Shown here piece after piece: positions 1 through 64,000 of a stretch of 64,000 bases of DNA. Below the pieces are notes generated by a model that made no database searches, was not told the DNA's origin, and saw only the letters and a program-made list of their open reading frames with translations. Position 1 is the stretch's first letter. The number at the start of each line of letters is the position of its first letter. Both the position numbers and the translations under genes were made by a program. Origin of the DNA: Ascidiella aspersa (lineage: Eukaryota); assembly GCA_963924565.1 (NCBI GenBank), contig OZ004608.1:26598001-26662000 (forward strand). The letters are read 5' to 3'.

Positions 1-368
1 CACGAAATCTGCAAAAGCCCACGCAATAATATAAAGTTAGTGACAAACAGATATAGCGTATCATAGACTGTTATAGAGTCTAGCGATCATTCAGAAATGG
101 TGTTATCTCTTCCCAGAATTAGCTTTGCAAATTTACTAAAATTAGATAATTTAGGGGCAAAATTTCCTCTATTGCAAACCCTTACGTTTTTAATATAATT
201 TGTTTAAAAATACCATTTTACCCTATAAATTTTCGCTAAGCTGTTACGCTTCCGCCCTTTAAATTTAAGGTTGATTTGTTTTATACAAAATATTCGCGTT
301 TTCTTTTCTTCCTACTGGACAAATTAACATCAGTGTTAGCTACGGAACTCTATATCAAATCTACCGAC

Positions 369-1292
369 CTGTACTTGGGACTGTTGGGTTGTCGGCCAGC
401 AGAGCGTTGTCGCTGGTGGGCATCTCGTCTTCCGCCAAATGCTGGTTGGTCAGTTCTGGAGTCAATACTTGTCCTGCAACTCCTGCAATCGCTGCTCCAG
501 CCTACATTCAGATAAAGTAAATCGAGTAGGATACGGACATTAGGCAGAATATAGCATTTTATTTGATTTGAAAACTTTACTGTTATGTTAGTGCATGTGG
601 TGTGTTGCGGCCATCAACCAAAACGAAGCGAGTAAGGTAATTACTATAGTTTTGATTATCTTAAAAAATACATACATGCAACTCCGAACAGTATAATTAG
701 GCAATATAGCCTAAACATTTCGCCCCTCAAGAATAATTAAACTTACTTGTAGCAGCTGAGAAGGTACACATCGGTTGAGAACCGGGTGATGAGGCAGTAT
801 GACGTCATAAGGCATCGTGCACACTCGCTCATCGATGAGCGTCTCGTTCAAGTCGTATCCGTTTTGCTGCAGCAAGGAAGGGCACCTCACTACTGTTGTG
901 GGGCATTCGCTCACACAAATCACCGCCGGTCCGCTTTCCTGGTTCAGCAACTGGCTCGGATCAAGAGCCATCTTGATGTCCGAGAAGGCCATCAAGAATT
1001 GAAATGGGCGCGCCGAGTGATCGCGCCCAGATTCGGGCACCCCAGAAATAGGGACGTTCTTCTCTCTTCCGCACACATTTCCCCAGGAGTCGGCGCCGTT
1101 CAAAAATCGACCTGCGTCACCCTTATCGATGCTGAAATAGGCCAGGTAACCCATTCCGCCGAGCATCGCGATAAAGAGCAGAAGAAATAGGACGTCGCGG
1201 GGTTTTCTGACCCGCGTCGGGGTCGTCGGACCCTCCTCGATGTCGAGGACCTCCACGTCTGTGGTGAACTTGTCACCCAAGCAACAACCCAT
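369..1292 (-). CDS. SLC44A1: Choline transporter-like protein (SLC44/CTL family, CTL1-like), first two coding exons; gene continues off the left edge
   Basis: Exon 1 1292-747 (ATG at 1292, donor GTAAGT) encodes MGCCLG...RKPRDVLFLLLFIAMLGGMGYLAYFSI (TM1), then GDAGRFLNGADSWGNVCG and ICVSECP...VLNRCVP, which are typical CTL extracellular-loop motifs. The MGCC start resembles vertebrate CTL1. Probable exon 2 501-369 (tgtag acceptor, gtcggt donor) is in frame. Paralog assignment is tentative. Confidence 0.85.
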
Positions 1293-4200
1293 GTCGATAG
1301 GTTGTCGCTTCACCTCCGACCACACTTCAGTCGTGCAGCCAAATGCCGAAACGCCGGTTTAACAACGTTACGCAAAGCACAAAACACCTCTCGTCGCTTG
1401 GAATTCGCAATAGAGCACAATTTCTCGATAAATCGCCAAGAAATTCGCAAAATGCCGACAAAACCGTTGCGTGTAACACAACGGCAGTCTATGAATAACA
1501 GATTGAGTATAAAATTTGGTATACATAATTTTTCCTTTGTGACGTAATTGAGGCCTCTGTGTTCGCATAAGACACAGTCTGGGTAGTTAAGTAAAATTCA
1601 ATGCACTCATTATAAAATATTGCAAATTTTATGACATTTAACCAATAATACTACACTACAAAATATATTAAGGTCGATTTCGATTAAATCATGCTAATAA
1701 CCCTAATGAATATGTTTGAAAAATGTGTGTTTCGATCCTTACTTTTCCAACAGAATGAATTAAACCTGCCAAGTTGATAAGGACCTATTATATCTTACCG
1801 AGGGCGCACACATTTGTCTTCAAGGCAAAACTTTTGTTTCGGAATTAAGAGAGGTACAGTTGAGATAGGCACATACAAAATTTCGCAGATTGGTAGGTTA
1901 TAAAAAAGTGGCTTTTATCAATATGATTTTGGTAAACAATTTGTGGCGATACCTCCAAATCTGTTGAAGGTTATAGGGAACTGCTAAAATATACGATGCT
2001 TGAGAAACTGTTTAGATTTGCACGAAAAAATCCATTAACTGTGTTAATGTGCCGCAAATTGCATTAACTATTTATTAATTCAGCAGAAATTGTATTTCAT
2101 AGAGTGCACGAGGATGCTAAATTGCTAGCCTGTGGATATAGAAAAGGTTTCAAAAAAATATTTTTTAATTTATCTATAGTTAAGTTGGCCCCAAAATTGT
2201 AATTTGAATACGGCAGTTATATTTTTTGATACCAAATTTAAAATTAAAGACAGAAAAATTGGCGTGGTATCTAGACGACGCCTCTTGGCATTTACGCAAT
2301 TATTGGTTGTTCAAAATATAGCTCGGGGTCAATAACCTGGTGTTCCTAAACTCTGGAACCGCCCTTGATTACAGCCAAAGCAATTGAGGAAAAACACAAA
2401 CAAATCCAAGTAAAATTTACATCTAATTAAAGTTTTTGAGTAGGCTACGGTTCAATAAAAAAGAAAACCATTAATCTTTTCTGAAAAAAGAAACAAAAGT
2501 TAAACCTTGAAAGTTAACAAATCTTGCTTAAATGTTCAAAAAAAAGATAACGTTTACTAAAGCAAGCGTAAGTTATAGGTTTTAAAACAGCAGCTGGTCG
2601 AAATTATGACTAGGACCAAATATTTTGACATTAAATGGTAATATTTTTCGATTGGTACACAGCCTTTTTACAACATAAAGTTTTTAATGCTATGCCTATG
2701 TGTTACTGATTTTAAGAACAAAAACAAAATGGCTGAAAAAGTACTTAAACATGGTGGTGTGTGACGCAACAGTAAATGGTAATAACTCGGACAAGATAAA
2801 ATTGCGGCAATATTGTCTCAGACAGAATGTTGTGTGATTCTCTTAAATGCAATTTTTATAATAAAGAGAATACAATTTTGAGCAAATTTTCCTAATAATA
2901 AATATTGGAAACGATATTTGTTAAACATTTTTAACGATTTAATTAAAATCAAGCACTTTAACAACATTTTAGCGTTTCTCCCTCAGATTTCAAACTAAAT
3001 TTCCTTAAAAAAATCGTTAGTTATATGGCAACAATGTTTTTGTGTAGGGCTCCGAGGTAAACCAAACTGACCAGTTCGGCAAAACCTGGAAATCACATGA
3101 GGTTCAAAGGAATTTTGCTTTTTAAAACTTGGGGTACATACCGTAATCAGCAATTAGTAAATAAAGTTTATTTCAAAGTAAGTTCTTAATCTGTGTTATA
3201 TTACTACTAGTCCCACGAAAAAGGGAAAAAAACAAAAGGATTCTTTAAAGAAAATATGTTATTTAAAGAAAATTTGGCAGCTTTTATGAAATGTATTTAC
3301 ACTCGATTGCAGTTTCCTATTTGGACAGTGGTTTCACTGAAAACCGACGGTTTCTACTTGTTTAATGACGTTATCTTTGTACTCAATATAGATAAAAATA
3401 CAATTTAAGGAGGGGGCATGACCACGTCCCCCCTTCTTTATCCGCCACATACCACACTAATACACAGTACCTAACAGTAATACAATCAAAATGCAGCTGA
3501 AATTGAATTATTACTGGCACAATTAAAAAAGATCATCAGAAAACACAACGTATATCTTCCACATTCGATATCAATCTAAAGGAAACAATCCTATTCAATG
3601 GGCAGTTACCGATCGTCCAATGTGGGTGATGATATAGAAACTACCGTTTATAAAAGTGCACAATTTTGCGAACTTTTTATTTAGTCATGCTTTGGAAGAG
3701 CTTCAAAACCGCTTAACATCGTTGAAATTAATTAAATAAAAACCCTAATAGAGCAATCTATTTAAACCACGACTCATCCATCGACAACGACTTTAGACCC
3801 AGTTATGTATTCCAGAAGACTTACTCGATATATGGGTTTCGTAAAGTGTTGGAAATTATTGATATTATATTATAGATTAAAGCATTTTACTGGCAATGCT
3901 AGGTACAATCCATGTCAGCTATAATGTTGAATACTGTATGTTGTGCGGTGCATTTGGGTCTTCGAAAAAGTTATATCGATAACTGGCAATAGCACTAGCG
4001 TTATGTCTTTCAGAAAATCTAAACTAAACCATGAACAAGTTAACTGTTTTTGTCCTGCTGTTTGCCATTCTACTTTTAGTGGAGACCGATGCTTTTTGGT
4101 CAAGGCGTCGTCGAAGCTCTGGAGAGTAAGTTGCACTCTGGAGAGTATAAGCCTCTCATCTGCTTGCGTAATATTATAACTAATTAAACAAAAAATCAAC

Positions 4201-4385
4201 GTAATAAATGAAAGTTCTTGCATTTATAGATTTTTGTGTTCTATAACATAGCAATTGAAATATTGTATGAATTTAAAGCTAAATCAGATTTCAGAATTTT
4301 CTTGTGTTTTGACGAAACAGAAGTTTTTATTTGTATTTTTAGCAATCCACGAAGTTTCGAAATAATGCAAGACAATAAGTTAAAG

Positions 4386-5407
4386 CGGTGGTTCTCAAAC
4401 TGGGGTCAGCGAGACAATTTTTTTGGACCACGAAGCACCTAACAAAAAATCAACACGACGCTCCTCAAGGAGAAAATTTTTTGTGCGATAAAATTTTCAG
4501 GCAACTTACTTTTCCAACCAAGCTTAACTAACGCAATAAAAATAACTATGCCGGACAGAAGAAAGAAATCCAGACTCATGCTTGCTTGTTGATTGTGCAT
4601 TGTGACGTCATAGTGTTGCATTGTGCTCTTGAGAATTAGGTTTTTACAGCTTGCTGCGCTAGCGCTGCCCATAGTTGCCATTCTAGATTATTTTAATCTA
4701 GATTTAGATGTTTTGGTTTGAATCTAGATGTAGGATTATGTAATCTAGATGTTAGATGTTTTTTTAGATTATTATAAAAAAATATTGTATGATCTAAATT
4801 AGTGACAGATTCGCTATTGACGATAAATATTTCAGTAATTTCAAAAGTTTTTTTTTTGCAAATTGAAAAAAAAATAATGAGATATAGAATCGAAATTTCA
4901 GTAAACGTCATGTTCGGTAAAATGTTTTATAAAGCAGAAATCTTAAATCTAAAGCATCAAGCGAGTCCCTTTATGCAACTTTATACTGCATTAAGCTTTT
5001 AATGTTGATTTTTTGACCAAAAGTATTGAATATTTTCAAAAATCATTTTTAGATTACTTTTTGGGTAAATCTAGAAGATTACTGTGAGAAAAAATGGCAA
5101 CTATGGCGCTGCCAGTGGGCAGTACGGTCACGGTTTTTAAACTGTTCGAGATTGCTTCACTCAAATAAAGTGATTCTTCAGAGGGTTCACTGTTTCCGTA
5201 GAAACTTATATCTTAAAAGCAGAGGCAGCGTGTGACGCAGTTTTGAACTTAACCACTTCCATAATAGTCGGCTTAAAATACTAAATGCAGTATTAACAAC
5301 GTGTTATTCTGTGTTTATTTTTGAATATTTTTAAGGGGCCGTGAGCAATTTAAAAAATTGACAGGGGACCGTTGCGTAATTTTGTAAAAAGAGTTTGAGA
5401 ATCACTG
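4386..5407. mobile_element. hAT-type MITE with a nested insertion
   Basis: TIRs CGGTGGTTCTCAAACT / AGTTTGAGAATCACTG; 8-bp TSD AGTTAAAG (4378-4385, 5408-5415). Confidence 0.85.
4670..5105. mobile_element. Nested hAT-type MITE
   Basis: TIRs CATAGTTGCCATT / AATGGCAACTATG; 8-bp TSD GCGCTGCC (4662-4669, 5106-5113); subterminal TCTAGA/TTTAGA repeats. Confidence 0.85.
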
Positions 5408-6225
5408 AGTTAAAGGATCTCATGGGTAGGCATAGGTTTATATTTGACCAGATAAATTGTCCCATGCATTATAACAGTAATAATAGAAGTCGGTAAATTT
5501 AAATTTATATCGAGTGAATTTATTGTACGGTAACGTAGATGAAGTAATGGATTCCGAGAAGACAGATCGTTAGTGAATTTTTAATGTTGAAGGTATTTGT
5601 TCAAAAAATTACACAATAACCTTTTAAAGCTAGAATATACCAATAAGTGTTACTATAACCATTACAAAAAACTTGGATTTTTCAAACATCGAAGTACCAT
5701 TTTCTTTATTGCTTTTGTATTTTTTACGTTTCCAGATACTGCACGAAACTGGATGAAAAAAATCACTGCCGGTGTTTTTTTCTTTCCAAAGTAAACACTG
5801 AATAAATACAAAAAATAAAGTGTGGTTGGGTTTTTTTTTAAATGACTTGCTAAGACATAAAAGAGCAAGGAGTCGAAAAACGTCTAATGATTGTTAAATC
5901 ACCAATTATCGCGAATAAATATATGATCAAATAAAACTAGATTTAATCGGAGATTCAGTTTATGTGGTTTACTTTTAACTAGGGATGTATGACAGGTCCG
6001 ACCCGATATCAATTTGACTTAAGAATATTAGACATCGTTTGCGTTCCATTTTTTTAACCAACAGGTTGATAACTGTCAGCAAATAAACTTATAAATGCTG
6101 CTTATGTGTTTTACAAGTTGGATAGACAGGCCTATTTTATAACTCAGTTTTTTTATTTGCGCGAAAAAATTGTACCACAAATTGCTCTAACGATATTAAT
6201 TTAATAGAAATTATATTCTCTAGAG

Positions 6226-6746
6226 CAGTGATTCCCACACTTTTTTTCTCGCGTACCATTTTGAGCTTTTGTACAGTGTTGATGTACCACCTAAGTTACA
6301 CCTTACTAGATTTTCTCAAACTTTAACTATTTTAGCATATTATACAAAAGGAAATGAGCATGTAAGTAGAATTAAACTTTACCAAACGCCATACCAGGAA
6401 GACAAAGAAGCCATAAATTGAACAGGTTCAATGCGATAGTTGTTTTTTCTTCACCAGCTGGTCAATACATACGACACTACTACACCGCTCACTATTAGTT
6501 TATTACTACATATATATTAAGCCAGCCAACAATTAGCGTTTTATTAACAAGATAAGTGTTACGTCATAAACGTGCGAAACCTCCAGTTAAAGGTAACTAA
6601 AACGCACCATTGCAAATTACCCAATCTGAAAGTTTTAAAAGTTGAACATTTTCGAAATTTATACGTATGCTGAAGTTAGTCGCGTACCACTTGAAACACT
6701 CTCGCGTACCACCGGTGGTACGCGTACCACAGTTTGGGAACCACTG
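6226..6746. mobile_element. hAT-type MITE
   Basis: TIRs CAGTGATTCCCA / TGGGAACCACTG; TSD CTCTAGAG on both sides; subterminal CGCGTACCA repeats. Confidence 0.85.
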
Positions 6747-9521
6747 CTCTAGAGCAACGGTGTCCAACCTGCGGCCGTACGGGTTGAAAAGCACTGGTTT
6801 AGGCTACTGGAGCATTCGTTGTTTAAGCTTTGCAAAAATGTCACTTTGTCACATGTTGTCACTTTTCATTCTTTGCAGTATTTCATAAAAACGTTTAATA
6901 AATGGCTTCACGTTAGTTTGATTTTTATGATCGGTGGCAACCATTACACGGACTTGACTCGTTGAGTTGTTGAATGAAGCGTTAGTTCTTTTCAGTATTG
7001 TGATGCGAAAACCGCCTAGAGATCAACGAGCTGCGAAATATTGCGAGCCGTAAAAAGGTTCGGAGATAAATATTAGTTCCTGGACTCTGCAAACATAGAA
7101 GGATATAAGTTCCAAGATAGGGCCTATTTATGCGACAAAGGTTTGCACACAGCAATAAAGCGACGATCAACGTAGTAAAACACAGAAAAGTGATGATTAA
7201 CATTATTTAGTGTGTGTTAGCGAGCTTAATGCAAATGAGTATGAGTTTTGGACAAATAGAGCACCAAAGGTAAAACGGAGTAATTTATAAATCTGATGGT
7301 TAACACGAAGCTTGACAATGTCAAACATTTACTTGTAATAAAATGGCTCTTAAAAGGTTGACTCACTAAACTTGCATCCACGATTTTTAGCCAGTCAGTC
7401 AGCAGTGATGCTGAATTTAGCGTTACTAAAGTTTCTAAAAAAGACTCACAACACCTTTGGGAATAAGTTGTAGCTTTCAGCTTGGCAGTATTTAATGAAC
7501 ACACTATAACTATGACAGCGTAGCCTACTGTAGCGTTGTGGAGAAGGTGGTCAAACGCATGTAATTCAGCATGTTTAGAGGTTAATAACAATAGTTTTTG
7601 TCAAAAAGTTGAATTCGTTTAGAATTTAGATTCACGGCAACTTTAACAACGGATCGGCATTAAACATTATCAACAACGTAAGTGTCAAAGATTGACTGAG
7701 TGTCTTCTATGGCATTGTATTATGAAGCAATCATAATACAATGTACATATTGTGTACATTGGGCTTCTGTAAACAATCCTTTATTAAAACATCATTTAAA
7801 TAATTAATTTATATTTGTGCCAGATGTATTAATTGGTCTATAATCTATTTAAAACTTGTTAAGGTCTGAATTAACGTCATAGCACAGGTAATGACGATCC
7901 TGATTTCATGTGGAACAGGCCAAAATAGCAAATCACATTTTTATCTTACCTGTCAGTTTACCGAACTGATTAATAATAATTATTATAATTTGCATAAAAA
8001 AGCCCAATTTTAGAACTTCTCTGTACAAACTGAATCAGATGTTGCAAAGGTTACATGAGCACTAATAAAAACAACTCTCAACGATTATTTTGTAAAACCT
8101 TTGATCAAAACTTGTAACTTCCGTGTTATTAGCATTTCCATGTTAGATACCATGGATATTAAGTATGGAAACAAATTAATTTACTAAGGTTGTGGCAAAC
8201 CAACTTATTCCTATTTGTAGATAAACGATCTTGCCATCAATAAGCAACACGTCGATAAGTCTTTTGGTAGACTATATCTTTTTGGCTAAAGCTCAATATA
8301 CCATTGATTAAGTAATAGTGATAACCTTGGCGTTTTCCTTAATCAAAATTAAATAGGGCACCGGAGGGCACACGGAAGTAAAACCTTTTAGTTGTTTGCA
8401 CATTTGGGGTTGATTGGCAATAAAGTGTGCGTGGTAAACAAAGACTGGTGTTTTGCGATATCAAACAAACTTACATGGGAAAGTCCGAAGAGAAAGTAGA
8501 ATTTTCCCTATAACCTTACAGTGGTTAAGCAACCTATGGATTCCTTATAAATTATAATATATTTCACCAGGTTACACGCCAGTACGTGTATGCTAAAATT
8601 TTCGCTTTTCGGTACCGGTATAACATAAAACAACATATTTAGAGGTTTTTGCGTAAAATTAGGCATACTAAGCTGTCAATAGTGGTCAGTGGAAAACAAT
8701 TTTAAGAAAGTAGTAATTATTTTAAACCGTGTATTATTCATTTTTGTCTGCGTTAAAATTTAAAGCCTTCGTTATATGGTATTTTTAGTTTTTTGCTATG
8801 TGATAAAACTTCGAAATGGTTAGAGCAGGATATTCAGTTAACCTCAGAAGGTGTCGCTTAAACTAGTTTGTGGTTGCAACCCGAGATTTCTATTCGTTGA
8901 AATGCGACGATTTGAGTAATGCCTGTGTCGCATTAGCAGTAAAATTAGCTTGCGTATATAGCAATTCTCTTGTTTTTCGCACTTATTTATTTGTAATTCT
9001 AGTGTCACGCAAATAAAATTTCGGTTTTAGCGGAAATCGATTTTGAATTTATGTCTAATATCTAAGTTTCCTTTAAGTTTAATCCAATATCAGTGATTAT
9101 TGAATTTCTGGACAAACACATGTTAAATTAAAAAAATTGTAATTGTAAAATACGTCTGACAGTTTTTTTATAAAACCACAACGATGAATTCTAATAGAAT
9201 TTATTGGAAAAGTCAAAATGCATTTAATCAAATCAATAATTATGTTATTATAAAAGTTCGTACTACAGGTCTGTCCAGCAGTAGGCTAAACAGAGGTAGT
9301 ATTTAAATTGCGTTTTGCATAAAACATTTAGTATTAGAGCAACAAATAAATATCGATATTTTAAAGGTTTAAGTATAAGGTATAGTAACCTGGTGTTGTA
9401 ATTTGAATAATAAAAGCTTGTATTTCTTCGCCCATTTGCGAAGAACTGTTGCGAAATATACTGGAAAGCAACTGAAAAACATAACAATTGTCGATAAATC
9501 ACCAATTTAGCAAGACTTTAG

Positions 9522-12500
9522 ATGGCGTGGCATATTCTTCACGGTTTGTTGGAACAGGTCCGAACCCATTCCACCTTTCCTGCAAAGGTGTGGATTTTCA
9601 TGATGTTCGTCTTTCGCATTGTGATCGTCGCCAGGATCGGGGACATGGTTTACCACGATGAACAGGTATGTTGAATATTTGTTGTAGTCGATTTAGAACT
9701 TTTCCAAAGCCGCTTCAAGACTTGGTCCCTTTCTGCCAGAGGTCGTGAGTTCGAACCTCAATGCAAGTTAATTGCTTGTCCAGCTTGCCTTGCTTACATC
9801 ATTGATCGACAGATTCGGTGAGTCTGGGATGACTTTCGGTGTACTGCTTTAAGACAGTTAGTTTTTTATACAAATTTACTCTGAGCAGCGAGGGATGATC
9901 GAATTGCTAGTTCAGGCTAATGGGTTCAGTAAGAAAGCAACGTATAAACTACTTTATGGAGTTAAGGCAACAACAACTATAAGATACAAATGATTGCTAA
10001 CAATCAGGCCTTTCGGGAGAAGAAGAGCATACATTTATACGGACTCTTTTTTGCGACACTTCTAATTTTACTTTTTATTGCAAAAATGACGTATAATTAT
10101 ACAATACCGTCGCTTAATCAAATCAATAAAATAAATGTTTACAACTTCTTAGTCGTATAAGGATGTTTCGCGTCCTCTAAAGCAAAGATTGATGTTGCGT
10201 TAACGATAGGTGATGATGTAATTTAAGCCACGACATAAACACTGGTTAAATAGTTTCCTTTCACTGACCGGCATTTAAAGTATGGTTAAAAATCCCTGTA
10301 AAAATAGTTATTATAGCCTAAGTAAACTGTGTCTTGTCTCTCCTTCTAAGTTATATTATTCGCCGCAAACAATCTTACTAAAGCTGTACCGCCTTGTACC
10401 GGTATCACACAGCGTAGCTTATTGATAAAACCATATCTACAAGCATGTAAACATTTTTTACTAATTAATCTTTCTTATTACTTCAGTGGATTGTTCCGTT
10501 GGATAATAATTTCGGTAAAATATCTTGACAAATGCTTATTTGCATTGGCAGGAAAATTTCATCTGCAACACTTTGACTCCGGGATGCCCGAATGTTTGCT
10601 TCAACGGCTTTAGTCCGATCTCCCAGCTCCGCTATTGGTCGCTCAGTGTGCTGGTGGTGACCGTTCCCAGCATCTTCTTCTACATCTACGCCACTCACAA
10701 GATCTACCACGCCCACGTGAAGTTTCCCGACGAGGAAGAAGAGGAAGACTTTGATAGAAGGGACTCATATAGTTTTTCGCCAAGCGTTAAACGTAAACGC
10801 GAAAATCGCCCACCGCCGTCTTACGCCACCGGTTCGCCACTGTACAAAGTTAAACGGCTCAATGCACGAAATTTAAGGAAGAGCAACACTAACGATGCAA
10901 TACGGAGAAGGAAACATCAGCGGAACTATGGCGACGACGAAAAGGAAAACGCGGACAAGCAAGGATCCACAACGGATAATAACCACACGCCAACTGAGGA
11001 TTTATCAACCAGAAAGTTTCAACATTGGGCCGAACCAAAGTGAGTAATAGTCAACGAAACGGTATGATAGTTAACAAAACGGTACGAAGAAAACACATAC
11101 ATGCTGTTGTGGTTTGATTCCAAATGGCTATGTTTTAGTAATTTTACCAAATGCATACATGTCTCTGTATATCCTGACTACTTAACTGGCCTATAGAAAT
11201 GGTTCAGGAAATTAGTCAAGTGAATACCATGTTTAAATAAACACTATCAAAAAAATGTTTTTTCAAAAATTTAAATTAATAGTCGGTAACAGGAAATTTT
11301 TAAACTGTATGTATTGTACATGTATTTCGTAGAAGTTTTTAGCTAACTCCGATTGACCTTTACATATGCAGTGGATACGGTTATCCGATCTATGTGGACA
11401 GTCGCGGAACAAAAGTCGAGTATATCAAGAAACCGAAAGTCCACACACAAAAAATCAGCGAAAACAAGCAAAGAAAATTATTCTTGGAAAACCCTGCTCT
11501 GTACCGCGCCTACTGGTGGCATGTAGTAATGAGAACCATTCTTGAGGTATTTTGGCGTTGTTTATCCTAGTTCTAAAACTAGTTAAAATGGTAAAGCAGT
11601 ATATAGTCAGATTGAATTACAAGCGTAGCACTATTAATATTTCGCGTGAGTTAACAATTTATTGCTGGACAAACAGAACTCTCAAGCGCTATCTCGTTAA
11701 ACTCGACTGTTGATCTTTATGACGCAAGTTTTATGTGAAAATGTAAATTGAACAGGGTTAGATGTCACTGCCTGGGATCTCTGCTTTATGTTGGTATTTT
11801 TAACAGTTAAAAGCTGTCCTGAAAAGCCTTCATTTTCAAGTAGTCGACTTTCCAGCAAATAGGAAAACAGGCAGTAAATATATGTACTTATTTATTGGTT
11901 GCTATGGGAATGTATTAGCGTCAAATATACTGTAGGATCTATTAATATGGAATGGTTACAAACATATTTCCCTGCATAGGCTGGATTTTTGGTAGGCCAG
12001 TACTACTTGTACGGTTGGAAGGTGCCCGAAGTTTATCAATGTACGCGTGAACCCTGTTTCGACGTCGTCTACTGCTATGTTTCCAGACCAATGGAGAAAT
12101 CGTGCCTCATGTGGATTATGTATGGGCTAGGTTAGTATGACATTTCAGAATATATATCGCTGCTGATGGTGCACTTAAGTCACTGTTTTCCAATGATTTG
12201 ACTTGACATAGCTATTTCGGACAACAGACTCGACTCGGACTTCATTGACTCAAAGTCACTTGACTTAAAATTAAGTGTTTTCAAATAACATTTTATTATT
12301 TAGTTGAGCTATTTGTTTTTACACTAGTTCTGCACGTTAAACGAGTAAATTGCTACATGTTGTTTTTAGTTGAATTATTGTTAATGATCGGACAAGGTTA
12401 CCATTTTAATACTTTACCGTTTTTTTTTGTTTTTTTTATATCAGTGATTTGACTTCTAGATGACTTGCTATATTAATTACTTAACTGGGATTTTACGCAT

Positions 12501-13017
12501 TGGCTTGTTTACATCACTGATAATTTCCATTTCGAATTGACCTAGCTTCTCACTTGTAGCCTATGTTTTGTATAAACTCTTTTTGTTTAAATTGGCTAGT
12601 TGATTATGTTCCAATTGCCTTGATGAAAATTACGCCATGTGTTTTAAAAAACAATTATTGTTAACTCACATTTTATATAGGAGTTTTTCCCGCGCTATGT
12701 ACTATTAACAAAGCTTAACAATTAGATCTAACTGTTTCGCCCAACAAAATTGCACAGGTTTCTTCGCCTGCCTCTTAAGCGTGGCCGAGTTCTGGACCCT
12801 TGGCTTCACTAGGGTCAAAACCGCGTTTTGCTGCTGTCAGAGGGAGGACAGTGACGTTCCCTACGAAGAAAAGCGACGTCGCCTGGCCCGTTTAGAGACC
12901 TACAAGGACAAAAAAGATGAAGCTAAACTGTCAGGGGAAGCGGCAATCATGTACAGAAAAGGATTCCATGTCTCACTCGACAGTCTCAGTAGCGCTACGA
13001 CCGTCGAAAGCGTTTGA
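9522..13017 (+). CDS. Connexin (gap junction protein), 5 coding exons, about 405 aa
   Basis: Exons 9522-9665, 10552-11039, 11372-11546, 11980-12130, 12758-13017; all introns GT-AG, phases consistent, 1218 nt total. N-terminus MAWHILHGLLEQVRTHSTFPAKVW; EL1 [32 protein letters not shown] (C-x6-C-x3-C); EL2 CTREPCFDVVYCYVSRPMEK (C-x4-C-x5-C); four hydrophobic segments. Confidence 0.95.
9723..9850 (+). mobile_element. Diverged fragment of the same tRNA-headed element in connexin intron 1
   Basis: GAGGTCGTGAGTTCGAACCTCA...GATCGACAGATTCGGTGAGTCTG...TTTCGGTGTACTG aligns to the reverse complement of the 32851-33467 units. Confidence 0.75.
12172..12519. repeat. Dispersed GACTTGACTT-rich repeat family (also about 27010-27415 and 39657-39759)
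   Basis: Shared CACTTAAGTCACTGTTT start, many TGACTT units and a common end CTTGTTTACATCACT. Confidence 0.6.
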
Positions 13018-13911
13018 TACTGTCCACGATAACAGCGTGTGTTAAAAGTCTGATAGTAATTGCTGTCATTATACCCGTTGTAATTTTGATCACCTAGAAA
13101 GAATGGCTTTGAGTTTACGGTGTTTGGAAAAATGAAATTAGTTGCTCAACTAGCTAGTATGAGGTACACTTGCCTGATATTTTTGTATTGTTCTTTTTCG
13201 GTTTAGCTCGCTCTTTTATGATATCTGTTTTATGACATCTGTAGGTAATATGTCTATACTACAGTTTTTTGCTCCACTTTTTCTCTGATTTACTGCTATA
13301 TCAATGAGCTGTCACACTTTTTAATGCTACCATTACTTACAAACGTAAAGCAATGACGTAACACTGTTTTCTCCTTAAATAAGTGAAGTAACTATTCGTA
13401 ATTGCAGGCAGTTGTAGTTGTTTATGGAGTTAATCGACGTTAGTTTTTCGACTGTTCAAGTATTCAGTTGTGCAATTATCCATTGTATTTTTTTAATATA
13501 GTCATTTATAAAATCTGAAATGGTAAAATATGTGCACTCTAACCATATCTTAAAATAAGTTAGATATTTTTAATCTTAAGCGGTTTGTGAGACAAGTAGA
13601 CTACTGCAATATTTTTGCGAAAGAGTTAATCCCTATTGGTGATTTTCATTTAAAGATACGTCGAACCAAAACTATCTAATAACAAATATATATTAAAACC
13701 AAAAGGTGATTATTAGAAGCAAAGCTTTATTTATCGCAATAATTATACAGTACATCAATCTCGAAAGTTAGCAAATGGACACGATACAATTTTTCATCTT
13801 AAGCGGTTTGTGAAAATAGTTGACTACTGCAATGTTTTTGGCGAATTTAGCGGTCACTGAACGTTTTAATAAGCACTGATACAAGCAGAGACAATCCAAG
13901 TAAAACAAAGT

Positions 13912-16900
13912 CTACATGTCGGAATTGTCGTAGATCCACTGTCGGACACCGATACCCACTCTTGTGTAGACCCCCGGTTTCTCGGGGTTTGCACAGCCCT
14001 CACCCCAAGAAACGATGCCAGCCAACCACCAGCTTTGAGATGCAGAGCTGCGGTTAATAAAAACGTTTGTAAAAGTTAAACACTATATTTTTTTATTTTT
14101 TTTTGTTTTAGTACACAAATTGGTGTTTAATTAGTCAGGGACCGATCAAATTGATTACAATCAAACAAACTTTAAACGCTAAATTAGTACATAATTTTTT
14201 TAGTCTGTTTCCCCTCCGTGGGCCCATTGATTTAATATTATATCGTTTTGTTGTTTGGCAATCTTGTTTACCAATATTTACAATTTTTTATAGTAGATTT
14301 TAATGTCAGTTTAAAACCTCCTATACTGTCTTGTCTCACTTTGTTAACACTTTCCTAAGGTCATTGCCAGTTTATTTTGTGTGACTGATTTCCATTAATG
14401 GTGACGACAAAATTCGGATAGAACGAATTTTAATTTTAATTTTTCTTGACTTTACACATATACAGAGGATAGTTGCAATATGCACCTCCAAAGGGTAAAA
14501 GGTCCGCCCGAGTCGCCTTTACATGCGTCTTGGATCGAATCGCCACCAGCACAAAACATCAGCTTCGAGAGAGGTTCTGTTAAACGCTTGTTGCAATAGG
14601 AATTCTTTCGAATTGGAAGTTTCACCTGCCAAGAAACCAATACATGACTAACACATCTACAGATTAATTCCAAAATGTCAAGAATTTTATCTTGTTTACA
14701 CTAAGACATTGACATTATACAGATTTCTTATGAAAGTTTATTTAGGTAGTTTTACAGTCGGGTGTGAAGATTTTTTTCAAGATGTATTGTTAGAAATTAT
14801 ACCAGATATAACCTGAAATACTGAACATGTGCAGTAAACGAAACAAAGTAGTTTCAAACCTCTCTTAGAACTCTCTTGTGAGTCCTTTTCTCCGTTAAGC
14901 CGTACCCAAAAACCATGCCGTACTTAAAAGTTCCTTTTTTGCCTGGGCGTGGCTTCAGGTCTGTGGCGTTGTTAGAGGAATGTGGAACGCACAAGGGCTG
15001 AATAATATATAAGAGAATGTAAAGTAACAAGCAAAAGGCGGTATTTTTGTTTGCATGTATCTTTTTCGTTTGCTTTCTATAATTTCATTCGCGTATAATT
15101 AACTGGTGATATATCTCATTATGTTTGCACCATCAGTAACATCCCCTACTTTGTAAAGAGCTCTTTTTTTGGTCTATCCCAAATGTCTCAGCTCAGTGAA
15201 AGGCAGAAATAAAGTATATAGCTATATAGCCTCCATGTGTACGTTTTACAGCGACCAGGCTCAAACCCCACACAAAACGGATAAAAATCTGCCTACGATA
15301 ACTGACCGCATGTCATTAAATAAGCCTTAAGCTTTTCGTATAATCACACGGTTACGTAAATATACATTAGCGTTGCCTTATACATGTTTTGGCATGCTCC
15401 ACAATGCTATCCAAACTGACTGTGACCAGTCTTACCAAAGAATGGTAAAAGGGAAAATCATAGATTTTAGGAACTGTGCGAAAAATAAACGAAAACAATG
15501 AAAATACGACTTTAATTGCATTTTTAAAAGTAAGTATATACATCTATTCAGTAGGCTACCTTTACACCCTTGGTAAAAATAATTTTCGTTTGCAGTGTAA
15601 TAATGGCGATGTCAGCGTGATAGGATTTCACGTCGTATTCCGGATGAAGCAAAATGTGGCTGATTGTGGCCTGTTGCTGATAGGGCTCGATGTTTCGTAT
15701 GTTGGAATCAAGCTTTCCGGCATAAATCTTAAAATCGGTGGCATTTACGACTGTAGAACAAAGTTATGTAATTGTTATTTGGGTAAAAATCCGATTTGTA
15801 TAGTTATTTATATTAGATATTTTCATAAATTGCAATTGGGTTGAAAGCAGCAGACTGTTAGTGGTTCTACTCAGTTTTGAAAAAAGTTGTACCTATATAA
15901 ATTTATAAGTTGTACCTATATAAATTTGATTATTTTATATTTTTTGATACTCACGTCTCACGCAGTGGGCAGCGGTTACAATGCGGTAAGGTTCGATTAG
16001 ACTTCCACCGCAGAACACACCCTCGTTACCAGGAGTTGTCTGGTAACAAAAATACGATTAGTTTACTTCAGTCGGTTAAAATGTTGCTTAAAAACTACAA
16101 GGAAGCATCTCCCCTAATAAGGTTAGCTTGCGTAAATGACAGGCCTATTAAAGTTATTTCCGGATTTGAAAAACAACAGTTATTTTTAAAGCAAACGCTT
16201 ACGTTAAAGCAGTGCTTTTCAACCCGTAGGACGGTGCGCACTTGTGCGGATGAAAAAAAATTGTAGTGCCGGTGACTAACGCGTCCAGTTTAATGTGCGG
16301 ATGAAAATGGTGCATTTTATTATTTTTATATGTGTAATAATCAAATAATCTGGTGCGCCCACTTATGCGTTACAGATACAGTAATATAGTCTCGTAGTGG
16401 TTCATTGCAGTTTAAGCGATCTATTTTAAATCGGTCGAGGCTTAGGCTCACGGTTTTAATACACAAACCCTTACATTGAAAATAAACTAAAGGAAAAAAC
16501 TAAAAGCTGCAAACTTACTATGCTTGTTTCGTGCGGATGAAAATTTTCCGAAATAAAAAAGTGCGGATGGAAATTTTAAAGGTTGAAAAGCACTGCGTTA
16601 AAGCATTCTGAATTTTGCGTATAAAAATATTTATGTAGTAAATAATTGACAACAAATACAGCTCTATGCTTTACCCATAGGAAAACGCTAATACACGCGT
16701 GCAAAAACTACTAACCCTGTACAAGAAAACCATGAACGGTGCGCCGAACTTGACAACTTGCTGTCCACCAAAAATTCGAGCTTCCTTTTGACGATGTGCG
16801 TTGTTAATTCCCAACGCCCGGCCGCAGACTAAACGAAGTAAAACAAATCGAAAATTTTAGGTTACAAAATCATTACCTACATAGCAAAGCATTATTTGAT

Positions 16901-19900
16901 TGTGTTTGTCACTGTTAGTTAGTAGCCTACTGCTGTCACATGTTAAAAAAAAAACAATTTAAACAGACATTGTTCAAAAAAATTGTATTTTATTTCAAGT
17001 TTTTATAGCTTTGCGATGCTTTACTTCTTTGTAGATTATGATGATGGTAAACTTTATTTTAAAAATATGTCTGGTTACCATATTATTGGATTTTTGTTCA
17101 GCATAATTACCAGTCCGAGTTCGCGACTCAATCTCAATCATCCGCCAAGCGTTTAGTTCATTTCCGTCAAACGAGAACTGACACTTGTACTCGCCAGCCT
17201 CTTCGTAGGTCACGTGATACAGGCTTAGTTCTCTTCCGTTGTGATTGATAACCACTTGGTCTTTTCCCTGTTATTGCGTTTAGGTTTGCACGTGGGCCAA
17301 TGTTACTCCATTTGTCGTTACGCGCGGGTTTACACCACTTGTTAAAACTTTTAGTTTTTTTAATTAACAAGAAACATCGAACAAAAAACGTTTTGCGACT
17401 GTTAACTTTGTCATGAATTACCGAAATTAGCATAACGCGTTAAGTGCTCCAGCTCATATATGTCCAACCTTAAGGGGTTGCATTTGGTAATTTTTTCTAT
17501 ATCGAAACTTAAAAATAGGTATTGCATAGATAAAAAATAGTTTAATAGTTGTATAAAATATCCGAACTCTCTAGGTTCGATAAAATATCTCAACACTCCT
17601 AATTCGTTTATTCATGTTCTGCTACATCCTGGGCGCACACGCCAAAGTAATAATAGCCAAGTAAGTAAATTACTCTATAAAGTCTCAGAATTTAGGTAAA
17701 GTCCAAATTGCTATATTTCCACAATATGTTGATTATTGCAATATATACTCCGCTTTTAGATTAAATTTCAATATGTACAATTCAATTCTTACGCTGATAA
17801 GCTCGTTGCGATTCCTGAACCAAATAATCTTGGCGGTGACCTGTGGAGGTATGACGCAAGTGAGAACGAACGACGATCCGCTCACTATCTTGCCGGTAAT
17901 GCTCACCGCAATTTCGCCGTACGCTTTGGCACAATTAATACCCCTGAATCGACACAAGTATTTGGGGGCATGTTTATTGTTAGTGGTGGTATGACATGTT
18001 TTTGCAAAAATCACTTTATAGCGCTTTGTGCGTGAATTACCCATGTTGTAAGAGCATGACGTAACTGCCTTTAAAGAATAACCTTGTTTTATTGGACTTG
18101 TGTAAGTTAATTAGACGAATCAATCAACTTTTTCCAAAAAATAATACAAATTAGAAAATATAATACAAATTACTTTGAACAGTTGCATGGACGGTGAAAT
18201 TTCAACAGTTTAAAAAGACTTTTCATCTTGGGTCAGTTTGGTCCATAATATGTAAAACTTTCGAAATTCGTATGATAAAATGGTTACAGCAAATCGGGAC
18301 TTCCGATAATATCGGTTTGGAGCCTACCTGATATCAAATGGTACTGTCGGTACTCGTCCGATACTAGGGTGTTATCTGTACCGATCCGATACCAAATTAA
18401 TATAGGGATTTAGGCCAAGGTTTGCGATTTAACGCAGTGACTTCTACCCTCAAGGATGAATTTATCAACAAACAAAAACAAAAGGTCAACAATTCGAGGT
18501 ATCTAAACTTCTTCTTTACTTCTTTCCGCTAAAAATCTTTTCGCCTAGATACCCGAAAAAGTTACTGTTCATGGTTTCAATTTTATCTTATTGCTTATTA
18601 TAAAAAAAAATGACGTCATTGGTATCGAATCCGATTGCAGTACTTTTTGTCCAAAATATCGGTTATCGGTATCAAAATAAAATGTCAAGTATCGGACCAT
18701 ATTAACTACAAACATAGTTTACCTGAAACCTTGCGTACATTCACATACGTATCCACGCTCGTTCGATGCCAAAACGCAAACTCCGGCATGTTTACAAGGA
18801 TTGTTGGTGCATACGTTAACTACTCAAAGAAAAAAATACAGATTACACCTTGTTTACCAAGACAATACAAGTCATCTACGTTTGTCTATCATTATTGACA
18901 AATTTTCTAACCAATTTTGGTGCAAGTCTTTCCGTCGGAATTCAATTCATATCCCTCGTTGCAATCACAGTGAAAGCTTCCGACTGTATTGACGCACACC
19001 TACATAAATGTGTTTATTGTCTGAACGAATAATCTTAGGAAAATAAGAACGAATAATCTTTAGGAAAATAAAGGTATTGTACTTTCTACAACCCTTCGCC
19101 TCTTATCACTGTATAGCAATGTCGTTTATGTATGTCCGTTACAGTTTTACCTTTTGGTAACAACAAAACAATAAGGCCGAGATTTGCCGAATTGAGCGGG
19201 GTTAGTTTGACCCATTTAATGAGTTCACGGCATATACAGTATACGACGCAAGTAGCGTCACCCTGTAGGTAATATCTTAAAAGGTAAAAAAAAACGTTTA
19301 CAAGTGCCTTTAATTACAGATATGCGACACAGGTTTACTAACTTGTTGGCAACCTCCTTTTTCCGTTAGACAATCATTGATGTCTTCACATCGATCTAAC
19401 TGTGGACTTGGCTGAAATCCGTCGTTGCAGCTGGTCACTGTACACCAGGGTTACATGTTTAGTGCCAGTAAAGGTTTAGAATTAGATTCAAAAGTTGAAT
19501 AGTTACTCAAATCCACATGCGGTTCAAGGCATGAAAGGTTGTATGTACAACGTGTCTGGGAAACACCAAGTAACTGTTCTCTTGTTATTAGGTTCGTGCT
19601 TCGTGGAATAATTTGCATTTTGGTATTTTGGGGGGTAATAAAAGATCAGTTACTGTTTTACTGTTCAATAAATTAGACATACATTTTACATGTCATAACA
19701 TTTTAACGGTCGGGATACAGACTATACGGCGTTTTGTGTAAGTAGCCCTGCTGTATACAATAAAACATCTAATTCTAAAGTATAAGTGTATAGCCTTGCA
19801 GTAAAATATGATAAGGGCGATAAAAGTCCAATTAACTTAAAAAAATTAGGCCTTAAACTATGTGTAGCCTAAATGCAATTTTGTGTATTCTTTTACAAGG

Positions 19901-22900
19901 GCAATCTACGGAAATAAGTTAACGAAAAACCTAATAAAAGTTCTACCTTTGGATCCCATTCCGTCGGCAATGTCTTCCCTGCACTCGCGAAGTTGCGAGA
20001 CCTTGGACCGGAAAAGGTCAGGACACATGCACTTTGCACGGGTGGTTCCCCCAAAAGCAGGGACAATAACACAAAGATGACTACACGAATTACCAGCGCA
20101 ACGGTTTTCAACTGAATAAAAGAAGAAACGAAAATGGACTACAGTCATAACACCGAAATAAGAACAACATCAACGTCGGAAAAAAACACACTTATCAATA
20201 AGACCAAAATAGGACTAATACCTAATAGTCGTAAAACCGTCTAATTTGGAATAGCCTCTAAGTTCTAAATCGGTCGGAATAAGACCTAAATAGTCAGAAT
20301 CAGGTATATACAAGTCCTAAACAAAGCCCACCTTAAATACATGACCAATTCCCCTATAATAATTTTAATCCTTCCTACCCCAACAGTTTCAGGCGTTATT
20401 TTGGCCTTTAGGACCTATTCCGACAGGTTTAGGTTTTTATATATTATCCTGTCGTGGATATTACAGAAAATTTGACTTTATTACGTCGTTGGTCTTAATG
20501 CTATGGTATTATAGATTATTCGGCATTAAATATTGTTGCTTTGAGTCTTATGGCGTGTTTCCAATAAAGTCTGAGACTGAAGGATCGTTTGTTATGTTTA
20601 TCATCTCCATAAGTGGGCAGAATGCCATTGCACTAAAATTTTAAGAGTATACCCTGTATACAGGTCGGTTCTTGGGTTTGCCAAACTTTCTAGGTTAGCT
20701 TAATTAAATATAGCTACATCTGTAAACATTTTGTTGTACAAGTATGTGCGTTTGTAGCAACTTACAAGCAAGGTTTGCGTGTAGGTTGTTGAGGATTGAA
20801 ATTCCAGTCGGTCTTTGTAACCCGCTCACCACACCCCGAACGCCATTGCCGTTGGTTTTGTTGCAGGTCATGATGTGTTTACCAAGCCAGTCCGTGTAGT
20901 ACACTAAAAGGTCATGAAAGCACTAAATCAGGCAAATCGCTAGTTTTGAAAATACACCATGATTTTTTTTAATTTTGCAGAAATTTGTAGATGTCAATTC
21001 GAATTGGATACCATGAGGTACCCGATGATATCCTGCCGACCAGACACCGAAATAATGAGGTATTTCAGTCATTATTTGTGATCTAATCAAGCCAAGCGTT
21101 TTTTACCCTAAAAGTATGCTCAATAAAATGCGTTTTCTTACTTTAAAACTTAAAAAAATAAAAGTGAAAGATATAGCCAATATGTCAATATTGAGCGTAC
21201 AAAAGAGGTAAACGAACTTACATCGGTCGTGGTAAACAGCCACACCATACGGATGTGGAGCGAATTTTTGCGATTGCACAAGAACGCGCGGATCGGATCC
21301 GTCGAAGTTGCACGAAGTGATCGAATCCAGCTTGGCGTCCACCCAAATCATACGCTCGTCTTCAAAATCTTTCAGAACAAAGAAAAAAGTAATCGAGCAA
21401 ACGAACAACAATAAAGTTTATCGGTTCAGTTTTGTAGAACATACAGGTTTCGAAAAATATTTGTCAATTCTATACAAATTTGTCCCAGCAGACTAAAAAA
21501 TTACGAAATTCTCTTATCCAATATAACAAGATTTTTGCTTTTAGAACCTTTTTAAAACATATTAGGAAACAAAAACGACAGCCAGTTGAATTTTCCATAA
21601 AGGCTATATTCGTTTAGAATTTGCAACTTTTGCTAACAATGCAAACAATTGCAAAGCCATAAAAAATTAATTGAACCTTAAACAACTTTAGGAGTAGAAT
21701 AAATTCGGCAAAATATATAGTAATGTCCAATAAAAGAGATATTGTTTGTTTTTGGAAAGAATTGTTTGTTTTTTTGGTTAAAATATTTCTAAAAAAACTT
21801 TCAACTCAATGTTTGCCGATGCGCCGTACCGCTGAAAATGTGGTTCTTTTCAATAGAAATATGTTCATTTTTCACCAGGCCATTTCATCATCCGCTTGAA
21901 TGTATTAGTCTCTTTAAAAGTAAGTTGCATATTTGTCTATACTAGACCCGACGATAACTTTAGGTTGTTATAAGATTTCTTGTTTTAGACGACGCGTCAT
22001 CTCTAAAACATTTCTTGCGTTTCGGTAAGCAAATGATTCATTGTTTCGATAAGAATATTATTCTACTTTTTCCCCTGATGACTCAAATTCGTAATCATTT
22101 ACCGGGTACCACATTGGAAGTAACTATACTGTTATTAAAACCAGTTGGCCTAAACTGGATTGTAGTACAAGCAAATTATTTTTTTTGAATAATTTTAATG
22201 TGTAAACAACTTTTTACAACAATTATAGTTGCTAAAAGTGGTAGAAAAAGTGGTACACCTAATGGCAGGTTGGCAGCAGAGGTTTATATAAATTACCTAA
22301 AACTAATCCATTAGGCCATCGAATGTTCACTATCACAATGGTGGTACAGGAACTCCCGTCCATCCAACAACGTTCTATCTTCGGCTCACTTCCCCAATCG
22401 GAAACGAATATCCATCTGGTTAATACAAAATGCTCCGATAAATCTGTTTTCGAAAACGACCTTAGAGTTTATCAATAAATAAACGCAACATAGTTAAAGG
22501 GGAACAAACTGCTGTTTAAAAACAAAAAAACGTTTGTTAACAATTGTGATAAACTTCACGACTTAGAGATCATACGATTCTATTGTTTTCCAGGTTGAAA
22601 CAAAAATACATTTTTGACGCAAGTAGACCATACTAAAGCATAACAGGATTGAACGAGAAGGCATGGTTGAGGCCAAACCGTTTCACTCCTACGGAATGTA
22701 TTTCAAGCAAAACGAAAAGAACAACGTTTACGCCTAAAAAGCGCGTTTACCCGCTTTACCAGCAGCTGAAAGTCAAAGCCTAAAAAATCCAGTATCACTT
22801 ACCCTTCACCGGGATGAGTAGCAATCGCTCGCGGTTTATAAGTTGCGTTCCGAGCAAAAACCGTAGTAACGAAAGTCTCATCGCGAGCCACACTCAGCTT

Positions 22901-25900
22901 GGTCATGAACACTGAGTGCAGCTGTACGTCTGTCCAGTAGAGGTTGGCGCTGATCCAATCAACTGCGATGCCGTCGGCCAAACGCAGGTAGGATGAGTTG
23001 GCCGATCCGTGGAGAAGCGTCTCCGATCGGATCAGGTTATGCTTTTCTCCCAAATAAGCTCTAAAACGGTTTGCGGCGATATCGGTCGATCGGTGATTAT
23101 TTGATATATCTAAACCTTTATTTGTTTATAGTTTATACCAGTGTTTCCCAACCTTTTTGACACTAGTGCCCCCTTGGGCTAAATATTATTTCATATCGCC
23201 CCCCTTATCTTGCTTTACAGTAAAGTATCATATTAATCGTTGTCTAACATCATATCGTCTGCACTTTTGTTTCGATAAGCTGTCCGCAATATTTTAGGTT
23301 GTCTAACATACATTCACTATAGGAATTTATGGATAAATTAATTCACCAGGTTATGTCATTACGAGGAAATATTCAACTTTCTGGACCAATACTATCAGGG
23401 GTCGGCAACCTTTTCTTGTCACGGGCACCAATCAAACTCAGAAAGGTCTCTGTGGGCCGCACAAAATGTTAGCTAAGAATTGTGTTATTGGAATGTTAGA
23501 ACAACTGTGAATCAGGCGGACCTCGGATTTTTTTCATCCATACTACTAATGAAAAGTGTAATAAAACTATAGTTTGAGGAAACGCGATAACCGTAGTGTT
23601 TATAGATAGTGTAATTCAGTGTTTGTTAAGCTCTTTAAGTCCTGGCGCACCTGGCGAGCGAAGCGAGCGCAATATTTTTGGGGTATACCAACATTTCTTT
23701 TAAATTTCGTGCTAGTATTTATTACATTGCCGAAAAAAATCAAAAAATGTTAAAAAATATATGTCTAATACTTTTGAATACGTTTTCCTTTTGTCCGCAA
23801 CCGTAAAAAAGTGCTAATCTATTCCAAAGACAGCATTAAAGTGTAAACAAACTGGACGTAGAAAGATCATTGTCGCGAAGCGCGAAAATTTTTTGCCCGT
23901 AACAAGTTAAAATCGTCAAAAAGTATTTAAAATGGACTCGTGTCAAGTTGTTAAAGAGGTGGAGGGCCGTAAGTTGGCGACCCATTGCTTTAAATATACA
24001 AACATTTTGCCGCGTATAAAACTGTGAAACGCAACAACAACCAACAACTTTACATAAGAAAGTCAATTATTACGTAATAATGGTCGGAAAACTACTACAA
24101 GTTCGCAGTACAAAAGTTGCCATTTAAGGTTAAAAGTTACCTACAGTCCTGTTTGTTACTATTTTTATATGAACTTTTTGTAAAATTTAGCCTATAAGTA
24201 CTTTTATGTAACGCCCCCTTATGTGCATTCAGCGCCCCCTAAATTAGAAACAGACCCAAAACGCCCCCTTGTAACTCGCCAACGCCCACAAGGGGGCGGT
24301 ACCGCCCACGTTGGGAACCTCTGGTTTATACGGTCTTCGTCGAGTAAATTGGGTTAATTTCGCATTCACTGCAAGGAACACTTTAAAGCGGTCTAAATTG
24401 TAAAATAGTGTACGTGTGGAAACTATACACTGGCATATCACACTCAAAAATCCATTTTCCAAACAATTTTGTTTAAATTCTCGATTATAATAGTTATATA
24501 AGTTTTGTCAAATAGTCTGAACCTGTCTCGTGCGTAACAGTAGTTTTGCATTGTGAATATGGTGACTTTTAAATGCATCAAATTATTATAGCACGATTGT
24601 TGGACAAGAAATGTCTGCTGTACTAAAATGATTTATATTTTTGACATTTTTATCCAACAGTTCTCCCATGCAGACATACACGTCGCGCAAGTCAGGCTAT
24701 GTAAGTTACAGTGTTTATTTACTAATTAATTGTAAGTTTCCTCCTGTAAACTCGTCACATCACTATTTAACATGTCACTTTAGCTGTTTATGCGGTTTAA
24801 AACCTTTTTGATTTCATATACCATTATTGAAATAATATACCGGGATATGGTCTTTGTTGTGCCAGTTGTCCAATACACAGCGCTGTTCACTGGGTCGTAC
24901 GTTAAACCGATAACGTTGTTGAGATTGGTTATGAGATTCTTACCTCTTCCAGATCTACACAGGAGAGGTTAACGTTAAGCAAATGTACTTTCGTACACAA
25001 GTAACATTTTCGACAAAATGTGCTACGGTATGTACATAAGTATAAGCATCAACTTCAGTTGTGTTTTAAACTTAATTAAACAAGATTAGACAAGAAATAA
25101 GATAAATGAGAAGATTACTCGCATCAAGCATCGCTCGGGGCAGTTACAAGTTTTCCAACAACACATAATGCGGTCAAAAGGCCAGCGTCAATTTTAAATC
25201 ATCTCTTTCACATTGGAGTTACACAACAACGCTAAGCGAAAGATAGTTTAAAACCCTCGCAATACAGAGTGGGCCAAATGTAGGCTTACAGTTATAGAAA
25301 GTAGGGTGGGTTTAAAAGTAAATTTATTGTTTTGGGGTTCTTCTCATACACCTTGTTCTTTACAACACCTCAAAAAAGAAATCCATTGGTGTCAGGTCAG
25401 GTGAGTGTGGTAGCCATTCAATGCTACCTCTTCTTCCAAGCCAATGTTGTGGAATAACTGTAAGCCTACATTTGGCCTACCCTGTATATTCATAAAGAAA
25501 TCCTTGGAAAAAATTAGTTTTCAAAAGCATTCTAAAATCACTAAAACATCAGTAAGACAGAAAAAAATGCGGTCGATGTTCACCTACCTGGTGTTCCAGT
25601 TATAGTGGAAGGTTTGTATTTTGTTAAGGTCGGCGGCGACAATGTCAACCACGGATCCGGGCGGGGGTTGGGTGGGCGCCAATTTCACGCAGTTTGAGTT
25701 GTCATCGGAGGTCGGTTGGTAGCCGTTTGGGCACGCGCACTGGTAGCCTTTGTTAATGTCGGCCAGGCACAAGTATTGGCACGGGCTGTCGGCGCAACGG
25801 TTCGGACCTTTATCGGAAAATATGCTCTTTAGAATAGCGCCAGTTTAAAGAATATTTCTAAAAAGAATATTCTATGCAAAAATTTCAGGCGTTTGACCTT

Positions 25901-28900
25901 TGTCTGGCATGCAGTGAATACTGTATGATATTTTCAATAATAGCGGATCGGATCCGCCCGATACCAAGTAGTATATTATTAGTACTAGTCTGATGCTGGG
26001 GTTGTATCGGTGCCGATGCAATACTAAACTATTCTAGGCATTTCAGTCATAATTGCCGATCCAACACAGTTATTATTAAAAATAGAAATTTATTAAAAAT
26101 AGTAGATTAACAACTGTAGGTATAGCTAAACTAATTAACACAAAACCAAATTTTGACGAAAATATCTGGAAAAAGTATTTTTAAACTTTCCAATTTTCAA
26201 CACATTTTACAAAAAACTACTATGTCATAGTTTAGTTTAGCCGAACGGCCAAACGTTTACAAGAGTAAGTTTTTATACTCGTAGGCTGGCGTTTTGGGTC
26301 GACGGCCTTGATTTGGCCGGCCGATTTGATTCCTCCAATGAGAAGACGAAGGTTGGCTCCTGTTTTATCAACGCTGTAGATGCCCATTCCATCCCGGTTG
26401 GTCCAGTAAACTGGAATTTAGAAGGAACTTTACTTTTTGCATTATTCTTATTCTAATTTCTTATTACTTTTTCGATTGTTTTGTTATGTGATATATTTTA
26501 AATGTTAGAACATCGATTCGGACTTTTTATATCATTCATTTTATTGCGATTTACTCACGTCTATTTTCCGACAGCGTCAGTCCGACTGGAAGGTTTGCAA
26601 CCCTTTTGCCATTAACAAGATCTACCATTCCAGAGCCGTCGTACAGACACGAGCTGATCTTGTGACCCAAAGCATCCGTCCAATACAGCCTTCTCGTCGG
26701 CAAATAGTCTGCGCAAAATTTAAATGAAATTATAGCTGGCTTAACTCGTGCTACAAATTTTTCGTTATTTAGTTTAGTCCTTTGCAACCGTTTTTACTTG
26801 AGCTGAATCGATTTGCCGGTACATCTGCGAAATATGTGTCGATCGCCAATAACAACAGCGAATTAATATTCAAGGAAGCTTAGAGAAACAAACCGATTTA
26901 TGATTAAAGGCACCTAAGGCGTCAAATATGTGACGTATATTTTGCGATTGACTACAGGTTTAAAGAAAGTGATTGTCTGTTGCAAATTTATTTTTCCTAG
27001 TAGCGTTAAAATGACTTATTTCGATGTTTTTAAATGACTTGACTTGACTTAAATCTATTGGAAAATGATTTGAATTGAAACAAAATGCTTCCATTTAGCA
27101 ATTATGTATAAAATTGTGTTATTTATGTTAATTTTTGAACATAAAACAATTTGCTTGCTATATGTTGCGTTTAAGTTATTTTTTAACTGAGTTATTCCTC
27201 ACAAACGGTCAAGTTTGACAGTTGTAAGTTTTAATAGTATAACGTTTTCCTTGTATGACATTAAGTACTTGACTTGATCTAATTATGACTTGACTGGGAC
27301 TTGACTTGTCATTTATTCGAAAAGACTTAAATTGAACTTGTTAGTTTACGAATATTTTGCGAATGACTTCAATGAGATTTAAGTTTTTTTTAAATAATGA
27401 CTTGTTTACATCACTATATACTTGTCGATTGAAGTTTAATATGGATTTAAAAAAATGTTAAAGTTACACCTGGATTCGTTGCATCAGGTCAAAATGACTA
27501 CCTGGATAAAATGTACATTTTTCGTGTTAATTATTTTAAATTTGAGTTTGCTAATTATATCATTTTAGTAGCATTTGTTATGTTTTGAATTTTCTGAATA
27601 GAGATGATACTCTAACATTCTGTACAACCTTCGAATGGTATTCATAAATAAAAATAGTTTGACCATTACTGAATCAAACACTATTTCGCAGACGACAGAT
27701 AAAGATGTCGTGAGTATGTTTAGATTTAGGCCCTGTGATATTTGTGACATTAAACCTATAAATAACGTGTCGTATGGTTTTTATCGGATTAGGCAGAAAT
27801 CAATTGTATAGCCTTTAGATAAGATATTTCTAAATATTCCCACCGATTGCTAGTCCGGTCACCAATTTAAGGTTGGTAAACACAATCGTAGTGCACGTAT
27901 CACCTCCAACCATTGAGCACTTTTCGATTTTAGGTGCACCACCTCCGTCGCTGATAAACATCAACCTGAAATTAAAACAGTGTTCTATAAAGAATGCAAA
28001 TTCTAAAATAAGCTTTGAAACAAATTAAATTATTTCCTTTTTAGGTACATAATTCCGACGCGAAAAAAATCTTTCATTTCGTGTATGAACAGAAATACCC
28101 ATTTTCCGGGTCCAGCTCTATCGCCCTCGGTGAAAATCCTTTGTCTCTTTTTATCAGAGTTTTAGGTTCAGTTGAGGTAGTGGCCAACACCATTACAGTA
28201 TGGTGACCTCCATCAGTCCAATACAGGTTCTGATGAATCCAGTCAATGGCTATTCCTTGAACAGTCAGGACCTGTTGAGTAAATTTTACGTTATTTTGCA
28301 AAAGTGGTACAAAGAAGCAATCTTTTACTCCATTGATATTTTGTTTTGAGAGATAATTTATTAGCCAATTTTAGTTGAATGTCGTTGGGAGCTAAACATG
28401 GGCAGCGTTTGTCTTTTTCTGTGTTTTAAACCTTAATCTAGCGAGTTTGGTAAAGCGCCGCAACAACTTGAAATGTTTTATATTCAGAATAAATCCTAAA
28501 GTCACAAATCACATTTAAACCGTAGAGATATGGAAATAAAAAAGTTTTAGGCTTCTTTGTGGTTGGGTAGAATTTTGCTAAATTCTAGTTGTTTTTTTCA
28601 ATCCGATGTTTAGTTGTAACATTTTGGTATTATTTCAAATTCGTTTCATTTTAGACCAATTTTTTGTTCTGTTTTCTTTTTTGAATATGGCCTTCTGCTG
28701 AACCGTCCTACCGTTGCATCGTGTTGGAGTCTCTTGAACGATGTTGGCACGATGTTGTTCGTTACGTACGATACACTAAAACAAAAAAATAAAAAAAGTT
28801 CTTGCATTTTATGACATTAATTTTCGAGACAGATAAATCGTTTTCAAACAAAATGACCTTATCGTCATACGTGAAAAATAAGTTGTTACTCAAATTAATT

Positions 28901-29136
28901 ATTGACCTTAAAAATGTTTTATTTTTGTCAGCTTATAGCTTAAAACGCGTATCGAACACACAAAATTACATAAATACACCAGTACTGCAATCACTTTTAT
29001 TGTATTTAGCATCACATGTATTTACCTGATTATCTGGCGCAGTTTCGCATCAGCACAGTATATTATTTTTCGCTTTAGGTCAATGTCCAAAACCGCGGTG
29101 TGCTTTAAACCGTTCACGATGTATTTTATACCCACA
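13912..29136 (-). CDS. Mosaic trypsin-like (S1A) serine protease: 2x(YWTD beta-propeller + EGF), partial EGF, calcium-binding EGF, EGF, Ig, trypsin domain; no TM segment seen
   Basis: 24 in-frame GT-AG exons: 29136-29026, 28775-28712, 28271-28099, 27965-27844, 26708-26559, 26410-26279, 25807-25588, 24954-24841, 23060-22803, 22415-22297, 21368-21222, 20903-20766, 20111-19947, 19437-19343, 18999-18912, 18819-18723, 17943-17793, 17267-17111, 16828-16716, 16039-15955, 15750-15560, 14997-14860, 14625-14486, 14047-13912 (3304 nt, TAG stop). Motifs: [30 protein letters not shown]; cb[21 protein letters not shown]; Ig LTC..IIWFRN..EAGEYKC; activation site CGR...EAR|IFGG; [36 protein letters not shown]. 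Confidence 0.9.
16210..16595. mobile_element. hAT-type MITE in a protease intron
   Basis: TIRs CAGTGCTTTTCAACC / GGTTGAAAAGCACTG; TSD CGTTAAAG; four GTGCGGATG subterminal repeats. Confidence 0.9.
23139..24323. mobile_element. hAT-type non-autonomous element containing a further truncated hAT end near 23397
   Basis: TIRs CAGTGTTTCCCAAC / GTTGGGAACCTCTG; TSD GTTTATAC; GCCCCC subterminal repeats; internal CAGGGGTCGGCAACC end. Confidence 0.8.
25265..25484. mobile_element. Tc1/mariner-type MITE
   Basis: About 31-bp TIRs CAGAGTGGGCCAAATGTAGGCTTACAGTTAT / ATAACTGTAAGCCTACATTTGGCCTACCCTG, flanked by TA. Confidence 0.85.
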
Positions 29137-29566
29137 CTAAAAAAGAATAAAATTGGTAACTGTCGGCATTATACCAGCCTAAAAAATAATATAAATCACT
29201 ATCGTAGTATGGCAAATTAGTCAATACCTCGCATACTTTGGCTTTACTCAAACAACATAAAATAAACTTGAGATTGTTGATTTTCAATAGTTAGTTGATT
29301 TTCAATATTTAAGTTGTATATTCTAACGGTAAAGAAGAATACTTTTATTTAAGTATAATTTTTGACCTCTATATTTTAGTTACATCTTAAAGCTCACAGA
29401 CATACATTTGCTAGTTATGTTCAACATTATAAGGACACTATAAATCGATACATGTACTGCTCTAGAATACACTATTTGCTTAATTTTCACGTATTTTTAT
29501 ACAGTAGCTTTTTTAACGGAGGCACATGTAAAGGCGTTCGGTAGTCTGTCTACCTGCAATAGAAGT

Positions 29567-30435
29567 CAGGGGCGGGACCATGATTTATTCCAGGAATGAC
29601 GTCACAAAGTTAATTACGTCACACCCTCGTAAAACAAATATTCTAAAGAACACTTGTTTCACAAGCGAACTCGTGCAAAAAAGGCAGCTCAAATCCGGTT
29701 TATTTGAGCGAAGCGAAACATATGCGGTTATTTGGTTTAAATAGGTTAACAAAAAGTTGGCTTATATGGTCAAGGTTAATGTGAAACCCCTTGCTTTAAA
29801 ACATATGGTGATTTCATGACAAAAAAATGGGGAAAGTATTTTTAAATGACAACCTTTGGTTTAGTTTATACAACGTAAAATAAAAGACTTCTATAACTGT
29901 TATAAAAATAACATCATATAAACCCTATTGTGGTTGTGCCATTTACTACCGAAACGTATAATTAAAAGAAATAAGTGTTATATTATTTCCAAAGAAGTTG
30001 TTTTCCACAGGAAAAAAAATATATCTAAATAAAGATTTTAAACTTACTTAGGAACGTAACGACCGATTTGTTTTGTATTCGAAAACACAAACTTGGGAAT
30101 TGCATCCTTACGCAGTAATTCTGTATAACAAAAACAATAAAATTAGAAAACAAAACGTAAAAATGGCACATATCCCTCGAATTAAGAGTTTCAGCCATTT
30201 CAATGAATTTACTGTAAAAATTTTCGTTGGTACGCCGTATGAAAAGCAAAGTTTTCTCACTAGGTCATGACCCTATTTTACCATGGAAAATCGCCATCTC
30301 CTTTACTGTTTTAAACAACGATTTCAGTTAAATATTTTTAACGATATGGAATATGAATCACAGAAGGTTGGGCCTACTTGTTTTAGACGTCCCTTTATGA
30401 CGTAATTTTGTGACGTTATGTCTGAAAATTTCATG
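29567..30435. mobile_element. Probable non-autonomous DNA transposon remnant
   Basis: Imperfect inverted repeats of about 40 bp at 29579-29621 and 30398-30435 (CATG...GACGTCACAAA..TTACGTCA); GAGCGAAGCGA motif shared with other MITEs here. No clean TSD. Confidence 0.5.
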
Positions 30436-30749
30436 TTTTTTGACAATTATTTTTTCCATCGTTTTAGTACGAAAAGTGTTCCACTTCCGTCGCTGGTTGT
30501 TATTTACTGACACTAACGAATAAATTTTAAACCAATTGAAATTTCTATCGCTGGGTGCGTCACAAATCCAACATGATAATTATTTTTAAAAGCGCCACAA
30601 TAATCACAATGAGGATCACAGCTAAATTAAGTCAATGCAACACTGCAGTATAGTATTACACGTTTACGATCGCCTTAACGTACAGGTTTATGCATTATAG
30701 TTTATGCATTATAACACACAACGTAGGCGATGGTCGGTTGACATCTTAC

Positions 30750-32283
30750 TTGAGATCGTGAAAGCCCCGACCGCTTCCGCTTTAGCCTTAGACGTTATTC
30801 CTTTTTGAGTGGAGCTGGAATAGACGGCTGGAGCGGCGGTCGACGTGACTTGGATTGATCCTGGTCGACCCACTGTAAACATTCCGAATATTTTAACTAC
30901 GGCTAAACTCCAGTCCAACGATTTTTTGTAAAAAAGTTTTTTTGAATTTGGTGTAAAATTAATTAAATCATTTAAGTTGAGCTGCAGCGTTTAATAGAAA
31001 ACTAAAAAAGTTGAGTAATACTACTTCAAGTAGCAATTAGAATACAAGAATATTTAATCATCTAAAATATTGTTTTTTGAAAGTTTAAATTTCGAAATAC
31101 TAAAATATTACATGGGGCAACTCTTGTAGCAAACAAAATCAGTTATCCCCACATGACAGTAAATACACTGCGGATCAACAGCAAGTGTTCTTATCAAGTT
31201 AAATGCAAATTTTTAAAAATGTGTTTCTGAACAGCTTCACTCACACGGCAGCACGGCGCTGTGAAAGGCGGCAGCGCAAACGAAGGAATCGAGCGAGTAG
31301 ACTTTATTGGATCCCCACAACCGCTTGTACACGTTTCTACAGGAGGCGGGGCAATCGACGGAGAACGGCAAAGGAAAGCTGTTGCCTTTTGTGTAGCAAA
31401 TCGCGTCGCCTGAATTTAGGTGAAAGGCAAAGGTTAAAATGCTATTAGTTTTTTTTTGTTTGTTTGTTTTTTGTTTTAGGGGTAGGGGGTGCTCATAGAC
31501 TGTTTTTTTTTGTAGTTGGTGTCTTTACGATGTCCCCTGTTTTTGTGTTGTTTTGTTTTAGTGTTCACTTAGTTATGTCGTAAAAGTGTTAATAACAAAA
31601 AAAGTTTAACTCAATTTTGTATTTTAGAAATACATAAACCACTAACGTTTTTCAACAAAAAATATTTTACGATATAAATCACCAGAGAAGCTGTGTTTTA
31701 TGTTTTTTTGATTTAAACACACCTGTACAGTTGGTGCAAATCGAAAGTCGGGTTCTTCCTCCTGGAAGAACTTCCATTGGGCACCAACGGGTGCCAGGAA
31801 CGGGAAAGTAGTTTCCGACAGTGGTGCACTCTGTGTACGTCTTGCCATTCACTCGAAACGGAACAACACATCGTTCACCGTCGGCATTACACACAGAGTC
31901 TGCAAGTGTCAACGTAACTCTTCTCGTTACAAGGTTTAAACTTGTATAGCTTTTGTATTCGAATTACAAACGTATAAAGTGCATTTCTGAACAATTAATA
32001 TTAATTGCAATCGAGAAAGCTTCGAAATTAGATATATTTTAAAACCGTTTTAGGGCTTTGTCTGTAGGTTTGCGAAGTTTGTTTATTTAAACAGCTAAAC
32101 TTAAAGAGTCGGCCTAAATATTAAGGAAAATGTTCAGTTCTGGATAGCTGTTCCCACCTCTTGTACCAACAATCATTGGTAAATAAAAAATATCAATAAT
32201 TAAAATAATTTTGACTTACCGAAGGCAAATGCAGCCTGCACTGCCACAAAAAGTACAGAAAAGAACGTTATACAGTGCGACAT
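30750..32283 (-). CDS. Signal peptide + fibronectin type II-like domain + LCCL domain; probably the 5' end of the mosaic protease, alternatively a small separate protein
   Basis: Exons: 32283-32220 (MSHCITFFSVLFVAVQAAFAF, signal peptide); 31899-31723 (CVVPFRVNGKTYTECTTVG...RWCP, FN2 pattern); 31409-31245 (VDCPASC...LWGSNKVYSLDSFVCAAAFHSAVL) and 30872-30750 (GSIQVTSTAAPAVYSSSTQKGITSK...AFTIS), which together match the LCCL consensus. All junctions are phase 1 and GT-AG. Confidence 0.8.
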
Positions 32284-32850
32284 TTCTAACGTTTAGACCC
32301 GCACTTCATATAGGCAGTTAGCTTCTGTTAGCTTTCAAGACGCCTTTGCTAAGCCTCGAACACAAAATGCCCGAGAGGTTTTCGAAAGTTGTTTGTCTCA
32401 TCGATAAATTGTTTGATTGCCCGAGGCTTTCGAGAATAACGGGACTCTCCAATGCCAGAAAACTTCAACGCACACAAACTGGCTGAATAAATTTCCATTT
32501 ATCAGAAAAACATGCCGCCCAACAATTGACACACATGACTTATTTTCAGACATTATACTTTTTTGAAATAAATCTAATCTTGATTTAATAACAGTTAAGC
32601 AAAAAAGTTAAAACAAAATGATAGAATGGTTGTAGAATATAAACGAGTCAAAAGAGTTTAGCTGGAACCAGTTCTAGCAATTGGTGTGCTACCAGACGTC
32701 TATTCATAGGGGTGCTGTACCAAAAAAAGTAACATACAACCTTGTAACCTTGTCTCCCCAAATAAGCTTCGTTTGGTAAAGTTGGAAAAAGTACATTAGC
32801 ATACACAAAGTTGTTTTCCACACGTGTATTGTTGATAGAATTATCAAACA

Positions 32851-33467
32851 ATGAAAGACACACACAAACATATGTGTTTAATAACATCTGTGATCTAGCC
32901 CCTCGGAAGTTGCTTTATGACCAACGATTACGGCTTCCGTATCAATAGTACACCGAAAAGCCATCGCAGACTCGCCGAATCTGTCGATGTATGATGCAAG
33001 CAGAGCAAGCCAGAAAAACAACTGGCCTGCAGTGAGGTTCGAACTCACGACCTCCGGTCAAGCTGGGACCGTCGCTCTACCAACTGAGCTTTGCAGGCTC
33101 AGAGAGGAGCGAGTCGAGAAACAACCATGCGCCAATACTTGCACATTTTGTTAGTACAAGCAACTTCACACTGGGGGATCATCAGTCCGTATCAATTAAT
33201 GAAAGACACACACAAACATATGTGTTTAATAACATCTGTGATCTAGCCCCTCGGAAGTTGCTTTATGACCAACGATTACGGCTTCCGTATCAACAGTACA
33301 CCGAAAAGCCATCGCAGACTCGCCGAATCTGTCGATCTATGATGCAAGCAGAGCAAGCCAGAAAAACAACTGGCCTGCAGTGAGGTTCGAACTCACGACC
33401 TCCGGTCAAGCCGGGAGCGTCGCTCTACCAACTGAGCTATGCAGGCTCAGAGAGGAGCGAGTCGAGA
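32851..33467 (-). mobile_element. tRNA-headed SINE-like element present as a tandem 1.8-mer (348-bp period) with one 12-bp TSD
   Basis: About 270-bp direct repeats at 32851-33121 and 33199-33469 with about 5 differences. Each contains a tRNA-like head (33098-33025; 33446-33373) with A box AGCTCAGTTGG, B box GAGTTCGAACC and a 7-bp GCCTGCA/TGCAGGC stem. Flanked by AATTATCAAACA at 32839-32850 and 33468-33479. Confidence 0.8.
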
Positions 33468-34554
33468 AATTATCAAACAGTTGTGAAAATGTAGCGCTGC
33501 TATTAGCATATATTGCAACTATAAATAACGCCATGAGGTCACACTGTCGGCTTTTTGGCTTAAAAACTCAATTGATGTATTTTCTAAAACATACTCTGGT
33601 ATTTTTACTTTCACTCTGAGTGGTCGACTGTAATGTTACAATAAACGAGATTGAAACAGCACATTAACTGTGCAACAAGGTTAGTAATTTTTTTGTTAAT
33701 TATTGGCACTTTAACCGTACATAAAAAATTGTATAAGCTTATCAATAGAGCAAAAATTGGAATCCTAAAGAATTTGAAATATGTCTCGGCACCCTTGAGG
33801 GTTAAAATGGCAACTTAGAGTGCCGCGGTACCCCGGCTGAGTACCACTAAGTTAAGGTTTGATTTAGGTTCAAGTTTTTTTTAGATTTCAGTTCACCTAC
33901 GGTTTCTATTTAAAAAAATCTTTGAAGCCTATCAGCCGAGGTCATAATTATTTAAAACATAATTATTTAAAAACCGGTTTAAAGCTTCCGTTAAATTTCA
34001 ATTTGATTGCGCTAAATAGAAATATTTTGGTCATTAAAGATATAAAATCTTGACTAGCAACATGTTCACGTTAACTGTCTTGTATATGGAAGACATAATC
34101 CAACCACTTTAAACTCAACAAATTTTAATTCATTTTATCTAATCTAAATTTTAAATGATCTGTAGTATAATAGATTGTACAAATAATCTGATATTTTAAA
34201 TACACTAAATACCTTTTATTAAAGACTATATTTGAATGAACAAAATCACAGTTTCCCAAAGCTATTGTTTCAAAGACTATTGACATATATATTGTGAAAG
34301 TGGTACAATTTTTATATTTGATGATTGGGTATTAACTACAAACGCACAAATCATAACTTTATTAATATATCTATATAACTTAAACTGTCCCAAAAAAACG
34401 GAGTCTCAAAAACATTTTTTTGCTTTTTTGATGTATAGGCGTCCAACGTTGTATGCAATGCAAAAAGTTTGTGTTTCAATGGGATGTAGAAAATACGCGG
34501 AGATAAAACAAGATAAGTATTGCCATACACAATTTAAATTCGCTAAACTAAGGA

Positions 34555-37500
34555 TCATTTACGGAAACTTATATTTCCCGCTCTGATATTCACACCGACA
34601 GCGCTGCTCCTGCAATAAGGTTTGTTCTGAAATACGCCGACGAGAGCCTTTTCGAATCCGGACCTGTCGGGTACTTTTTCGTCCTCAATGGCTTCGTTTT
34701 CTCTTGGAAAATCCTGTATAGTCTCACTGAAGGATCCAGTCGTCATGTAACTACAGTTGCCCACATCGAAAGTCGGCAACTAAGTAAAGAAAGTAAACTT
34801 ATGCACTTATTAAGGATATAACGCTGTGACTATATTTGACACCAATGTTATGCCAAAGTAATTATGAAAGACGGAGGCCCATTCAATTGGCCACAGCTAA
34901 TAGGGTAACGTACCTCATCTTGTGTTGGTAGTTGAAGGACTGGAATGACTCGTGTGGAATTTGCTAAAGGAGCAGACGAAAATGCAAACCGCTTTGCACT
35001 GGTCGCCATACTGGGTAGCGGTAGACGCTTTCGTTCTGTAAATGAATTAATTATTATGTGATAAGTAATGTAATAAAAGTGATCTTTTAGTGGTCTTCGA
35101 ATATAGCCTACTAATAATGATGTCGCATTTAGCAAATAATTTTATATTTTGAGTAAAAGTAAGTTGAAACACTTTTGAAAGTAAGGATCTCCCGCGGACA
35201 ATAAAATGTAAAAGAAAGATTCTTGTCTTCGTATCCAAAGATCTTAAGACTGTTTATTTATTAAAACAGATAAAACATAAAATCATTTCTTAAAATCTTA
35301 CAGAAATATATATATTACGCCTATAAGGCATCATCAGTTTCTTATTTCGAATGAATCATCATTTCGAATTTTTTTTCAATGTATTCTCCTCCTTTAGTAG
35401 GATTATTTTTATAGGTATAGCCTATAAGCGGAAGGCAACGTATGTTACATTCAAACGAAAGATCACATACGATAACAGTTAATACAAACCAAGTAAAATA
35501 TTAAAGCTTACTTTTTTCCTCTTGTTTATCTTCGTCTCTCCATAACGACAACAAATTGCTTGTCGACTTCGAACGCCTTCGCAGTTTGCGCTCTTTGAAG
35601 TTTGCCGCGGCAGAACGCTTGGCGATTTCGAGCGAATCGGTGGTTTTGGGAGCCACTGTTAAGTTTTCAAAATATACGTTGTTCAAAAAACGTTTGTTCA
35701 TTACAAATCAGCTTTGCGAAAACACCGCCGAACAACTTTACCTTGCTTGCCAGCTTTCGCTTTTCCTCTAGTGGGCGCTGTGGCGTACTTGCCCACCACC
35801 GACTTGATAGGCGACGACCTCATTTGACCCCACGAAGTCAGGTAGACGCCTGAATCCGACAGAACAGAACTGTCGGCTTTCTTGCCGCTGGGCTTTGCGT
35901 TTTTCGCCGATCCACCGGACAGCTTCTTTTTGTTTGGATTGCTGCAGCCGTAGCGCATCTCGGTCTCGATGTTCTTCTTTATCTTCTGCTGTCGCTTCTC
36001 CTGCAGAACTTCCTTCAACTCTCCTGTCTTTTTCCAGCTGTTTTCGAAGTAGTCGGCCAGGCTTTGCCCATTCACGAAGAAGTCCGCCTCTAAAATGTGT
36101 AGAAATGTCCAGATTCTAACTTAGTAACGATTTATTTCCCGTAAGTGTTTTAAAGCATAGACTTTAAACCACATGTCATTTGAATGGGCAAAGTCTGGCG
36201 GACTGCTTCATGTCATTTTTTTCTAAAGAAATATTTCGCAGCAAACAAAATTTAAGATCGGTGCGGAAACAAACGAAAATGTTTGTAGTATGTTGTTTTG
36301 GAAAAAACAATTAGATTCATGTAATGATATTTAAGTAAAAACCTAAACAACAGTGGCTCGAATTAGGCATGTCCGATAATATTGGATCGGATCCGATGCC
36401 CGATTCCAAGTGATATTATCGGCACTCGACCGACTAAGGCAGCGTTTCTCAACCGGTGCGCCATGGAAGACTGCCAGGTGCGCCGCGAGCAAAATGAAAA
36501 AATAATGTAGGTCCTATTATGTAAAACATATATTTTTCACTTTTCTATTAAGCTTGACTCATTGATTCCACAAGCCTTTAAAGAAGAAAACGCAATGATA
36601 TAATAACGCACAAATTGCGAATGGTACTATAATAACGCCAAAATCGCGGTGATAACCACGACAGAATAAGATCTAAAATAGTCTAGATAAGACCTAAACA
36701 TGTCAAAATAAGTCAAAAATTAATCGAATAAGACTTATATGGACAAAATAACGACATTTAGTCTTAAAAGCTGGATTCCCTTTAAAGATATGCAACTATA
36801 AAACGTATATAATAAAAAAATTGCAGGCAATTTAAGAGAAATACCGGTACACCTTAAAAATTTCGCGTTTGCTTCGCTCACAAGGTGCGCCAACACGTTT
36901 TCATATGTCTCTAGGTGCGCCCTCAAGTAAAAAAAGGTTGAGAAACACTGGACTAAGGTATAATGGTGATACCAAATTCACATAATAATTTCAGATCCAA
37001 CGCTGAAATTATGTCTTGAAAAGTAAATTAAAAAACAGGTTAGTAACTAGTTACTAGAGGTAATCAAACTTTTTGACGTAAAATGAAATTTAGCCTTATA
37101 ACCTAAAAAAATGTGTTTCAATTTGTCTGTGTTGCCTGATTGACCTTATTTCTGATGCCCTTTGACATCGGATCGGACCGCAAAAAAATTGTTTAAAATA
37201 TCAGGTTTCGGTAATAAAAAAAATATTGGGTATCCCTATAGTTGGAACGATCATACCATGTTGTGGATTAGTCTTCACCCAAAGCGTCGCCGCATCGAAA
37301 ACAGCTTTCTGCAACTTAGGGAGTTGCTGGCGAATCTTTTTGCGCTCCTTTTCTTCGGCCAGCAAAGTGCCACCTTTATAAACGCAGGCTATTATGTGCG
37401 AATTGCTACGAAAATATATTGCTGTGATCTTATAAGCGAAATGCCATAAAATTGCTCCGTTTTGCAACTTGTATCATCACGTATTTTGATAGACACTGTG

Positions 37501-40500
37501 TTTTTACGTCATGAAGTTTCCCAATGTTGGATGTGTCATCAATGTCATGACGTTGCATTCAAATATTTTTTTACAGATTAGACTGGGAGTCGGCAACCTT
37601 TTCCTATTCGTAGGCCTACCAAAAAGTTCTCTCGGCGGTCCGTAATACATTTCCACTAATAATTTCGTTATAAAAACGTTTGCCGTTTAGGTATTCTAAT
37701 ATAAAAACTCTGAATTACAAAAGGATATAAGCTTTTCAACCAACTCAAAATAATAGTAATAGTTTAGAAGTCATGGAAAGCGCAAAGAGAGACAAAATTG
37801 TTTGTTTTGACTCATTGATTACATGAAAACGATACTGTTTATACTCACGCTGTTATATGTTTGTCATAAAATACGGGATACATCCGGGGAAAAATTATAA
37901 AGATTAAGTTGGACAAAGTTTCATTCTAAGAGAGTTTCATGTTTCTGGTAATTTCTAGCGAAAGTAACTTTTAAATTTACATTTGGCGGACCGGATCAAG
38001 TCGGCGGGCCAGGCTGCCGATGCCTTTATTAGACTCTTAATACAGGTTAAAATTTCCTTAAAAACGCTGGCTGTTAAAGTTTAAAATGGAACTCACAAGA
38101 AATATCCCATTTACTTTAACTAAAGGTCATACCTCTGTTTTTCAAGCGATTCGGGTCTTGGTGTTTTATGTCGAGTTCTAAAATACGGTCGTGAGACTTC
38201 TTCCAAATCTCTAGTTTGTTTAATACAGGCTTCCGCTGGTCAAGCTCATCGTTGACATGGTCTATGTCCTTCTCCAATTTATCCAGAACTGCTTCAAGCT
38301 CTATTTCATTCTCCTACATTTTATAAGAAGTAGTTTTTTGACACGGTTATCTGTTAACAGGTTATCGATAATTAAAAGGACATGTCTTAGAGTGAATTTT
38401 CAAAAGCGTAGAAACGATATTGCAATACCTAGAATCATAATGTGTCATGACTATTCAGATTGCAGAGCAACACCATATTATAAATTAGAAAACTGGCTCG
38501 CAAAGCTGGACTTAAATGAAGTTGTATATCTGGCTTTAAACAAAACGTCGTCTATAGCAATCCCTAAAGATGTTGTCCATTTTACTCAACTATTTGGCGT
38601 GTTATTCATCCGCAAATATTTATTAAATCTTAACAAAGCTACACGCAAAGCAACCTAAGTTTAGCGTTCTGCGCAAATTACCAGTTCAACATACCTTGTG
38701 TTTGATTGCAGCAATAAATTCATCCTCAATGGTTGGATTTAGATCGACCAGCATCGCCTCAGTTCGAAGGTTTTGTAACTTTCTGTTCGCATTGTTAATC
38801 AGCGTTTCCATGTTGCTTTGACGCAGGCCTATCAGGCGAGTCTTCTCCGCTGAAAGAGCTTCACTCACCTGGCTTGTAACCTGTGAGTGTGTTTTACTAT
38901 TGACAGAACACGCAGCAGACAGAAATGCCAACGCTTTAGGCCTAACCGATAATTATTGACTCTAATATGTTGTAGTTAAAACAAATTATGCGAAATTTTA
39001 TAAACCGAGAAAAATCAGGAACCAGAAAAAAATAGAGCAACAAATCTATAAACCGGATCAAATTTTAATATAATGATGTTCTTCCGGAGCGATATATCCT
39101 GAGACGATGTTTTCAAAACAATTCAAACATAATCTTCGAGTTCGTAGATTTTTAAATGCTAAATCCAAACATTTGAATAAAGACATCTAAAAAAACTTTG
39201 CTTTAAAAGTACTAAAATACCCCACCTCCTCCGTGGGCGAGAAATATTTTCGCTTAAACTTATCCGCGTAGTCAAGGGTGACACCCAGTTTCAGCCAGAG
39301 CCGGGAAATTTCGCTCCTCAATCGTTTAGCCACTGAGGCCCGGTGTAGGGACTCGACCGAATCTGAGAAGTTCTGCAGAGACTCGATGTTGGCATTTGAA
39401 ACGACCGACGATGGACTGTTCAATAGTGACGTCACCGCCAGGTTTACCACCGGTAAATCGTATTCCTCCAGTTTCGCCAATACCTCGTTTCGAACCTTGG
39501 TGAAGGTGGTCGTTCTGAAATTAAAATGTTGCGCATGCACTTGGTGTCACTATCTTCACTTAACATTGTATTGGGACTGTTTCAAGATATCTATTAAGGA
39601 TGTTAATATATTAACAACAGTGTTGTAATGACATAAGTCAATAACTTGAATTAAGTGCACTTAAGTCACTGTTTATAAATGACTTGGCGAAGCCAATTAT
39701 TTTTCAAATGACTTGATTGGGACTTCATTCATTTCAAAATGACTTGTTTTCCCACACTGATTAACAAAGGTCCGTACACGGTTTAAAAGAAAAGTGAATC
39801 CACATGTGGTAAGATTTGTGCTATAGGTCAATGAAAAAATCGTTAGCTCTGTTGAAGGACATATCTGGTGCTGACATTCGCTCGATCCGGTAAAAATTTA
39901 GGCCAGACCAACGACAGCTGTGCCAGCTGTTACCTTCTGTCATATTCCTTGGTCAAATCCTCGACTCGTCGCTTCCAGACTTGGATCTTGGCCAGCGACA
40001 AATCTTGGTCAGCGCTGTCACAATCGACTCCATCATCCAAAAGCGAGGGCTCGCCCAACCTTTTGCAGAGTAAGACCTCTTCCGACGCCAATTTATTTAA
40101 CGTGCGTCGACGCTCGGTAATCAGCTCTTTTAATTTGACAACTTCCTTTCTGGCCTTACGCTCCTGAAGAATATATAATACAAAATAAAATTAGGGGTTC
40201 TCTAATTACATTTAGGTCGCGTTTCATTTTTTTCCTAGAGTTTAAAATACTTCGGAAAAGCTAATCTTTTTAAACCTTGTTTTGGTTTAAGAAGCCGGAC
40301 CGTCTGGACTTTGAATGATTTGAGTTTGGCAACGAGCATTATCCCCTTAAGCTTAATAGACCTTTATAATTTTGTATAGGCCTATGTGTTTTTGGCAGTA
40401 TAAGCGTTTTACGTTGTTGCTTTGACGAGGTGAATGCTCATTAATGTATCTGCTTCGAGTTAATAATAGTTTTGCTTGATAATCTTAAAAAACATAAACT

Positions 40501-42358
40501 TTTCACAAATTTAATCTTTTTGCTTGTTTGGTCGCAGAAATCGTCATTTGGTTTCGATTCGTACACTAATACTTTTTCCATAAATTGTTTTCGTATTAAT
40601 ATTATGACGACAAAAAATATTATTTAATCAAGTATAAAGGGTTTTTTCTGACACATGTGTTCAGCGCCGACGTTTCGATTGCCTTTACGGGTAATCTTCT
40701 TCAGGGCAATAAACACGGGTATATACACAGTGAGTCAAAAGAAAAAAAAACAAGAAACAAAAAACAAGGTGGCAAAACGAGGCGAAAAAGGGAAACAAGG
40801 CAAGAATAACGGGAGAACGCAAAAACCGTTTGCGGCCTTTTAATTATTTAATATATGTTTCTAATTGGGATGTCCGAAAATGTGGATCCGGTGCCGATAC
40901 CGGATGCCAGAGGTAGTGCCGGTATTTGCCCTAAACTTATGTAGTATCGCTGATAACAAAATGATATCGGAAATTTAGTCATAGATTACGAATTGCCGCA
41001 GTAATTTCTACTACAAAAGCAATTTTGTCAAAAAATAGTATGTTACCCAATCAAGGTATACGCAAGCAAATTTTGCCCTGGTAACCCGGTAAAGACGCCT
41101 TTAAATGTTTTAATTTGATTTATGTTGCTTGTTTCAACATAGTAATGCAATAGCTTGGTATCGGATCGTTTCGCAATACTTTTTGTTCACAATATCGTGT
41201 ATTGGTATCGCAAAAAAATGTTAAGTATCCGACATCCATAAAACACGAACCACAGTCCATTTGTAACGCTTCATACCTTTAAGCACAGGCTTCCCGGCTG
41301 CATTTCGACTGCACTGGAGCAACTGCTCACTTCCAGCGTTTTGTCGTGCGTCGGGTCTTCCGTGGTTCCCAGTTGCTCTTTCATGGACTGGATTTCACTG
41401 GAGAATCTTGCGAGGTTGTCTTGCACCTTCGTTTTGAGGCTTTCCTCTTCCTCCACCATATTTAGCATGAGATCCTCAAGGAGCGCGTGGACTCTTGAGC
41501 CCCTCTCCATTACCTGGGACAGGGGACGATTTAAAATAAACTGATGCTACGAATAGAACAAGAGCTATAGAGTTGCAAACAAGATAATGTTGTTTTGACC
41601 TTTGCGACATAAATTGTATAGGCAGTAAATGTTTAAACATAAAAATAAATATTTCATATAACAATACATTGTCCAGACTTTACGCAACACATTCTAATCG
41701 GAAAATGTAGAATACGTTTATTTATTTTTAAAACATAACCACTTGCAAACAGCACCACTTTATACGGTAAAACTATTAAATTGCATTGTACTTTGATATA
41801 AATATTTGTACGTTATAATATTAGACGTTTTTTTAATATGAACAATTTTGCTTTGTGATGGGCAAACAATTTCTACCGTTGGCAAATTAACTTACTTATA
41901 TTCTGATTCAAAAATTTATGGCATTTGTTAAGCACGCCAAGTAAAATCATTAGCGAAACTATGTTTATTACACACAAAAATTAAATTATCTTTAAGTGAA
42001 AGTCACAATTTTGGCCCTACTGCGTTTAATGTGTGAACCAATAACCAAGCGTCAATAAATTGGCCGTGAATCGTTAGGGAGCGCATAAACATATTAATTT
42101 TAACAATGAATTTAACTATATCGTTTACAATATAACTTTCGTTGCGTTGTCCCTTAAAAAATCCCTATAAAGGCGTTCACAAAAACCGCAACAGTGAAAC
42201 ATGTTTACGGTTGCGCAAAACATTGAACAAACCTGATCGTCGGAAAGTCCAAGGAATTCCCATATCTCGTTAAGCCGCAGCAAACGGGCGCTCACCAAAT
42301 CTTGAATTTCGGCGATAAACCAATCAGGTTTAAGTGACATAGTACTGTAATTGGACAT
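34555..42358 (-). CDS. PRC1: Protein regulator of cytokinesis 1 (MAP65/Ase1 family), 11 coding exons, about 734 aa
   Basis: Exons 42358-42233, 41513-41277, 40163-39934, 39514-39226, 38880-38695, 38313-38133, 37373-37257, 36089-35742, 35655-35512, 35035-34914, 34779-34555 (2205 nt, in frame). Family signature DPNRLKNRGGTLLAEEKERKKIRQQLPKL, then FFVNGQSLADY; N-terminal LNEIWEFLG; basic Ser-rich tail. Confidence 0.9.
36440..36950. mobile_element. hAT-type MITE nested in an older ATCGG/CCGAT-rich repeat (about 36370-37180)
   Basis: TIRs CAGCGTTTCTCAACC / GGTTGAGAAACACTG; TSD GACTAAGG. Confidence 0.88.
37584..38026. mobile_element. Degenerate hAT-type MITE
   Basis: Ends TGGGAGTCGGCAACC / GGCTGCCGATGCCTT; near-perfect TSD GATTAGAC / TATTAGAC. 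Confidence 0.6.
40657..40716 (-). ncRNA. Minimal type I hammerhead ribozyme (Penelope-like-element type) in PRC1 intron 2
   Basis: Minus strand: GUGUUUA-U-UGCC CUGAAGA A GAUUACC-CGUAAA-GGCAAUC GAAA C GUC GGCG-C-UGAACAC. Core CUGANGA (40704-40698), GAAA (40676-40673) and GUC (40671-40669) are intact; stem I is 4+7 bp, stem II 6 of 7 bp, and stem III is reduced to palindromic ACGU. Confidence 0.8.
40868..41237. repeat. Dispersed ATCGG/CCGAT-rich MITE-like family (related copies at about 18297-18700, 25940-26060, 36370-37180)
   Basis: Ends GGGATGTCCGA / TCCGACATCC; shared GGATCCG..CCGATACC and GTATCGG motifs between copies. Confidence 0.6.
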
Positions 42359-44353
42359 GAACGCTAACCAACTGCTGATCGTTTTTAGTCGAACTAGTGG
42401 AATAAAATTATCGCTCTAACTATGTCTCTTTCCAAAATGCTGTTAAAAATGTTTTTGTGTGTTGATCCGGTGACTGAAAAAATGTCTTATCTTGGTGTAA
42501 CATAAAAAGGCAAAGGTGTAAGATTTAATATGATCGCCACATGTTTTCCTGCCTATTGCAAGTGTTGATTACGTTGGAGCAGTTACAGACACTTTGCGTT
42601 CGCACCTGATCAAAGTGGGCCGTGGCCGAAGGATCTAACGATCAGAACACCTGATCAAAGAAAGTACATTGACAGTTTCTCGTTCTCGCCCTTTAGGGGC
42701 AAACATCGAGCCCTTCGGGCATACTTACAACGGCCTATGCTTCTAATCTATCTTCTTCTGATTTTCTCAACCAAAAGTGTTCTTGCAATGGCTTTTAAAG
42801 TAAAGTGCCGGTCAAATCGCGGTGTCAATCTGTCTTGCAATCATTCTTGTAACTCTCGTGTTGGTTGCTGAGTATGAACTATACATGGCATATATGCATT
42901 TAGTCTACTTTGTTGCATGTTTCTATTTTACGGGTTTCATTTGGCTTTATTATATCTGTCTATATATACAAAAGTTGTTATTGTCGTTCATTTAGAAACT
43001 GATTATGAACGAAATTTCCTTAATGCTCACGAATCTGGCAAAAAATTAAAAATATATATATCTTTCAAGGTTCATTGACTGAGTAATACAAGCTGTACAC
43101 GTCAATGCCTGTTCTGAGTGTAAGACATCTTTTTTACTTAAAACATATACAGTAGAACAATCTAGCCCAATAATTTAAATCCATTACACAACACCTGCTT
43201 ATATCCACTTTATTCAGTTATTTAAAGGCAGCGAGCGTTCGCGCATTCCTTCGAAGAGAACGCGAAACGCGATTTTGCAGCAGTTCCAACACTTACCGCG
43301 AACAATGCTATAAAATATTTTCGCTTTACAAAAAAGGTAAAAAAATATTCACACGTAAACAAACGACAACAGAAACTGTTAATAGAGGTGCGATAAATTG
43401 AAAGCAAAAACAACGCAAAAGCGATAAAATAAGACGGCCTGACGAAAAAAAAATGTTAGAAACTACATCACATAAAGGCGCTTTTAGCAAAGTCGAAAAT
43501 AGTGAGGAGCGTCACTGTCAACCAGATACAATCGGTAAACTTTTCAAGCAATTACCCGAGAGCGGAGATTGAACAGGCGTGCGCATTAGGATCTGTGTTG
43601 ATGCATTACGGCTAAAAGGCGGCTCCAAATTGACGGGCAAATTGGACCAAAAATGATAACGCAATGCCATAAGAACATTGGCAAACTTCGCAGGCAATTA
43701 ATTCTTTCGAGACGGTAACTCGAACAGCCATACGCATTGGGAGGTTAAATTGGCATTCTGCATTTCAAGCAACTTTCGTAAACTTTACAAATATTTATTC
43801 AAACAAACAGAACCGTGGCGTTTCTTTCACTGTTGTTGGATGTTGGTTCCAAACTTTGGGCAAAGATGAAATAACTTCAGGGCGTACGTTTCAAGACAAC
43901 GGCGGTGCGATAAACTTTACACAAGGCAACCCGGCCGCGTTTGAAGAGCTCGCGGCGCGCCACAAAGAAAGCGGCACGACGGTTTTGCGGGCAATTACCC
44001 AAAACGGGATTACCGCTGCCAAAAGTCGGCAGTCGCGCGTTTCAGCCTGGAGCCGGCTGGGTGATGGAGACAGGCGCTTCGTTCTGTACACATCGCCGAT
44101 AAACGGGCACTGGGGTTAGTTTTATTGACGCGCCTCGTCGAAAAATCATTGCGGGGTGACGCGCGCTCCCCACAGACCGCCGTTGGGCGAGTGGGAGGCC
44201 GCGACCCGTGCGTATCGCATGTCAAAGAGGGTTAAGTCGACCCCTGGCCGCCGTCGAGGTTCAGCCAAGCCAAGCTAAGCAGAATTAGCAGCGGCAGCAG
44301 TAAAGTCCGGCTGCCGGTGCGGCCTAACGCGGCGTCTTGCTGCGGCGGGGCGG

Positions 44354-47300
44354 TCATGTGCACGCCTGGCACGCGCAGCGTCTGACTTTCTGCACAACTT
44401 GTGAGATCCGCAAGCCATTGTCGCACCTCATCCTGATGCGTTTAACGCGGAAGCGTAGCGGCCGACAGCAGCGCGGTTCCACGCCGCCAAAAGTGCCGGC
44501 CGCGGCACCGTAGTGGCCTCGGCTGCCGCGCGGCGCCGGACAGCGACTGCCACACACCATGTTCTTGTACTGCCGCTTGCTCCTGCACGTCATCGTTACG
44601 TCAGCGCCGCCGATGGACTTCTTTGTGCGCGTCGCGTTGAAGAACTGCCGGACCAGCGAGCCGCGGCAACTGCGCACCCCTGGGATAATGTAACAAATCA
44701 GCCGGTTAAGAAGCCACTCGACACAGGGGCGATCGCATAGCTGATAACGACACAGGGGCGATTGTTCGTCCATGTTTAGTTGGACACCGCGAGAAAAGGT
44801 CGCGTAACGCACGTGACGCGTGAAGATTGAAGGCGATCAGTGTCGCGGGTCGCGTTTCGTGTCAAACAGCGCAATGTAACGGATAGCGGTTTTCAAAACA
44901 TGGGGGTAACACAGTATAGAAGTTTTAAACTTTTTTCAAAGCATATATATATATATGTATATATATATATTGATCTAAACTATAGATGATGTGTAAGGCA
45001 AAATATAGAAGCCTCTTCTTTTACATCGCGTGAAAATTATTTTCATATCGGATAAGTATTGCTAAAAAATACTTTAACCAAAAGCGTTGACTGCTTTGCT
45101 ATCAACCTTTTATTCTGAAATCGTATTTGAAAAAACATTTAAAAACGCTAAAAAAACGGCTTCTATACATAGGTGTATTCCAATGAATATAATTTGGGAA
45201 AAGAGCGAAAGCAAATTATAGTTGCATTTCACTTCTGCATATTCGCCAGTTGAATATGGCCTAATCATTTAACAGGTAACAAACAAAGAATACTTACGTT
45301 TGTCGCAGAGACGTCCCGAGTAATTTTTCTTGCATTTGCATTTGTATCCGGCCTTGGTGATCTGGCACGTTCCTCGCTTGCAATTCACGTTACTGCAGTC
45401 CGGTCGGTCGCACAGGCGTCCGCCATAGCCTGCAGAAATAAATGAGGTGTTACAAAACATTGAATTATGCCCAAAAGTCTACATTATGACCATATAGGAA
45501 TTAACGTTATCGTGTCGACTAACTAACTATGGTGTGGACCGTCCCTTATAATGGCTTTTGGATATTTATCCGAAACGTCGGACAAGCAAATACATACCAG
45601 AAGAACTTATTTTCAGTACAAGAAATGCATATATGGGAGCTTAGGGGTTGTTTATTAGGCAACAAACGGAGAACAGGCTCACCAGTAGCACATTGGCATT
45701 TGTACGACTTTCCTTCGGGAACGCAGGTACCGTGTTGACAGTCGTGATTGTCGCAGTTGTCTGCTATCTTTGTTTGGCACCTGTCGCCTACATAAACAAT
45801 GGATGTTGCGTGACTTACAAGAAAAAGAATAAAAAGACAGAAAACAAAATGTGAGATAGCAAACACATATAAAACAGCTTAGTTGGATTACTTTGTCAGT
45901 TGTCTATACCCAACGAATTTGAAAATCATGCAAAGAATAAATATTTTTATAATGTTTTAACCTTTTCCAATAATGCTGTATACTTTTGTGGAGTTAATAG
46001 AACTTTTCACAAGAAAAGTTACCAATTTTATAACGCGAGCGAACGTAACATCTTATGAAAAAAATCGACTTTCGGTTCCAAAAACAACTGTAGCTATAAC
46101 GTTATATTTGTATACGTAACATCACCAAGAGATCCAACACTAGCATTAGCAGTGTAAGTCACTTTACCTCCGAATCCGTGATCGCATTTGCAAGTGAGTC
46201 CCGACGAATGGTTAAAGAAGGAGCAGTTGCCTTGCTCGCTGCAGTGTTTTCTCGCGCAGCTTTGGAGGCCGTTCTCCTGCACGCAGCCGGGTCGAATGCT
46301 GGACTGACTCGACACCAGCTCCATGAAGTCGACTTGGGTAGTGTTGATGTACAGCCCATGGATGCAGCCTTCAAATAAGCAATACACGAGTTTTAATGTG
46401 ATTTGTTTTAAAGCTATTTGGGCAAGTCGAAAGCAAAGTTCAAAATTTTAAAACACTTCAACCGAAAATTGTTCACGAAAGAAACACCCGGCCTATTAAC
46501 CTTAGCCTAACATTTTTTTGCGATGTTAATGTATGCAAAAATATTGTACAAGAGCAAATGGTTTTAAAAAATAACCATTGTTATCATATTTTAAAACAGT
46601 TTTGTTGGATGACTGTACACAACTGCGGCGATTTCAAACATAATTATTATCCCTACAACAAAGTCAAGATGTTTCTCAGGCGAAATCGAATAGAAGCACC
46701 GAACATCCTAAAATACTTATTTAAAGAAATGTGTTCATACAGAAAGATCCTTTACCGATAAAACTGGTCGAGTTTCTGATGTGGAGCATTCTTCTCGCCG
46801 ACAGCAAAGTGCTGAGTCGAATTCCTCCCACATAGGAAGAGTTAAGCGACCGGTAGCTCTGGCTTAGATGCTCGCCGGCGCTCGCCCTAACCTCTTTCGC
46901 GCCGTCGATTGTCAACGATATGATTTGACCCTTGATCACCAGTTGCACCTGCAATAATAGAAGTGACGCTTAAACGCTTTGTAAGCTTAAAATCAGTTGA
47001 CACGCTTACTGACAGGCTAGCGGCGCGTCGTAACTCTCTCCATAGTTTAAAGCACTCAAAATTAAGCTCAGAATTGCCACTAAACAGCAAAAAAGAATTT
47101 AGAAGTTTGTTTTCAACTTTAAAACAGCCTGTGACTTTTTAATTAGAGTAAATGACTCACTTTTTAAGTGGGATGTGAAAACAAGCCTGAAAGAGGCTTT
47201 TCGTTCAGTGAGTCATTTAGCAGGCGGTAATTGGCGTAAACAATTAAACTGTGGCAATTGAAAACTAATCGGTCAGGCTTGCTGAGTTTTGCGAGTTGGA

Positions 47301-50300
47301 AAACAACAGTTTTTCCTCACAGTTTTATTGATACGATTTAATTCCACCAGCTGCGTCTATTATTACGTAGTTAACTGTATTGGTATATTTAGTAGATTAA
47401 AATAGTTGCACAGAATTCTTACCGTGTGTGTTTTCCCGTCGTTGATTGGCACCGTGCTGTACAGAGTGGATCCGGGGAAACTCCCCAGATCGACACTGAC
47501 GCGGACGTGGCCCGAGTAAAACTCGATGGCGAGATGTTCACGACTCTCGCTGCTACCCTTGTAGAAAAGCACGCCGAACAACTGAAACACGATTGTTGGT
47601 AAAACAAGGTAAAATTGAGTGGCAAAATTGAAATGTAACCAAATTATATAAAACAACAAAAAAAACAACAAAAACAAGGTAATGCGCATTCGTGATGGTT
47701 GTTGTAGTAATAAAAACAAATAGCATTGTATATATTACGACGTTTCAAAATACAAAAAACTAAGACAATGATTGATTCCCAAAGATGATTTTATATGATA
47801 ATTATTAACATAAATATATGATTTCATTACTAGTACCGAGGAGGAAAAGGGGGCTACTCAATATTCAGGAAATTGCTTTTTACCTTGCTTGTTGAGAGGA
47901 CAATGGTAATGTTAATGTTGTGACCGGATCCGGTGTTGGTTTGGACGTAACTGCCGTTTTTCTGCATGCTGATTCCATGAAGCTAAAAAAGGCAAAACGA
48001 TCAGAAATAAAACGCAAACAGCAGCTACAGAACGACCTTTACCAAGGACACAAAGTGCATTTTTGAAGTTGGTTTTGCCAATGGTAATCCAACACAAAAA
48101 ATATACTAAACTGATACAAACCAACCGTCCCGGTCAAAAAAATTTAAATCAAGTATAGGGCAATAGGGTTTATAACGAAATCCAAAACTACATTACCACA
48201 CACTTAAAAACTAAAAAACGTACACGGGTTAGCCGCACAATAAACGCAACGGTTCCTCGCATACCTTTTCGCATCTCTCGCCAGCGAAGCCGCCCATGCA
48301 CCAGCACTCGTAGCCAGCCTGACCGGGTCGCGTGTAGCACTTGCCGCCGTTCTGGCAGTCGTGGTTGGAGCACGGGTCGTCCTGGATCAGCACGTCCATC
48401 GTCGGCGTCGAGCAATACTCGCCCCTTCGCGATAAACAAGGCGCTATAAACAGTTGACTGAACGGCGCTTCGCGACTGAATTTTTCGAATGCTTTTGAGG
48501 CTAACGCCCTTGAGATATAGCCTTCTTGTTTTCTTCTCCGAAAGTTTTAATGGTAAAAATGTGCCTAGGTGATAGTGTGCGTTTTTGAAAAACGAATGTG
48601 TTTGTAAATAACTAGAACCACTTGGTGAATACGCTTTTTACAGTTTAAACTTTTATATTGTTAAGTGAGCGATTAAAAATTGGCAAAAAATGTTCATTTG
48701 GTTTTATATTACTGATTTTATGGAATTCGCAAAATGTTGTCACCTCAAAATGTAATTATTAAAATTACTCAAGCTGTTCTAAAATATATTGCCTTAATCA
48801 GTCAACCGCGAACTGGATAATCCGGCTCAGAAAACTGCACCAAAATCTCGGCCTGGTTTAGACGGCGCGGCGGCAATCGGCAAACACGGCGGGCAATATA
48901 CCTGTATCCCACGTAGCAGTTGCACTGGTACTTGATTGGCAGGTTGAAATTGACTTTGCAAACACCGTTTTCGCATTTGTGATTCTCGCAAGGCTGCTGC
49001 GCCGTGCTGCAGTTCACTCCGGCGAATCCGCTCGGGCACTCACACCTGTCGGACGGCGATAACATTTTTGTTAAAGTCGTGTTTGCTTTGATAAGCCGGA
49101 GATTTTTAAGCGCCGACTAATGGGGCCGCTTAGACGCTCAGACGTAGGGTTACTTAGGGGCCGATCGGGATCGCCGACCCGCGGGTATTCCCTTGTGTGG
49201 GGGGGGGGGGCAAATGACAAACCATCAGGGACATTAATGTTGCAATCATATTCATAAAACATGGCGCAATGCTTTGTCAATAAGTATAAGTGCTTATTTT
49301 TTTAAATATAGTACAAATTACCTTACGGGCGATAATAATACATATCCATGCTGAAAAAAAGTAATAAGTACTTTAACAGAATAGTTTCTTTAAAAAACCT
49401 ATTGGTTTGTTTTGGTTTGCAAAACATACATGTATTGTAAATAGTAAAACTATAGAAGCTTGTTTACTACACACCCTGAGGCCTTTTATCCCCCTTTGCA
49501 GTCGCGCCAGCCCTACAATAATGTAAATAACAGGGAACAGTACACTCCGAGAAGTGCCGAACCCGCATATTCGAGACGATAAAAGGCACATTTATGACAT
49601 GCTGTGTAAGTCAAATGATGTGGTGCAGAAATCAGCCGAACAATTCGTCAGTGTAAAATAGGCAAAACTGGCAATCCGTGACGGATAATTACGGGGGAAT
49701 TCTGGTATTTTCCAAGCAGTATGGCACACAAGAATGTCCCATTACCTGTAGGACGACGAATCTATGAGCTGCATTTCAACACATCGACCGCCGTTTTGAC
49801 ATGGATTGAGCACATCGCATTGGTTTCTGATCTGAACGTTGCAGTGTTCGCCTTGCCTGAAAATCAAGCGGTGCCAAATTAGGAGATGGCCATGAGATGC
49901 AACTATGCGCGCGTTACAGTAAGAGCATTACGTCGTGTTTGATGCCAGCGTAATCGATCAACGCGGTAGGTAGAACAGTATTAGAGGATAATCACTCTAG
50001 AAATGGCGATACAAAACGGTCATACGAAAAACAAGCTAAATATTTTTTTTGTAACACATAATGATAAATGATGATATGGAACATTGTTTAAAAACGCTGC
50101 ATTGATACGATAACAAAATGTTATCGTAAAAACCTATTACACCGAAGTTGGTTGACTAGTTTAAAAAAGTCACATAAACCTGTCAACAGAATCCTAGCTT
50201 GAAGGTAAAATTAAAAAAATCAACCGACTTGCCCACAAAAGGCACGGACAGCCTATTCGGTTATAGAAGGCAGCTTACCAGCCACTCGGACATTTGCAGG

Positions 50301-53300
50301 TGAACGAGTTAATTTGGTCGATGCAGGTCGCGTTGGCGACCGGACACGGTCTTCCCACGCAATCGTCCACGTCCAACTCACATCTCGTGCCTTGGAAGCC
50401 CTGCCTGCATCGGCACCTGGAAACGAAACAAAAAACCGTCATTGAGACATTTGCAATGACGTTAGGTGTTCAGGTAAGGTAATAAACGCCGAAAAAACAA
50501 ACACTGGACCCCACACGCAAAGCTTGCGCAGTACATTTAGTTGCGACGCTGTTTTTCGCGATTGTCCTTTGCTGCTAAGTTATATCGTGGGAATTACAAA
50601 TACGCGAGAAATGGGATCCGACAAAGAGCGCGCGTCGTTGCGGCGGAGAATAGACTTTTAGCGAATTTTGTGGGAGACCGGGAATGTGGTACAAGGGTTA
50701 ACTGGCTAAGGTTAGGGCAGTGACATTAAAGGGTTGGGTTTCGCGGAATCTCGATCCGGGATTGCCGCTGTTGGCATTTTTGCGCACCGGCGTTGCCCGC
50801 CACCATTTCTGGTCATGTTTATTGCTGTGGGTTACGCGACCCACTCGAATCCGATCCAGACAGCTTACGAAACTACTTAACTCGCTTAAGGCGCCGGCCT
50901 AAAACTTGTTAAACGAGTAGGGAAAGGCGGTAGCTTTCAGCCGCTGTATAAACGCCCACTTTTAAAGTAGAAACTAATCGAAAAGCATTCGTAAGACATA
51001 GAGCACTCTTATATCCTATATCTGAACTAATACTTTGTTTAGACGCACATAAAACCAACATGGGAAGATGATGGAATATAATATCTTCAGAAATCTGGTT
51101 TTGCACATTCGCGTGACGCACTGCTCTCTGTATATAACTTGTAAAGCTAAAAGGCGTGAAGGCATACTCACATGTATCTGATTTCGTCTTTAGCGTGACA
51201 AGTTCCGCCGTTGAGACATGGAGCCAAAACGCACGGGCTGATAGGCATTTCACAATGGCGGCCCTTGAAACCTGAATGACAAAAAGAAAGTCACTCGTCG
51301 GCTTGTTGTATGGGATTTTCGGAATATAAGATTGTTGTACAATATCATTGGCTTACTTTAATACGCACAAAAGGTTTCTTAATTGCTTAAGAACAGAAAA
51401 GATAAAGGGATTATATAAAGCTACCTGGTTGGCACTGGCACTGGTACGAATCGGTGACATGTCTTTTGCACGAGGAGTTGTGCCGACAAGGCGAGGACAA
51501 GCAGGGATTGCACTTCGCCGCGATGGCGATGTCCAAAGGACCTACAATAAACGTAGACTTGAATACGCTGCGATCATCACTAAAAGTGCCGCAATTTTAG
51601 AAACGACAAAAACAACAGAATAGGCAGAGTTAACAAACGAAAAGACTCCCCGGAAGGTCTCACATGCACAAATTAAGAAAAGCGACACGTCAGCGATTAG
51701 TAAGGTGATGATGCAAGCCCACACACAGTACATGAAACTGCATAGTTTTGCAACTAACAATATGTAAACATATTTTAATACCCGAGCATTCCAATCGTGT
51801 TAGGGAGAAAAGTAATCAGCTGATGTGATTTAGGATGCGATCCAAAATGCTTTTGTATGGATTATTATGGGTTTTTGTTTGTTACTTTGGTATTGCCAAA
51901 TTAAGGTTTGCGAAATTAGATAAGGATTACCTCTTTGCCATGAAAAACGTCGCAGGCACTTTTGCAATGCATCTAAGTCACAAAGGATATACATTTGTAA
52001 ATAATAAAGCGACTATTTTACGTACTGTGTGTAGGTCAGTGACTGCTCAGAGGGCATAGCAACGGAATCACACTAAAAGCCAAATGTCAAAAGAGCACCG
52101 TTTCCTTACATAAACACCGATACAAACAATCACACTAATATACATATTTATGTTATATGCTAAAGTCAAGCGAAAAGCACAATTCGCGAAGTTTTGTTGT
52201 GTGCATAAGGTCGCTTGCATGTATAAGTTTCAATATACAATAGTGCAAAGAGCAGTCACTGCAGCTGTCGACGTTAAACTATTATATTTTTTTGTTTCGT
52301 GATATTGTTTGAATGACCATACAATATACGTCATTAACTGTTGATTGTAATAGGTATTTTAATCATGCAAACAAAACGGGCGCAGATATAATGCAGTTGG
52401 TGTGAAGCACACTGCCCAATATGAAGGATACTGTTTTACCAAAATATAAATGCTTGTTTTAATGTACCCTCTATATTTAAGTGTGAGGACTTGAAGCCAA
52501 AATATTATCACCCCTAATTTTGCTCCAAGGATTTGCCCTGGACCAACCGAATAGCTCAATATACAACAAGTGAATGGCAATTAGTCACTTGTGATTCTGA
52601 GTTATTTACGTTTTTGGGCATTTTTAAACAAACTAGATTTCAATTTTTTATCGTCTGCAGAAATCACAGTGTTCATCATAATCTTATTCACAGATCACAT
52701 ATTGCGTATTAAATGTCTACAGCGAACATGATTCAAAGAACTATACAGATATATGTGTGTTGTGTATTTAACCACTCTTAAACTGTGTACTGTTGTATCG
52801 AACATATATGTGTGTGCGACGGAATAATCGTTACAGAAAAGTGGATTAACCGAAACTGACCTCTGCACACGAATGATGACCTTGGGACAGAGGTCAGCAA
52901 ACGTCCTTCCATCCGCGTCGGACCCGAGCATCGCGCGAGACCCATCTGGTCGAAATACTGGGCGAACCACCTCAGGTTACAGTCGCAGTACCACGGATTC
53001 AGACCGAATCCCCTGCGAAAATATCGCGTGTTTAGTCGTTAAGTAATGTTATTTGTTTTATTTGCGACCAAGGCGATTTACATTGACAAGAAAAAATTAA
53101 AAAATATATAAAAATAACGCCGTTACGTTGATTGGCCAAGTATCGTCTCTATAGTTATAATGGTATTTGTTTCATTTGCGACCAACGCGATTCTCATGGC
53201 AAGAAAAAAAGGGGGGGTTACGGCGAATGACCTAGTGTCGTCTCTATAGTTATCTGAGCTGAAATAAACTGCATTATGTACTAGGAACAGTTTTTATAGA

Positions 53301-56300
53301 ATATATATGTACAGTTACCATTTAGGGAATCCACCCATCGGGTGTGTATCAAAATTTGACAGATTGTGTGTGGAAACCAAAACTATTTCCATTGCTTTTT
53401 GCTAGCATTACTTTCCTAATAAATTCAACTTGGCAGCGGAGAAACGCAAATCTATATATAGTAAAATCATGACACTTACACATGCGACAAGTGCTCCAGG
53501 CCGTTGAACACTCCTTCCGGCAAAGACGACAGGTCATTGCTGTGGAGGGACCTGCGAAAACAGAGCAATAATTAAATCACCACTTTAAATGGCGCCATCA
53601 GAAAACTCCGCGAGTGCCAGTAACTGAAAATACTTACAGACTTCTTAACGACGTCAAACCAGAAAAGGTATTGACCGGAATGCATTGGATCCTGTTGTAG
53701 GCCAGGACCAGTCTGGTGAGACGGGTCAGGTTGCGGAACAAGTAATCCGTGACGCTTCGGATGTGATTATTGCTCAAGTCGCTGAAACGATAAAACGTGC
53801 CTTTTCCAAATTTGTTTGAAAATAACGCAAAGTTGGTTTAAAGTTCACAATTTTTACAGTCTCTTTTTGTAGACCAATCGTCAAAAAAATAATAGGTATT
53901 TCAGAAAATTGTTTAAATTTTATATGTTCTAGATAAAGAATTACATAGCCAAAAAGGTCGAGCAGATCGACATCATCTTGATTAAGACGTTTCCATACAA
54001 GCTTGTATCATCTTCAGTTAATGTGACTGAGAAGCAATTTAAGCTACATTGCAGATCCGTACATAGTGTACCCAGTTATATGTTTTATTTTTACAACTTT
54101 TATATCATTTGTTTTGCTAACGTGTAACCGTGGTTTCTGTAATAACCGTTAGCCCCCTTTCTCTGTAAATGATAGTTTAAAAAAATCTCTCTTTAAAGTT
54201 CGTCATACATGGTAGTGAGATCTTTGTATCGATTTATTTCCTCGGGAATAACAGCGATCTCATTGCGCTCCAAGTAAAGCTCCTGGACGTCGTCCGAAAT
54301 GTCAGAAACCGGGATAACAGACAAACCGACGTTGGCACATCGAAGCATTGGACCTGAACAAAAAATGAGTTGTTGTTCGGCGCAATTTGACAGGTAGTTT
54401 ATACTTGGCCACTCAAAAACGGGCGGTCATGGGTGGACGCTGTCAAAAACAACATGATTTTTAAGTGGCCATGGTTGTAAACAGATACAGAACGTCTCTT
54501 GAGTGACAGTTGACCAATGTACTGCACCTTTTACTAAATCAACACTTCTAAAACAAGACTTCCATAAAACGTTTAGGAAGAAAAAAATTTAAAAATAAAC
54601 TAAAGATTATAAAGTTATTTATTATTATTATTATTATTAAGTTTTAGCCGATTTCTACTTTTGGTTACTAAGGTGTATATACAAAAAAGTTTATAATACA
54701 ACGCTTTGTTTGTCGCCCGATGGTTGTGTTGGCTCCGATGCTGTTTAAAATTACAAACAGTAAGTTTTTGTCAAAACAAGGCCTTGAAGCCGTTCAAAAA
54801 GCTGTACTATAACCAAAAAAAAACAACCTTGACAGTCGCAGCCGCTCGGACACTTTTGCACCGGGGCACAGGTCGGTGCTTCCAGTGCCTGCTTGGAATC
54901 GCAGCGAAAGTCCTGCGAGTTGATGTCCGATATCGGGATTCCGAGGAGGCGCGACGGGGCGCTGGAACAGCGGGGATTCCCCGACGCCACGTTTCTCTCC
55001 CGCAGCCAGGTGGAAAACCAGCCGAGGTGGCAGTCGCAGTGGAGCGGGTTGGCCAGCATGTTTCTGTTGGAAGATAATGATTGCCGTTAAGCACTGACAG
55101 GAAAACAAATTGTTATAGAAAGGACCACTCATGGTCTTTCTTTCAAAAAAAATATTTTGATGTAGCAAAAATTAGCAAAATTACAGTTTGGCGGACCATT
55201 GCCACGTGCCCCCTTGGACCCGCCCCTGGTGCGAAACAACTGAGATTTCCACAGAAACAATCCTAGCATAAAATTAGGATAAAAAATGGTGTTACATTTA
55301 CAATTGTGGTTATTAAAAAATCTGTTACATTTTTAAAGACAAAGGCCAACCCAATAATTTGCTATGTATAGGTGACCTTGTAAATAAGGAAAAATCAAAG
55401 ACACAAGGACGATAAGGCACAGCCCTGGTAAAACACTATTGAGGCTGTTACCGTTAAAAACTATGTTATGAGTTAAAGCTGACAGATGGTATTTATAAAC
55501 AATCACAACCATCTCTGACTCCGTTACCTACAAATAAAAGGAAAGTAGTTATACGGTTTAATGTATAAAATCAATGTGTCATATACATAAAACCACCCTG
55601 AATTCATATAAACTAACACACACTACCGAAAAGGTATAAATTATAAACTACAGAGCACTTACAATGTTGTGAGCGAAGTGAGTGTGCTGAAGGCGCCATT
55701 TACGATTGTGGTAATTCGGTTGCCGTAAAGTGACAAATGTCTCAGAGACGACAAACCGCCGAATGTGTGGTTTCCAATACAAGAGAGCTGATTGCTTCGA
55801 ATTGTTCTGCATCGAAGGATATATAGCATTTAAATGCAAATATTAACATAAATGTAATGCATTTTTAGTAATTTAATTTATTTATTGAAGTAAGTCTTAT
55901 AGTTTTGGTATGAGAGGTGCTTATACTACAAAAAAGGTAGTATGTTTTAAATTTAACGAGAAGAACATTACTCACAATGTTCTCAAATTGGGCAGTCCAG
56001 AAAGCGCAGAAGCTGTAATGGTTTCCAACAAATTGTTGCTGAGGAATCTACAAAACAAATAATAGACGACAGGTTTAAAACTATCCTTAATTAAAATAGC
56101 CATAAAATCGAAACCCTAACTGAAAGAAATCTTACAATTCAGCCAAACTGCTTGCTCCAGCCAAGGCACCATCCTCAATTTCGGTTATCCGATTAAAAGA
56201 AAGATCGATTCTTCTCAGGTTGCTTAGCTTTCTGAAGGCGCCGTTGTTTGCCAGTCGGCCGATGTTGTTGCGATTGAAAATACTGCAAAATATAATTCAT

Positions 56301-59300
56301 TAAATGTAAGCCAATATAGCTTGAAGAGTCGGTTTTAAGAAACTTACAGATTGGAAACGTGGGGAGGAATGTTGTCGGGTAGTGAGGTCAGCCCTTGCCC
56401 GGAACAATCGACAGTTGTCGAGTCACAATGACAACCCGTCGGACATTCGATTTCTGGCGCACAAATCGTGTTCTGCTCTAGTTCTGCACGTTGTCCAGCT
56501 GAAAACGAGAACAAAGTTTCAAAAAATACGAAAGGGACATCTCATATTTAAATCCACATTTTTTTCTGTCGTGTATATAGATCGCTGTCGCATTTCACCA
56601 TTAACCATTTACAATAAAAAGATGAACAACACAACAAGCATACGTCTGCATCTGAATTTTCTCTTTTTCACTTGTGCGATTCGTTTGTTGGCGTTACGGG
56701 CGGGACCGGCGCACTTTGCTCCTGAGGTTTCCACAGGGTTCTTCTTGAGGTATTTCGACAGCCAACCCAACCGACAGTCGCAGATGAATGGATTCTGGGC
56801 CAAGTGCCTGCGATAAAAAACAAATTATTATACAAAAAAGTCTTAGTTCATTTGTTTTCTCGTGAAATGGCTTAAGAAAGTTAATAGCGTAATGGACTAC
56901 AAAGTAAAAAATATACAAGCGCGAAAAAAATTGTTTTTGCGTAGCAAAATTTAGCGCAAAATATTGTTTATGGAACATGGCCTGGTGTTCCCCCTGGATG
57001 CGCCACAGCCTGCTCACAGTGCTTCGGGCAAATCTGATGACCAGTAACTGAAGGCTGACACCGGCCTTGCCTATAACAACTATACCTGTCTGTCTTTCAA
57101 CCAGTTTCAAAAGTCAAATTTTTGCATGAAAGTTGACAAAAGTTTGTATCCACGTACGGCCGCCAACTCTAGTATTTTTCCTAAACGCGTGCAAGGCCGC
57201 AAAAGTTATAATTAACGCCTTCAGGTTGAGCACTGCTGGTCTTAAGCTATTAATAACGACACGATCGTGACTCACAAAGTTTCAATTGCGCGAAGAGAAT
57301 CGAAGGTTCCTTTGGTGAGGTACTGCAATTTGTTGTCGTACAGTGATCTGCAAAATACCGAAAAATAAAAAATTACCGAAACCGTGTTGAGTCGAAATTT
57401 AATGAAGCGGGTGCGGCCACAGGTGCGTTTATCTAGTTTATCAATCACTTTGATTTGACGTTTCTTAGTGATACTGCTTATTTTTGTTTCATAAACAGAC
57501 AGCGATAATTCGTATAATCTTACAGGAGGTTGAGCGAAGTCAATCCATCAAATGTGTCTTGCCTCAGGCATCGTAGGTTGTTGGCATTGAGCAATCTAGA
57601 AGAAAATAGGCAAGTTTAATAATGTTGTTTTATGTGCGTATAAGGCCATACTTTAGTCTACGGCTTAACGCGCGACAATAAAAATTACTCACAGCATTTG
57701 GAGATTTGGCAATCCCATAAATACATTTCCTGGAAGCGTGGTCAGCTTGTTTCTATACAAAACTCTGAAACAAGCACCGCGGTTAAATTTCGCATTTACA
57801 TGTAACAACGTGTTTTAACTTACAATGACGTCAGACTCTCAAGACCGCTAAAAGCACCGCTTTCAATTTCCTCGATCAGGTTGTTGCTCAAATCTCTGTT
57901 AAGATAAATGAACAATAACATCAAAATCTAAGATAATTTTTAATTAAATTAACACTAATACATAAAAATATTCATCGGAAATATACAAAACACTTTATTT
58001 CACTTACATTCTTCTCAAGTTGGTGTATCTCAAAAATGCAAGCGTCGGAATTCTTGCAATCAGGTTTTGCTCGAGACGCCTACAGGTATAAAATACAAAA
58101 TCAAACTTACACAAAGCGGTTGAAACAAGCAGTGACGAAGTTTTACGAAGTTTTTCCACTTACAATTCGGTTGAATCATCGGGAAAGATTGTCGGCAAGA
58201 CCGTGAGAGCGCTGTTCCGGCAGTCGACCACTCCGCCATTGCATTGGCAGTGGGCGGGACACGCCGTGACTTCGCAGATTCTTCGCGGTGAAAAGTTTTC
58301 TAAAAGCCACAAACAATGCCGGTCGATAAACTCGTAGTGCTTTAGACAAGTGTGGGTGGACACATTTTACTAAGATGTTTGTGCGAGCCCCCCATTGATA
58401 GCCATGGACAACAAAACAATTTGGCACTTCAGATTTGTTTGTATGTAGCCACGCCATGTGACGTATCAGACCGGATCCTCTTGTTTTGTTGTAAGACTAG
58501 CGCTAGCTTTTTCATATACGGTATGTCAGGACTTCAGATCTACATTTTGGAATTCCGAGTTTGATTTCAGGTGTACGAGGCGGGCTAGTATGACACAAGT
58601 TCAGGAAGCACGTTTTTCATAAATATTTGAGAATGTGTTCCCACACAATCCCACAACTTCACATCCCCGATTAGCACCTTACATATTTTACTTCTTTCGC
58701 GATATTTTTAAAGTATGACGCCATACGTAATTAAGGCAAGCTGACCGGAACTTTCCCTCTCTTGTTGATAAGCGTTCGAGTTTTACAACCACAACTCAGC
58801 CCATTAGACATAGCGGAGTGAGCGGTAAGTGGAAAGTCGTTATTACAGGCCGACTTTGGCGGACAAGAAATAATTACGCACTATTTTAGAAGAGATCGCG
58901 CGCGATGTTATTGTTCGGTCAAGTGGCGAAAAACAGTCGTCGCCAGTGTGGACCTGAAGTAGCCCCCGGATCGGCGGTCGCAGTGTGTCAGACGGACCCT
59001 TGGCCCCGAATGCGCTTGCGTGAAAGTTATGCGCTGGGGTCTTTCTGCGAGAGCGACTTGTCAACGCAGATTAAGTGACCTTGCCAATCTCGTGGGAACA
59101 GACGCGCATGCAATGACGAGTCCCGAAGCATCGCAACACCTTCCCGGCGGAAACCAAAGCCGAAACAGCGTGAACGCGAGTTTGCGACTTAGCGTTGGCC
59201 GATGCCGGTCGGCGAGCGTTTGATGGCCAACTGCTACACGCCAGATTAGGTTACGATTTTGTGTAGACAAGGATTTGCGAAACTCGCGACGGCGGAACTG

Positions 59301-62111
59301 CAGGGCGAAGGGTGCGCGAGGTGGCGCTTAGTCTGTTCATCCCAGATTTCCGCCCAGGTTGATCCCTGAACAAGCCGCCGAGCTGCGAACCTTCAATGAT
59401 GAAGGTCGGTGAGAAAGGTGCACAACTTATAACAAGGGGGTGAATATTTCTGTAGGGCGGTTTCGCCAGTGTCACGTTCTTGCTTGACTTTACGTCGTGT
59501 CGTTGAGACCTATGCGTCCTTTTGATTGGACGCGCCCGTCAGGTTCCGGGAAAGCGAAAACCGGAAAACGTCAGCGCGTTTGTTGTGCAATCATTGGATT
59601 GTCTCTAAGACGTGAGATGCCGCGCAGATTAGATCCGTGGGTAATTTTCAGGTAATGTGTTTACGTTTTCGATGCCCTGCTGTTCGGTGCGCTGAGCTTA
59701 TCACGATCTATAGATCTTTACTTTGGCCGCGGAGCGTAACGCAAAAATACTAAAAATGGCGCCCTAATTATGACTAAAATGGCGCCCTAATACCAGGAGC
59801 AAGGCGGAAAACTCCGCATATTTTGCAAAATTCGGGTGAACTGTGGCGCAATCGAGAGACCACCCCAACAGCCCGGACAAACCCGCGTGATCGCCGAGCT
59901 CCGTGAATCATTCCCACGAGTCCACCGAAAGCAGCGTCGCTGTGTTTACACAAATAGTTAAAGTCGCGCGGCACTTCAAGATCGGCGGCAATTAAGCGGC
60001 CCGCGTGGTGAGGCGTCGACGGCAAAGAAGGCCGGATTAACAGTATTCCGAGTTCCGGAATGCTGCTCCAAATCGAGCGTGGCGATCGGATTTGTCATCT
60101 CCTCGGCTCGCAGCAGACATAGGCAGGATTTTTGCCCGAAACAGAGCTATGTGGGGTCGGCGGCTTGGGCTCGTCTGAGCTGCGTTTTAGCACGTTTTCG
60201 GTCATGCGGTTGGCAAAATCGCGGAAAAAACAAGTGCCCGTGAGGGCTCCTTCAACTACATATAAGGACCCGCGAGTCTGCGATGCGTGACCCATGCGAA
60301 ATGGGGCGCCCTTAGGTTCGCGCTCTCCGCCATCCATTGTTGTCCTTTGGGGTGCTCCAAGGGCGCGACGAGCATAGTTTCGCCCCGTTTTTTCACACTT
60401 TTTCGTCCCGCCTTGGCGCGTTTGGAGAAACGTGTGTTTTGTTTCCTGACCGCAACGGTCAATCTCGGCGAGCGGCTCCCCGGCCACCGTTGCCTTATCT
60501 ATCGTCGATTGGAAGATTAGAGACGATTTCAGCAGCCAGCCAAATCGTTAGCATACACCAGCAGGTGCGTCCGCGTCAAATCAGATTACGGCGTCGCCGT
60601 GTGATTTTTTCCCGATTTGTTGATATTAATCGCCAAAGGTTTAGGCCGTTCGAGAAATCCGCGCAAAATAGGCCGACGCACTTCAAAATGTCTGCAAAAT
60701 GTCAAACAATTACTCTCCAGAGTGAAATATTCACGCAAATATTTCACGTATTCACTTAAATATTTCACGGATCAAACGCAAGGCAGACCTTTCTCACCAA
60801 CCATTCACTCTTACAGAGTGAAATGTTTACCTAAATATTCCACGTATGGCAGAAAAGGGTGGGCAAGGGCTGACTCAGGTAAAGTGGGTTTCTGTGCGTT
60901 CATCTTTAAAAATAAATTCGAGGTGAAAAAGTCGATTAACAAATTACAGTCTTTAACAATCTGAGACTATTTTTTTAGCGACGAGTTAAGAAAAAACGAA
61001 GCGTTAGAACCATCGCACTTCCTTGAGATTTTCCCAGGACTCTTTTCGATTGCTGCCTTTCGTTCCGGGCTCATTGCCGCTTTCTTTGAAAGCAGCGCGG
61101 AAAAACTGCACATTTTTTTGCCATTCTCCTCTGTGCACTTGAGACGCGCTGGGCGCGAGTCTCGGAATTTAATAATTGCATCGCTCGCTCGCCGCGCGGC
61201 CATCGAGTTACGATCGCGTGTAATTGCGCCCGACAAAGGCGAAAAAGCTGGGCCCGAAAAACACTCACCGCATACGAAGTCGTTCTTGGGATCGGCAAGG
61301 CTTCGTCCCCTCAGGAAAACGGGCAAGTGGCACTGGGCGAAGACCGCCATCGTGGGGTTGCTCCGGACCCAGTTGGCCAGCCAGCGCAGATGGCAATCGC
61401 AGTGCAAGGGATTGCTGTGCAGGCGGCTGCGGGCAAAAAACACAAGACGCGCGTTCGTCAAGGGTGTTATCAGAGAAGCGCCGGAATGCGCCGCGCCATG
61501 TTTACGAGGCGAACGGTTCGCGTATATTCGAGGAATAGGCCTCGTATGAACTGAAAAGAACTGTTTGTGGAAAAGAAAACGAAACGACTACTTGCTTTGC
61601 GATATTTTTGCTGCTTTGCGGAACTTATTTTTAATCGAAAAATGACAAACAATGACATTAGTGAAATCTCATTGTCGCGATGGCAAAATATTCTTGTTGT
61701 ATTTAAATTAACACATTGATGTTTTAATATTGTACGCTTTTTTATTTCAAATTTCCTATAAAAGGTTTTGGACACCAAACCAGTTTTATAAGAAAACTCA
61801 AAAAGTTGGCATTTAAAAAGGTAAAAGTTAAACAGATTTAGTAGTGTACAACCAACTTCTCTTTTTGGCAAAACGTCGGAATTTTATATAAACCATTGTC
61901 AAACAGCAAAATAAACGGGCGCATTTTTGTGCCGAAAAGCGTGAAAACACCAAACCCGACTCACAATGTCCGCATGCTGGGAATCTCATCTCCGAAGACG
62001 TCGGCGGCGAGCGAAGTCAAGTTGTTGTTGTTCAAAGTGAGCACTTCGAGCGAGGCGAGGACAAAAAAGGTCCGTGGGCTGATGCAGGTCAGCTCGTTGT
62101 TGTCCAATTGC
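44354..62111 (-). CDS. SLIT: Slit (Robo ligand): end of LRR D1, D2-D4, 6 EGF, laminin G, 3 EGF, cystine knot; 5' exons lie beyond 64000
   Basis: 31 exons: 62111-61965, 61426-61269, 58299-58164, 58079-58008, 57895-57824, 57764-57693, 57595-57524, 57347-57276, 56807-56644, 56498-56348, 56282-56136, 56047-55976, 55806-55663, 55063-54828, 54353-54209, 53781-53638, 53551-53480, 53012-52861, 51541-51425, 51271-51172, 50416-50279, 49856-49746, 49045-48902, 48424-48265, 47982-47884, 47581-47423, 46948-46756, 46368-46168, 45787-45683, 45429-45298, 44679-44354. 72/144-nt LRR exons; [21 protein letters not shown]; [11 protein letters not shown]; Lam[28 protein letters not shown]; C-terminal [20 protein letters not shown]. 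Confidence 0.96.
44943..44970. repeat. (TA)n microsatellite in the last Slit intron
   Basis: ATATATATATATATGTATATATATATAT. Confidence 0.9.
53981..54022 (-). ncRNA. Second minimal hammerhead motif in a Slit intron (stem II closing pair mutated)
   Basis: Minus strand: AUUAA CUGAAGA UG AUACAAGCUUGUAU G GAAA C GUC UUAAU. Core and GAAACGUC are intact, stem I is 5 bp, stem II is palindromic but closes with G.G instead of G-C. Confidence 0.6.
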
Positions 62112-64000
62112 CTTGAAAAAAATAGGAGCGAGCGTGTGTACAGAGGCTTATGAAGGGGTGCAGCTGCGCGGGCCTAAAGGTGCTCCAAACCCGCTGGGGG
62201 GGGGGGGGGGCTTGAAAGCGGCGCGTTTTGAACCACCATTACGTCATTGCTTTATCAAACCGAGCGTCAACTTCATTGCGAAACGGTATGCTATTTATAG
62301 TTTTAGCCCCTATTTAATTTTAGCTATAATTAGGGCCTACAACCTACATTGAATACCTAAAATACCCGTCGCTGTTAAAAAAAATTAACATGTTTTAAGT
62401 CTTTGAACATGAGTAATCGTAGAGAAGCCATAGAACCCGCAATGATTCTAAGGCCTCCTTATGAATTCCTCTTGAGAGTCCCTGGGCGTGTATATAAGGA
62501 TCCGGCGACGATAACGCGACACAATACAAACGCGGGAGCGGGACGGGTGATGCAATCTCGGCGATGAAAGGCATTCTGTCTCATGGTTGGTAAACGTTAC
62601 GGCCGAAGTGAAATGAAGCGCCGTTGCAACAACATCCAGCAATCTGCTCACACGCTTCCAATAGCGAGAAAAATGTGTTTAAAGAGAAATGGGGCTTCTG
62701 TGCCTTGTTGTGGTTGTGTTGCGTGCGCACCGCGAATATATTATTTCGGGCGGAATTTAGTTAGCGTGTGATACTTTGCGAATGAAGGGCTCGATTGTTT
62801 GTTGTTGCAGCGAATCAGGCAAGGAGCACAAAACAATTCCCCAAAACTACTCTAGCACCTGCACCCGGCGGGAACAGTTGATACATTTAAGAGACGGGAC
62901 TTGCACGCGCGTTTCAATTCTAATCCTGTAAGTGAATTTTCCAGGCCGTTACGGCTCTTAACGAACGCCGGTGTTTAGTGACGAAGGCGCTGCGGCCGGA
63001 ACAATGGCGGCCAGTCATTTCGCCGCCCGTCAAAGGTGGTCCGCTGAATTGGCGGGCAGAAAAGAAAAAAAAATTTCAACGCAAATATATAGCAACGCTG
63101 ACAAAAAAGAACGAACGCGCGGGGGTGGTAATTTGGCGAAAGGCGCCGACGCATTTCAATGACACGGTTTGCAGAAGACGCTGCCTCGATTGCTATGCGC
63201 CAACAGCAAGACTGGGACATTGCCGGTTTTTGTTCATGGGACGATCCTTCTAAACACGGCAACCAAGTTCATTGGTGGCGGCGGCAACTTCGCAAAGGCG
63301 ACGTCAGCCCCCGGGCGCCGCAAAGAGCCATCCGACTATACAGCTTTACGCTTTGTGCATTACCTTTTTTTAACTGTCTCGACCTAATACTTAATCTTTC
63401 TTTGCGCGCGCGCCGTCGGTCCGACAAAGGTAGGCGCGTAATTGTAGACGCCGAAGAGCTGTAACGACACTTTAATTCCTGTTTCACGAGCGGCGCAGAC
63501 GTGCGGATTTCGTTATTTTAATGACACGTTTATTTCATTACAGCACACGCGACAAGACTCATTAAGCAACGTCTACGATGGCTCGTTTTTTTTCATCCAC
63601 GCGTCCGCTGTTGTTACGGGGATTTGCCTTAGGTCGCAATCGACATGGGCGACGGACGAGAGGCGCCAAGCGAAAATTCGAACATAAACAAAACACGGAG
63701 GCCCCTTTGAAGTCTCCTGGGAGGTAGCAACTGTTATTTTTTGGGCAACTGGAAAAACAACTTTTCCCCGTGAGTACGTAAGCAAGAACGTTCCAGCAAA
63801 AATAAAACAGCTATAGATAGTGTTTTAAAGAGTGCAACAATTAATTGCTTTCCGTGTTACATTTTCTGTCAAGATGTTAGACGTATTCTATACAGCGACT
63901 TTACAGGAGTGTTACGCGTTTCCCGTTTTGTGCCTTGGCATTGTCCCACCTAAAATTTTAAAGCACAACGCGGGCGTTATTTTTGTCAGACACGGACCAT

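What the first reader, a model, noticed from the sequence alone, without database searches (positions are those of the whole stretch)
13912..32283. Secreted mosaic protease with an unusual FN2-LCCL-(YWTD propeller-EGF)x2-EGF-Ig-trypsin architecture
Seen in sequence: signal peptide, FN2-like and LCCL exons, then on the same strand 24 in-frame exons ending in an intact trypsin domain. That domain has a complete His/Asp/Ser triad, Asp189-type S1 pocket ([10 protein letters not shown]), R|IFGG zymogen site, and linker Cys plus PLC for a two-chain disulfide. No TM segment or LDL-A repeats were found; the joined protein would be about 1290 aa. Established: LCCL plus a trypsin domain occurs in horseshoe crab Factor C, an LPS-triggered protease; FN2 occurs in factor XII/HGFA; YWTD propeller-EGF modules are ligand platforms in LRP/nidogen/proEGF; an LDLR-module-containing modular protease (TRAMP) is known from a budding ascidian, with a different domain set as I recall. 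Inference: I do not recognise this combination in any characterised protein. It could be a tunicate-specific sensor-effector zymogen starting a proteolytic cascade (innate immunity, tunic or wound clotting, or fertilisation).
Basis: partly seen in the sequence, partly recalled or inferred. Interest (0 to 1): 0.8.

Follow-up and report, generated by a model that had tools for sequence, protein, structure and literature searches.

The report
Sea squirt mosaic serine protease gene
This is a real, expressed sea-squirt gene for a secreted protease with an unusual set of binding domains, but the same protein is already in public databases for other sea squirts (Ciona "sp7"), where no function has been shown.

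Summary
I curated 29 GT-AG exons with consistent phases, from the ATG at 32283 to the TAG at 13914-13912, giving 1307 codons. The order is signal peptide, FN2-like, LCCL, two YWTD propellers each followed by an EGF, further EGFs, Ig, then an intact trypsin domain.

RNA-type data cover exons only. They show the FN2/LCCL-a and exon 10/11 splices directly. The key LCCL-to-propeller junction (exons 4/5) rests on depth arithmetic, phase fit, the absence of any exon between, and orthologues.

The domain combination is not new. Styela clava XP_039272637 ("LRP2-like"), Ciona intestinalis "sp7 protein precursor" (NP_001027831/CAH39865) and Ciona savignyi H2ZDZ1 have the same collinear architecture. In one search, 4 of 57 long proteases carried LCCL + YWTD + trypsin, and all four were ascidian.

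I found no paper on sp7 or on this architecture. The scan's earlier notes list other mosaic proteases in this genome, but not this gene.

Best reading: an ascidian-conserved secreted zymogen, cleaved at Arg|Ile into a disulfide-linked two-chain enzyme that cuts after Arg/Lys. Its physiological role is unknown. It is a new member of a catalogued but uncharacterised family, of modest interest.

The parts
32220..32355 (-). Exon 1: 5' UTR (RNA-type contig reaches 32355), ATG at 32283, signal peptide (aa 1-21), phase-1 donor at 32220. A 7-codon uORF starts at 32309, and an in-frame TAA lies 12 nt before the ATG.
   Evidence: X3 contig piece 32220-32355 ends exactly at the donor (table 8).
31723..31899 (-). 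Exon 2: FN2-like module (aa 22-80), phase 1-1, four-Cys pattern.
   Evidence: Pfam fn2 E 9.1e-6, 26 bits against a cut-off of 22.2. The splice to exon 3 is shown by X3 loose ends at 31722 and 31412. tblastn to Styela P0066 residues 32-85.
31245..31409 (-). Exon 3: LCCL first half (aa 81-135), phase 1-1.
   Evidence: Pfam LCCL E 1.5e-8. 51-53% identity to both Ciona orthologues.
30750..30872 (-). Exon 4: LCCL second half (aa 136-176), phase 1-1.
   Evidence: No Pfam hit alone. It aligns to the LCCL tail of the Ciona proteins. X3 depth arithmetic places its start at about 30872.
30048..30120 (-). Exon 5: start of propeller 1 (aa 177-200), 73 nt, phase 1 to 2. This is the exon that links the LCCL part to the propeller-protease part.
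   Evidence: Strong acceptor and donor. The X3 depth in bin 30046-30242 equals about 73 nt at the contig depth of about 57. X3 depth is zero in bins 30243-30636.
29026..29136 (-). Exon 6: propeller 1 blade 1 (aa 201-237).
   Evidence: (depth).
28712..28775 (-). Exon 7: propeller 1 (aa 238-259).
   Evidence: Covered by RNA-type depth. The frame was chosen by phase fit with exons 6 and 8 and by likeness to the Ciona sequence.
28099..28271 (-). Exon 8: propeller 1, YWTD blade (aa 260-316).
   Evidence: Pfam Ldl_recept_b E 5.3e-7. X3 contig piece 28097-28272.
27844..27965 (-). Exon 9: propeller 1 (aa 317-357).
   Evidence: tblastn 40-47% identity to orthologues. X3 depth 22.8-24.7.
26559..26708 (-). 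Exon 10: propeller 1, YWTD blade (aa 358-407).
   Evidence: X3 contig piece 26559-26708. Its loose end continues into the first bases of exon 11.
26261..26410 (-). Exon 11: propeller 1, last blade (aa 408-457).
   Evidence: The splice from exon 10 is shown by the X3 loose end at 26559.
25588..25807 (-). Exon 12: EGF after propeller 1, then start of propeller 2 (aa 458-530).
   Evidence: Pfam EGF-type hits just below cut-off. Collinear with Styela residues 460-511.
24841..24954 (-). Exon 13: propeller 2 blade (aa 531-568).
22803..23060 (-). Exon 14: propeller 2, YWTD blade (aa 569-654).
   Evidence: Pfam Ldl_recept_b E 1.6e-5. This piece was the query.
22297..22415 (-). Exon 15: propeller 2 (aa 655-694).
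   Evidence: Pfam Ldl_recept_b E 4.1e-7. 58% identity to C. intestinalis.
21222..21368 (-). Exon 16: propeller 2 (aa 695-743).
   Evidence: Pfam Ldl_recept_b E 1.7e-4.
20766..20903 (-). Exon 17: propeller 2, last blade (aa 744-789).
19947..20111 (-). Exon 18: EGF after propeller 2 (aa 790-844). A donor at 19910 paired with an acceptor at 19430 is an equally in-frame alternative.
   Evidence: 44-45% identity to the Ciona proteins.
19343..19437 (-). Exon 19: cEGF remnant plus first half of the calcium-binding EGF (aa 845-876).
   Evidence: Pfam cEGF, sub-threshold.
18912..18999 (-). Exon 20: second half of EGF_CA (aa 877-905).
   Evidence: Pfam EGF_CA 34.4 bits against a cut-off of 27; FXa_inhibition 38.1 bits.
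18723..18819 (-). Exon 21: EGF (aa 906-937).
   Evidence: Pfam EGF E 7.2e-7.
17793..17943 (-). Exon 22: Ig domain, first half (aa 938-988).
   Evidence: Pfam Ig_2/Ig_3, sub-threshold. It aligns to the Ig_3 region of Ciona sp7. Acceptor read.
17111..17267 (-). Exon 23: Ig domain, second half (aa 989-1040).
   Evidence: 41-42% identity to the Ciona proteins.
16716..16828 (-). Exon 24: linker Cys, activation site Arg|Ile (R at 16778-16776, I at 16775-16773), N-terminus of the protease (aa 1041-1078).
15955..16039 (-). Exon 25: His57 loop, TAAHC (His at 15967-15965) (aa 1079-1106).
   Evidence: Pfam Trypsin E 2.1e-7.
15560..15750 (-). Exon 26: Asp102 in a DIAI context (aa 1107-1170). An alternative in-frame donor lies 6 nt upstream, at 15566.
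   Evidence: Pfam Trypsin E 5.3e-6. Best PDB hit MASP-1, E 9e-4.
14860..14997 (-). Exon 27: PLC (Cys122 equivalent) (aa 1171-1216). The donor, GTTTGA, is weak.
   Evidence: No Pfam hit alone. The boundary was fixed by homology to the orthologues.
14486..14625 (-). Exon 28: Asp189 (14529-14527) and Ser195 (TCG, 14511-14509) (aa 1217-1262).
   Evidence: Pfam Trypsin E 3.8e-9. 65% identity to Styela.
13912..14047 (-). Exon 29: Ser214 (TCT), Gly216, Cys220, Pro225, C-terminus, TAG stop at 13914-13912 (aa 1263-1307).
   Evidence: Pfam Trypsin E 7.7e-7.
13726..13731 (-). First AATAAA after the stop codon, a candidate poly(A) signal. It is a consensus match only.
   Evidence: The motif has 164 matches in the window against 144 expected by chance, so it is not evidence by itself.

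Best explanation
This is one 29-exon gene on the minus strand (32283 to 13912). It is the orthologue, in this sea squirt, of Ciona 'sp7' and of Styela clava XP_039272637. It encodes a secreted 1307-aa zymogen.

Shown:
- An intact open reading frame across 29 GT-AG exons.
- Expression.
- Domain content.
- A complete catalytic apparatus.
- Collinear orthologues in two ascidian orders.

Inferred from established S1-protease chemistry:
- The signal peptide is removed.
- An upstream Arg-specific protease, or the enzyme itself, cuts the Arg|Ile bond in exon 24.
- The new Ile N-terminus forms the oxyanion-hole salt bridge next to Ser195.
- The catalytic chain stays tied to the N-terminal non-catalytic chain of about 1070 aa by a disulfide between the linker Cys and the PLC Cys.
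- Asp189 gives cleavage after Arg/Lys.

Inferred more loosely: the FN2, LCCL, tandem YWTD propeller-EGF, EGF_CA/EGF and Ig modules place the enzyme on a ligand, matrix or surface and restrict its substrates. This is how non-catalytic modules work in clotting and complement proteases. Which ligand, and which physiological process, is unknown.
For: Gene model: all 28 introns are GT-AG, exon phases fit, there is no internal stop, and the total is 3924 nt.

Domains were confirmed exon by exon.

RNA:
- In the RNA run X4, reads lie in 10 exon-containing bins, always with the first mate on +. That means a minus-strand transcript in the usual stranded library.
- X3 contigs cover exons at a depth of about 57 and have depth 0 in 7 intronic bins.
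- X3 loose ends show the splices of exons 2/3 and 10/11.
- X3 contig ends coincide with the exon 1 donor (32220), and with the exon 8 and exon 10 limits to within 1-2 nt.
- Depth arithmetic fits exon 4 (start 30872), exon 5 (73 nt) and exon 6 (start 29136).

One gene rather than two:
- The exon 4 donor is phase 1, and exon 5 runs from phase 1 to phase 2, which matches exon 6.
- There is no RNA-covered exon between 30750 and 30120.
- Exons 5-7 contain no Met, so there is no alternative start.

Orthologues:
- P0066 (Styela) has fn2 + LCCL + Ldl_recept_b + EGF + Trypsin.
- P0242 (Ciona sp7) and P0239 (C. savignyi) have LCCL + Ldl_recept_b + EGF_CA + Ig_3 + Trypsin. P0242 also has a separate EGF hit.
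- Most exons align collinearly to these proteins. Several short or repeat-blade exons (for example 4, 5, 7, 11 and 17) align only weakly or off-line in one or more orthologues.

The activation site (basic residue, then I/V-x-G-G) and the D-A-C-x-G-D-S-G-G-P motif are visible in all three orthologue sequences printed.

Own-genome search: 5 of 27 matches lie in this gene, and I saw no second collinear cluster.
Against: - The exon 4 to exon 5 junction was not seen directly. No such row is among the joints printed by read laying, 52 rows were not printed, and the RNA depth there is below the 3-read listing threshold.
- Exons 11-29 have no RNA evidence from this genome, because only 26500-32400 was laid.
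- Three boundaries are uncertain: exon 18/19, the exon 26 donor and the weak exon 27 donor.
- X3 is of unrecorded library type. I call it RNA-like only from its exon-only depth.
- The signal peptide, the disulfide, activation and specificity are inferred from sequence, not measured.
- I could not see the nucleotide record behind CAH39865. That it is cDNA-derived rests on the NP_ accession convention, which I am recalling.
Confidence: 0.78

Rival explanations
1. There are two adjacent genes: a small secreted FN2-LCCL protein (exons 1-4) and a separate propeller-EGF-Ig-protease gene (exons 5-29).
For: The exon 4/5 splice was not seen directly. The intron is 629 nt and the two parts are different module types.
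Against: Phases fit (1 into 1, out at 2). There is no Met or signal peptide in exons 5-7. X3 and X4 have zero depth between the two exons, so no extra first or last exon is seen. X3 depth is about the same (about 57) on both sides. Four database proteins from three other ascidian species carry both parts in one chain.
Confidence: 0.05
2. It is an LRP-type endocytic receptor, as the automatic names ('low-density lipoprotein receptor-related protein 2-like') suggest.
For: The propeller-EGF pairs of the Styela orthologue match LRP2 residues 411-1021 best among solved structures. The top hits are LRP proteins.
Against: None of the 27 pieces hit Ldl_recept_a, and neither did the orthologues. The frame ends right after the protease domain, with no TM segment or tail. 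The name reflects only the YWTD part.
Confidence: 0.02
3. It is a decaying or inactive copy: a pseudogene or a pseudo-protease used only as a binding protein.
For: One weak donor (GTTTGA at exon 27). Several exon pieces have no Pfam hit. Non-synonymous variants are present in exon 1 and exon 3.
Against: There is no stop or frameshift in 1307 codons. The triad, Asp189, the oxyanion Gly, the activation site and all paired cysteines are intact. It is expressed. The same residues are kept in Styela and both Ciona species.
Confidence: 0.03
4. Functional rival: it is a developmental or matrix-remodelling protease (tunic, budding, metamorphosis or ligand processing) rather than an immune or clotting cascade initiator. 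The propellers would bind matrix or signalling ligands, as they do in nidogen and LRP4/5/6.
For: The YWTD-EGF pairs are most like LRP2/4/6. Another ascidian modular protease, TRAMP, is reported as a growth-promoting, retinoic-acid-induced factor (passages read in PMC8270879).
Against: There are no expression-site, ligand or substrate data here, so nothing separates this from the immune reading. TRAMP's own domains could not be checked.
Confidence: 0.4

Closest known systems
Ciona intestinalis 'sp7 protein precursor' / putative serine protease 7 (NP_001027831.1, CAH39865.1, Q659T9; newer model XP_078484835.1), and Ciona savignyi H2ZDZ1
   Same: The order is the same: signal peptide, FN2-like four-Cys module, LCCL, two YWTD propellers with EGFs, EGF_CA, EGF, Ig and trypsin. 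Most window exons are collinear with them, the better-conserved ones at about 25-65% identity. Both have an Arg|Ile-type activation site, Asp189, and the linker Cys plus PLC.
   Different: The Ciona proteins are 1235-1266 aa against 1307 aa here. Pfam does not call fn2 in them at E <= 0.001. No publication on them was found.
Styela clava XP_039272637 (named 'LRP2-like', later 'uncharacterized protein LOC120346911')
   Same: The full set, including a Pfam-significant fn2 (E 1.1e-8), LCCL, Ldl_recept_b, EGF and Trypsin, in 1286 aa. The last two protease exons are 55-65% identical.
   Different: Its activation site is Lys|Val rather than Arg|Ile (sequence printed). It is a gene prediction only.
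Horseshoe-crab factor C (LPS-triggered clotting zymogen). Its domain set is recalled, not looked up here.
   Same: A secreted mosaic zymogen that combines LCCL with a C-terminal trypsin-like domain and EGF. It becomes a two-chain enzyme after cleavage.
   Different: Factor C has sushi/CCP repeats and a C-type lectin domain, and has no YWTD propellers, FN2 or Ig. No Sushi or lectin hit was found in any piece here. The likeness is in logic, not in family.
Vertebrate factor IX / factor X
   Same: The protease domain of the Styela orthologue matches factor IX and factor X best among solved proteases (E about 1e-43 to 1e-41). An EGF_CA-EGF pair precedes the protease, and the product is a two-chain disulfide-linked enzyme.
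   Different: There is no Gla domain. An Ig domain sits between the EGFs and the protease. Residue 225 is Pro and Ser195/Ser214 use TCN codons. As I recall the marker scheme (Krem and Di Cera), vitamin-K-dependent factors carry Tyr/Phe225.
LRP2/LRP4/LRP6 YWTD propeller-EGF units
   Same: There are two six-blade-sized propellers, each followed by an EGF. The best solved match is LRP2 residues 411-1021.
   Different: There are no LDL-A repeats, no TM segment and no cytoplasmic tail. The propellers are fused to a protease.
TRAMP, the retinoic-acid-inducible modular protease of Polyandrocarpa misakiensis (Ohashi et al. 1999, PMID 10491255)
   Same: An ascidian secreted modular serine protease (passages citing it were read in PMC8270879 and PMC3293724).
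   Different: Its domain set and sequence could not be seen, because the paper is not held. No Polyandrocarpa protein appeared among the hits. Those calls list only proteins of 707-2250 aa, so this argues only weakly against orthology.

Membership tests
Peptidase S1 (chymotrypsin fold), catalytically competent, trypsin-like specificity | His57, Asp102 and Ser195 in the TAAHC, DI(A/T)L-type and GDSGGP contexts | tested here: met
   Pfam Trypsin is above cut-off in 4 of 6 protease pieces.
Peptidase S1 (chymotrypsin fold), catalytically competent, trypsin-like specificity | Asp189 at the base of S1, Gly216 and Gly226 | tested here: met
   D-A-C-K-G-D-S in exon 28; SWGEGC and PGVY in exon 29.
Peptidase S1 (chymotrypsin fold), catalytically competent, trypsin-like specificity | Zymogen activation bond (basic residue | I/V-x-G-G), and measured activity | tested here: inconclusive
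   The motif R|IFGG is present. Cleavage and activity cannot be tested with these tools.
Ascidian sp7-type LCCL-YWTD-trypsin proteases (database family, uncharacterised) | Same domain order over the full length, and collinear alignment | tested here: met
   Pfam on orthologues; per-exon alignment.
Ascidian sp7-type LCCL-YWTD-trypsin proteases (database family, uncharacterised) | Single-copy orthology and shared synteny | tested here: inconclusive
   The own-genome search shows no second collinear cluster (counts are lower bounds).
LDL-receptor-related proteins (LRP) | LDL-A (complement-type) ligand-binding repeats | tested here: not met
   No Ldl_recept_a hit in 27 pieces or in P0066, P0053, P0242 and P0239.
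LDL-receptor-related proteins (LRP) | Transmembrane segment and cytoplasmic tail | tested here: not met
   The frame stops right after the protease domain.
Limulus factor C family | Sushi/CCP repeats and a C-type lectin domain together with LCCL and trypsin (feature list recalled) | tested here: not met
   LCCL and Trypsin are present, with no Sushi or Lectin_C hit.
Vitamin-K-dependent clotting proteases (FVII/FIX/FX/protein C) | N-terminal Gla domain | tested here: not met
   No Gla hit. The N-terminus is FN2-LCCL.
TRAMP (Polyandrocarpa) | Sequence or domain identity with the published TRAMP cDNA | not testable with these tools

The most novel reading that the evidence does not exclude
Ascidians may have their own humoral recognition protease. 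In this reading the tandem LRP-type propellers, with LCCL and FN2, act as the sensing platform for microbial, tunic or damaged-self ligands. Binding would trigger autoactivation at the Arg|Ile bond and start a lineage-specific proteolytic cascade. That would be an independent invention of the factor C / MASP logic, built from different modules. It would be old enough to predate the split of Phlebobranchia and Stolidobranchia.
Probability: 0.12. Interest if true: 0.6.

Novelty: new member of a known kind. Interest (0 to 1): 0.3.

Why it matters
The gene is a clean, expressed example of exon-shuffled module assembly: the first four exons are all phase 1-1. It is conserved across two ascidian orders, with every catalytic and activation residue kept, so it very likely does something under selection. 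Yet I found no paper that describes it, and automatic annotation misnames it as an LRP.

It is a reasonable candidate when looking for tunicate-specific extracellular protease cascades, because tunicates lack the vertebrate clotting set. The architecture itself is not a discovery, since it has been deposited for Ciona as sp7.

Tried and rejected
- Plus-strand reading. No protease or propeller motif is found on the plus strand, so the gene is on the minus strand.
- Automatic exon chaining. A score that favoured length over-extended exons into introns. A score that favoured homology cut poorly conserved exons short. I curated boundaries by hand from both runs, the RNA-type contig ends and the orthologues.
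- Exon 7 frame. The first frame I chose did not fit the phases on either side. The other frame fits, and it matches Ciona better.
- Representative search with exon 14. It gave 497 hits, dominated by LRPs whose many propellers sum to high scores, and no identical protein. I scanned 8 of the 150 listed hits with Pfam, choosing them by length (1079-1294 aa). Of these, 2 (P0066, P0053) have LCCL + YWTD + Trypsin and 6 do not. The other 142 were not scanned.
- Whole-protein search with P0066: 82 hits, and only the query itself has LCCL + Trypsin.
- N-terminal region search: only the query itself, among 82 candidates.
- Protease-region search: 57 hits. Four carry LCCL + YWTD + Trypsin, and all four are ascidian. 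One hemichordate protein (P0039) has YWTD + Trypsin in a different order and without LCCL. I rejected it as an orthologue.
- Literature. None found a paper on Ciona sp7, its accessions, or LCCL + YWTD proteases in tunicates. The hits for 'serine protease 7' refer to Drosophila Sp7. The Botryllus coagulation-gene paper has none of the six domain terms. Only the open-access library was searched. Supplementary files were not requested and are closed, so gene lists there could name sp7.
- Structure prediction was not run, because the joined model may not be folded and the orthologue P0066 exceeds the size limit.

Full report
WHAT IS THERE

The window has no N and is AT-rich, with short open pieces. 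I listed stop-free pieces on the minus strand and scanned 27 of them with Pfam, one piece at a time.
- 12 pieces carry a family above Pfam's curated cut-off: fn2 (E 9.1e-6), LCCL (1.5e-8), Ldl_recept_b in four pieces (5.3e-7 to 1.7e-4), EGF-type in two, and Trypsin in four (3.8e-9 to 5.3e-6).
- 5 pieces have only sub-threshold hits. These include both Ig pieces and the first post-propeller EGF.
- 10 pieces have no hit.
- No piece hit Ldl_recept_a, Sushi, Gla or a lectin.

GENE MODEL

Two automatic chainings gave over-long and over-short exons. I therefore curated boundaries from splice signals, RNA-type contig ends and orthologue alignments. The result is 29 exons and 28 GT-AG introns of 92-1780 nt. 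Phases are consistent throughout, there is no internal stop, and the total is 3924 nt including TAG, giving 1307 aa.

Exons 2, 3 and 4 (FN2, LCCL-a, LCCL-b) are all phase 1-1, the classic signature of shuffled modules. An in-frame TAA lies 12 nt before the ATG.

The domain order is:
- signal peptide
- FN2-like
- LCCL (two exons)
- propeller 1 (exons 5-11)
- EGF (exon 12)
- propeller 2 (exons 12-17)
- EGF (exon 18)
- a cEGF remnant and EGF_CA (exons 19-20)
- EGF (exon 21)
- Ig (exons 22-23)
- linker and activation site (exon 24)
- trypsin domain (exons 24-29)

Three boundaries remain uncertain: exon 18/19 (two in-frame solutions), the exon 26 donor (6 nt apart) and a weak GTTTGA donor at exon 27, which was fixed by homology only. 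I did not search or fold the joined 1307-aa model.

THE PROTEASE

The following are present:
- His in TAAHC.
- Asp in a DIAI context.
- Ser195 (TCG) in GDSGGP.
- Asp189 six residues before Ser195.
- Ser214 (TCT), Gly216, Cys220 and Pro225.
- The activation bond R|IFGG.
- A Cys at the first full codon of exon 24, and PLC in exon 27 for the inter-chain disulfide.

There is no unpaired Cys at the 136/201 positions. The TCN/TCN/Pro225 marker set is, as I recall the Krem and Di Cera scheme, the older type and unlike vitamin-K-dependent factors. Per-exon PDB searches give only generic S1 matches: MASP-1 and kallikrein-6 for exon 26, and clotting, kallikrein and trypsin proteases for exon 28.

EXPRESSION AND THE ONE-GENE QUESTION

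One run search gave three runs of unrecorded type (X1-X3) and one RNA run of the same species label (X4). I laid all four on 26500-32400, which is 5,901 letters.
- X1 and X2 cover everything evenly, so they are DNA-like.
- X3 covers exons at a contig depth of about 57. It has depth 0 in seven intronic bins, so I treat it as RNA-like.
- In X4, with about 6% of the run read, 88 reads were laid. Outside a repeat, reads fall in 10 exon-containing bins only, at depth 0.36-2.34, and all have the first mate on +. That fits a minus-strand RNA. The bins holding exons 1, 9 and 10 have no X4 read.

Direct splice evidence comes from X3. Loose ends at 31722 and 31412 join exon 2 to exon 3. The loose end at 26559 continues with the first bases of exon 11. 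Contig pieces end at 32220, 28097/28272 and 26559/26708.

Depth arithmetic on X3 reproduces exon 4 (39 nt in the upper bin, so a start at 30872), exon 5 (73 nt) and exon 6 (76 nt in the upper bin, so a start at 29136).

The decisive exon 4/5 junction is not among the printed rows. 52 joint rows were not shown, and RNA depth there is below the 3-read threshold. It is supported indirectly:
- the phases fit;
- there is no covered exon between the two;
- depth is equal on both sides;
- there is no Met in exons 5-7;
- the orthologues carry both parts in one chain.

Exons 11-29 have no RNA evidence from this genome.

RELATIVES

A search of 1.84 billion representatives with the exon 14 piece gave 497 hits, mostly LRPs. 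Pfam on 8 length-matched hits found two with LCCL + YWTD + Trypsin. A word-indexed search with the protease region of one of them (P0066, Styela clava) gave 57 hits. Four of these carry LCCL + Ldl_recept_b + Trypsin:
- Styela clava XP_039272637;
- Ciona savignyi H2ZDZ1;
- two Ciona intestinalis entries for one gene: XP_026690454, and 'sp7 protein precursor' NP_001027831 / CAH39865 / Q659T9, with a newer model XP_078484835.

Pfam on these confirms the same order, including Ig_3. tblastn and per-exon alignments are collinear for most exons from FN2 to the C-terminus. The better-conserved exons are about 25-65% identical. Several short or repeat-blade exons align only weakly or off-line, and no orthologue segment is left without an exon.

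Styela is a stolidobranch and Ciona a phlebobranch, so the gene predates that split. A hemichordate protein (P0039) has Ig-Trypsin followed by VWC, Sushi, EGF and YWTD. That is a different order and it lacks LCCL, so I do not count it. Searches with the whole Styela protein and with its FN2-LCCL region found nothing further.

In the window's own genome (308.6 Mb), 5 of 27 matches to P0066 are this gene. The rest are scattered single-domain hits. Against solved structures, the Styela propellers match LRP2 411-1021 and its protease matches factor IX and factor X best.

LITERATURE

Nine searches of the open library found no paper on Ciona sp7, on its accessions, or on an LCCL + YWTD protease in tunicates. 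I read passages only, in PMC2527998 (none of six domain terms), PMC3878950 (Drosophila Sp7), PMC8270879, PMC7606891 and PMC3293724 (these cite TRAMP without listing its domains). The TRAMP paper itself is not held. Supplements are closed and were not requested, so gene tables there might list sp7.

HOW IT MOST LIKELY WORKS

It is a secreted zymogen. After signal-peptide removal, a protease with Arg specificity, or the enzyme itself, cuts R|I in exon 24. The new N-terminus switches the active site on. The catalytic chain stays disulfide-bound to the large N-terminal chain. The enzyme cuts after Arg/Lys. The FN2, LCCL, propeller-EGF, EGF_CA/EGF and Ig modules tether it and choose its partners.

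These steps follow from conserved residues and from general S1-protease knowledge. None was measured. Whether it serves immunity or clotting-like reactions, tunic or matrix remodelling, development or fertilisation cannot be decided from these data.

VERDICT

It is a new member of an already deposited, uncharacterised ascidian family that automatic annotation mislabels as 'LRP2-like'. Earlier notes of this scan show that this genome holds many other mosaic proteases. None of them is this gene.

Noticed in passing
window 33024-33098 and 33372-33446, minus strand: Two tRNA-Ala genes sit in a tandem duplication of about 348 bp, 0.7-1.1 kb upstream of the protease gene's start. One has anticodon AGC. 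The other has GGC, an anticodon that as I recall eukaryotes usually lack. Both score well in Rfam (50.4 and 47.9 bits).
   Followed up: partly
window about 26900-27480 (intron 9): A very high-copy repeat. The summed contig depth is 2e4-9e4 in the DNA-like runs, against about 50-130 beside it. There are many internal-deletion joints, and RNA reads lie on both strands. It is probably a short mobile element family and was not classified.
   Followed up: partly
window 32309-32286, minus strand: A seven-codon upstream ORF in the 5' UTR, out of frame with the main ATG.
   Followed up: no
window 31338, 31351, 31378 (exon 3); 32241, 32258 (exon 1): Variants seen in other runs of the same species label. 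In the LCCL exon two are synonymous and one is Ser>Arg, at about half depth in X3. Two in the signal peptide are non-synonymous, in X2.
   Followed up: partly
window 48232-48381 and 45299-45776, minus strand: Weak tblastn matches of the orthologues' EGF regions. This suggests another EGF-containing gene about 13-16 kb upstream of this one.
   Followed up: no
protein P0011 (83 aa, from a 3,002-nt Logan contig): A fragment 62% identical to exon 14. It is closer than the Ciona or Styela orthologues and probably comes from a nearer relative's orthologue. The source is not named.
   Followed up: no
protein P0039 (Glandiceps talaboti, 1677 aa, 'LRP5-like'): A hemichordate prediction with Ig-Trypsin at the N-terminus followed by VWC, Sushi, EGF and YWTD propellers. 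It is either a different mosaic protease or a fused gene model.
   Followed up: partly
window about 13790-13830 and 13570-13610, minus strand: A stretch of about 40 nt is repeated twice downstream of the stop codon, in the 3' UTR region.
   Followed up: no

Follow-up and report, generated by a model that had tools for sequence, protein, structure and literature searches.

A minimal hammerhead ribozyme motif lies in sense orientation within an intron of a PRC1-type gene in the window, the whole 64,000-nucleotide stretch of Ascidiella aspersa DNA that was analysed. The motif belongs to a 214-bp Penelope-like insertion truncated at the 5' end, and it is very probably inert and spliced out uncut with the intron around it. 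A sequence-only reading had proposed that the hammerhead marks a solo pseudo-LTR (pLTR) remnant of a Penelope-like element, and this is borne out by a target-site duplication (TSD), a dispersed family of copies, relatives linked to RT/GIY-YIG frames and covarying stems. Its further suggestion that the ribozyme could cut PRC1 pre-mRNA near the donor sites gains no support, as the motif is a single copy with no cis partner and a predicted misfold.

The motif is a type I hammerhead on the minus strand (40657..40716). Stem I pairs 40716-40705 with 40668-40657 and contains 11 pairs over 12 positions, including two G-U pairs and one U/C mismatch. The core begins with C3 at 40704 and continues through CUGAAGA (40704-40698) to an extra unpaired A at 40697, between A9 and G10.1 and ahead of stem II, so that this segment spans 40697..40704. 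The extra base was missing from the sequence-only reading and is a trait of the hammerheads described in excerpts of PMC4209133. Stem-loop II (40677..40696) forms six pairs over seven positions with one A/C mismatch, which results from a rare U-to-C change at 40681. The remaining core strand (40669..40676) reads GAAA-CGUC; it holds GAAA at 40676-40673, the palindromic ACGU at 40673-40670 that replaces stem III entirely, and C17 at 40669, which places the predicted scissile bond at 40669/40668.

This anatomy agrees with most of what had been claimed for the motif: a full catalytic core (CUGAAGA, GAAA and C17 in type I topology on the minus strand), an interrupted 11-bp stem I, a stem II of six pairs over seven positions, a stem III collapsed to ACGU, and a cut site that, judged from the position of C17, would fall where it had been predicted. 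The description of the ribozyme as intact holds for the core, in which every base is retained, and fails for the mismatched stem II and for the flank. As an isolated 64-mer, the RNA has the hammerhead fold as its minimum free energy structure (-17.5 kcal/mol, z -2.43), and 5 of 200 shuffled sequences are equally good. The proposed Infernal check with Rfam covariance models was run and fails on this genuine motif, with no hammerhead matches at E <= 1 and none at gathering score; we do not count this miss as evidence against the hammerhead. The motif is the only one of its kind on both strands of the window, and consequently no cis dimer is possible.

The insertion (40629..40842, minus strand) is bounded by a perfect 10-bp TSD, with one repeat at the element 3' end (40619..40628, ATTATTTAAT on the plus strand) and the other at the element 5' end (40843..40852). 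Equally good matches occur in 14 of 20,000 random position pairs. The insertion has copies elsewhere in the genome, and its content corresponds to the 3' pLTR, from approximately the ORF stop codon through the common 3' end of the family, without coding sequence. Upstream of the hammerhead on the same strand (40720..40830, minus) are TATATA at 40725-40720, GACTCAC at 40736-40730 and a U-rich tract at 40737-40830 that is 82% pyrimidine. The U-rich tract and TATATA had been noticed before, and because these sequences and GACTCAC are present in other family copies, they belong to the element and not to the host. Only 40 nt separate the predicted cut from the insertion 3' end (40629..40668, minus), and the optional tail that runs into the ORF start in other copies is absent.

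Several changes distinguish this copy from the majority sequence of its subfamily. The largest is a 14-nt deletion before stem I (junction at 40715..40718, minus), with which the two AG dinucleotides upstream of stem I are lost and the stem is lengthened through chance pairing; the others are a change in loop II, the U-to-C substitution at 40681 and several downstream differences. We considered whether the deletion had been selected to remove a cryptic acceptor and rejected this idea, given that other sense copies (L007, L011, L017 and L079) retain their AGs. Contigs of a second sample span both insertion junctions, which indicates that two or more haplotypes carry the insertion and that it is not private to one; no empty-site allele is present among the junctions listed from the sample contigs.

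A genome BLAST search with the insertion yields at least 52 matches (40 of 268 candidates were scored). Identity is 72-81% for the 30 relatives compared; from the closest of these the window copy has diverged by about 22-28%, or roughly a quarter of the element. A tight family pattern has 134 exact matches genome-wide and none for a reversed control, which argues that the motif is not a chance occurrence, and a second pattern for the nearer subfamily has 48 matches. The copies have a common 3' end, variable 5' truncation and, frequently, an inverted partner. A survey of TSDs, noisy for lengths below 9 bp, served solely to place these 3' ends. Of 58 copies, 17 extend past the common 3' end into an ORF start (MPGS..) with the ATG 47-54 nt beyond the cut, an optional tail of the sort described for Penelope elements in excerpts of PMC11167929 and PMC3846280.

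Longer relatives (L041, L042 and L045) have an open frame in which RT motifs precede GIY-YIG, and the stop codon of this frame adjoins the sequence that matches the insertion. This is the arrangement that the sequence-only reading had recommended seeking by BLAST; in L041 the last position of the open frame is 2292, and similarity to the window element sets in at 2291. Pfam recognizes RVT_1 (E 4.7e-6) and GIY-YIG (E 0.007) in the frame of the relatives, both with scores below the curated cut-offs and in a clear motif order. The RT-EN linker in the L041 and L042 translations, read by eye, contains no cysteine and hence no Zn-finger-like motif of the kind that is a feature of Neptune and Nematis (PMC8557442). 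A PDB search with the RT frame found nothing. A literature search combining hammerhead, ascidian and Penelope found no paper, and the family of the window element may be unnamed so far.

Minimal hammerheads of their own are also carried by at least two more Penelope-like families, at L053:4364-6808 and L054:2642-4860. In the first, an 815-residue open frame is flanked by a pair of direct pLTRs that both contain a hammerhead, and the two hammerheads are 2.6 kb apart. A separate repeat at 20136-20565 of the window is also present in the flank of L041.

Related genomic copies with covarying stems, which had been set as a test of the hammerhead, were found. Across 34 copies from three families, the stems are paired in 83% of cells, versus 31-48% when the strands are slid, and the covariation score of 0.248 is reached by none of 500 shuffles; these copies are related to each other and were chosen by the core pattern, both of which inflate the measures. 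Eight pairs are changed on both sides, no more than in shuffles (110/500). The G10.1-C11.1 pair is G-C in 32 of the 34 copies. In the most numerous subfamily, a young one with 52 of 103 copies, a U/U mismatch is fixed midway along stem II; spread was thus not prevented by a stem II mismatch on its own.

An intron is possible inside the pLTR of this family, as judged from sequence features. A branch-point-like GACTCAC at L041:2410-2430 is followed by pyrimidines and by an AG that ends at the 5' end of stem I, and 11 of 12 copies with GACTCAC-like sequences retain an AG directly before stem I, after pyrimidines. The intron of Drosophila virilis Penelope likewise ends at the 5' end of stem I (PMC4209133, in excerpt). 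A search for an intronless, spliced pLTR copy gave no matches in the genome.

The insertion could instead be a monomer of a non-LTR retrozyme and no piece of an autonomous Penelope family, an option that the sequence-only reading had kept in view. A length near 200 nt and a single type I hammerhead would suit such a unit, and an origin of retrozymes from pLTRs has been proposed (10.64898/2026.07.22.740005, in excerpt). However, no tandem unit exists at this locus, where the window holds just one hammerhead, and the relatives are attached to RT/GIY-YIG frames and display variable 5' truncation and inverted partners. We find this identity very hard to credit and assign the insertion to the Penelope-like family.

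The predicted folding of the window copy depends on its context. A C facing A on the 3' strand of stem II occurs in 2 of 103 copies. As an isolated 62-mer the window copy nevertheless has the most stable hammerhead-compatible fold among 40 copies (-17.5 versus -16.1 for the majority), a first rank that is due to the outer pairs added by the deletion junction and that holds for a 62-mer sized on this copy; with flanks of 10 or 30 nt the majority is more stable. Simulated decay brings 5% of copies to the same isolated-fold stability. With at least 40 nt of native flank, the probability of the hammerhead fold is near zero in most cases and at most 0.14 over 24 settings, and restoring the family base at 40681 raises it to 0.75-0.77 and 0.98-0.99. 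The competing helix pairs the stem II 3' strand with 40710-40705 of stem I and has a predicted probability of 0.92 once the element end is transcribed. Loss of the hammerhead fold in this context is therefore ascribed by the model to the C at 40681, which would allow the 5' strand of stem I to pair with the 3' strand of stem II.

The predicted gap between this misfold and the hammerhead-compatible fold is just 1.4-3.5 kcal/mol. Local folding forms stem II in 30 of 38 copies, and the window copy is not among them. The same model produces both stems in only 1-5 of 38 copies, which makes folding a blunt test. The window copy as it stands and a version carrying the family base at 40681 make a clean pair for studying how one substitution may silence a fold.

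If a family protein or a hammerhead RNA acting in trans refolded this copy, then the stub could be conditionally active and cut some PRC1 pre-mRNA. The intact core is compatible with this idea, and for the isolated motif a swapped double hammerhead lies roughly 1 kcal/mol above two monomers (-33.9 versus -35.0). Family RNA reads are present on both strands, and the Poseidon hammerhead of anole is known to cleave with the help of protein and only then (PMC11167929, in excerpt). According to the same excerpt, the anole activity needs the first 172 nt of the ORF, whereas the window copy lacks the tail that reaches an ORF start. The misfold predicted with native flank also counts against activation, as does the length of intron that remains before the acceptor, a mere 505 nt. 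No pile-up of read ends appears in the RNA run, a weak point given that the reads come from other copies. On balance we regard conditional cutting as improbable, with a slim chance of being correct, and continue to favor an inert stub.

The host gene is also on the minus strand, as the sequence-only reading had it. Pfam MAP65_ASE1 matches five of the seven exon pieces tested, in profile order, with one match above the curated cut-off, and PRC1 is the name of the animal MAP65/ASE1 member. The assignment of the insertion to intron 2 stands when coding exons alone are counted. The upstream coding exon (41277..41513, minus) contains two candidate in-frame donors, one following 41331 and one following 41277, which are 54 nt apart, match CAG/GTAAGT at 5/9 and 6/9 positions and lie 662 and 608 nt upstream of the predicted cut. 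The downstream coding exon (39934..40163, minus) has its acceptor 505 nt past the cut. No homologues that could decide the donor choice came from a protein search or from PDB, and the best Atlas result (0.89) is a lead only. In one RNA run (about 6/100 of its reads), depth is zero over the PRC1 exons within 39100-42500, and the reads that align in this interval are partial matches from other repeat copies.

Other repeats also occupy the introns of this gene. A further PRC1 intron contains an element of about 511 bp with terminal inverted repeats (36440-36950) and an 8-bp TSD (36432-36439 and 36951-36958), which has the look of a hAT-type MITE. The next PRC1 intron holds a short, very high-copy repeat with internal duplications (39618-39749), over which DNA read depth is about 700 compared with 1-8 in the unique flanks. 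Two tRNA-Ala-like genes are located on the minus strand at 33024-33098 and 33372-33446, with anticodons AGC and GGC. The GGC anticodon of tRNA-Ala is unusual in eukaryotes, so one of these tRNA-Ala-like genes may be a pseudogene or a SINE head.

A domesticated intronic ribozyme, comparable to that of CPEB3, might tune PRC1 output or the choice between the two donors. Sense orientation, a stem I extended by copy-specific changes, two in-frame donor motifs that match consensus at 5/9 and 6/9 positions, and presence of the insertion in the second sample could all be read in this way. Yet helix III is absent and stem II is damaged, the gain in stem I comes from a deletion junction that 5% of random decays equal, and sense copies are common, with L007 and L079 folding better in context than the window copy. 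Domestication is thus scarcely believable. Divergence of about a quarter of the element, the abundance of sense copies and the 608-662 nt that separate the donors from the cut further weaken the view that the ribozyme cuts PRC1 pre-mRNA, and on the folding predictions cleavage by the window hammerhead is unlikely.

The abundance of sense copies is evident from family members beside other host exons. Among single-orientation copies next to Pfam-supported exons, eight are sense and four are antisense (p = 0.39; 108 other loci examined, 12 counted), and sense copies are accordingly common in the genome. This count leaves out the inverted pairs L025, L087, L093 and L128, the implausible weak matches L061 and L102, and L111, whose gene is model-only; L061, L102 and L111 would be antisense if counted, for a total of eight to seven. 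The majority of the sense cases are backed by a single upstream internal exon, so that their intronic position is inferred, and the exon model was trained in part on loci used to check it. A sense bias seen in the first five of five loci was not upheld over 60 further loci. Minimal hammerheads in sense orientation within introns appear to be tolerated in this small sample, which fits inactivity when they are alone. At L136:3510-3709, a family hammerhead in sense orientation is situated less than 100 nt downstream of a Fringe-like exon, nearer to its donor than the window copy.

These observations can be arranged into a conditional history based on published Penelope biology. The element endonuclease would have nicked an AT-rich site, reverse transcription may have begun about 40 nt past the hammerhead and ended near the ORF stop codon, and repair would then have produced the 10-bp duplication. 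The hammerhead of the parent element would lie about 49 nt ahead of the ORF start and would process tandem transcripts, possibly by dimerizing through ACGU:ACGU pairing or with the element protein assisting. In the window copy, the change at 40681 is predicted to divert the 5' strand of stem I to the 3' strand of stem II. Its transcript holds neither a second copy nor a tail, and a misfold is predicted, so the intron is probably excised without being cut.

By itself the window copy matters little, being ordinary mobile DNA and one further decayed Penelope end. A broader idea is that sense Penelope hammerheads in host introns constitute dormant cut sites that are fired in trans when the family is expressed, which we consider a long shot. 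If this were true, a transposon burst would cut short the pre-mRNAs of PRC1 and other host genes, and cell division could slow as a result. Cleavage of host introns activated in trans would be a direct link from transposon expression to loss of host mRNA.

The closest known counterparts are the minimal hammerheads of metazoan Penelope pLTRs (PMC4209133; Cervera and De la Pena 2014). As excerpted, that work describes the same type I architecture with a 7-bp helix II, an unpaired base between A9 and G10.1, a G10.1-C11.1 pair, and palindromic positions 15.2-16.2 with no loop 3, and its motifs are likewise mostly dispersed single copies from truncated elements. The window copy differs in its longer predicted stem I and its private stem II mismatch. 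Single minimal hammerheads show no cleavage and dimers low cleavage in excerpts of PMC4209133 and PMC6765202.

Among EN+ Penelope/Poseidon elements, anole PAc (PMC11167929) and Adineta Pen2a (PMC3846280), both consulted as excerpts, share with this family an RT followed by a C-terminal GIY-YIG, a pLTR of about 218 bp, a TSD of 8-10 bp at AT-rich targets, inverted partners and an optional tail that overlaps the ORF start. Rotifer pLTRs have similar TATA-like and TCACT motifs (PMC3846280, same excerpt). The PAc ORF starts inside the hammerhead, in contrast to the ATG about 49 nt past the cut in the family of the window element.

Two other systems resemble the window copy in part. Non-LTR retrozymes (10.64898/2026.07.22.740005, in excerpt) also carry a type I hammerhead on a short stretch without coding sequence that is related to pLTRs, but they are organized as tandem units that each contain a hammerhead, unlike the single TSD-flanked stub described here. 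The intronic HDV-like ribozyme of CPEB3 (PMC10919898, in excerpt) is similarly a self-cleaving motif in sense orientation in an intron upstream of an exon. It belongs to another ribozyme class, is competent as a monomer and has measured activity, whereas the window copy has no helix III and is predicted to misfold.
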